A stretch of DNA of 32,000 nt, from the NCBI RefSeq assembly GCF_000020385.1, contig NC_010814.1, positions 2,250,001-2,282,000 of the forward strand, given 5' to 3'. Below, piece by piece: positions 1-32,000 of this stretch. Position numbers and translations under genes: made by a program. Below the pieces are notes generated by a model. The model was not told the origin of the DNA, did no database searches, and was given only the letters and a program-made list of their open reading frames with translations. Numbering within the stretch: the first letter of the stretch is position 1; the number at the start of each line of letters is the position of its first letter. The stretch comes from Trichlorobacter lovleyi SZ. Its GTDB lineage: Bacteria > Desulfobacterota > Desulfuromonadia > Geobacterales > Pseudopelobacteraceae.

Positions 1-1
1 G

Positions 2-136
2 GCCAAACCAGCTGCCGGAACCTACTATCTGCGGGTGATTGCCAGAAATGCGGCAGGGCTGACGACCACCGGGTTTGATCGCCATGATACTGAAGGAACA
101 ACCTATTGGGGGGTTTTACAGTTCACGGTATCCTGA
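2..136 (+). CDS. 3' end of an unidentified CDS entering from upstream of the window (...GTYYLRVIARNAAGLTTTGFDRHDTEGTTYWGVLQFTVS*)
   Basis: Frame 2 is open from base 2 to TGA at 134-136 (44 codons). It is too short and 5'-truncated to appear in the ORF track. It converges on holA with a 17-nt gap. No domain recognised. Confidence 0.3.
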   Translation, partial: AKPAAGTYYLRVIARNAAGLTTTGFDRHDTEGTTYWGVLQFTVS

Positions 137-153
137 GAATATGAAAGTATGGC

Positions 154-1164
154 TCAACGAGCCATACCGGCCACTGTCCCGGCACAGGCGTCATAGACCA
201 GTCCTTGCAGAACCGTTGCTGCTGAGGAGCCGGTCTTGACCCCGACATCCCCCCGGTACAACCGCTCAAACAGGGCCTCCAGCTCAGTCACCGGATATTT
301 TTTAGCCTGGGTGACCTGTTCACCCAGAAAAAACTGGTGGATCTTGAGTTGCTTGCCGATATCAGCAGGGGGCATCTTCTGATCCAGCAGTTCCCGGATC
401 CGCCAGATCCTGCGAAAATGACTGGCCAGAGCCCCCAGGATCATGACCGCCTCTTCACCATTTTGCAACATGGCTTGCAAGGTAGCCAATGCCTTTGCCA
501 GATTCTTTTCCCCCATGAATCTGGCCAGCTCAAAGGCGGTAAATGACTTGCTTTGGCTGACGATTGCCTTGACATCCTCAACCCCGATCACCGGACGACT
601 ACCAACATACAGGGCAGCCTTCTCAATCTGTGAAACCAGCTCCTGTAGATTGTTACCCACCATGAAGCCCAGCATCTCGGCTCCTGCCCCATCTATCTTC
701 TTGCCATGCACCGCAGCCTCAGCATTGATAAACGGCCCCAGTTTATTGTCATACAGCTTCTTAAATTCCAGCGTACCGGGCTGTTTCTTGAGCTCGGAAA
801 AAAATTTGCGGCGCAGATCAGGTTTGGCAGCCAGGAACAGCAGGCAGGTTTCCGGACAGGGATTGGCCAGATAGGGCAGCAGCCCCTCCTGGGTTGCTGC
901 CGGCAGCTTGTCAGCCTGCCTGACCACCACCACCCGGCGTTCTGCAAACATCGGTAATGTCTGGGAGGTATCAAGGATCTCGGTCCCTTTGCAATCCGCA
1001 CCGTAATAGATGTTCAGGTTAAAATCTTTCATGGCAGGATCAACCGCCTTCTCCATGACACGACGACCAGCCCGCTCAACCAGAAACGGCTCTTCACCAT
1101 AAAAGAAATAGACCGCTGAAAAGCTGCCGGTCTGAAGTTGTTTTTCAAGTTCCTGTTCAGTCAT
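154..1164 (-). CDS. holA: DNA polymerase III delta subunit
   Basis: The 336-aa ORF has the size and sequence pattern of HolA (N-terminal ...AVYFFYGEEPFL..., helical C-terminal domains). It sits downstream of leuS-lptE, as in many Proteobacteria. ATG 1164 shares one base with the stop of the upstream gene (TGATG). Confidence 0.85.
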   Translation of the reverse strand: MTEQELEKQLQTGSFSAVYFFYGEEPFLVERAGRRVMEKAVDPAMKDFNLNIYYGADCKGTEILDTSQTLPMFAERRVVVVRQADKLPAATQEGLLPYLANPCPETCLLFLAAKPDLRRKFFSELKKQPGTLEFKKLYDNKLGPFINAEAAVHGKKIDGAGAEMLGFMVGNNLQELVSQIEKAALYVGSRPVIGVEDVKAIVSQSKSFTAFELARFMGEKNLAKALATLQAMLQNGEEAVMILGALASHFRRIWRIRELLDQKMPPADIGKQLKIHQFFLGEQVTQAKKYPVTELEALFERLYRGDVGVKTGSSAATVLQGLVYDACAGTVAGMAR

Positions 1165-2342
1165 CAGGTTACCTGTTTCTGTGTACAGACCTTCACAACC
1201 CTGTCCCGTCCTGCATTTTTCGCTGCATAGAGCGCATTATCAACCTGCTGGATAAATTCATCGATACTGCACCCGGCGCAAAACGCCCCCACCCCGAAAC
1301 TCATGGTCAAATGAATCGGTTGAGTATCCCAGACAATCTCTTTCCCGCGCACTGCAGCAGCAAGTTTTTCAGCCACTATCACAGCCTGCTCAAGCGAGGT
1401 CTCTGGCAACAGAACCATGAATTCTTCACCGCCCCAGCGGGCGCACACATCCTCTGAGCGCAGGTTGTCTTTCAGCTGAGTTCCAATCTGCCGCAGCACC
1501 CGGTCTCCGGCCAGATGGCCAAAGGTATCGTTTACCTGTTTGAAGAGATCCAGGTCACCCAGAATCAGTGAAAAGGTCTTGTTGTGGCGTTCTGAACGTT
1601 TTAGCTCAACCTCAAGCTGGTTCAGCATCTCCATCCGGTTGGCAAGTCCGGTCAGAATATCGGTCCTGACCATCAGCTCAAGACGCATATTCAGATCCTG
1701 CAACTGAAACTGATAGGAATCACTGATAGTGACAATCTTGCTAAAACGCCTCAACAGCTTGGCATAGCGGCTGACAATTTTTTCCAGTTCCGGGGTCAAC
1801 GGATCGCCAACAGTTGAGATCCTTTCCAGCAGCTCTTTCATTTCACGCAGTGGTTCATCTTCCGGCGCTGCGGCTTTCTGACGTTCACTCTGCAGTTGCG
1901 ACAGAACAGCAGCAGGCTGTCCCCGTCCTTCCAGCTTGCTGTAGGTTGTTTTGACACAGTCCGGACAGATGCCGTGACTGAACATGATATCCACATGACT
2001 GCTGAAATAGGTTTCCAGCCGCTGCCAGTAATTATCATCGGTCCGTATCTTGTGACAGTACATACAGATCGGTAATGCCACCTCACTCAATTGGCGCAGC
2101 TTGATATCGGATTGTTCCTGCTTCCGGGACAATTCCTTCAGTTGTTGCTGGTACGAGTCACTGATGGCAATGGTCTTATACAACTGGTGATGGAGTTTGT
2201 TAAAGCTGTCAGACAGCACAAAATACTCAGCGAGCAGCTCTGTTCTGTCTTCCGGAGGATTGGCCAGAACCTGTGCCGTGCGTTGCAGTGCCGGATCCGA
2301 CTGTTCTGATTTTTGCGATGTTTTTTTTCTGGCCCTGATCAT
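1164..2342 (-). CDS. siaD: SiaD-like diguanylate cyclase: coiled-coil/Cys-His-rich N-terminal region plus GGDEF domain
   Basis: The C-terminal GGDEF domain has an intact active site (RWGGEEFMVLL). A canonical RxxD I-site (RSED) lies 5 residues upstream. It is the last gene of a SiaA/SiaB/SiaC-type set, and its start overlaps the siaC stop (ATGA). Confidence 0.85.
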   Translation of the reverse strand: MIRARKKTSQKSEQSDPALQRTAQVLANPPEDRTELLAEYFVLSDSFNKLHHQLYKTIAISDSYQQQLKELSRKQEQSDIKLRQLSEVALPICMYCHKIRTDDNYWQRLETYFSSHVDIMFSHGICPDCVKTTYSKLEGRGQPAAVLSQLQSERQKAAAPEDEPLREMKELLERISTVGDPLTPELEKIVSRYAKLLRRFSKIVTISDSYQFQLQDLNMRLELMVRTDILTGLANRMEMLNQLEVELKRSERHNKTFSLILGDLDLFKQVNDTFGHLAGDRVLRQIGTQLKDNLRSEDVCARWGGEEFMVLLPETSLEQAVIVAEKLAAAVRGKEIVWDTQPIHLTMSFGVGAFCAGCSIDEFIQQVDNALYAAKNAGRDRVVKVCTQKQVT

Positions 2343-2716
2343 TTGTTAAGTGCCGCTATTTCAAAGGGAAAGCTGACCTCTTCGCAAAACTCCTCAGCCA
2401 GTTCAAAAGAACGGGGATTCTCAAGGTCATAATACCAGGTGATCGAGACATTGGCACTCCGCCCATAGGCATCTTCCATGATATCCAGCAGATCAAGCAT
2501 GCATTTGGTGCTGCTGCTGTTCATATAGGTAATGGTGATGGCAATGGTCAGCTGCCGGTTGTCCTGCAGATACTGTTTCAGCCACGCCAGCACCGGCGCA
2601 TAAAAGGCAAAGGAGTTCTCGGGGTAGGACTCACCGGAAATACGCAGTTTTTTTACCTCAGGATCAAAACTGATCAACGGCGTTGAAGCGGTCTGAGGAA
2701 TATCAAGATGTGCCAT
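2339..2716 (-). CDS. siaC: SiaC-family regulatory phosphoprotein (DUF1987)
   Basis: The 125-aa product has the DUF1987 pattern: ...ISGESYPENSFAFYAPVLAWLKQY... and ...ITYMNSSSTKCMLDLLDIME. It lies between SiaB-like and SiaD-like genes. Confidence 0.8.
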   Translation of the reverse strand: MAHLDIPQTASTPLISFDPEVKKLRISGESYPENSFAFYAPVLAWLKQYLQDNRQLTIAITITYMNSSSTKCMLDLLDIMEDAYGRSANVSITWYYDLENPRSFELAEEFCEEVSFPFEIAALNK

Positions 2717-2731
2717 AAATGTTCTCCACTG

Positions 2732-3262
2732 CTAAACAAAAGCGCTAAGACTGAAAAAGACATAGGTTTCATCAATAGTGCGCACAGAACAGTGCATCGG
2801 CGCCGAAGAATGGCGGGCAATTTCAAGCAATCCGAGTCCTGCCCCCAAGGCTCCGGGTTGGACCTCGCGTCGCATCTGCTCCTTGTAGCTGCGCTTCAGC
2901 TCTTCAGGCGTCATGGCGTTAATCTCGTTGATCCGGGCACAGAGCAGTGCTGCATCTTCCTGCAGGACCATGTTGCCGGAAGAGACCATATAGCCCTCAT
3001 TCCAGCGGGCGATGGTAATGATCGAGGCGGCCGTATCACCATGGCCAAGTTCACGTAGCGCAAGGTAATTACGCACATTCTGGGCAAGTTCGATATAGAC
3101 GGCAAAGACATCCAGGACCGCAGCTTTTGCGATGTTTTCCGCTGCCAGGTGGTTGCGCAGCGCGGTCCCGATCTCCTCAATGATACTGTGGGAAAAAGGA
3201 CCGTTAAAACACATCATCATGCCGGACTCATCAAACTGCTTTCTCAGGTTGTACAGATCCAT
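2732..3262 (-). CDS. siaB: SiaB-family protein kinase (GHKL/anti-sigma-like ATPase fold)
   Basis: The 176-aa product has the N-terminal pattern typical of SiaB-family proteins (...MMMCFNGPFSHSIIEEIGTALRNHL...VFAVYIELAQNVRNY...). It lies between the PP2C phosphatase gene and the DUF1987 gene. Confidence 0.7.
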   Translation of the reverse strand: MDLYNLRKQFDESGMMMCFNGPFSHSIIEEIGTALRNHLAAENIAKAAVLDVFAVYIELAQNVRNYLALRELGHGDTAASIITIARWNEGYMVSSGNMVLQEDAALLCARINEINAMTPEELKRSYKEQMRREVQPGALGAGLGLLEIARHSSAPMHCSVRTIDETYVFFSLSAFV

Positions 3263-3280
3263 GGCAACTCCTCTCCAGGA

Positions 3281-5281
3281 TTACAGACGGAAGGCCAACA
3301 CGGTAATATCATCACGCTGTTTTCTCGTACCACGCCAGACATCCATCCGCTGTGCAAAAACAGTAAACAGACGCTGCAGATCAAGGCCACGGTTTTCAGA
3401 CAGCAGCTGACGGAAACGGGCAGTTCCGAACCCATAGCCTTTGGGACCACCACCTTCATCCAGCAAACCGTCAGTGGTCAGGTAACAGGCTACTGCACTG
3501 TGTAATGTCAGCTGATGGTTCTGATAAACAAACTGCAGATCACTGCCGCTATACCCCACCCGCTGCCGATCGCCCTTGATTTCAGACACCTGGTGTTCAT
3601 CGGTATAATACAAGGAGATCCCTGCGCCGGCAAAGGTCAAAGACTGCTGCTCAAGATCGATACAGCACAGACCGATATCAAGCCCGGCATCCACCAGACT
3701 CTCTCCATCCTGCCGTAATCGCAGGGTTTCCTGCAGCAACCGGTTTGCCTCCTGTAAAATCCGTCCCGGATCATCAGCGCAGAGAGTATCCACGATATGG
3801 TTCAGCACAGAGTTGACCGTCATGGTCATAAAGGCCCCCGGCACCCCGTGGCCGGTACAATCCAGCACTGCCAGCAACACCTTGCCATTGCCAGACTCAT
3901 GCAGCCAGTACAGATCGCCACCAACCAGGTCGCATGGCTGATACAGAACCGACCAATCGGCAAAAATCCGGTCAAACCGTTGCGGATCCGGCAAAATAGC
4001 AGCCTGCAGTATCCTGGCGTACTGAAGGCTTTCCATGATTCTGGACTGGGACGCCTCAAGCAGCTGATTGGCGTCGGTCAGTTCCCGGGTCCGCTGCAGT
4101 ACCCGCTCTTCAAGATGTGCGGTATGCTCCCGTACCGTGGCGGCCATGCTATTGAAGCTTTGAGTCAGTCGACCGATTTCATCCCTGTGCAGCACCGGTA
4201 GTGCTATGTCATAGCGTCCCTCGGCCACCTGGCCGGCTGCCCCGGTTAAAAGATTGAGCGGTCTCAGGACCATACGGTTTATCATATACCCGATCACCGT
4301 GATGACGGCCAGAAGTGAGAACAGACTGGCCAGGATAATCGGCAGGAATGTGGCTGTCTGCATCACATGGGAAAAGTCAACCAGTGCGATGGTGTACCAG
4401 CCGATCTGGGGCATGTAGGAAACTGCTGCAAATGACTGGTGCCCGTTAATCCTGACTGGAAAGGCAGCCACTTTTCTTCGGGGTTGTCCTGCGAGATTCT
4501 CAAGCTCTTTTTTTAGCTGTTCCGCCTCTGCCGGCTGTTCAAGCAGCTGAAAGATGGTGGTCCTTTTATCAGAATCCTGTTCAAGAGCATTGCGCTCAAC
4601 CAGCGCCTTGTCGTGGTGAGCTTGGATAATGCCGCGACGGTCAATCAGGATGACAGCAGTTCCCGGTTCATCCGTCAGCACGATCTCCTGCAGAAACTCA
4701 GTCAGATCGATGCCGGTACCGCCAATGCCGATTTTATCGCCCCTGCTGTCACGGATAATGGCATTGATCCAGACCTTGGTCTGGCGAATCAGGGCATCAT
4801 AATTCAGGTGAACCTCAAAGGTATCCACCCTGCGTAATGCATCAAAAAACCAGGAGTCTGAAGAATTATCACGACTGAGTCGACTGCTTCTGGGTTGTTC
4901 CGGCGGCATGGAGCGGTCTGCATTGTAATAACTTGCATCAGCAGCACGGGCAATAAAATAGCTCTTGTCACGGAAAAAGCGGCGGTAACTTTCCAGCTGC
5001 TGCAGGGCGGCTTTTTTAGCGGCAGAACTTTGCCCCGGAGCAACCCAGGCCCTGATCAAATCATCATCAACCAGCTTGAGCGACAGTGCCACCTCGCGGT
5101 CAATGATTGAGAGGATCTTGTTTTTGTCATGCAGGGCCTTACTGGTGGCAGACTGCAAGGCAAACGCAGTAATAATACGGGAGGTCACCCCGGAAAAAAA
5201 AGAGGAGACCGCAACTGCGGCAATCAGAAAAACTGCCGAAGTAATCAGGATAAATTTTGTTCTGAGCGTCAGTTGCTGCAT
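3281..5281 (-). CDS. siaA: SiaA-like membrane sensor with HAMP and C-terminal PP2C (SpoIIE-type) Ser/Thr phosphatase
   Basis: The product is 666 aa. Two hydrophobic segments (FILITSAVFLIAAVAVSSFF and FLPIILASLFSLLAVITVIGYMI) flank a periplasmic region of about 280 aa. A HAMP-like segment follows (...RDEIGRLTQSFNSMA...). The C-terminus is SpoIIE/PP2C-like (...GGDLYW...LAVLDCTGHGVPGAF...DDITVLAFRL). Confidence 0.8.
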   Translation of the reverse strand: MQQLTLRTKFILITSAVFLIAAVAVSSFFSGVTSRIITAFALQSATSKALHDKNKILSIIDREVALSLKLVDDDLIRAWVAPGQSSAAKKAALQQLESYRRFFRDKSYFIARAADASYYNADRSMPPEQPRSSRLSRDNSSDSWFFDALRRVDTFEVHLNYDALIRQTKVWINAIIRDSRGDKIGIGGTGIDLTEFLQEIVLTDEPGTAVILIDRRGIIQAHHDKALVERNALEQDSDKRTTIFQLLEQPAEAEQLKKELENLAGQPRRKVAAFPVRINGHQSFAAVSYMPQIGWYTIALVDFSHVMQTATFLPIILASLFSLLAVITVIGYMINRMVLRPLNLLTGAAGQVAEGRYDIALPVLHRDEIGRLTQSFNSMAATVREHTAHLEERVLQRTRELTDANQLLEASQSRIMESLQYARILQAAILPDPQRFDRIFADWSVLYQPCDLVGGDLYWLHESGNGKVLLAVLDCTGHGVPGAFMTMTVNSVLNHIVDTLCADDPGRILQEANRLLQETLRLRQDGESLVDAGLDIGLCCIDLEQQSLTFAGAGISLYYTDEHQVSEIKGDRQRVGYSGSDLQFVYQNHQLTLHSAVACYLTTDGLLDEGGGPKGYGFGTARFRQLLSENRGLDLQRLFTVFAQRMDVWRGTRKQRDDITVLAFRL

Positions 5282-5306
5282 GGCTGCATGTTGTTGCCCC
5301 GTTTGG

Positions 5307-5843
5307 TCAGTACTGTTGCTCCAGACTCCAGATCAGCTGTTGTGCCAGTTTGCGGCTGGCAGCGGTCAAAGCGGCATCCTCATTGCTGCGCTGCAACTCA
5401 ATGGTGGCAGCCACCGGGTAGTCCTGCCAGGCCGAGAGGGTTCCGCGCCAGAGCGGTGCACTGTCCTTGGCTGCACCGCGTTGACGCACCGCAATATCAG
5501 CCGTAATGGTCAGACGGTATTCCCGGGCCTTATCAGCAGCCGAGTAACTGACCACGCCGGCGCCATAACCGGTCAGAGTCCCCTCCAGAATCAGATCGGC
5601 CTGTTCCGCGCTTGCAGCGGGCAGAATACCGCGCTGCTCGGCAAACTGGTCAAAGATGGCCCGTTTCAGAGCAACCGATCCATTGGCATAGACCGTGGCG
5701 TTCTTGAAAAACGGCACCCAGACCGTCTGACCTGCCGGCAACCTGGTGCCGCTGTCTGCGGTAAAACGGTAGCCGCAACCTGCTGCTGACAATACCAGCA
5801 ACAGAAGCATCATGGCCTGACCCAGCTTCAGCCTAGCCGACAA
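5307..5843 (-). CDS. lptE: LPS-assembly lipoprotein LptE (RlpB)
   Basis: The product has a signal peptide with lipobox LSAAG|C and is about 178 aa. It lies immediately downstream of leuS. The track start at 5843 is a TTG that overlaps the leuS end by 11 nt; alternative ATG starts are at 5813 and 5810. Confidence 0.7.
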
Positions 5844-8310
5844 CGATGTTCACCAGCTTGCCCGGTACATAGATCACCTTGCGAATCTGCAGGCCATCAG
5901 TAAAGACCTTGACCTTGTCATCAGCAAGGGCAAGCTGTTTGATCGCCTCCTCATCAATGCCGACCGCCACCGAGAGCTTGGAGCGCAGTTTGCCGTTGAC
6001 CTGCACCACCACCAACAACTCTTCATCCAGCACCGCTTCGCTGTCCCAGGCAGGCCAGGTTGTTGCGGAAAGTGGCGTGGTATGCCCCAGCAACTGCCAG
6101 AGCTCTTCCGTAATATGTGGCACGAACGGTGCCAGCATGATGACCACCAGCTCCAGCGCCTCTTTCATCACGGCTGCAGCCTGGGGGGTATTCAGACGGG
6201 CGCCCTGTAACGTATTCATCAGCTCCATAACCGCAGCAATGGCGGTGTTGAAGTGGAACCGCTCATCAATATCCTCGGTGACCTTCTTGAGGGTCTTATG
6301 AACAGCACGTCGCAGGGTACGTTCTTCATCACTCAGTGCCGATGGATCAAGCGCCGGGGCAGCAGCCACGGCCTCAAGCTGCTCATGTACCAGCTTCCAG
6401 ACCCGGTTCAGGAAGCGGTAGCAGCCGTCAACCCCCTGCTCGTTCCAGTCCAGATCCTTTTCCGGCGGTGCGGCAAACAGGGAGAACAGACGGGCTGTGT
6501 CAGCACCGTAGCGCTTGATCAGGGCATCGGGATCAACCACGTTCCCCTTGGACTTGCTCATCTTGGCGCCGTCCTTGATCACCATCCCTTGAGTCAGCAG
6601 GTTGGTGAACGGCTCATCCACATCCACATAGCCCAGGTCACGCATGACCTTGGTAAAGAAGCGGGCGTACAGCAGGTGCAGCACGGCATGTTCAATCCCG
6701 CCGATATACTGGTCTACCGACATCCAGTACTGGGCACGGGCCTTGTCCAGCATACCGTCTTCAAAGTCCGGGCAGCAGTAGCGCAGGAAGTACCAGGAAG
6801 ACTCCACAAAGGTGTCCATGGTGTCGGTTTCACGGCGGGCCGGCTTACCGCAGAGCGGGCAATCCACCTTGGTGAAGCTCTCCAGGGTTGCCAGGGGAGA
6901 ACCGCCTTCGCCGGTGAAATGGACGTCACGGGGCAATACCACCGGGAGATCCTTGTCCGGCACCGGCACCACGCCACAGCAGTCACAGTAGATGATTGGA
7001 ATCGGAGACCCCCAATATCTTTGACGGGACACCCCCCAATCCCGCAAGCGGAAGTTGACCGTTTTTTTGCCCTTGCCCTGCCCTTCCATCCAGGTTGCGA
7101 TGCTGTCCTTGGCTGCGTCGCTCTTCTGGCCGTCAAACTGGGCAGAGTTGACCATGGTACCCACTTCTGTGTAGGCAGCGGTCATGGTGGCCGGATCAAG
7201 AGTTTCCCCTTCAGGCTGGATTACCACCACCAGCGGCAGGTCATATTTTTTGGCAAACTCAAAGTCACGCTGGTCATGGGTCGGCACCGCCATAACTGCG
7301 CCGGTTCCGTACTCAACCAGAACAAAGTTGGCCAGGTAGACCGGCATCTTCCGGCCATTGGTCGGGTTGATGCAGTAGCTTCCGGTAAAGACCCCTTCTT
7401 TTTCCTGATCATCAGAGGTGCGGGCGATCCGGTCGGTTTTCTTGACCTTGTCAATGAACGCCTCAACCTCGGCACGCCGCTCTGGAGCTGTCAGTTCAAG
7501 TGCCATCGGGTGTTCAGGCGCAAGGGACATAAAGGTAGCGCCGAACAGGGTGTCAGGACGGGTAGTGAAGACGCGGATCGCACCATCACGGCCATCCAGG
7601 GCAAAGTCGATCTCACAGCCGGTACTTTTACCGATCCAGTTCCGCTGCATGACCAGCACCCGCTCCGGCCAGCCCGGCAGCTTGTTGGTAAAGTCAAGCA
7701 GTTCCTCGGCATAATCGGTGATCTTGAAGAACCACTGCTCCAGCTCTTTCTGCACCACCTCGGTATCACAACGCCAGCAGCCGCCATCCTCTACCTGCTC
7801 GTTGGCCAGCACCGTCTCACAGGAGGGACACCAGTTGACAAATGACTGCTTCTTGTAGGCAATCCCCCGCTTGTACATCTCCAGGAACAGCTTCTGCTCC
7901 CAGCGGTAATAGCTGACATCGCAGGTGGCCAGTTCACGATCCCAGTCATAGGAAAGCCCCATCTGCTTCAGCTGATCCCGCATGTAGGCCATGTTTTCAT
8001 AGGTCCAGGCAGCCGGATGGCAGTTGTTCTTGATGGCGGCGTTCTCGGCCGGCATGCCAAAGGCATCCCAACCCATGGGATGCAGTACATTAAAACCGCG
8101 CATCCGCTTGAAACGACCAACCACATCACCGATGGAATAGTTACGGACATGGCCCATATGGATACGGCCGGAGGGATAGGGAAACATCTCCAGCAGATAA
8201 TATTTCTTCCGGGAAGGGTCTTCAGTTACCTTGAAGGTCTTCTGAGCCTCCCATTGTTGCTGCCATTTGGCCTCAACCCCGGCCGGTGTATACTTCTGGT
8301 CTGCTGACAT
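5833..8310 (-). CDS. leuS: Leucyl-tRNA synthetase
   Basis: The 825-aa product carries the class I signatures HMGHVRNY (HIGH) and KMSKSKGN (KMSKS). A GAGGAG Shine-Dalgarno precedes ATG 8310. Confidence 0.97.
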
Positions 8311-8337
8311 CGGTTACTCCTCTTCTTAAAGTATCAA

Positions 8338-9396
8338 TTACGGATTACCAAATCCGCCACATGCAAGTATTGCCTGACTGATGCCCGGTAACGGCACGAC
8401 GCGGTCAACGCATCCGGTTGCCACAGCCTCGCGGGGCATGCCATAGACCACCGCACTATCCTCTGATTCCGCCAGTACCTGGCCACCCCGTTCCTTTACT
8501 GCAACCACCCCTTTGCTGCCGTCATTGCCCATACCGGTCAGTACCACCGCCAGCATCCGGCTGCCGTACAGCGGGGCACAGGATGTAAACAGCACATCAG
8601 CAGAGGGGACATAACGATCACTGGCTTCCGGCGGTTTTACCCTTGCGCGAATGCCGGCACCAACCTCTTCAAGCAACAGATTACAACCACCAGGGGCAAT
8701 CAGTGCCAGACCCGGTTCAACCGGATCCCCATCATGTGCCTCACGTACCGTAAAGGGTGAGGTGCGGTTCAGGCGGTCAGCAAAGGCCCGGGTAAACCCG
8801 TGGGGCATATGCTGGGCAACCACCACGGCAAAAGGGTAGCTTTGATCAAAAGAACTGAAAATCGATTGCAGGGCCGGTGGTCCGCCGGTTGACGAGGCAA
8901 TAGCCACCAGTTCAACGGCACGTTTGCCGGCTGACCGCAGTGATTTGCGCGGTTTGTCCACCTCCGGCGCCGGTGGCGTCTGACGAGCCTTTTTACTGAG
9001 CAGGCTTACCATGATCTGTTTCACCTTCCACTTCAGATCCTGTTCAATACTGCTCAGTTCACGAGCATGGCCCTGCATCGGTTTGGCAACAAAATCAAGC
9101 GCCCCCATTTCAAGGGCACGAAAGACCTTATCAGCATCGGACAGGGCGCTGATGACCAGTACCGGCAGACTGAAACGGTTGGTTAGAATCCTCAGCAGCG
9201 TAAATCCATCCATACGCGGCATCTCAAGATCAAGTGTCACCAGGTCAGGCTTGAGTGAGATAGCCTGACGAATCCCTTCCTCACCATCCACCGCATAGCC
9301 GACTACCTCAACCCCGGGCATTCCTTCCAGCATCTTGCTGATACTGCGACGGCTGTAGGCTGAATCATCCACCACCAGTACCCGGATCGGCTTCAT
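8338..9396 (-). CDS. cheB: Chemotaxis response regulator protein-glutamate methylesterase CheB
   Basis: The N-terminal REC domain has the motif LVTLDLEMPRMDG. The C-terminal methylesterase domain has ASSTGGP, AQHMPHGF and TGMGNDG. The start shares one base with the cheR stop (TGATG). Confidence 0.93.
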   Translation of the reverse strand: MKPIRVLVVDDSAYSRRSISKMLEGMPGVEVVGYAVDGEEGIRQAISLKPDLVTLDLEMPRMDGFTLLRILTNRFSLPVLVISALSDADKVFRALEMGALDFVAKPMQGHARELSSIEQDLKWKVKQIMVSLLSKKARQTPPAPEVDKPRKSLRSAGKRAVELVAIASSTGGPPALQSIFSSFDQSYPFAVVVAQHMPHGFTRAFADRLNRTSPFTVREAHDGDPVEPGLALIAPGGCNLLLEEVGAGIRARVKPPEASDRYVPSADVLFTSCAPLYGSRMLAVVLTGMGNDGSKGVVAVKERGGQVLAESEDSAVVYGMPREAVATGCVDRVVPLPGISQAILACGGFGNP

Positions 9397-10274
9397 CAGG
9401 CCCCTCCAAATGTTGAGCCGACCGGCTTCTGATACACCATGTCGTTCTTGAAATGGCGCAAATTAAACAAGGTCGTGATATTCATCAGTGACTCAGAGTG
9501 CCCCAACAACAGGTAACCGGAATCCCGCAGAACCTGATAAAAAGATTCAACCACCTTTTTTTTGGCCGTTTGATCAAAATAAATGATGACATTGCGACAA
9601 AAAATCAGGTCAAAGCTACCCAGCATCTTCATCCTGGTACTGTCCAGCAGGTTCAGATGGCTGATGGTAACCAGCTTTCTGACATTGTCCAGAACCCGGA
9701 AGCCACCTTCCGGTTGCGGGGCAAAATACCTGTTTTTATAATAATCATCGGTTGAACGGAATGCCGATGGTCCATAGATGCCGCGGCGGGCATGCTGCAG
9801 GACACGCTGGCTGATATCGGTTCCAACAATCTCGATCGACCAGTCCTTCAGACACTCCATTTCAAGCAGCAGCATGGCAATGGTATACGGTTCTTCACCG
9901 GTTGAACAGCCGGCAGACCAGACCCGGATACGGTGATTGTGCTCCCGCGTCCCCCTGGCAGCGCAGATCTCAGGAACAATCTCATCGGTAAAGGCCTTCA
10001 GCTGATATTCCTCACGGAAAAAATAGGTTTCGTTGGTGGTAAGCAGGTCCATGATCTCTTCCAGTTCCTGATCGCGTTTGCGGTTAAAGCGCAACAACTG
10101 GTAGTATTCACGGAATGATTTCAGCTGATGAACAGCCAGACGACGGCTGAGTCTTTTTTCCAGCAGGTAGGAATTCTGATCGTCAAACCAGAGGCCGCAG
10201 TGACTGTAAACCAGGTCACGCAGCAACCGGAATTCTTCTTCAGACATCAGTATTTCCGGTTCAAAAGGACACAT
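9396..10274 (-). CDS. cheR: Chemotaxis protein methyltransferase CheR
   Basis: The product has the CheR N-terminal helical domain and a SAM-dependent methyltransferase domain (...RVWSAGCSTGEEPYTIAMLL...IFCRNVIIYFD...). The track start (GTG 10331) overlaps the HEAT gene, so I prefer ATG 10274, one nt after the HEAT stop. ATG 10247 is also possible. Confidence 0.9.
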   Translation of the reverse strand: MCPFEPEILMSEEEFRLLRDLVYSHCGLWFDDQNSYLLEKRLSRRLAVHQLKSFREYYQLLRFNRKRDQELEEIMDLLTTNETYFFREEYQLKAFTDEIVPEICAARGTREHNHRIRVWSAGCSTGEEPYTIAMLLLEMECLKDWSIEIVGTDISQRVLQHARRGIYGPSAFRSTDDYYKNRYFAPQPEGGFRVLDNVRKLVTISHLNLLDSTRMKMLGSFDLIFCRNVIIYFDQTAKKKVVESFYQVLRDSGYLLLGHSESLMNITTLFNLRHFKNDMVYQKPVGSTFGGA

Positions 10275-10275
10275 C

Positions 10276-12282
10276 TCAGTCTGCGCCCAGTTGCGACCTG
10301 ATCTCGGCCCTGACCAGATCATTATCTTCACGATCCAGAGCCATCTGCAGCAATGTCATACGATCTTCAGCAGGCAATGCACTGCTGGCCCTGACAGCAG
10401 TGATTCTCACATCCCAGTCCTGGTGGCAGATAATATGATTAAACCAGGGCAGCAGCAATGACAGGTCGTAACGGTGCAACAACTCGATCGCTCCCTTCAG
10501 CACCTCACCGTCATGCCGTCCAAGATCCCTTGAAACAGCCTGCAACGCCATGACTGACCCGATCTGCTCAAACGCTTCCAGGCAGGCCAGCTGCACCACC
10601 TCATCTCCCTGTTCCCAGAGTTGCAGCAGATCTGGCAGTGCGGCCTCACCGGCCAGCTGTACCAGACTACGCAAGGCAGCGGCCTGTACCCAGGCATCAC
10701 TGTCATGCAGAGACAGTCGAAGCGGTGCAATGGCGGCATCATCCCGGCAGTCTCCCAATGCCTCGGCAGCAGCAATCCGGACATCAGGTTCTTCATCGAC
10801 CAACGCCATCATCAAGTGGGAGCATCCCTCTGCAGGCCTCAGTTTTCCGGCAGCCCGTGCAGCAGATTCACGCACCGAGGCATTTTCATCTTTCAGCAAC
10901 CGGGCCAGCTGCTCACCATCATGCACGGCGGCAAAGAGCAAGGCGGCCCCTCTGCGCTGTTCAGGGTCCGGCGCAGATGCCAGCTGTTTTGCGGCCGTTC
11001 CAATTACGTGGCGATCAATATCAGCGTAACGGAGCAGTGCAGCCAGTGCTGCCTCCCGCACCGAGGCATCCTCATCATTCAAAAGCTCTGCCACCTGTGC
11101 GGGCAACTCCGGATCGCTCAACTTGGCAGAGGCATAGACTGCAGCGCTGCGTACCCGGGCCGCAGCATCCGCAAGTGCGCAGCGGATAACATCTGCCCCT
11201 TCCGGCGCCCCGCTGTTCCCTAAAAATCGGCACAGGGCAGCCCGTTCATCAATCGATTCTGTTGCAGCAAAACGTGTATTGGCGGCTCTGACCGCTGCAA
11301 GCCCCAGCTGCCGTAATGCCGATTCTGCTGCTGCCGTCAGACGTTCATCCGCCAGAGCGGAAAACAACACCTCAAGACCGCGCGGATCGGCCAGTATGCC
11401 CAGAATAGCCACGACAGCCTCATTCACCGCCTGGTTACCGGGGGTAAACGAAGCGATCAACTGCTCGACCAGTCCTTGGTCAGCCAGGAGCTGCAATCGT
11501 GCTTTGGCCTCTGACTGCCCGGCAGCATCGAGGCGCTGGAGTACCTGGACCAACGAGCTGACAGCAGCCTGGCGGACACTGGGAAGGTGTGACAACACGC
11601 CTTCCAGCAGCAATGCAACGGCATCACTATCGCTACCTATTTTGCCAAGGCACTCAAATACGGCCCGCCGCAGAAGCTCCTGCCCGGCAAGCTGCTTGAC
11701 CACCGCCGGTAATGGTCCGGCAACACCGATCCGTCCCAGGGCCGCCAGCGCATTGAAACGAAAAAAGGATTCCTGATTCCGCTCAAGATGCCGTAACAAT
11801 TCCGGAACAGATTCAGCGTTACCAGCAACCCCCAATCCTTCTGCCGCCGCTGCAGCCACGTTGCTATCCGGATCTGACAGGGCACGGGTCAGACCGGCAA
11901 GTGCCTCTGCACCGCCAAGAGCACCAAGGGCATCCACCACCAGCTTGCGCAGGTCATGGTCCGCATCGTCCAGATAACCCAGCAGGATCGGCACAACCCT
12001 GACGCCACATCTGACCAGAAGCTCGGCAGTTGCATTGCGCAGCCCGGCATTTTCCTCATCCCGCAACAGGTCGATCAGTTGATGAATATCATCCTGATCA
12101 GGCCGGGCTGCCAGCACGACCTCCACGGCCTGCTTACGCACACGCCAGCTTTCGTCACCAAGGGCAGCAAAAAGAATGGCCCTGCTTTGCTGCAGAGGCA
12201 GATGACGCTGTTCCTGCACAGCCCGGTAGCGTATTTCTTCGTCATGGTCTGCAGCCATCCGGTGGCTATCAGGCATCGCCAT
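10276..12282 (-). CDS. HEAT-repeat (PBS-lyase-type) protein, about 668 aa
   Basis: It contains roughly 20 recurrences of a module of about 31 aa, D-x-(D/E)-x-x-V-R-x-x-A-x-x-A-L. Examples are DEDASVREAALAALLRY, DENASVRESAARAAGKL and DEEPDVRIAAAEALGDC. The track start is TTG 12390. I prefer ATG 12282, which is preceded by AGGAGG with a 9-nt spacer and overlaps the cheW end by 14 nt. Confidence 0.8.
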   Translation of the reverse strand: MAMPDSHRMAADHDEEIRYRAVQEQRHLPLQQSRAILFAALGDESWRVRKQAVEVVLAARPDQDDIHQLIDLLRDEENAGLRNATAELLVRCGVRVVPILLGYLDDADHDLRKLVVDALGALGGAEALAGLTRALSDPDSNVAAAAAEGLGVAGNAESVPELLRHLERNQESFFRFNALAALGRIGVAGPLPAVVKQLAGQELLRRAVFECLGKIGSDSDAVALLLEGVLSHLPSVRQAAVSSLVQVLQRLDAAGQSEAKARLQLLADQGLVEQLIASFTPGNQAVNEAVVAILGILADPRGLEVLFSALADERLTAAAESALRQLGLAAVRAANTRFAATESIDERAALCRFLGNSGAPEGADVIRCALADAAARVRSAAVYASAKLSDPELPAQVAELLNDEDASVREAALAALLRYADIDRHVIGTAAKQLASAPDPEQRRGAALLFAAVHDGEQLARLLKDENASVRESAARAAGKLRPAEGCSHLMMALVDEEPDVRIAAAEALGDCRDDAAIAPLRLSLHDSDAWVQAAALRSLVQLAGEAALPDLLQLWEQGDEVVQLACLEAFEQIGSVMALQAVSRDLGRHDGEVLKGAIELLHRYDLSLLLPWFNHIICHQDWDVRITAVRASSALPAEDRMTLLQMALDREDNDLVRAEIRSQLGAD

Positions 12283-12754
12283 GCAGAACTTCCTCCTGAA
12301 TCTGTCCCTGATAATGTCGTCCTGAAGGGGTAAAGAGGGAATCAATGTCGAGCACCAGATAGAGCCGCTCATTGCAGAGACAGACTGCAACCAGAAATTC
12401 AGCCCCTACCCCTTCGATCATATCGGGTGGCGGTGTCAGATCACGCACCGGCACCGTCACCACTTCATCAAGATCATCAACCGCAAGGGCAACCTGCCGC
12501 CCTGCCACCGATACAATCATCAGCTTGCCCGGTCCGCCGGGGCGGGGAGGCATCCCGAAACGGGCACGCAGATTCATGACCGGAATAACCTGTCCGCGCA
12601 GATTGATCATGCCGTCAAGGCTGCTGTTCTGCAGTGGAAACCCCGCAAGCTTCTGCGGGATCACAATTTCCTTGATCCGCATGATATCAATGGCGAACAG
12701 GTTATCACCCATAAGAAAACCTGCCAGTTGCAGCTCCTGAATAGCAGACTCCAT
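12269..12754 (-). CDS. cheW: Chemotaxis coupling protein CheW
   Basis: It is a single CheW domain (...LFAIDIMRIKEIV...GMINLRGQVIPVMNLR...). The track start is TTG 12784. I prefer ATG 12754, one nt after the upstream stop. Confidence 0.88.
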   Translation of the reverse strand: MESAIQELQLAGFLMGDNLFAIDIMRIKEIVIPQKLAGFPLQNSSLDGMINLRGQVIPVMNLRARFGMPPRPGGPGKLMIVSVAGRQVALAVDDLDEVVTVPVRDLTPPPDMIEGVGAEFLVAVCLCNERLYLVLDIDSLFTPSGRHYQGQIQEEVLHGDA

Positions 12755-12755
12755 G

Positions 12756-13517
12756 CTAGCCGACCTCGCCGAGGGCAGTATCAACGACCTTGCAGATATC
12801 CAGAATGATCAGCATCCGTTTTCCGGTTCTGCCGATTCCCGACACAAACTCACGGGCCACTCCTTCAAGCATCGAGGGTGTGGCTTCACGGTCTGTTGCA
12901 GCAATCTTGACAACATCGGTCACCCGGTCAACCCGTAACCCATGCAGACTGTCACCACAGCGGACAATAATAATCCGTTCCTGACCGGCGTCGTAGTCAA
13001 GTGACATACCAAGCCGCTTGCGCATGGTAAAAACCGGCACGATCACCCCGCGCAGGGAAAGCACACCATCCACAAAGCCCGGTGTCCTGGGCACCTCGGT
13101 CAGTTCCCGGGACTTGATGATCTCCTTGATCTCCATGATGTTGATGCCGTACTCCTCATCACCCAAGCGGAAGCAGAGGAACTCTTCAAACCGCTCCTCA
13201 GACGCAGCGGTCTGATGTTCCTGCTCAGTCTCCGGCAGCACCGTGCCGTTCGTGGAACGATCATGCTCCCTGCCGGCGAGAATAACCGCCAACGGATTAA
13301 AATGAGCTGCGGCAGGGACGGCACGAGCCATGGCCGGTCCGGGGAATGAGACCGGCGCAGCTTGCTGAGCAGCGGAGTCATCGGATAACGTCAAGGCGGG
13401 CGGCACAACATGATCGGGCTGCAGGACGACCGGTTCCGGCAATGGAGTACTGACCTCCTCCGTTGCCCCGGGTGCCCCTTCCTGCCGCGCCTTGTTGCGA
13501 ATCTTGGCCAGTTCCAT
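12756..13517 (-). CDS. CheW-domain protein with a Pro/Ala-rich N-terminal extension of about 115 aa
   Basis: The C-terminal CheW domain has ...YGINIMEIKEIIK...GVLSLRGVIVPVFTMR.... The N-terminus is low-complexity (MELAKIRNKARQEG...PLPEPVVLQPDHVVPPAL...). The start shares one base with the upstream stop (TGATG). Confidence 0.8.
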   Translation of the reverse strand: MELAKIRNKARQEGAPGATEEVSTPLPEPVVLQPDHVVPPALTLSDDSAAQQAAPVSFPGPAMARAVPAAAHFNPLAVILAGREHDRSTNGTVLPETEQEHQTAASEERFEEFLCFRLGDEEYGINIMEIKEIIKSRELTEVPRTPGFVDGVLSLRGVIVPVFTMRKRLGMSLDYDAGQERIIIVRCGDSLHGLRVDRVTDVVKIAATDREATPSMLEGVAREFVSGIGRTGKRMLIILDICKVVDTALGEVG

Positions 13518-14317
13518 CAGAGCGTTACCTCATCACGAACTTCCTGAATAATTGAAGCATCTATCACAGCAGCATCACTGCCGTACGCCACCAGCAACGC
13601 ATTGGTGGCCACAGCATTGATCCTGCGCGGAACCCCGGCTGACAACTCGTAGATTGCCTGTACGGCATCCGGCGTAAAAAGCCCCGGAACGCCACCACTT
13701 GCCACTATTCTGAAATCCAGGTATTCCATGGTTTCCTCAAGGGAAAGCGGCTGCAGATGAAAATGCAGGGAGATACGCTGTCTGAGCGGTTCCATCGGTT
13801 GATATCTGAGCAGGCTGCGCAGTTCGGGTTGCCCCATGATCAGGACACTGATCAGGTTATGATCATCCATCTGGTAGTTGGTCAACAGGCGGATCTCGTC
13901 AAAGACTTCCAGCTCGGTTATGGTCTGGGCCTCGTCAATCACCAGCACCGGGCAGAGGTTGTCCCGGTACAGATCATACAGCCTGCCGGTAATCTGGCGC
14001 AACAGATCATCCTTGCTACGGGCAGGTTGTTCAATCTCAAGTCCATGGGCCATGGTGCGCAAAAATTCAAGTGCCCCCATGCGGGGATTAAAGATCAGGA
14101 CAAAGCGGTAACCTGTGCCGCAACGATCCATCAGCGCCCTGGACAGGGTGGTCTTGCCGCAGCCGACATCACCGGTCAAAAGGGCAATCTCCCGTTCTTC
14201 GACTGCATATTCCAGCCTGGCCAATGCCTCTTCATGTCCTTTGGACAGGAACAGAAAACGCGGGTCAGGCGTCTTGCCAAACGGCTTTTCCCTCAGGCCG
14301 AAATACTCCTTGTACAT
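13517..14317 (-). CDS. ExeA/GspA/MshM-like AAA+ ATPase (ATPase module only)
   Basis: The 266-aa product begins MYKEYFGLREKPF, as ExeA-family proteins do. It has Walker A (GDVGCGKTT) and Walker B (VLVIDEAQ). It has no C-terminal peptidoglycan-binding region. Confidence 0.75.
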   Translation of the reverse strand: MYKEYFGLREKPFGKTPDPRFLFLSKGHEEALARLEYAVEEREIALLTGDVGCGKTTLSRALMDRCGTGYRFVLIFNPRMGALEFLRTMAHGLEIEQPARSKDDLLRQITGRLYDLYRDNLCPVLVIDEAQTITELEVFDEIRLLTNYQMDDHNLISVLIMGQPELRSLLRYQPMEPLRQRISLHFHLQPLSLEETMEYLDFRIVASGGVPGLFTPDAVQAIYELSAGVPRRINAVATNALLVAYGSDAAVIDASIIQEVRDEVTL

Positions 14318-14320
14318 GGC

Positions 14321-16426
14321 CTAGGCCCCGCTGCCGCGCATGGTTTCAGCAATGATGCCGCCAGCGTCCAGCACCAGGATGGTGCGTTGGTCCCCAAGGT
14401 CCGCTGCACCCGAGATGCCACGCAATGTTCTGAATGCCGGTCCCAGAGGCTTGATAACAATATCCTGCTGCCCCAAAAGATCATCCACCACAATTCCCAG
14501 ACGTTTCTCCGCTGATCCGACCACCACGACATACTGTTCTCCGGGGTTAATCCCGACCCGTTCAACCCTGAAGAGCCGTTCCAGCCGCAGCAGCGGCAGG
14601 GTCTGCTCGCGCAGATTGATCACTTCCTTGCCTTCAACGGTCTTGATATCAGCAGGTTCCAGGATCAGAGATTCAACCACCGAGGTGATCGGTATTGCGT
14701 AGGTGCGTCCGGCGCAGAAGATAATCAGGGCCTTGATGATGGCCAGGGTGATCGGCAGTATGATCGTAAAACGGGACCCCTGCCCCAACCTGGTTTCAAT
14801 ATCAACCATGCCGGATACAGCGGCAATATTGTTGCGCACCACATCCATGCCGACACCGCGGCCGGAGATGTCGGTGATCGTGTCTGCCGTAGAAAAACCG
14901 GGCATAAAGATCAGGTCAAGTGCCTCGCGGTCTGACATGCCGTTAATATCCTGCACCAACCCCTTGGACAGGGCCTTTTGCTTGACCTTTTCAAGGTCAA
15001 TGCCGGCGCCATCGTCCTCCACTTCAATCACAACATGGTTGCCCTTCTGAAAAGAGGAAAGACGGACCGTACCCCGCTCATCCTTGCCGGCAGCCAGACG
15101 CCGTTCCGGCGACTCGATACCATGGTCAATGGCATTCCGGATGATATGCATCAACGGGTCGGCAATATCCTCCACAATCAGCTTGTCAAGCTCCGTCTCG
15201 GCGCCGTACAGCTTCAGCTCGATCTTCTTGCCCTGCTCACGGGAGATCTTGCGCACAATCCGGGACATCTTTTCATACAGCTGTCCCACCGGAATCATGC
15301 GGATATCCATGACCCCTTTTTGCAGGTCGGTCAGGCGCCGTTCAAGGCCCTTGGCGGCCTTGCCCAGATCAATGGCCATCCGGGAAAACCCTTCGGTCCG
15401 CATCCGGTTGGCAATGGATGAAATGGAGGAGTGGGCCAGGACCAGTTCCCCTACAATATTCATCAGTTCATCCAGCTTACCGATATCTACCCGTACGGTA
15501 CGGCTCATGCTCTTGGCTGAAAAGGCCTCATCCGGGCTGGCGCCGGGCAGTTCCGAAGCAGGCAGTACCACGGGAGTATCTGCTGTTTCCGATGCGGAGG
15601 CAGTGACAGCAACCGGCTGAAAATCAGCCCGGTCCGGTAACGCTGCCGCCTTTGCATCTCCCTTGGGAGCTCCCGCCAGCAGGATGGATACGTCAAGATG
15701 CTTCAGAAGCGCTGAAAGTTCCTGTTCATTACGGTCCGTTCCTGTCAACAGATCAAAATCGATATGGGTTTCGATCCGCTCGCCAACACTTGGCAGGGTA
15801 CTGATGACCTCACCACATCCCTTCAGGATATCGGTCAGCTCAGCCAGCCCCTGATCAAAGGTCGTCAGCTCAAAGGAGGCATGCACCACATAAATATGGC
15901 GCCCCTTGCTGCAGTTTTCTTTCAGGCGGTGTTCTTCGTACTCGGTCAGCGCCCCCATCAATGAGTCTGAAAGGCCAAGTTGCTCAAGCAAGGGAGCGGC
16001 AGTGACCGGTTCAGCAGGGTTAAGGCAGGCTGCAATGGCAGATGCATGGGCGGACGCGGCAGCCTGATGCTGGTCAAGGGTACCATCAACACAGGCGCGC
16101 AGCAGTGTCGTAAGCAGTTCAGCAGATGAAAACAGCAGTTCCAGCACCGCAGGGGTAAGTGAAATCTTCCCCATCCGTAACCAGTCAAGCAGGTTCTCGG
16201 CATGATGGGCGGTCTCTGCTATCATGCCAAAGCCGAACATGCCTGCCAGTCCCTTCAGAGAGTGGGCACCACGAAAAATGGCGTTCAGCAGATCAGGCTC
16301 CCAGGCCCCCTTCTCAGCCATATCAGCCAGGTCGGCCAGTTGCGTCCCGAGCTCTTCGACAATTTCCTCGGCTTCCGCCAGAAAATCACGTGCTGCGTCA
16401 GATGATGGGGGGGAGGACGAACTCAT
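14321..16426 (-). CDS. cheA: Chemotaxis histidine kinase CheA
   Basis: The 701-aa product has an Hpt domain with phospho-His context (FRGAHSLKGLAG). It also has a dimerisation region, an HATPase_c domain (...NAIDHGIE...DDGAGID...GRGVGMDVV...) and a C-terminal CheW-like P5 domain. The start overlaps the cheY stop (ATGA). Confidence 0.95.
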   Translation of the reverse strand: MSSSSPPSSDAARDFLAEAEEIVEELGTQLADLADMAEKGAWEPDLLNAIFRGAHSLKGLAGMFGFGMIAETAHHAENLLDWLRMGKISLTPAVLELLFSSAELLTTLLRACVDGTLDQHQAAASAHASAIAACLNPAEPVTAAPLLEQLGLSDSLMGALTEYEEHRLKENCSKGRHIYVVHASFELTTFDQGLAELTDILKGCGEVISTLPSVGERIETHIDFDLLTGTDRNEQELSALLKHLDVSILLAGAPKGDAKAAALPDRADFQPVAVTASASETADTPVVLPASELPGASPDEAFSAKSMSRTVRVDIGKLDELMNIVGELVLAHSSISSIANRMRTEGFSRMAIDLGKAAKGLERRLTDLQKGVMDIRMIPVGQLYEKMSRIVRKISREQGKKIELKLYGAETELDKLIVEDIADPLMHIIRNAIDHGIESPERRLAAGKDERGTVRLSSFQKGNHVVIEVEDDGAGIDLEKVKQKALSKGLVQDINGMSDREALDLIFMPGFSTADTITDISGRGVGMDVVRNNIAAVSGMVDIETRLGQGSRFTIILPITLAIIKALIIFCAGRTYAIPITSVVESLILEPADIKTVEGKEVINLREQTLPLLRLERLFRVERVGINPGEQYVVVVGSAEKRLGIVVDDLLGQQDIVIKPLGPAFRTLRGISGAADLGDQRTILVLDAGGIIAETMRGSGA

Positions 16427-16791
16427 AGAAACCTTTTAACTATCTCAAGAAGTTGTTCCGGCTGAAATGGTTTTACCAGATACTCATTGGCCCCCAGGGA
16501 AAGCCCCTTTTCAATATCTTTACGGCTTCCTTCGGTGGAGATGACAACGACCGGCAGATCCTTATACATCGGGTTGCTACGAATGAAGCTGAGCAGCTCA
16601 AGCCCATTGATATCCGGCATATTGATATCGGTCAGAACCAGGTCAACCTGCTCACGGGGCAGCATACGCAATGCCTCAAAACCATTTGGAGCCTGCACAG
16701 TAGAAATAGTTCCCAATGTTTCCAGGGTGGAAACCAGCAGTGAACGCATGGCCGCCGAATCATCAACAATAAGAATGGTGAAGGTCTTCAT
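16423..16791 (-). CDS. cheY: CheY-like single-domain response regulator
   Basis: The REC domain has ILIVDD, VLTDINMPDINGLE and YLVKPF. The track start 16809 is a TTG lying within the Shine-Dalgarno GGAGG. I prefer ATG 16791. Confidence 0.9.
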   Translation of the reverse strand: MKTFTILIVDDSAAMRSLLVSTLETLGTISTVQAPNGFEALRMLPREQVDLVLTDINMPDINGLELLSFIRSNPMYKDLPVVVISTEGSRKDIEKGLSLGANEYLVKPFQPEQLLEIVKRFL

Positions 16792-16830
16792 GAATACAGG
16801 TTCCTCCAAACCTCTGACCCGTGAAAGTCG

Positions 16831-17829
16831 CTAGCCCTGCAAGTGCAAAATATCTTTGAGGTTGCCCAGAAGAGAAGCAAACTGTTCTCCCTTGGTATCA
16901 CCGCGGCGTGGTTTGATCAGAAAGGGACAGCCCAGACCGGCAAGCTCGGAGGCAGCCTCGGCATGATGAAAATCGGAAACAGCAGCAAGCCTGATGCCGG
17001 CAAAATTGCGATGTAAGAGCTGGATCAGCTCCAGTCCCCCCAGCACACCGCTACCATCCATCTTTGGCATGATCAGATCAACCAGCACAAACGGGCAGGA
17101 ACCTGAACGGAACAGGGCATCAACCTTTACCAAGGCCTCTTCGCTTCTGCTGAATACAGCCACGTCAAACCAACGCTGCAGTTCATCAGCCAGCGCCTCT
17201 GCCATGCTGCTGTCATCATCAACAATCACCATGGCAGGCAGCGATGCTTCAGGTTCCAACACAGGGGGTTCCAGAATTTCTTCAACCGGCTGGCCTTCAT
17301 CAGCCCCAAGCTGTTGTTGAACACGCACGGCTTCGGCAACCAGTTGATCAGGAGAACTCTTTCCCAGTTCCAGAATCAGTTGTACCGGGTCAAGATAGGC
17401 GGCATCCACGGTTTCAACATCTCGGGCAGCACAGTCAAAACTCCCCTCAGTCCAGGCAAACAGGGTCATCAGTACATTGCTGATCTGTTCCCGCACAGTC
17501 TGTTCAATCAGCTGCAGATCAACATGAAAACGATGGTGAAGGATCGTGCCGATCCGTTCACGGAACTGCTCCTGCTGCTGGATAGCCAGGGCCTGCTGCA
17601 CCATCTCGGGTGTGGCAGCACCATTACGGATCAGCAGTTCTCCAAGGCTTTGCTGAAAGCCGGTGGAGGTGACTCTGACCAACAGGCCGTCTCGAAACTG
17701 CAGCACCGCCTCACGCCCTCTGCTTTTCAGGGTCAGAATGCCGGTGCGACGACTGACCCCCACAATCTGCAGGATTTCGTCAAGTCCCAGTTCTTCCAGC
17801 TTTCCATGCAGTCCGCTCTGCATCTGCAC
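16831..17829 (-). CDS. PATAN (DUF4388) domain plus receiver-domain response regulator
   Basis: The N-terminal DUF4388/PatA-N pattern is present (LGLDEILQIVGVSRRTGILTLKSRGREAVLQFRDGLLV). The C-terminal REC has MVIVDDD, FVLVDLIMPKMDG and FLIKP. The track start is GTG 17856. AGGAG (17841-17837) lies 7 nt upstream of GTG 17829, which favours that start; ATG 17823 is also possible. Confidence 0.75.
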   Translation of the reverse strand: MQMQSGLHGKLEELGLDEILQIVGVSRRTGILTLKSRGREAVLQFRDGLLVRVTSTGFQQSLGELLIRNGAATPEMVQQALAIQQQEQFRERIGTILHHRFHVDLQLIEQTVREQISNVLMTLFAWTEGSFDCAARDVETVDAAYLDPVQLILELGKSSPDQLVAEAVRVQQQLGADEGQPVEEILEPPVLEPEASLPAMVIVDDDSSMAEALADELQRWFDVAVFSRSEEALVKVDALFRSGSCPFVLVDLIMPKMDGSGVLGGLELIQLLHRNFAGIRLAAVSDFHHAEAASELAGLGCPFLIKPRRGDTKGEQFASLLGNLKDILHLQG

Positions 17830-17907
17830 GACAGTTCTCCTTACCGGTAATACCACGACAAACAGGGCAACAATGATAAACCACAGAATAGTCTGAGTAA
17901 AGCCATA

Positions 17908-19257
17908 TCACTGTTTAGAGAGTTTTCTTTCCCTTCCGTCAGCCGTCTTTCTCTCCCTGCCGCGGAACAGCAACCTGAACGGTGTCCCTTTGAAACCAAA
18001 GGCATCCCGGAAGCGGTTGCCCAGATAGCGCTGGTACGGCGTCAGCACCCCGTCGGGTTGATTGGTAAAGATGGCAAAGGTGGGCGGCTTGACCCCCACC
18101 TGGGTGGCAAAATAGAACTTGACCCGACGGGCATGATGCAGTGGAGCATGGTGTGCCTCCACCGCTTCCTTGAAGACACGGTTCAACTCCGAGGTGGTAA
18201 CCCGGCGGGAATACTGCTCTGCAACCTCTGCCGCCTCTTCCATCACCTTATGAATCCGCTGACCGGTCCTGGCTGAGACAAAGACAATAGGTGCAAAGGC
18301 CAGAAACTTGAATTCATACTGGATCTGCTCCACAAACTTGCCGATGGTCTTGTTGTCCTTTTCAAGGGTGTCCCATTTGTTGACTACAAATACACAGGCG
18401 CGGCCTGCCTCGTAAACATAACCGGCAATATGCTTGTCCTGCTCAGTGATGCCGTCTTCCGCATTCAACACAATCAGGGCTACATCAGCCCGTTCAATAC
18501 TCTTCAAGGCATCAACCACGCTGTATTTTTCAAGTTTCTGGCTGGTCTTGCCCTTACGCCGGATACCGGCCGTATCAATCAGGCAGTACCGTTTCTTGTT
18601 GCAGGTAAAAAACGTATCCACCGAATCGCGGGTAGTTCCTGCAACAGGGTTGGCCACCACCCGCTCAAAGCCGAGCAACCGGTTGACCAGCGAGGACTTG
18701 CCCACATTGGGGCGCCCCACCACTGCAATATTGGTCACCTCATCTTCACCCGGCAACGGTTCATCAGGCAGCAACGCCATAATTTCATCCAGCAGATCCC
18801 GGATACCGCGATTATGGGCGGCCGAGATGGTGTGCATGTTGTCGATACCCAGGGCATAGAACTCCGCAGCCTCGTTCTCGACCTTCTCACCATCCACCTT
18901 GTTGACCACATAAAAGACCGGCTTATCCACCCGCCGCAGCATCGAGGCGACCTCATTGTCTGCGGGGGTCAGCCCCTGCTTGGCATCCATCAGAAACAGG
19001 ATCACATCCGCCTCTTCCATGGCCAAAAGCGACTGTTCCCGCATCTGCTGCAACATGCGGTCCTCGGTCACCGGCTCAAATCCGCCGGTATCCACCAGAA
19101 TAAACGGCTTGTCGTAGCGTTCCACCACCGCATAGTTGCGATCACGGGTCACGCCGGGCATATCATCAACAATCGCCCTGCGCTCCCCCACAATCCGGTT
19201 GAACAGGGTTGATTTGCCCACATTGGGACGTCCTACTATTGCTACTATTGATTTCAT
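17908..19257 (-). CDS. der: Ribosome-associated GTPase Der (EngA), two tandem GTPase domains plus KH-like domain
   Basis: The 449-aa product has two G1 motifs (GRPNVGKST and GRPNVGKSS), DTGG/DTAG and NKVD/NKWD. An AGAGG Shine-Dalgarno lies 7 nt upstream of ATG 19257. Confidence 0.95.
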
Positions 19258-19260
19258 TTA

Positions 19261-19405
19261 TAAGCCTCTTTCAAAATGTCACGAGGAAGGCCGGATATAA
19301 GGCGCACGGAGCGCAGCGATTGAGACATACCATGTAAGGTAGGCGAAAGAGCGAGCACCGCGCAACGCAGCAGACGGCCTCCACAGTAGTTTTGAAAGAG
19401 GCTTA
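19261..19405 (-). promoter_or_regulatory. Structured era-der intergenic element. A 16-bp perfect inverted repeat (19261-19276 / 19390-19405) encloses 113 nt with further internal pairing.
   Basis: Read directly from the sequence: TAAGCCTCTTTCAAAA at 19261-19276 and TTTTGAAAGAGGCTTA at 19390-19405. On the mRNA strand the 5' arm starts with the era stop codon. The 3' arm contains the der Shine-Dalgarno (GAGG) and ends 3 nt before the der ATG. Confidence 0.6.
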
Positions 19406-20293
19406 CTCGTATCCTAACTCTCTCAGCATGGCGGTCCGCTCGGTCCAGCGTTCCTGCACCTGCACAAACAACTCCAGATAGACCTTGGTCCCCAGCAGGC
19501 GTTCGATATCACGGCGGGCCTGCTCACCGATTTTTTTGAGCATGACCCCTTTTTTGCCAATGATGATCCCCTTGTGGGAATCCCGTTCCACCATGATGGT
19601 GGCATTGATTGCCACCAGACCGTTTTCCCGCTCGGCAAACGCTTCCACCACCACAGCAGTGCCATAGGGCACTTCGCGGTTGGTCAGACGGAAGACCTTT
19701 TCACGGATCAGCTCTGCAACAATAAACTTCTCAGGCAGGTCGGTCAGGATATCATCCGGGAAGAGCGCCTCACCTTCCGGCAGATGTTCCCGCACCAGGT
19801 CCACCAGGCGCTCAATATTACTGCCTGATTGGGCGGAGATCGGGATGATCTCCGGGAAATCATAGAGACGGGTATAGCCTTCAATCACGGTGAACAGTTT
19901 TTCTTTAGGAGTGACCTGATCGATCTTGTTCAGGACCAGATAGATCGGTGCTCCGGCCTTGGAACAGATATCCTTGATGAATGTTTCTTCAATCTTCTGA
20001 GTGGCATCCACCACCAGCAGCATCAGGTCAATCCCGGTTACCACGGTCATGGCAGCATCCACCATGGCCCGATTAATCCGGGTACGGGCAGTATGGATAC
20101 CCGGGGTATCCACAAACACGATCTGGCTGGTCTCATCGGACAGGATGCCACGGATCACATTACGGGTGGTCTGGGGTTTGTCCGACACCGCCACAATCTT
20201 CTCACCCAGAATCCGGTTCAACAGGGTGGACTTGCCGACATTGGGACGACCGATGATGGAGACGAATCCTGCTTTGTACGTTGAATCACTCAT
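19403..20293 (-). CDS. era: GTPase Era
   Basis: The 296-aa product has G1 (GRPNVGKST), DTPG and NKID motifs, and a C-terminal KH domain (...[15 protein letters not shown]...). The start lies 1 nt after the glnS stop. Confidence 0.95.
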
Positions 20294-20294
20294 A

Positions 20295-21971
20295 TTAGTT
20301 TTTTGCTCCCCAAGTGTCGCGTAGCGTCACAACTCGGTTAAAGACCGGTTTACCCGGCTGCGAATCCTTCTGGTCAGCGCAGAAATAGCCCAGACGTTCA
20401 AACTGGAAGCTCTGGCCAGGCGCTGCATCCAGCAGCGATGCTTCAACCCGGCACTGCGGCAGGGTCTGCAGCGACTCAGGGTTCAGGAACTGCTTGTAAT
20501 CGGCACCGCCGCGGTCAGGGTTGGCATCGCTGAACAGGCGGTCAAACAGACGGGCCTCCACGGTTGCAGCATGGCGGGCTGAAAGCCAGTGGATCACCCC
20601 TTTGATCTTGCGACCGTCAGAGGTCATCGGCCCATTGGTTGAGCCGGGATCATAGTCGGCATGCAGCTCAACCACCCTGCCGTGCTCATCCTTGACCATT
20701 CCGGTACACTTGACCACGTAGGCATACTTCAGCTTGACTTCACCGCCTATGGTCAGGCGATGGAACCCCTTGGACGGGTTCTCCATAAAGTCATCCGCAT
20801 CAATAAGGATCTCTTTTGAGAACGGTAGCTTGCGCACACCTAGTTCAGGCTTTGATGGATGATTTGCCACCTCAAACTGATCCACCTGATCTTCAGGATA
20901 ATTATCAATGATCAGCTTGATCGGGTGTAGCACGGCCATGGCCCGCAAAGCGTTCTCATTCAGATCATTTCTGACGCAATCCTCCAGCAGCTCATAGCCG
21001 ATCCAGGCATCACTGCGGCCAACCCCGATCCGGTCACAGAAGGTACGGATCGCAGCCGGAGTAAAACCACGACGCTTGAGCCCCATGATGGTGGGCATGC
21101 GGGGATCATCCCAACCGTTGACCAGGCCGGTCTGTACCAGTTCCTGCAGCTTGCGTTTGCTCATCACGGTGTAGGAGAGGTTCAGGCGGGCAAACTCATA
21201 CTGGCGCGGTTTGGCAGGCACCGGCAGGTTGTCCAGGAACCATTCGTACAACGGGCGGTGAGATTCAAACTCCAGGGTACAGATGGAGTGGGTGATCCCC
21301 TCAATGGCATCGGACTGACCATGGGTAAAGTCATACATCGGGTAGATGCACCAGGCATCCCCCACATGGGGGTGACTGGTATGCAGAATCCGGTACAGCA
21401 CCGGGTCACGCAGGTTCATGTTGGGAGAGGCCATGTCGATCCTGGCCCGCAACACTTTCATGCCGTCAGGAAACTCACCGGCCCGCATCCTGCGGAACTG
21501 GTCCAGGTTTTCCTCCACCGTACGGCTGCGAAAGGGAGAGTCTTTGCCCGGTTCGGTCAGGGTACCGCGATACTCCTTCATCTGCTCCGGCGTCAACTCA
21601 TCAACATAGGCCTTGCCCTGCTGGATCAGATACTCGGCCCACTGGTAGAGCTGCTCAAAGTACTCAGAGGCATGGTAGAGGTGCTCCCCCCAGTCAAACC
21701 CCAGCCAGCGCACACTCTCCTTGATCGACTCAATATACTCGGTCTCTTCCTTGACCGGATTGGTGTCATCAAAGCGCAGGTGACACTGGCCCCCAAAGTC
21801 ACGGGCCAGGCCAAAGTTAAGACAGATCGACTTGGCATGGCCGATATGCAGGTAGCCGTTGGGCTCAGGCGGAAAACGGGTCACCACGGTCTGATGCTTG
21901 CCGCTGGCAAGGTCGTCACTGACAATGGTACGCAGAAAGTTTGCTGTTGGAGTAACGGTTTCAGTGCTCAT
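20295..21971 (-). CDS. glnS: Glutaminyl-tRNA synthetase
   Basis: The 558-aa product has the class I motifs HIGHAKS and VMSKRK, and the layout of a GlnRS-type anticodon-binding C-terminal domain. Confidence 0.93.
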
Positions 21972-21988
21972 GCATAACCTCTCAATAC

Positions 21989-23305
21989 TTATAACAACTC
22001 ACCCAGCAACGAGTTGGCATATCCTTCCAGAATCTTCACATCCACCAGTTTGCCGATCAGGGCTGGTGAACCTGCCAGATTAACGATCCGGCCGCTGTCG
22101 CAGCGGCCACTAACCTGTCCATGCCGCTTGGCCAGTCCCTCCACCAGCACCTGCTGGGTCGAACCGACATAAGTCTCATTATGGATACGGGAATGCACAG
22201 CCTGCAGCTTCTGCAGCCGGTCCAGCCGTGCCAGCTTAACCTCTTTGGCCAGCTCATCACTCAGCTCAGCAGCCTTGGTGCCGGGCCGGGGTGAATAGAC
22301 AAAGGAAAATAGGTCAAAATAGCGCACCTCTTCCATCAGGGAAAGGGTCTCTTCAAACTCTGCTTCGGTCTCACCCGGAAACCCGACAATCATGTCACCG
22401 GTAATCTTGATCTCCGGCCGTGCCTGACGCAGTTTGTAAATAGTTTCCAGATAGTGTTCGCGGCTGTAGCCACGGTTCATCGCCTTCAGTATCCGGTTGT
22501 TACCGGCCTGGGCCGGCAAATGCAGAGAACCGCACAGCTTGGCTAGATCAGCAAAGCAGGCGATCAGGTCATCAGACATATCCTTGGGGTGGGAGGTCAC
22601 AAACCTGACCCGATCGATACCGGATACAGCCGCCACCGCCCTGACAAGCTCTGCAAAGGAAGGCTGTTCCTCCCCTTTCAGACCGTAGGAATTGACGTTC
22701 TGACCCAGCAGTACCACTTCCCGCAACCCCTGAGCAGCCAGATCCTGCACCTCCTGCAGGATCTCGGCAAAGCGACGGCTGATCTCCCTGCCCCGCACAT
22801 AGGGGACAATGCAGTAGGAGCAGAAGTTATCGCAGCCCTGCATCACAGTGACAAAGGCAGAGACCCGTTTACGCCCTTCAATGGGCGGAAACAGGTCAAG
22901 CCGTTCGCTGCTGTCCAGAAAATCGGTCTCAGCCCGTCGCCTGCCGGCTTCGGCATCTTTTACCATCTCCGGCACCAGATGCAGGTTATGGGTACCAAAT
23001 ACCAGATCCACCCAGGGAAATTTCTGCAGCAGTTCTGCCCCCATCTGCTGGGCAACACAACCGGCCACCCCGATCAGGGTACCGGGCTTTTTACGCTTCA
23101 GGTTCTTCAGGTTGGCAATGTTCTGAAGCAGACACTCCTCTGCCCCGGCCCGCACCGTGCAGGTATTGAACAGAATCAGAGCGGCCTCATGCCTGCGGCT
23201 TGTCTGGGTATAGCCCAATGGCTGCAGCATGGTCACAATCCGCTCAGAATCGTTGACATTCATCTGACAGCCAACCGTATCAATGTAGAGTTTTTTATGG
23301 TTCAT
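21989..23305 (-). CDS. miaB: tRNA-2-methylthio-N6-dimethylallyladenosine synthase MiaB (radical SAM methylthiotransferase)
   Basis: The product has an N-terminal UPF0004 domain ([11 protein letters not shown]), a radical-SAM CDNFCSYC motif and a C-terminal TRAM domain. The track start is TTG 23344. ATG 23305 gives the typical M..KKLYI.T.GCQMN N-terminus. Confidence 0.92.
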
Positions 23306-23564
23306 AGAATCGTTTTTTATAGTGTTTTTGGGGCATTCCGTCAATACAAAGCTGGCTTTGGCGACAGTTTTTGTGGCGCGGTCAGTACAGGCCTGCTATA
23401 GTACACCACTTATTCAGATTCCATTTCAAGGCGCTCTCTTCGTTGGCTCGTCTTCGGTTCCTCGATGTACTACTGTGTACACACTGTGTCACCGAACTCC
23501 TCGCCGCCTTGATATCATCCTTGAACTGGAATCCGAATTATTATTCAACAAGGATGTATTAACC

Positions 23565-24437
23565 ATGAAGATAGCTGACAAACTTGCAACCGGTTGCCGT
23601 TTTGTCTCGGTAGAATACTTTCCCCCCAAGGAACGCCAGGACTGGCCTGCCTTTTTCAAGGTGGTGGAGCGTCTGGCCAGCCTGAACCCGCTGTTTGCCT
23701 CGGTCACCTATGGCGCAGGCGGCAGCAATCAGGATGCAACCCTTGAGATTGTGACCCAGATGCAACAGCAGTTGGGGCTGGAGACCATGGCCCACCTGAC
23801 CTGCGTGGGCGCCCAGGCAGGCCGTTTGAACCGTTTTCTTGATGACCTGTCAAAAGTTGGCATCCAGAACATCCTGGCCCTGCGGGGTGACCCTCCCCTG
23901 GAAACACCGGTAGAGCAACTGACAGAGTCACCTTTTCATTTTGCCTCTGATCTGGTCTCCTTTGTGAGCCAGTCCCATCCGCAGATGGGAGTTGCAGTAG
24001 CAGCCTACCCGGAAACCCACCCTGAGGCGATCTCACCAGAATCAGATCTGGGCTACCTGAAGCTGAAGATGGATCTGGGGGGGGACTTCGCCGTAACCCA
24101 GCTCTTTTTCGACAACCAACTCTACTTTGATTTTGTAAAACGTGCCCGTGAGCGGGGCATCACCAAGCTGATCATCCCCGGTATCCTGCCGGTACTGAAT
24201 CTGAAAATGATCGAGCGGATCAAGCAGCTTTCCGGAGCCTTTATCCCGCCTGACTTTATGGCTGCTTTGGAAGCAGCTGACCAACGCGGCGGCGCAGCCG
24301 AAGTACGCAAGGTAGGGGTAGCTCATGCCCGCAAACAGGCTGAAGAGCTGCTGGCTAGCGGTGTGCAGGGGGTACACCTCTACACCTTTAACAAGGCCGA
24401 AGCCATACTTGAACTGACTGAAGGACTCTTGCCGTAA
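23565..24437 (+). CDS. metF: 5,10-methylenetetrahydrofolate reductase
   Basis: The MetF pattern starts at MKIADKLATGCRFVSVEYFPPK...TYGAGGS.... The 371-aa track ORF (from 23322) adds an implausible leader of about 80 aa. ATG 23565 is preceded by AAGGA. Confidence 0.9.
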   Translation: MKIADKLATGCRFVSVEYFPPKERQDWPAFFKVVERLASLNPLFASVTYGAGGSNQDATLEIVTQMQQQLGLETMAHLTCVGAQAGRLNRFLDDLSKVGIQNILALRGDPPLETPVEQLTESPFHFASDLVSFVSQSHPQMGVAVAAYPETHPEAISPESDLGYLKLKMDLGGDFAVTQLFFDNQLYFDFVKRARERGITKLIIPGILPVLNLKMIERIKQLSGAFIPPDFMAALEAADQRGGAAEVRKVGVAHARKQAEELLASGVQGVHLYTFNKAEAILELTEGLLP

Positions 24438-24510
24438 TTTTTTATCCTTGCAGGCTGTCATTGTTTGATGCCATTATGATCTTACCGCATCTTACCTTTG
24501 GAGGGGCACA

Positions 24511-24774
24511 ATGGAGACAACTCTGTCCAGCAAAGGACAAATCGTTATTCCTCTGCAAATAAGAAATCTGCATGGCTGGCGGCCGGGGGCCTCCTTTACC
24601 ATTATTGACAACGAAGACTCCTTGATTCTTCAACCGGTCCAGACAAAAACAACAACCAAACTGGAAGATGTAATTGGATGCGCCGGATATCAGGGAAAAA
24701 AGAAAAGCCAGGCAGAGATGGACGCAGGAATACTTGAGGAAGCCAAAAGACGGGTGGCTGAATGGTCTCGGTAG
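24511..24774 (+). CDS. vapB: AbrB/SpoVT-family antitoxin (VapB-like)
   Basis: The 87-aa product has an N-terminal swapped-hairpin pattern (TLSSKGQIVIPLQIRNLHGWRPGASFTI). A GGAGGGG Shine-Dalgarno lies 4 nt upstream. It overlaps the downstream PIN gene by 13 nt. Confidence 0.75.
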   Translation: METTLSSKGQIVIPLQIRNLHGWRPGASFTIIDNEDSLILQPVQTKTTTKLEDVIGCAGYQGKKKSQAEMDAGILEEAKRRVAEWSR

Positions 24775-25154
24775 ATACCAATCTTGTTGTCAGGCTACTG
24801 GTCAATGACGACCCGGCGCAAACGAATAAGGTTGCAGCACTGTTCACGGCTGAAAAAATATTCATCGCCAAAACAGTTGTTCTTGAAACGGAATGGATTT
24901 TGCGAGGGGTCTATAACCTTGACCGTAACACAACAAATAGCGCACTACGAAAACTATTATCCCTGGAACAGGTCATTGTGGAGGATGAAAGCATACTTTT
25001 TGATGCGCTGGACAACCATCTGCAAGGGGTGGATTTTGCAGATGCCCTCCACCTGTCTTCAAGTCATCGGGCAGCAACATTTGCCACCTTTGATGCAAAA
25101 TTCAAATCAACTGCTAAAAAGCTGTCTTTGAAACCAACCGTCATTACTCCCTAG
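24762..25154 (+). CDS. vapC: PIN-domain ribonuclease toxin (VapC-like)
   Basis: The 130-aa product carries the PIN acidic residues in context: VDTN (D5), LETEW, DFADALH and TFDAKF. It is arranged as a classic overlapping two-gene TA pair. Confidence 0.8.
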   Translation: MVSVDTNLVVRLLVNDDPAQTNKVAALFTAEKIFIAKTVVLETEWILRGVYNLDRNTTNSALRKLLSLEQVIVEDESILFDALDNHLQGVDFADALHLSSSHRAATFATFDAKFKSTAKKLSLKPTVITP

Positions 25155-25198
25155 ATTTACAGCACTAAGGTGCTTCCAGACCGATGTAAGGAATTACC

Positions 25199-28100
25199 AT
25201 GACCAACAATCCCGTACTGCAGGCCCTTTCCCAATGTATCCTGATCCTTGACGGCGCCATGGGCACCCAGTTGCAGGCCCGTAACCTGACCGCTGCTGAT
25301 TTTGGCGGCGAAGCCTATGAAGGCTGTAATGAGATGCTGGTGCTGACCCGGCCTGATGTGATTGAGGATGTGCACAAGGCCTATCTGGAAGCTGGCGCTG
25401 ATATTGTAGAGACCTGCTCCTTTGGCTCAACCGATATTGTACTGGCTGAATATGGCCTTGCAGACAAGGTCTTTGAACTGAACAAGGCCGCGGCCCTGGT
25501 GGCACGCAAGGCCTGTGATGCTTACAGTACGCCGGACAAGCCACGTTTTGTGGCCGGTTCCATGGGGCCCACCACCCGTACCATCTCGGTCACCGGCGGG
25601 GTAACCTTTGAGCAACTGGTGACTGCTTTTAGAGATCAAACCATCGGACTGTTGGCTGGTGGCGTGGATCTGCTGCTGCTGGAGACTGCCCAGGATACCC
25701 TGAACCTCAAGGCCGGTGCCGAAGGTATCCGGCTGGCCTTTGAGCAGACCGGACAGCGGGTACCGCTGATGGTATCCGGCACCATTGAGCCCACCGGCAC
25801 CATGCTAGCCGGCCAGAACGTAGAAGCACTCTACGCCTCCCTGACCCACCTGGAAGAGAATCTTGGGCTGATCAGCATCGGCCTTAACTGCGCCACCGGG
25901 CCAGAGTTCATGACTGACCACCTGCGGGCCCTGTCTGAGCTGGCCACCTGCCATATCTCGGTCTATCCCAATGCCGGCCTGCCGGATGAAAACGGCAACT
26001 ATGCCGAATCTCCCGACTCTCTGGCCCAGAAGCTGTCCCGCTTTGTGGATGAAGGCTGGCTGAACATCATTGGCGGCTGCTGCGGCACCTCTCCTGCCCA
26101 TATTGCCGCCATTGCAAACATGGCAGCAGGCAGGCAGCCCCGTAAACCGGTTACAATCCGTCGCAGACTGGTCTCCGGCATTGAACCGCTGTTTATTGAA
26201 GAGGATAACCGGCCGATCCTGGTGGGAGAGCGGACCAACGTGATCGGTTCCCGCAAGTTCAAGAACATGATCGTGGCCGGTCAATTTGAAGAAGCGGCCG
26301 AGATTGCCCGGGCCCAGGTCAAGACCGGAGCCCAGGTGATTGATATCTGTGTGGCCAATCCGGATCGTGATGAGCTGGCCGACATGGAGCAGATGCTGGT
26401 GTATCTGCCCAAAAAGGTACGGGCACCGATCATGATCGACTCCACCGATGCAAAAGTAACTGAGCTGGCACTGCAACGGCTGCAGGGCAAGTGCGTGATC
26501 AACTCCATCAACCTGGAAGATGGCGAAGAGCGCTTTGCAAAGGTGGCTCCTCTGCTCAGGCACTACGGCGGTGCCGTGGTGGTGGGCTGTATTGATGAAG
26601 ATCCCGCAAACGGCATGGCTGTTACCCGCCAGCGCAAGCTGGAGGTGGCCCAGCGCTCATACGACCTGTTGGTCAACAAGTATGGCCTGCGGCCTGAAGA
26701 TCTGATCTTTGATCCATTGGTGTTCCCGGTTGGCAGCGGTGATGACAACTACATCGGCTCTGCAGTGGAGACCATTGAAGGGGTGCGCCTGATCACCGAG
26801 ACCTTCCCCCAGTGCAGCACCATCCTGGGCATCTCCAACGTATCCTTCGGTCTGCCCGCAGCAGGACGTGAGGTGTTGAACGCAGTATTCCTGTACCACT
26901 GCGTTAAGGCCGGTCTGGGCTATGCCATTGTCAACACTGAGAAACTGGAGCGCTACGCCTCCATCCCGGAAGCAGAGCGCAGACTGGCTGAAGACCTGAT
27001 CTTCTGGCGCGGTGCTGATCCGGTTGCTGCCTTTGCTGCAGCCTTCCGTGATAAAAAGCCGGTTTCCCATGCCCCGGCAGCGGAACTACCGCTGGATGAA
27101 CGATTGCCGCTCTACATCATTGAAGGCAGCAAGGATGGCCTGACCGCTGATCTGGATGCTGCCCTGACCCGTGGCGACAAGCCGCTGGAGATCATCAATG
27201 GCCCCCTGATGGCTGGCATGGCTGAAGTCGGGCGGCTGTTTAACGACAACCAGCTGATTGTGGCTGAGGTGCTGCAGTCTGCCGAGGCCATGAAGGCAGC
27301 GGTCTCCCATCTGGAACCGCACCTGTCAAAGGATGAGACCTCCAGCAAGGGCAAGATGCTGCTGGCCACGGTCAAGGGCGATGTGCATGACATCGGCAAA
27401 AACCTGGTGGAGATCATCCTCTCCAACAACGGCTTTGAGGTGATCAACCTGGGGATCAAGGTGGGGCCGGAAGAGTTGATTGCCGCAGCAAAGAAAGAAA
27501 ATCCTGACTTCATCGGCCTGTCCGGCCTGTTGGTCAAGAGTGCCTTGCAGATGATTGTCACTGCCGCAGACCTGAAGGCAGCCGGTATAGATGCGCCGCT
27601 GCTGGTGGGCGGCGCTGCCCTGTCTCGCGCCTTTGCCGACACACGGATTACACCGGAGTATAACGGCCCGGTGCTGTATGCCAAGGATGCCATGGCCGGT
27701 CTGGAACTGGCCAATCAACTGGTTGATCCAGCGTTGCGCCAGCAGTTGATGCTTGACCTGGCCCGTCAACAGGAGGCCAGTGCCAAAATCGCAGCAGCCA
27801 AGGCAGCAGGCCAGTCAACCGTTGCCACCGGATCAACACACTCAGCTATCAGCAGCAACGCCCCTATCCTGGTTGCGCCTGACCTTGAACAGCATATCCT
27901 GCGGGATATCCCGGTTGGTCAGATCATCCCCTACCTGAACCGCCAGATGCTCTATACCAAGCATCTGGGGCTGACCGGGTCAGTGGATAAACTGCTGGCC
28001 GGTCAGGATGAAAAGGCAACCAAACTGCACCTGACCGTTGAGGCGATGCTGGAGCGGGTGCTGCAGGAAGGTCTGATCAAGCCCCAGGCCATCTATCGTT

Positions 28101-28708
28101 TCTATCAGGCCAACGGAGATGGCAATGACCTGATCCTGTTTAATCAGGATGGCAGCGAGGCAACCCGCTTTACCCTACCCCGCCAGAAGAGCGGTGAACA
28201 GCTCTGTGTGGCAGACTTTGTCCGTCCGCTGTCAGGTACCGAGAAGGACACCATGGCCCTGTTTGCGGTCACCTGCGGTCAGGGTGTACGGGAACTGTCT
28301 GAGCAGTGGAAGGCTGAAGGGGATTACCTCAACTCCCACCTGCTGCAGGCTCTGGCCCTTGAAATGGCCGAGGCCACCGCAGAATACCTGCACAAACGGA
28401 TCCGCACCTCCTGGGGGATTGTAGATGATCAGACCCTGACCATGAAGCAGCTCTTTAATGCCGAGTACCAGGGAATCCGGGTTTCCTTTGGTTATCCGGC
28501 CTGCCCCAATCTGGATGACCAGAAAAAGCTGTTCAGCCTGCTGAAGCCGGAGCAGATCGGTATTAACCTGACTGAAGGGGACATGATGGACCCCGAGGCC
28601 TCGGTCTCGGCGCTGGTGTTTCATCACCCGGAGGGGAAATATTTTGACCTGATTAGCGCCAATCTTCCGCTTGGCGAAGTTTTGCTTCCGGCAGCTTCTT
28701 TGTTTTGA
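25199..28708 (+). CDS. metH: Cobalamin-dependent methionine synthase MetH; the last 20 codons are IS-derived
   Basis: The Hcy-binding domain has the zinc Cys motifs GLNCATGP and GGCCGTSP. The pterin-binding domain is present. The B12-binding motif is GDVHDIGKN. The AdoMet activation domain is present. From 28648 the reading frame runs into the IS left end (...KYFD|LISANLPLGEVLLPAASLF*). Confidence 0.95.
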   Translation: MTNNPVLQALSQCILILDGAMGTQLQARNLTAADFGGEAYEGCNEMLVLTRPDVIEDVHKAYLEAGADIVETCSFGSTDIVLAEYGLADKVFELNKAAALVARKACDAYSTPDKPRFVAGSMGPTTRTISVTGGVTFEQLVTAFRDQTIGLLAGGVDLLLLETAQDTLNLKAGAEGIRLAFEQTGQRVPLMVSGTIEPTGTMLAGQNVEALYASLTHLEENLGLISIGLNCATGPEFMTDHLRALSELATCHISVYPNAGLPDENGNYAESPDSLAQKLSRFVDEGWLNIIGGCCGTSPAHIAAIANMAAGRQPRKPVTIRRRLVSGIEPLFIEEDNRPILVGERTNVIGSRKFKNMIVAGQFEEAAEIARAQVKTGAQVIDICVANPDRDELADMEQMLVYLPKKVRAPIMIDSTDAKVTELALQRLQGKCVINSINLEDGEERFAKVAPLLRHYGGAVVVGCIDEDPANGMAVTRQRKLEVAQRSYDLLVNKYGLRPEDLIFDPLVFPVGSGDDNYIGSAVETIEGVRLITETFPQCSTILGISNVSFGLPAAGREVLNAVFLYHCVKAGLGYAIVNTEKLERYASIPEAERRLAEDLIFWRGADPVAAFAAAFRDKKPVSHAPAAELPLDERLPLYIIEGSKDGLTADLDAALTRGDKPLEIINGPLMAGMAEVGRLFNDNQLIVAEVLQSAEAMKAAVSHLEPHLSKDETSSKGKMLLATVKGDVHDIGKNLVEIILSNNGFEVINLGIKVGPEELIAAAKKENPDFIGLSGLLVKSALQMIVTAADLKAAGIDAPLLVGGAALSRAFADTRITPEYNGPVLYAKDAMAGLELANQLVDPALRQQLMLDLARQQEASAKIAAAKAAGQSTVATGSTHSAISSNAPILVAPDLEQHILRDIPVGQIIPYLNRQMLYTKHLGLTGSVDKLLAGQDEKATKLHLTVEAMLERVLQEGLIKPQAIYRFYQANGDGNDLILFNQDGSEATRFTLPRQKSGEQLCVADFVRPLSGTEKDTMALFAVTCGQGVRELSEQWKAEGDYLNSHLLQALALEMAEATAEYLHKRIRTSWGIVDDQTLTMKQLFNAEYQGIRVSFGYPACPNLDDQKKLFSLLKPEQIGINLTEGDMMDPEASVSALVFHHPEGKYFDLISANLPLGEVLLPAASLF
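28640..28647. repeat. Left copy of the 8-bp target-site duplication TATTTTGA
   Basis: An identical octamer is found at 29709-29716, immediately outside the other IS end. Confidence 0.9.
28648..28670. repeat. IS left terminal inverted repeat CCTGATTAGCGCCAATCTTCCGC
   Basis: It is the exact reverse complement of 29686-29708. Confidence 0.92.
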
Positions 28709-29612
28709 CCGCTGCCGCCACGAGTCGCTTTAGCATGCCAGCCAGATCAAAGCGGCGGTTGAAACGATATTGAAACTCGCCAAGGTAGCGATAGGCATAT
28801 TTCTCAAAGTCAAAGGCATGGTAGGTGCCAGTTATAGAGTTTTTCAGATTGCCGAGAACCGTATTGATCCAGCTGAAGCATTTCATGCTGGTACTTTTTC
28901 TGTCTTTACCAACGACCTCACGCTGATGAACACATCCGGCAGCCTCAACTGCCTGGAAACACCAGAGGCCATCGGATACGATTAAAGCTGATGGTGCAAG
29001 GAAACTTTTGGCCCATATTTCGACTTCTTCCTTGCAGAAGCTCTTTACCGTACTGAATACCGCATAGAGTGGATGGCCTTGGTTGTTGGTCTGTACAGCA
29101 GCAATAAACGGCACCTTGTTTTCAGAGCCGCGGCCAACCTTGCCACCGGGTAGTTCACCGCCGAGGTAGGCATCATCTACCTCAACGCGGTCTGATAATA
29201 CGGTTGTTTGCTCACGTTCAAACATGGCCTGCATTATTTTGTGCTTGATGCGCCAGGCAGCACGATAGCTGATACCAGCCAGACGTCGGAGTTCCAGGAT
29301 CGATACATTATTCTTGCTCTGTGTCAGAAAGAACATGGCCTGGAACCAGATCGTCAGCGGTAACTTTGTTGAGTGAAAGAGCGTCCCCTCAGTAAGGGTA
29401 GTCTGGGTTCTACAGGAACTGCACTGGAACACCTTGACTGAAACACCACGCCGATAGGTGAAGTGGTGAGTATTACCACATTTGGAACAGGTAAAACCGC
29501 CGGGCCAACGGGCTGACTCTACAACCGTCTCACATTGTTCCTGAGAGCCGTACAACTCAAGGAACTTGTTCAGACTAAGTCCTGGCTGAAACTGTATCAG
29601 ATTCATTTTCAT
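28653..29612 (-). CDS. IS1595-family transposase
   Basis: The product begins MKMNLIQFQPGLSLNKFLELYGSQEQC. It has a zinc ribbon (CSKCGN...CSSCRT) and acidic motifs VEVDDAYLGG and LIVSDGLW. ATG 29612 is preceded by GGAGG with an 8-nt spacer; the track start at 29651 is less likely. The stop lies inside the left IR. Confidence 0.88.
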   Translation of the reverse strand: MKMNLIQFQPGLSLNKFLELYGSQEQCETVVESARWPGGFTCSKCGNTHHFTYRRGVSVKVFQCSSCRTQTTLTEGTLFHSTKLPLTIWFQAMFFLTQSKNNVSILELRRLAGISYRAAWRIKHKIMQAMFEREQTTVLSDRVEVDDAYLGGELPGGKVGRGSENKVPFIAAVQTNNQGHPLYAVFSTVKSFCKEEVEIWAKSFLAPSALIVSDGLWCFQAVEAAGCVHQREVVGKDRKSTSMKCFSWINTVLGNLKNSITGTYHAFDFEKYAYRYLGEFQYRFNRRFDLAGMLKRLVAAAVKTKKLPEAKLRQAEDWR

Positions 29613-29685
29613 GGCAACCACCTCCGCATAAGTTGCCATGAATCTTAACATGCTGTAGTGACCAAATATGTCGTTTTGCCAATCT

Positions 29686-29708
29686 GCGGAAGATTGGCGC
29701 TAATCAGG
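29686..29708. repeat. IS right terminal inverted repeat GCGGAAGATTGGCGCTAATCAGG
   Basis: It is the exact reverse complement of 28648-28670. It overlaps a local hairpin: GCCAATCT (29678-29685), loop GCGGA, AGATTGGC (29691-29698). Confidence 0.92.
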
Positions 29709-29729
29709 TATTTTGATGTGGGGCGGTAA
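29709..29729 (+). other. Right copy of the target duplication plus the displaced native 3' end of metH (tat ttt gat gtg ggg cgg TAA = YFDVGR*)
   Basis: Deleting 28648-29716 in silico joins ...AAA TAT TTT GA to T GTG GGG CGG TAA in frame. This restores a MetH that ends ...HHPEGKYFDVGR*. Confidence 0.85.
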
Positions 29730-29752
29730 CAGATGATTACCAACTAACTAAC

Positions 29753-32000
29753 ATGCCGCAAGAACAAGTAAAACATACCGCCACAACCTCCGTTGGGTTT
29801 GACTACCAAACTCTACAAGGCGTCTACTTGTTGTCAGAGTGGCTGTCTTCTCCAGCCCGATACAAACGTGTGATGTTTGAAGCTGCGGAAGAGGCGCCAC
29901 AAAGTCTTGATGACATAGTAGCAGAGCGGGCTGATGGGCGTTTTGATTATTGGCAGGTAAAATACACGCCTAACTCCGAGAATAATGCCTTAACTTGGGA
30001 CTGGCTTCTTAATGTAACCGGCAAAACGGATCGATCTCGATGCAATTTAAAAAAATGGCTTGATGCGCTGCAAAAAATCGATACTGATAAACTCGGAACC
30101 ATTCAGCTTATCACCAACAAAGTTCCTGATCGCGATATTGAGGCATGCCTAGGCGGTGGAAGGCATCTGGATTTATCCAAAGCGCCCGAAAGCATCCAAA
30201 GTCATGTAGAGGCAACACTTGGTAGCCGGGAAAATGCCGAGTGGTTGTTCTCCCTGTTGCAAGTTGTGCACAGTGACAAGGGTTACTTGAATCTTGAAAA
30301 TGTGATTTATGATTCACTGCAGCGTTTTACAGACCGTGACGGCATCGACCGCTTATTGATTCAGGCCAGCAAATGGACATCCTTCAAGGATATGCCCCCC
30401 CCTGATGGATGGATCACTCTTGACGTTCTTAACAGCATCATTTCTACCAAACGTCCTCGTCCAATCCCTGAAGACTTTGCAATTCCTGAAGGCTACGAAG
30501 TTCCCGACGAAGAGTTTCACTCAGGTTTTGTTGCTGAAATCGAATCTGGAATAAAATCAATTCTTGTTCTGACCGGTCCGCCTGGCCGCGGCAAAAGCAC
30601 ATACCTCAGCTATCTCTGCGAAACCTTGGAACAACACGGCATCCCCAATGTTCGTCACCACTACTTTCTTTCTCTGGTAGATAGAACCGATGACAGGCTT
30701 TCTCCTTACGTCGTCAAAGATTCGCTCCTGCGCCAAATTGAGCTTTTTCATGCACAAGCTCATGTGGGAATCAAAAGCAATGTAGATTTATTTGAAGCTT
30801 TGAGTAGATGCGCGGCTTATTACAAAGCACATAAGAAGCCATTTGTTGTTGTCATAGATGGGTTAGATCATGTCTGGCGTGATAATGCTGGAGATAAACG
30901 CCCACTGGACGATCTCTTCAAGCAGCTCATACCAGCTCCCGATAACCTCGTACTCATTATTGGCACCCAACCAGTTACAGATTCTCGGCTTCCCGACAGA
31001 TTGCTGGTCCACGCTCCCCGACACGATTGGAAATTGCTCCCAGTCATGTCCGAAGTCTCGGTAATGCGTTACCTACAGGCTCAACTATCTTGTGGGCGGT
31101 TGTTCATGCAACACGGCACTCATGCGGCTGAAGAACTGGCAAAAAGTGCTCGCCTGATGCGCCAATTAACCGGAGGGCATCCACTGCATGTCATCTACGC
31201 GACCGGGCACCTTGTGAATAGTGGTGAAGGGCTTTCAACATGGAGTGTTGAGCATATTCCGGGAGATTTGAGCAGTGATGCCGAGACGTACTATCGATCC
31301 TTGTGGTTTGGGCTTTCCTATGTCCAAAAAGATATTCTGATACTGTTGGCAGAGTTCAGGTTTTATTGGCCAAGAAGGGCTTTTATAAGCTCCATGCTTC
31401 TGCCGGAAAATTGCAGCGAAGCTAACGTACATACCATTGAACACCTTCTTCATAGCTCCGTCATTGGGCTTCAACCGTTTCATGAAAGTCTTATCGTATT
31501 CATAAAGAACACCGCTGAATACACGGCCCGCGTCCAGATACTGCTTCCAGGCGTATTGCAATGGCTGGATTTTGAAGCTCCAGATCGTTTGAAAAATACA
31601 TGGTTGTGGATTGTTCAAGCGCGAACCGGAATCCCCGACCCTCTGATTGCCGGGCTCACTCGCGATTGGGTTCTCGACCGCTTGGCGGCTGGCTATCCTA
31701 TTGATGTGATTGCAGATATACTCACGGAAGCTGAAGAATCAGCATTCGACTTGCGGCGTTACGCTGATGCATATCGCTTGCGCCATCTGAAAACAAGAAT
31801 CCTGAATGGGCCGGAATTTCAGATCCCTGATGCAACCCGTTTAAAAATCTGCTCGTGGAAATGCGCGGATGATGGCTCTGTGCTTGATGAGGCTTTTGCG
31901 TCGCGTGAGGGCCTTTCGATTGTTGATGAAGCTGCACTTGGTCAAGCTTTGCAGTGGAAACAGCTTGATCAGGAAGCAAACGTTTGTGGAAAGGATGCAC
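29753..32000 (+). CDS. Large 3'-truncated ORF: Cap4/DUF4297-like PD-(D/E)xK nuclease N-terminal domain plus STAND-type P-loop NTPase plus helical C-terminal region (candidate Avs-like defence protein)
   Basis: I translated it by hand codon by codon. ATG 29753 follows an in-frame TGA at 29714-29716, and there is no stop through base 32000 (749 codons). Motifs: GFDYQ (aa 15-19), FEAAEE (42-47), DDIV (53-56), QVK (68-70), Walker A GPPGRGKST (275-283; 30575-30601), Walker B VVVIDGLDH (365-373), GGHPLHV (474-480). The ORF is missing from the track because it has no stop in the window. Confidence 0.8.
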   Translation, partial: MPQEQVKHTATTSVGFDYQTLQGVYLLSEWLSSPARYKRVMFEAAEEAPQSLDDIVAERADGRFDYWQVKYTPNSENNALTWDWLLNVTGKTDRSRCNLKKWLDALQKIDTDKLGTIQLITNKVPDRDIEACLGGGRHLDLSKAPESIQSHVEATLGSRENAEWLFSLLQVVHSDKGYLNLENVIYDSLQRFTDRDGIDRLLIQASKWTSFKDMPPPDGWITLDVLNSIISTKRPRPIPEDFAIPEGYEVPDEEFHSGFVAEIESGIKSILVLTGPPGRGKSTYLSYLCETLEQHGIPNVRHHYFLSLVDRTDDRLSPYVVKDSLLRQIELFHAQAHVGIKSNVDLFEALSRCAAYYKAHKKPFVVVIDGLDHVWRDNAGDKRPLDDLFKQLIPAPDNLVLIIGTQPVTDSRLPDRLLVHAPRHDWKLLPVMSEVSVMRYLQAQLSCGRLFMQHGTHAAEELAKSARLMRQLTGGHPLHVIYATGHLVNSGEGLSTWSVEHIPGDLSSDAETYYRSLWFGLSYVQKDILILLAEFRFYWPRRAFISSMLLPENCSEANVHTIEHLLHSSVIGLQPFHESLIVFIKNTAEYTARVQILLPGVLQWLDFEAPDRLKNTWLWIVQARTGIPDPLIAGLTRDWVLDRLAAGYPIDVIADILTEAEESAFDLRRYADAYRLRHLKTRILNGPEFQIPDATRLKICSWKCADDGSVLDEAFASREGLSIVDEAALGQALQWKQLDQEANVCGKDA

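Follow-up and report, generated by a model that had tools for sequence, protein, structure and literature searches.

A nine-gene chemosensory cluster of Trichlorobacter lovleyi SZ, probably a reduced version of the Geobacterales beta-group/Esn pathway

Related chemosensory systems

Clusters of the beta group, in which cheA, cheW, cheR and cheB are found together without an mcp gene, were described by Tran et al. (2008), who list G. lovleyi among the carriers and mention unpublished beta-cluster knockouts affecting the extracellular matrix (PMC2577667). The earlier note on this DNA rightly stated that such clusters had been noted in Geobacter comparative genomics. In G. sulfurreducens, the Esn locus encodes the CheW protein EsnB (GSU2220), an ATPase (GSU2221) and the CheA kinase EsnC (GSU2222); the receptor EsnA (GSU1704), a GAF-domain MCP of class 40H, is encoded in trans and binds both EsnB and EsnC in two-hybrid assays (Chan et al., 2017; PMC5585712). 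Mutants deleted for esnA, esnB, esnC or esnD fail on electrodes but not on Fe(III) oxide, EsnD being a response regulator with a diguanylate cyclase (GGDEF) domain that serves as an output, while the ATPase gene has a Tn-seq score of -2.1 (PMC5585712), a phenotype that could result from a polar effect on esnB. In Desulfuromonas, all genomes with beta clusters carry EsnA homologues (PMC8235581). The Esn system of Geobacter controls surface (electrode) colonisation, and not swimming.

Another point of comparison is the cyanobacterial Pix system, which consists of PixG (PATAN-REC), PixH (CheY), PixI (CheW), PixJ (an MCP encoded in cis) and PixL (a hybrid CheA-REC). HEAT-repeat proteins have been connected to che pathways as well: Cpc7 pairs with CheY7 in the Che7 system of M. 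xanthus (PMC11514114), and a haloarchaeal HEAT_PBS protein binds CheY, CheD and CheC2 (PMC2666748). In addition, CheR-TPR fusions occur in ACF che clusters (PMC3447774).

The cluster described here is probably the Trichlorobacter-type, reduced nine-gene version of the Geobacterales beta-group/Esn pathway, of the alternative-cellular-function kind and not a motility system. Its novelty is not supported: it maps to a studied locus with an electrode-colonisation phenotype (PMC5585712), to which the present analysis adds the conservation of the ATPase and the operon of a sister lineage.

Gene content of the T. lovleyi cluster

Nine chained ORFs on the minus strand, at positions 8338-17829 of the window (the whole 32-kb stretch of DNA analysed), were confirmed by Pfam with the domains previously assigned to them. 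Starts were selected using Shine-Dalgarno context and orthologue alignment (17829 for PATAN-REC, 16791 for CheY, 12754 for the short CheW, 12282 for HEAT and 10274 for CheR) and, with these, the junctions range from a 14-nt overlap to a 39-nt gap, as had been proposed. The features are, in operon order:

17873..17901, minus strand: sigma-70-like hexamer pair in the 78-nt der/PATAN spacer, weak candidate promoter (consensus scan)
16831..17829, minus strand: PATAN (DUF4388)-REC response regulator, 332 aa, GTG start, ORF open to 17856 (Pfam)
16423..16791 (ORF to 16809), minus strand: single-domain CheY (Pfam REC, E 6e-31)
14321..16426, minus strand: CheA histidine kinase with Hpt, dimerisation, HATPase_c and CheW/P5 domains (Pfam)
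13517..14317, minus strand: AAA+ ATPase of AAA_22/ExeA type, 266 aa (Pfam)
12756..13517, minus strand: long CheW, 253 aa, with a 110-aa N-terminal extension (Pfam)
12269..12754 (ORF to 12784), minus strand: short (second) CheW, 161 aa (Pfam)
10276..12282 (ORF to 12390), minus strand: HEAT (PBS-lyase type) alpha-solenoid protein, 668 aa (Pfam, eight HEAT_2 stretches)
9396..10274 (ORF to 10331), minus strand: CheR methyltransferase (Pfam CheR_N and CheR)
8338..9396, minus strand: CheB methylesterase with receiver domain (Pfam; NCBIfam CheB, 364 bits, above cut-off)

Housekeeping genes lie on either side, with glnS-era-der upstream and leuS-lptE downstream. In the promoter consensus scan, the regional number of matches was not above shuffled expectation, and the operon may be co-transcribed with der.

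The orthologous Geobacter locus was recognised by sequence and strict synteny, in the GSU2224-GSU2212 gene order; its link to the GSU tags is made through gene order in a Geobacter-genus chromosome carrying an ATPase labelled 'MULTISPECIES [Geobacter]'. Two such loci (L081 and L082) read Der, PatA_N-REC, CheY, CheA, AAA_22, CheW (252 aa), CheY, CheW (158 aa), Zn-ribbon-REC, HEAT, CheR, CheB, GAF and CheY. Identities to the T. lovleyi proteins are 39-68%, collinear over the full length except for PATAN-REC, where only the PATAN and REC domains correspond. CheA is 61% identical to its Geobacter counterpart over the full length and occupies the position of EsnC/GSU2222, while the long CheW, at the position of EsnB/GSU2220, shares 44% identity with the 252-aa CheW of L081. 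In a comparison of N-termini, the long CheW showed, ahead of its CheW domain, a helix of basic character (MELAKIRNKAR), then a linker rich in Pro and Ala and the motif PLAVILAGR. The remaining identities are 61% for CheY (to the first CheY of L081), 50% for the short CheW (to the 158-aa CheW of L081), 68% for CheR and 39% for the HEAT protein. CheY has the canonical DD/D/T/K residues, and the Ser/His/Asp motifs of CheB are present. In PATAN-REC, the PATAN/DUF4388 domain is matched at E 1e-21; the receiver scores 29.5 bits, just below the cut-off, with the DD...D...S...K acceptor residues present in the translation, and residues 71-124 hold a weak MshEN-like c-di-GMP motif. This is a short form; orthologues of 550-580 aa have an additional GAF-like domain at the C-terminus (GAF_2-like in the orthologue of locus L010), which is missing here.

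The ATPase, at the position of GSU2221 and next to both cheA and the long cheW, appears to be translationally coupled to these two genes. It carries Walker A (GDVGCGKTT) and Walker B (VLVIDEAQ) motifs, its fold resembles those of Cdc6/ORC, MuB and TnsC, and its closest genome match is in Trichlorobacter thiogenes (95% identity). The AF2 model of the HEAT protein has 39 helices, and in the PDB it matched nothing more specific than alphaRep or generic HEAT proteins.

Conservation of the cluster and the question of its receptor

The cluster was compared with 80 related loci, 63 of which had enough flank for gene-content counts. In all 80 it lies at the der...leuS position in the same gene order, and the nine genes are conserved at this site across the Geobacterales, apart from the exceptions given below; CheA, the ATPase, both CheWs, CheR and CheB were found in all 63. 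Since CheA and the ATPase are adjacent in 78 of the 80 loci, and HEAT and CheR in 69 (those without adjacency include truncated contigs and four loci without a HEAT gene), the arrangement is far beyond chance. PATAN orthologues are present in 66 of 80, short-coverage matches included.

The operon of a high-GC sister lineage (L085-L088) encodes CheY, CheA, AAA_22, CheW, MCP, HEAT, CheR, CheB and PATAN-REC. It differs from that of T. lovleyi by its single CheW, which is of the long kind, by its chromosomal site next to lepA, and by an MCP encoded in cis between the cheW and HEAT genes. This MCP is a transmembrane protein with a HAMP domain and a very long signalling domain; each arm measures about 250 residues, for a total of roughly 70 heptads, which does not match the class of EsnA, 40H. 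Identities to T. lovleyi are 46% for the ATPase, 44% for CheA and for CheR, 40% for CheB and 31%, collinear, for HEAT. One relative of the ATPase of this lineage is labelled as a Betaproteobacteria MAG.

That the ATPase and HEAT protein might be mere passengers, functionally unrelated genes fixed in the operon, would agree with the fact that no biochemical link is known, and with the poor conservation of HEAT, whose median identity across loci is 37% and whose gene is present in 59 of 63 loci and dispensable in the other four, which retain CheA, CheW, CheR and CheB. This explanation is nevertheless close to refuted. No protein of the cluster is better conserved than the ATPase (median identity 68%, catalytic motifs invariant across loci), CheA, the ATPase and CheW have stayed neighbours in both lineages, their junctions measuring 0-3 nt, even though the ATPases are only 46% identical and the G+C contents of the lineages 17 points apart, and the HEAT-CheR-CheB order is likewise retained in both. 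Both genes are genuinely syntenic with the che core, here and in the sister lineage, and their juxtaposition is not due to chance.

No MCP was detected in the 32-kb window by Pfam on every ORF of at least 120 aa, by a scan for the hairpin-tip motif or by an MCP profile on six-frame ORFs, in agreement with the claim that no receptor is encoded in cis. Nor does an MCP gene lie within some 10 kb of the cluster in 79 of the 80 related loci, the single nearby MCP being unrelated. It does not follow that CheR and CheB lack a substrate: an MCP encoded in trans is a plausible one, and in three Geobacter genomes class 40H was found to account for 46-71% of the MCPs.

A receptor-independent kinase module, in which HEAT and/or the ATPase would replace the MCP scaffold in activating CheA and CheR/CheB would act on a non-MCP substrate, is highly improbable. 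It would account for the absence of a related MCP in cis in Geobacterales loci and for HEAT adjoining cheR/cheB in every lineage. However, the sister-lineage operon holds an MCP, the ATPase and HEAT together, so that the latter two are not receptor substitutes; the proposal that they sit where receptors usually sit is not supported. Moreover, EsnA binds EsnB and EsnC and shares their mutant phenotype (PMC5585712), the four loci that lost HEAT kept the other che genes, and both CheWs and the P5 domain of CheA are ordinary receptor-coupling domains. As the sister lineage keeps the ATPase and HEAT protein beside an MCP, both are ancient, integral parts of the system, and the receptor-less layout is the derived one.

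Possible functioning and comparison with known systems

By analogy with G. sulfurreducens genetics, the CheA, ATPase and tethered CheW core of this Esn-type pathway would assemble on EsnA-type MCP(s) encoded elsewhere, which CheR and CheB would methylate and demethylate. CheA may then pass phosphoryl groups to the in-cluster CheY, to PATAN-REC and to an unlinked EsnD-type REC-GGDEF protein, thereby setting c-di-GMP levels and matrix or surface colonisation. The ATPase, whose gene always stands between those of CheA and the long CheW, could be an oligomeric subunit that uses ATP to assemble or remodel the CheA-CheW core. The HEAT solenoid, whose gene always comes immediately before cheR-cheB, might be a scaffold of the adaptation branch, comparable to the TPR domain of CheR-TPR or, alternatively, a Cpc7-like effector that binds CheY~P; for both proteins these suggestions come from anatomy.

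The ATPase shares its AAA_22 module, over the full length, with ExeA/GspA, MshM and the XrtA/PEP-CTERM-associated ATPase (TIGR03015). Against the latter profile it scores 228 bits for a cut-off of 324.5 (residues 1-264 of 266, E 1e-67), and ExeA-like proteins of about 550-600 aa score about 230 bits. Unlike ExeA, the T. lovleyi protein is a cytoplasmic ATPase only, without a transmembrane or peptidoglycan-binding part, and its locus lacks gspB, msh or xrtA neighbours. With no pil gene nearby either, a pilus or secretion output deduced from ExeA/MshM is weakly founded.

Cpc7 and OE2401F, the haloarchaeal HEAT_PBS protein (H. salinarum), are likewise PBS-lyase-type HEAT proteins encoded in che regions, and both bind CheY. 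The T. lovleyi protein is much longer and invariably linked to cheR, and the systems of Cpc7 and OE2401F have no AAA_22 ATPase or PATAN-REC. CheR-TPR proteins such as FrzF also tie an alpha-solenoid to CheR in non-motility che pathways, as does the HEAT gene abutting cheR; there, the repeat is of another type and fused, whereas HEAT is a separate polypeptide, and the analogy is a suggested one.

In Synechocystis Pix/Tax, a PATAN-REC followed by a single-domain CheY also heads a che operon with a non-flagellar output. Steering of type IV pili (T4P) in this manner, with CheA phosphorylating PATAN-REC and CheY and the PATAN domain docking on PilB/PilC, is unlikely for T. lovleyi. The likeness to PixG/PixH holds for the two genes ahead of CheA, but not for the rest: the cluster is devoid of an MCP, CheA lacks a C-terminal receiver domain and is no CheA-REC hybrid, and CheR and CheB are present, whereas cyanobacterial Pix/Tax clusters are not known to have either, nor Pix to have an ATPase or HEAT protein. 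The position ahead of CheA is not conserved, since PATAN-REC lies behind CheB in the sister lineage, although its very retention in so distant a lineage would favour such a role. Neither the window nor the regions flanking the 80 loci contained pil genes. On the other hand, Synechocystis PATAN response regulators are reported to bind the T4P motor (bioRxiv 10.1101/2021.06.11.447907), and pilC and pilS insertions also lower electrode growth of G. sulfurreducens, whose genetics nonetheless favours the GGDEF response regulator as output (PMC5585712). The two readings are not exclusive, as pili could be a second output. A non-flagellar output, as the earlier note had it, is probable.

The closest system is che cluster 5/Esn of G. 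sulfurreducens (GSU2212-GSU2224), which has the same core order, the same site next to der and likewise no mcp. Five elements of the Geobacter cluster are missing from that of T. lovleyi: two of its three CheYs (the second and the third), the Zn-ribbon-REC and GAF proteins, and the GAF-like C-terminal part of PATAN-REC. The wiring in T. lovleyi may therefore differ from that of Geobacter.

The che operon and its relation to the Esn system

The minus strand carries nine consecutive head-to-tail ORFs at 8338-17856 which, with their Pfam domains, confirm the nine-gene chained che operon described in the earlier note. Starts at 17829, 16791, 12754, 12282 and 10274, picked from Shine-Dalgarno context and orthologue alignment, reproduce the junctions reported there, from a 14-nt overlap to a 39-nt gap.

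ORFs of the che operon (window positions, strand, product; domains from Pfam)
16831-17856, minus: PATAN-REC, DUF4388/PATAN plus receiver domain
16423-16809, minus: CheY, single-domain receiver
14321-16426, minus: CheA, with Hpt, H-kinase_dim, HATPase_c and CheW domains
13517-14317, minus: ATPase, 266 aa, AAA_22
12756-13517, minus: long CheW, 253 aa, a 110-residue N-terminal extension followed by the CheW domain
13188-13517, minus, within the long CheW: its N-terminus (10861-11200 in the Geobacter-genus locus L081)
12269-12784, minus: short CheW, CheW domain
10276-12390, minus: HEAT protein, eight HEAT_2 stretches
9396-10331, minus: CheR, CheR_N plus CheR
8338-9396, minus: CheB, REC plus methylesterase

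Catalytic and acceptor residues are intact, i.e., the CheA His, the Asp pockets of CheY and PATAN-REC and the Ser/His/Asp motifs of CheB, as are the Walker A (GDVGCGKTT) and Walker B (VLVIDEAQ) motifs of the ATPase. The cluster is flanked by the housekeeping genes glnS, era and der upstream and leuS and lptE downstream, and the G+C content of the window is 54%. A search for sigma-54 promoters (TGGCAC-N5-TTGC, up to 2 mismatches) returned 39 matches versus 47 expected, none of them in the der/PATAN spacer, and counts from sigma-70 and terminator scans were not above those of shuffles. Nothing was found in Rfam and tRNA scans of the window, which therefore holds no c-di-GMP or cGAMP riboswitch.

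Several other features lie around the operon. Between lptE and holA lies an inserted SiaABCD-like c-di-GMP module (1164-5281, minus strand), with genes for a dCache-HAMP-SpoIIE phosphatase, SiaC, a SiaB-like DUF6272 protein and a GGDEF cyclase; in Trichlorobacter thiogenes holA directly follows lptE with no Sia module between them, and a further related locus (L003) carries a SiaA-like gene there. A solitary PIN-domain ORF (24762-25154, plus strand) sits between the MTHFR gene and metH (25199-28708). The 3' end of metH is overlapped by an IS1595-family transposase gene (28653-29651, minus strand), followed by a low-GC (46-49%), ORF-poor stretch at 29700-32000; together these are probably the remnant of a mobile element.

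In the window, cheA, cheW, cheR and cheB are clustered without an mcp gene, as is typical of the beta-group of che clusters, which have also been reported in Myxococcota and whose listed carriers include G. lovleyi (Tran et al., PMC2577667). The CheA-ATPase-CheW order is that of GSU2222-GSU2221-GSU2220 in cluster 5 of G. sulfurreducens, the Esn cluster, and the window proteins are collinear with their orthologues in a Geobacter-genus locus, at 39-68% identity. The chromosomes used for this comparison were AP028967.1 and AP028061.1, and a "MULTISPECIES [Geobacter]" ATPase is encoded on a chromosome so used; the gene order there is Der, PatA_N-REC, CheY, CheA, AAA_22, CheW (252 aa), CheY, CheW (158 aa), Zn-ribbon-REC, HEAT, CheR, CheB, GAF, CheY. 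The 13 genes of this locus fit the numbering GSU2224 to GSU2212, a locus-tag correspondence that derives from gene order and the table in PMC5585712 rather than from comparison with the G. sulfurreducens PCA sequence. From the collinear match and this fit, the long CheW of the window is the counterpart of EsnB (GSU2220) and its CheA that of EsnC (GSU2222).

Insertions in all three of GSU2220, GSU2221 and GSU2222 reduce growth on electrodes (Chan et al., PMC5585712). EsnA (GSU1704), an unlinked MCP with a GAF domain and of heptad class 40H, binds EsnB and EsnC in a two-hybrid assay, and clean deletions of esnA, esnB, esnC or esnD, the latter encoding a REC-GGDEF protein, abolish electrode colonisation while Fe(III) oxide reduction is kept (PMC5585712). 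Knockouts of G. sulfurreducens cluster 5 were also mentioned, as unpublished, to alter the extracellular matrix (Tran et al., PMC2577667). Later papers treat the beta-group/Esn system as established (PMC8235581, PMC13194489); a 2021 review of Geobacter chemotaxis does not mention the cluster. The operon of the window is thus an already catalogued and partly characterised system, present in a reduced Trichlorobacter form, and the novelty suggested in the earlier note falls with this collinear orthology. Its interpretation was right in part, and the observation behind it is real and far from chance. The relevance of the pathway lies in bioelectrochemical systems and in the sensing of solid electron acceptors by Geobacterales, since in G. 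sulfurreducens it decides commitment to an electrode-attached, conductive biofilm.

Conservation across Geobacterales and the missing receptor

Close relatives of the ATPase, each of about 266 aa, number in the thousands in a protein database search, and a scan of species-representative genomes found them encoded in at least 587 stretches; the best match among the listed genomes is in T. thiogenes (95% identity), which points to a Trichlorobacter-like member of the Geobacterales as the source of the window. Eighty of these loci were kept, nearly all labelled Geobacter, Geobacteraceae or Desulfuromonadales, with one labelled Dongiaceae and a few bearing generic labels only. Searched by tblastn with the window proteins, essentially every locus displays the der ... 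leuS site and an identical gene order. In the 63 loci whose flanks are long enough, CheA, the ATPase, both CheWs, CheR and CheB occur without exception, and HEAT occurs in 59. A PATAN protein was detected in 66 of the 80 loci. Among the proteins of the cluster the ATPase is conserved best, with a median identity of 68%, followed by CheR (63%), CheA (62%), CheB (61%), PATAN (44%) and HEAT (37%). Outside the Trichlorobacter clade the cluster is larger, with a second CheY, a Zn-ribbon-REC protein and, after CheB, a GAF protein and a third CheY, and PATAN-REC there reaches about 555-580 aa with a C-terminal GAF-like domain; the window therefore holds a reduced, nine-gene version. The cluster is no peculiarity of the window: it is conserved in the order and had been catalogued before.

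Two variations were noted among these loci. In AP028967.1 cheB is split (L081 16388-17328) into two ORFs, one for the receiver (167 aa) and one for the methylesterase (162 aa), and it is intact, with 371 aa, in AP028061.1 (L082 16388-17503). Several Geobacter/Geobacteraceae loci carry a gene for a large multihaem c-type cytochrome between the che cluster and leuS (L014 16464-18638; L081 18704-20804); the window lacks this gene.

The absence of an MCP in cis is borne out for the 32-kb window by Pfam on all ORFs of at least 120 aa, by a tip-motif regex allowing 9 substitutions and by a profile built from five MCPs, which together rule out a hidden receptor gene. Motif and profile scans likewise found no MCP within 10 kb in 79 of the 80 related loci; the sole exception, in L008, is a soluble PAS-MCP that is encoded on the opposite strand and unrelated. 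Within Geobacterales, lack of a receptor in cis is a fixed property.

A sister lineage was reached through an ATPase profile search of protein-cluster representatives and then a short distant relative, P0246. Its operons (L085-L088) have a G+C content of 68-74%, and one relative bears the label of a Betaproteobacteria MAG. Their gene order is CheY, CheA, AAA_22, CheW (280-311 aa), MCP (761-813 aa), HEAT (788-790 aa), CheR, CheB, PATAN-REC and a GAF protein. Identity to the window proteins is 46% for the ATPase, 44% for CheA and CheR, 43% for CheY and 40% for CheB; the HEAT proteins share 31% identity over more than 600 collinear residues. Since these operons combine the ATPase and HEAT genes with the che core, both are ancient, integral members of the che module. 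Chance juxtaposition with the che genes is ruled out by synteny in the 80 loci and in this second lineage. Both this deep synteny and the degree to which the ATPase is conserved contradict the idea that the two are mere passenger genes.

In the sister lineage, the cis-encoded MCP contains HAMP and MCPsignal domains (genes at L085 12663-14978, L086 11747-14032 and L088 11854-14295). The ATPase and HEAT proteins thus coexist with a dedicated receptor and have not replaced it, contrary to the earlier suggestion that they stand where receptors usually sit. On this evidence the receptor-less layout of Geobacterales is derived, the receptor gene having moved or been recruited elsewhere, which fits EsnA acting in trans. 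A module working independently of any receptor is contradicted both by this cis MCP and by the EsnA data. Nor do CheR and CheB lack a plausible substrate, as had been supposed: it is expected in trans, and 40H MCPs make up 46-71% of the MCPs in three Geobacter genomes (Tran et al., PMC2577667). EsnA homologues (40H) occur in every Desulfuromonas genome with a beta cluster, together with one to three "64H" MCPs (PMC8235581). The cis MCPs of L085-L088, in which about 250 residues lie to either side of the hairpin tip, or roughly 70 heptads in total, are far longer than the 40H class to which EsnA is assigned in G. sulfurreducens.

The ATPase and HEAT proteins as putative subunits of the pathway

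An uncharacterised AAA+ ATPase, encoded between cheA and cheW, is conserved more highly than any other protein of the pathway, and we know of no chemosensory array that needs an AAA+ partner. The protein belongs to the AAA_22/ExeA type, and its AAA+ module is complete. Over its full length it is a paralogue of the XrtA/PEP-CTERM-associated ATPase modelled by TIGR03015, with a score of 228 bits for a cut-off of 324.5. Its predicted structure (pLDDT 73) matched only generic initiator/loader AAA+ proteins in Foldseek (Cdc6/ORC, MuB, TnsC, RuvB; TM about 0.5), among which Cdc6/ORC, MuB and TnsC are ATP-dependent oligomerising "matchmakers", and a PDB sequence search returned only MuB (E 6e-4). Such likeness of a predicted fold gives no functional resolution.

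In both lineages the ATPase gene is always flanked by cheA and the long cheW, its junctions with them measuring 0-3 nt. Ahead of its CheW domain the long CheW carries a conserved basic helix at the N-terminus (M..IA.IR.KA.), then a Pro/Ala-rich linker and a PLA.IL.GR motif, and these N-terminal motifs of EsnB-type CheWs look like a tethered docking peptide. Given the AAA+ module, its position and these motifs, we propose that the ATPase is a subunit which uses ATP to assemble or remodel the CheA/CheW core and perhaps docks on the Pro/Ala-rich tether. Such a role would agree with the Tn-seq defect of GSU2221, although that defect could stem from polarity.

The HEAT protein is a generic 31-residue PBS-type solenoid, whose PDB sequence matches are artificial alphaRep proteins and MTH187; a single-sequence AF2 model is all-helical, with low confidence in residues 210-390. 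Because its gene immediately precedes cheR-cheB in both lineages, a role as scaffold for the adaptation enzymes is favoured, by analogy with the TPR domain of CheR-TPR proteins in ACF clusters (PMC3447774). Alternatively, it could be an effector binding CheY~P, for which there are precedents in Cpc7 of M. xanthus (PMC11514114) and in a haloarchaeal HEAT_PBS protein that binds CheY, CheD and CheC2 (PMC2666748). Whether scaffold or effector, the protein is accessory rather than essential, since four loci (L019, L023, L024 and L044) have cleanly lost its gene, with about 150 nt left between the short cheW and cheR, and keep the ATPase, CheA, CheWs, CheR and CheB; in L019 and L024 PATAN-REC is missing too. 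A "HEAT-like repeat-containing protein", KN400_2162, was mutated in two of three G. sulfurreducens lines after 17 years on anodes (PMC13194489) and may be a candidate for the HEAT gene of the che cluster (GSU2216 position); our literature search found no mention of GSU2216. As the ATPase is so conserved, and as it travels together with the HEAT solenoid and the che core across distant lineages, both are obvious next targets.

PATAN-REC, a working model and comparison with known systems

The alpha-helical insertion of the PATAN domain (aa 71-124; 17480-17645, minus strand) resembles the tandem 24-residue MshEN motif for c-di-GMP binding, and the NCBIfam model NF053729 aligns over positions 2-53 of 53 with E 3e-6 and 26.8 bits, for a cut-off of 38. 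MshEN domains consist of two tandem 24-mers, RLGxx(L/V/I)(L/V/I)xxG(L/V/I)(L/V/I)xxxxLxxxLxxQ, with a 5-residue spacer (Wang et al. 2016, PMC5013675). Across 66 orthologues the consensus reads LG..LI..GVI....L...L..Q and RLG..LV...GV....I...V..Q, with most key positions of both 24-mers retained; it differs from the motif in having S in place of R, a spacer of 7 residues and one inserted residue. The copy in the window has degenerated further than this consensus, and the sister-lineage PATAN lacks the insertion. If the motif were functional in Geobacter, c-di-GMP made by EsnD could, speculatively, feed back on the pathway.

In the pathway that we envisage, one or more trans-encoded MCPs would nucleate a complex containing CheA and both CheWs, and would be adapted by CheR and CheB. 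CheA would phosphorylate CheY, PATAN-REC and an unlinked REC-GGDEF protein, which in turn would set c-di-GMP levels and matrix production or surface colonisation. The components, their integrity and their co-inheritance come from the present analysis, and the genetic phenotype from the G. sulfurreducens literature. A bolder joint reading makes the ATPase an obligatory third partner of the kinase core, HEAT a docking platform for CheR/CheB and the PATAN insertion a c-di-GMP site. CheA, the AAA_22 ATPase and the tethered CheW would then form a distinct, ancient kinase-core architecture, in which the ATP-hydrolysing subunit would assemble, gate or dismantle the receptor array; the HEAT solenoid would dock CheR/CheB on unusually long receptors, and the Geobacterales PATAN site would close a feedback from the EsnD cyclase. 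All three parts are compatible with the conservation patterns found here, and we regard their conjunction as rather unlikely. To our knowledge, none of these three mechanisms has been described so far.

Among known systems, Pix/Tax operons likewise encode PATAN-REC and CheY with the kinase, and this part of the PixG/PixH likeness drawn in the earlier note stands, with both genes ahead of cheA. Clusters of this Tfp class have an in-cluster MCP and a hybrid CheA with a receiver domain, whereas the operon described here has no MCP and its CheA consists of Hpt, dimerisation, HATPase and CheW domains only. Type IV pilus genes are missing from the window and equally from the 10-kb flanks searched around the related loci. 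PATAN-REC might additionally act on type IV pili in the Pix manner, although neither the gene neighbourhood nor the CheA architecture supports such an output, and the position of PATAN-REC is not conserved.

The XrtA/PEP-CTERM system is defined by a curated score and an EPS/XrtA neighbourhood, whereas the window ATPase scores below that threshold and lies in a che operon. Like ExeA/GspA it has an AAA_22 domain that bears both Walker motifs. ExeA/GspA, however, also has a TM segment, a C-terminal periplasmic peptidoglycan-binding domain and a gspB/exeB partner, and ExeA-like relatives of full length measure 550-600 aa, whereas the window protein, of 266 aa, has AAA_22 only and cheA and cheW as neighbours. 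Lacking these membrane and peptidoglycan-binding parts, it does not carry over the secretin or pilus output that had been deduced from its likeness to ExeA/MshM. With Cpc7-like, che-associated HEAT proteins, the HEAT protein of the window shares PBS-type HEAT repeats encoded inside a che cluster.

Follow-up and report, generated by a model that had tools for sequence, protein, structure and literature searches.

The right-hand end of the window, by which we mean the whole 32,000-nt stretch of Trichlorobacter lovleyi SZ DNA analyzed here, raises the question of what is encoded by a long open frame that had gone unlisted there, and whether it could be, as the initial annotation put forward, a candidate single-protein antiphage sensor joining a Cap4/DUF4297-like nuclease to a STAND NTPase. 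We consider it probable that the frame encodes the N-terminal part of a giant, NLR-related (Avs-like) Cap4 nuclease-NACHT receptor, acquired horizontally after metH, which would abort infection by cutting DNA.

From the ATG at 29753 to base 32000 of the forward strand, translation of frame 2 runs for 749 codons without a single stop, just as had been claimed, and the remaining forward frames carry 34 and 57 stops over the same interval; given the local base composition, the probability of 749 stop-free codons arising by chance is about 2e-17. The frame was missing from the ORF list because ORFs leaving the source are not listed, which is also the explanation originally offered. The ATG at 29753 is conserved in two relatives (L001 and L002), and the open frame together with homology marks 29753..32000 (+) as the 5' part of a bNACHT27-family gene that continues past the window. 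Homologues predict a full gene of about 5.8 kb if it is fused or, if it is split, one of about 4.4 kb accompanied by a 1.4-kb gene that overlaps it. Since the relatives reach ~1,900-2,000 aa, or ~1,450 aa plus ~480 aa, the window would hold only about 40% of the gene, and about 60% would lie past its end. The recorded source contigs are broken at the insertion sequence (IS) preceding the gene, and exact-DNA scans returned no match.

The N-terminal domain (aa 11-190; 29783..30322, +) had been read as a Cap4/DUF4297-like PD-(D/E)xK nuclease, and this reading is upheld by profile and by motif. When aa 1-240 were scanned alone, the sole Pfam family matched was Cap4_nuclease (PF14130; DUF4297/Tox-REase-8), at 27.8 bits (cutoff 26.2); with all 749 aa as query the same model scored 24.0 bits, slightly under that cutoff, and it matched 17 of 21 family N-termini (best E = 1.5e-11). 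Among the PADLOC profiles, the LmuA N-terminus scored 33 bits and SAVED_PDDEXK 30 bits on the nuclease. The GxxxQ motif (G15-F-D-Y-Q19, aa 15-19; 29795..29809, +; Y18 and Q19 conserved in at least 90% of sequences), the DD motif (D53 and D54, predicted metal-binding catalytic aspartates; 29909..29914, +) and the QxK motif (Q68-V-K70, aa 68-70; 29954..29962, +; Q68 and the predicted catalytic lysine K70 both invariant) fit exactly the GxxxQ ... DD ... QxK signature of Tox-REase-8 (Zhang et al. 2012, PMC3482391). In alignments of 49 and 21 sequences, D54 of the LDDIV block (aa 52-56) is invariant, and D53 and E43 are each kept in at least 90%. In the AlphaFold2 model, this part consists of a helix (8-32) and strands 37-42, 55-59 and 64-70, bearing E43, D54 and K70 as expected.

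GFDYQ, E43, LDDIV and QVK thus all lie where the initial annotation had placed them. Its choice of D53 and K70 as nuclease residues holds for K70 and, at the level of at least 90%, for D53, but the invariant aspartate is D54, and D54A is therefore a better nuclease-dead mutant than D53A. What did not survive is the linker of about 200 aa that had been supposed to follow the nuclease: this segment is mostly structured, with the Cap4 match extending to aa 190 and helices to about aa 230, and only about aa 231-252 are unstructured.

Next comes a NACHT-type STAND NTPase core (aa 262-417; 30536..31003, +), in agreement with the NTPase call made earlier. The NACHT model (PF05729) reached 36.5 bits over aa 270-417 against a cutoff of 26.7, NPHP3_N reached 35.9 bits against 24.8, and the generic AAA_16 scored 42.5 bits on the same region, slightly above NACHT. 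Both nucleotide-binding motifs are intact: Walker A (GPPGRGKST, aa 275-283; 30575..30601, +), in which P277, G278, K281, S282 and T283 are invariant, and Walker B (VVVIDGLDH, aa 365-373, with D369 and D372; 30845..30871, +), whose DGLDHVWR (D369-R376) is invariant throughout. LIIGTQP follows at aa 401-407, and past the NTPase core GGHPLHV (aa 474-480; 31172..31192, +), a GxP-type motif of the helical domain, opens helix 477-490 in the model, with P477 and L478 invariant and G475 kept in at least 90%. The positions of these four elements, too, had been given correctly.

Further on, PFHESL (31475..31492, +), preceded in the model by a beta-hairpin (566-575), carries the winged-helix F-H-x-S motif, with F576, H577 and S579 invariant. 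The H-x-S spacing of F576-H577-E578-S579 is that of NLRC4 H443/S445, matched here by motif and not by structural superposition, and the same NLRC4 equivalence has been used for bNACHT25 and bNACHT16 (Kibby et al.). On this analogy, H577 is predicted to be the ADP-contacting histidine of the autoinhibited state. Across 49 relatives, at identities down to 31%, D54, Q68, K70, Walker A, Walker B and F576/H577/S579 are all invariant. The ~160 aa that the window shows past the winged helix (aa 590-749; 31520..32000, +) form the first helices of a long C-terminal region, all-helical in the model (pLDDT ~85-97); the region is conserved in relatives, where it runs ~700-1,200 aa further, and it is in the full-length ones (1,455-1,955 aa) that the effector-NTPase-sensor layout is seen.

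A structure prediction followed by a Foldseek comparison, which the initial annotation had suggested, bore out the overall layout. The AlphaFold2 model of the 749 aa (pLDDT 88.6, pTM 0.84) found its best PDB match in SeAvs3 (PDB 8DGC; Cap4-STAND-TPR), at E = 1.5e-15 over 875 aligned columns, with the whole model as query; ORC/Cdc6 and plant NLR NTPases came next. With TM-scores of 0.25/0.10 and 13% identity, however, the SeAvs3 match supports shared architecture, not close kinship. At the level of sequence, a whole-family profile retrieved no PDB chain at E <= 0.01, and the 8DGC chains were absent from the PDB matches of the N-terminal profile, even at E <= 10. Of the Avs/AVAST architecture proposed earlier, then, the effector-STAND layout stands, but the protein is not a member of any of the Avs1-5 models tested.

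To which family does it belong? Judged by sequence, 29753-32000 is a member of the bNACHT27 family, and its architecture is already catalogued rather than new. Residues 4-402 align with residues 3-399 of bNACHT27 (WP_033145356.1) at 50% identity (E = 3e-138), a comparison that covers 399 residues of the bNACHT27 sequence. In Table S1 of Kibby et al., bNACHT27 is given as Tox-REase-8+NACHT, clade 2, and by homology to it the window NTPase would also fall in clade 2. The "Phage Defense" cell for cloned bNACHT27 is empty in Table S2 of the same work, a literature text search found no mention of bNACHT27 in the text of any paper, and the family is without any member of demonstrated phenotype or function. 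Identity is 47% to the NTPase seed ECC9552481.1 (seed #25 of the 2026 STAND survey of Lee et al.) and 72%, over all 749 aa, to the closest relative, the 1,943-aa protein of L001.

The family counts 574 representatives at E <= 1e-30 and is conserved end to end, either as a single protein of ~1,900-2,000 aa or as ~1,450 aa with an overlapping ~480-aa gene. Because about two thirds of the full-size relatives have this overlapping two-gene arrangement, the "single-protein" sensor of the initial annotation remains uncertain, although the fused form does exist, as in L001. The C-terminal region and a terminal ~470-aa module are present in L001, L003, L009 and P0129; the module comprises a helical half and a beta-rich half (alpha+beta), and a search of the PDB returned no significant structural relative for it. 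Comparison with L001 (pN 0.17, pS 0.75) indicates long-term purifying selection. The locus adds a Desulfuromonadota member, from the model dechlorinator T. lovleyi SZ, to this widespread, uncharacterised family of giant nuclease-NACHT receptors.

The surroundings of the gene document how it arrived. Between metH and the NACHT gene sits an IS1595-family IS of 1,063 bp (28647..29709, -), identified by Pfam and by its perfect 24-bp inverted repeats (28647-28670 and 29686-29709), with ATTTTG flanking both sides; its transposase (28653-29651, -) matches Pfam DDE_Tnp_IS1595 and Zn_ribbon_IS1595. A 43-nt spacer (29710..29752, +) leads from the IS end to the ATG and includes the original metH stop, TAA at 29727-29729, 23 nt before the ATG. 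When the IS was removed in silico, MetH ended in ...YFDVGR* at 1,153 aa, its length in other T. lovleyi strains; a later IS insertion has rewritten the last metH codons, and the island abuts the metH stop. Homology with T. lovleyi CP058409.1 stops after the metH stop, which is the left edge of a strain-specific island. In CP058409.1, metH is followed by htpG, and the IS, the NACHT gene and the toxin-antitoxin (TA) cassette are all lacking.

That cassette, a MazE-like/PIN pair (24511-25154), and the adjacent IS had both been pointed out before and are present as described, and the horizontal acquisition deduced from them is now confirmed directly by the strain comparison. The low G+C cited in its favor is real as a contrast with housekeeping genes (54-58%, GC3 66-68%), but the contrast is smaller than claimed, the ORF having 47.8% (GC3 45.0%; single 60-nt lines 35 to 62%) and not 38-45%. 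Furthermore, relatives adjoin a Type IV restriction enzyme (mREase_IV, 629 bits), MzaC/MzaD/Vsr and PDC-M01A/B, the immediate neighbours being known defence genes in all three relatives examined, and the L009 copy rides in a Tn7-like element. The gene is accessory and horizontally acquired, and the context of its relatives is of the defence-island type.

The most likely function, argued by analogy, is that of an Avs-like abortive-infection sensor, and we infer its mechanism from SeAvs3, SeAvs7 and bNACHT25, with the published descriptions of nuclease-bearing Avs and bNACHT proteins as background (PMC13581612, PMC12169576, 10.64898/2026.08.25.746987). In the uninfected cell, the protein would rest as an ADP-bound, autoinhibited monomer, its nuclease sequestered and its nucleotide touched by H577 of the F-H-x-S motif. 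Upon infection, the C-terminal helical region would bind its cue, which is probably a conserved protein of the phage or else a disturbed host factor, and the terminal ~470-aa module, a separate gene in many relatives, may help in this binding. Nucleotide exchange at Walker A/B (K281, D369/D372) would then open the NACHT module and give rise to an oligomer, probably a tetramer, in which the Cap4 domains are gathered into active dimers (D54, Q68, K70). Indiscriminate cutting of phage and host dsDNA would follow, and the infection would be aborted. Autoinhibition of Cap4 and its tetramerisation-driven activation have been published for SeAvs7 (Lee et al. 2026) and are adopted as the model here.

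A more specific version of this scenario, which we advance only tentatively, holds that the bNACHT27 family is a distinct, unnamed Avs-type receptor working as a two-part sensor, in which the terminal ~470-aa module, a coupled second gene in about two thirds of cases, serves the NACHT protein as ligand-binding or regulatory subunit, possibly with a trigger missing from coliphage panels. In the split forms this second gene is translationally coupled to the NACHT gene. If the coliphage panels tested to date do not contain the trigger, it would be understandable that no phenotype is on record for bNACHT27.

It is doubtful, though conceivable, that strain SZ carries a genuine descendant of the family that no longer works or is no longer expressed, because it is broken downstream of the window or was severed from its promoter by the IS. 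Expression is uncertain because the right end of the IS (29709) lies 43 nt from the ATG, a Shine-Dalgarno sequence is missing before that ATG (L001 and L002 carry AGGA at the usual distance), and no promoter-like site was found on the + strand; the latter result, however, comes from consensus scans that are weak and do not cover Geobacter promoters, and transcription could come by read-through from metH or the IS. A collection of 5.8 billion proteins holds no protein at least 90% identical, though MetH from the same genome was found there, and the missing entry may reflect the gene not being annotated as coding. The only near-identical metagenomic copy, L012, has an in-frame stop at codon 269, but over 1,164 nt it differs from the window copy in seven places only, all crowded into 110 nt, a pattern that resembles a local assembly error. 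Many enterobacterial family entries are likewise fragments or remnants, P0035 for instance being truncated beside a transposase fragment. Against decay, the window copy has no stop in any of its 749 codons and keeps all residues that are invariant in the family.

Rather less probable is an Avs1-related sensor of the phage large terminase. Lee et al. describe Avs1-3 as terminase sensors, SeAvs3, our best structural match, among them. The only STAND model matched among all PADLOC and NCBIfam models is Avs1b, in register (query 253-683 against model 207-626, the NTPase plus the following ~200 aa), and the Avs1b models have 1,924 and 1,931 positions, the fused family members 1,924-1,955 aa. Yet the scores are 16-43 bits, where NCBIfam asks for 1,500, nothing aligns C-terminal of model position 626, and a nuclease takes the N-terminal place of the Avs1b protease; PADLOC Avs1b gave 29.6-43.4 bits in the NTPase region only, even in full-length relatives. 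The seed ECC9552481.1 might be "SeAvs1", but a text search for that name found only "SeAvs18".

Very unlikely, finally, is a conflict or regulatory STAND without a role in phage defence (an anti-plasmid or anti-mobile-element weapon, an island addiction module or a toxin-type effector), for which one may cite the missing phage phenotype of bNACHT27, the first description of Tox-REase-8 in polymorphic-toxin and endosymbiont effector contexts (PMC3482391), the association of family members with mobile elements (a Tn7-like one in L009, a flanking IS in the window) and the non-defence STAND clades that Lee et al. find interspersed among defence clades, but from which a secretion signal, an RHS/ankyrin context and an immunity gene are all absent, whereas the placing of the nuclease before the NACHT switch is that of Avs and bNACHT effectors, defence genes stand next to the relatives, and the family was picked as a seed in that very survey of defence-associated STANDs.

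The window gene itself is an ordinary accessory defence-type gene, and the more useful result is the family-wide picture. Since the family is conserved over its whole length, occurs both fused and split and ends in a module without a known fold relative, it is, of the many Avs-like families that still lack a ligand, a reasonable one in which to look for a trigger.

Among known systems, the nearest is bNACHT27 itself (Enterobacter asburiae RHBSTW-00831; Kibby et al. 2022/2023), which aligns with the window protein without large gaps and agrees with it in the nuclease motifs, in the domain positions (nuclease 11-129, NACHT from 269) and in the blocks GPPGRGKSTYLS, RHHYFLS, DGLDHVWR and KRPLDD. 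It differs in being a split form (1,473 aa, "2 genes in operon"), whereas L001, to which the window gene is closest, has the fused form (1,943 aa), and in its host, which is one of the Enterobacteriaceae and not of the Desulfuromonadota. SeAvs3, the sensor of phage large terminase, is laid out in the same order (a Cap4-type nuclease, then a STAND NTPase, then a long helical region) and is of similar total size, ~2,000 aa; however, the NTPase here is NACHT-type and the C-terminal end of the family is alpha+beta, with no PDB match. Membership of Avs3 was rejected, there being no PADLOC match to the Avs3 model at E <= 1 and only a structural likeness at 13% identity.

SeAvs7 (Lee et al. 2026), a Cap4 nuclease-STAND-TPR sensor of the major capsid protein together with EF-Tu, likewise carries a Cap4 nuclease effector on a STAND. 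Chain 9n00_A (1,523 aa, "AAA family ATPase") showed an in-register YQ...DDVV...QxK at E = 3, which is not significant. This entry, which we guess to be SeAvs7, has no similarity to the window protein detectable outside the nuclease motifs and differs from it in size. bNACHT25 and bNACHT32 of E. coli (NACHT clade 6; Mrr-like REase-NACHT-NCH1 with DnaJ-dependent sensing) also place a nuclease effector N-terminal to the NACHT module, and there a nuclease D-to-A mutant kills defence and H-x-S winged-helix mutations hyperactivate; they are 752 aa long, with an Mrr-like REase and of another clade, against ~1,930 aa here, and membership was rejected, as BLASTP similarity was confined to the P-loop (E = 0.089). 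Avs1b (PADLOC PDLC02159; NCBIfam NF041810, "AVAST type 1 protease Avs1b") belongs to a multi-gene system and has an N-terminal protease where the window protein has a Cap4-type nuclease, and with 16.4 bits for NF041810 against a cutoff of 1,500 it was rejected as well. Cap4 of CBASS and LmuA of Lamassu, in turn, share the nuclease family with the window protein by profile (PF14130/DUF4297), but regulate the nuclease by a SAVED domain binding cyclic oligonucleotides and by LmuB/C SMC-like partners, respectively, whereas the window protein uses a fused NACHT NTPase.

Translation of 29753-32000 (+) yielded 749 codons with zero stops, and the frame that the initial annotation had described as open from ATG 29753 to the window end is indeed so, with 34 and 57 stops in the other two forward frames over the same interval; from the local base composition, the chance of 749 open codons is about 2e-17. 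It was also right that the gene is missing from the ORF listing, because the ORF lister omits ORFs running off the source. The G+C content given for it (38-45%) was too low, the ORF having 47.8% (GC3 45.0%) versus 54-58% (GC3 66-68%) for metH, glnS, era and der.

The domain interpretation offered for this gene, a Cap4/DUF4297-like nuclease followed by a STAND NTPase, is supported, and each of the motifs quoted for it was found at the residues named. In Pfam searches with the 749-aa fragment, aa 262-417 matched AAA_16 (42.5 bits), NACHT (36.5 bits, cutoff 26.7) and NPHP3_N, and aa 11-188 matched Cap4_nuclease at 24.0 bits, slightly below the cutoff of 26.2; when the first 240 aa were scanned separately, Cap4_nuclease was the sole Pfam family matched, now above its cutoff (27.8 bits). 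The same family was matched by the N-termini in 17 of 21 relatives, and the PADLOC matches comprised the nuclease-bearing N-termini of LmuA and SAVED-PD-DExK effectors and the NTPase part of Avs1b. The Tox-REase-8 signature, 'GxxxQ, DD, QxK' (Zhang et al. 2012, PMC3482391), is complete in the window protein as G15-x3-Q19, D53-D54 and Q68-x-K70. When 49 relatives with identities as low as 31% were aligned, the invariant residues included D54, Q68 and K70 in the nuclease, P277, G278, K281, S282 and T283 in Walker A, the Walker B block D369-R376, and F576, H577 and S579 of an F-H-x-S motif that comes after a beta-hairpin in the AlphaFold2 model. Two details of the earlier reading need correction: the invariant aspartate is D54 instead of D53, and most of the proposed '200-aa linker' between the domains belongs to the nuclease domain, as its structured C-terminal part (Pfam, AlphaFold2 model).

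The gene is a further member of the already catalogued bNACHT27 family. bNACHT27 (WP_033145356.1, Enterobacter asburiae, 1,473 aa) is entered with '2 genes in operon' and a blank phage-defence cell in Table S2 of Kibby et al. (10.1101/2022.07.19.500537), and is classed 'Tox-REase-8+NACHT', clade 2, in their Table S1; it is 50% identical to the window protein (E = 3e-138), end to end over the 399 bNACHT27 residues compared. The studied nuclease-NACHT protein bNACHT25 was ruled out as the closest relative, its similarity being confined to the P-loop. The family is also covered by the systematic survey of Lee et al. 2026, because ECC9552481.1 (Salmonella enterica subsp. salamae), seed #25 of its 656 NTPase seeds, is 47% identical to the window protein over the whole 248 aa; in the text of that paper, the sole match to 'SeAvs1' was 'SeAvs18'. 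Mention of bNACHT27 was not found in paper texts, and no phenotype has been demonstrated for any family member.

The closest relative, a fused 1,943-aa protein from a Geobacteraceae MAG (L001), is 72% identical to the window protein. In a collection of 5.8 billion proteins, the nearest proteins were at most 60% identical, although SZ MetH is present there; this absence may be an artefact of the preparation of the collection, or, on another reading, the gene may lack a coding annotation in SZ. The species-representative genome scan contained neither the exact DNA of the gene nor a T. lovleyi locus.

Judged by alignment, conservation among the relatives covers the full length of the proteins, with 36% identity between L001 and a 1,924-aa member of the E. 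coli cluster over the stretch to about residue 1,500 of L001, and 39% between L001 and the relative L003 over 1,455 aa. In L003 the homologue of the final ~480 aa of L001 (31% identity, E = 2e-63) is encoded by a gene of its own, of 473 aa, overlapping the 1,455-aa gene at its end. Chitinibacter (L009) likewise has two genes, which overlap by 4 nt and lie inside a Tn7-like element. Gene structure is polymorphic in the family: in some members a single ORF spans ~1,900-2,000 codons (L001:10001-15832), and in others an ORF of ~1,450 codons overlaps by 4-13 nt a second gene of ~480 codons, which is homologous to the C-terminus of the fused form (L003:10001-15777; L009:4625-10446). An exhaustive profile search returned 574 representatives at E <= 1e-30; among the best 150, 76 were of split size (1,393-1,507 aa), 43 of fused size (1,862-2,006 aa), 27 shorter and probably fragments, and four in between. 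From this length and anatomy, therefore, the window holds just ~40% of the gene, the first part, and the 3' ~60% lies beyond; its closest relative (L001) is of the fused form. Searches for the 3' sequence with exact 60-mers and 37-mers gave no match in genome or metagenome contigs, nor did megablast against E. coli genomes and plasmids.

No Pfam family was matched in the C-terminal 1,194 aa of L001 or 715 aa of L003. The terminal module of ~470 aa, modelled from the stand-alone protein (P0172, model md36e785a5256; pLDDT 81, pTM 0.83) and homologous to L001 residues ~1465-1943, is predicted to have a helical half (9-274) and then a beta-rich half (279-471); it matched no Pfam family, and Foldseek gave no PDB match at E < 0.1 (best E = 0.14). 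Of most interest are this separable, fold-orphan module and the trigger of the family; the window gene itself is an ordinary addition to a catalogued family, of modest significance.

Known defence genes stand next to relatives of the gene. L001 has a Type IV methyl-directed restriction enzyme (629 bits) there, L003 has MzaC/MzaD and Vsr, and E. coli has PDC-M01A/B, a candidate system. In Chitinibacter tainanensis (L009:10823-19446) the two-gene version lies beside rpoD, in a Tn7-like element with an HTH_TnsB protein and two TniQ/TnsD proteins, and appears to be defence-type cargo of the transposon. Many enterobacterial and Pseudomonas entries (L004/L005:8968-12556 in E. coli; clusters of P0007 and P0010) exist as fragments, 260-1,100 aa long, with the label 'partial' or 'AAA family ATPase'. 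One of them, P0035, is an N-terminally truncated remnant; it adjoins part of a DDE_3 transposase and has PDC-M01A/B and HipAB on its flanks. Disruption or mis-assembly seems to be frequent in the family.

As to the genomic setting, the neighbouring insertion sequence and toxin-antitoxin pair of the initial annotation were both recovered, the latter as MazE-like 24511-24774 plus PIN 24762-25154. The former is an IS1595-family element (28647-29709; perfect 24-bp inverted repeats, ATTTTG at both flanks) that sits within the last codons of metH, with 43 nt between its end and the ATG downstream. The window MetH (1,169 aa) has exactly the sequence of Trichlorobacter lovleyi SZ ACD95849.1, whereas MetH of other T. 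lovleyi strains has 1,153 aa; removal of the element in silico restores a 1,153-aa MetH (...YFDVGR*), and 23 nt then separate its stop from the NACHT start codon. The last 19 residues of the 1,169-aa form (LISANLPLGEVLLPAASLF; within 28640-28708) are read from the IS end, and the entry ACD95849.1 / WP_012470188.1 holds this chimeric MetH. T. lovleyi CP058409.1 has metF, metH and htpG in succession and lacks the IS, the NACHT gene and the MazE/PIN cassette, and nucleotide synteny (91-93% identity) ends at 28647; therefore, the NACHT gene belongs to a strain-specific island starting directly after metH, an origin consistent with its low GC3 and in agreement with the horizontal acquisition already proposed. 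The MazE-like/PIN cassette is a second strain-specific stretch (24434-25193, 760 bp, G+C 45-48%) between metF and metH, which in CP058409.1 overlap by 4 nt with nothing in between. Contigs with an identical MetH, from an exact-protein look-up, are 6 kb and break at the IS; the transposase, translated from the start codon chosen here, had no match on record.

Against L001, pN is 0.17 and pS 0.75 (pS saturated), and long-term purifying selection on the gene is clear. A related-locus metagenome scan gave a 1.2-kb fragment (L012:3-1166, contig OFJB01032880.1) that copies codons 39-426 at 98% identity, with seven substitutions, all in codons 232-269 within 110 nt, one of which makes codon 269 a stop (S269, TCA to TGA); there the window copy is intact. 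The differences may stem from a local assembly error or from decay of this copy, and the dN/dS of the fragment against the window gene, from 6 substitutions plus the stop only, is uninformative. The window copy is without the AGGA present in L001 and L002 (a second relative with a conserved start codon), and a promoter and terminator scan of the metH-NACHT junction gave nothing above shuffled expectation.

We observe the parts list and its conservation, and infer each step of a mechanism taken over from the published model of nuclease-bearing Avs and bNACHT proteins (PMC13581612, PMC12169576, 10.64898/2026.08.25.746987). At rest, the protein would be an ADP-bound, autoinhibited monomer; recognition of an infection cue by the C-terminal region would bring about NACHT-driven oligomerisation, upon which the Cap4 domains may assemble as an active nuclease, and indiscriminate dsDNA cleavage would then lead to abortive infection.

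Among known systems, membership in Avs1-5 was rejected with the models tested, Avs1b alone aligning, with scores of 16-43 bits where the cutoff is 1,500, and its likeness to the window protein is limited to the NTPase region. The F-H-x-S motif has the same H-x-S spacing as H443/S445 of NLRC4, the motif used by Kibby et al. in bNACHT25 and bNACHT16. Sequence profiles of the whole family and of the N-terminal domain found no significant Cap4, Avs or NLR match in the PDB. A weak match (E = 3) to the family N-terminus, in register over the YQ...DDVV...QxK nuclease motifs, was PDB chain 9n00_A (also 9n01, 9yix), a 1,523-aa 'AAA family ATPase', which may, as a guess, be another Cap4-STAND protein, e.g. 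SeAvs7 (Lee et al. likewise have three entries). The AlphaFold2 model of the 749-aa fragment, built from the 49-relative alignment, is confident (pLDDT 88.6, pTM 0.84); its best PDB match in Foldseek is SeAvs3 (E = 1.5e-15, 875 columns, 13% identity), and ORC/Cdc6 and plant NLR NTPase modules come after it. SeAvs3 is itself a Cap4-like nuclease-STAND-TPR protein, which the model of the fragment resembles structurally.
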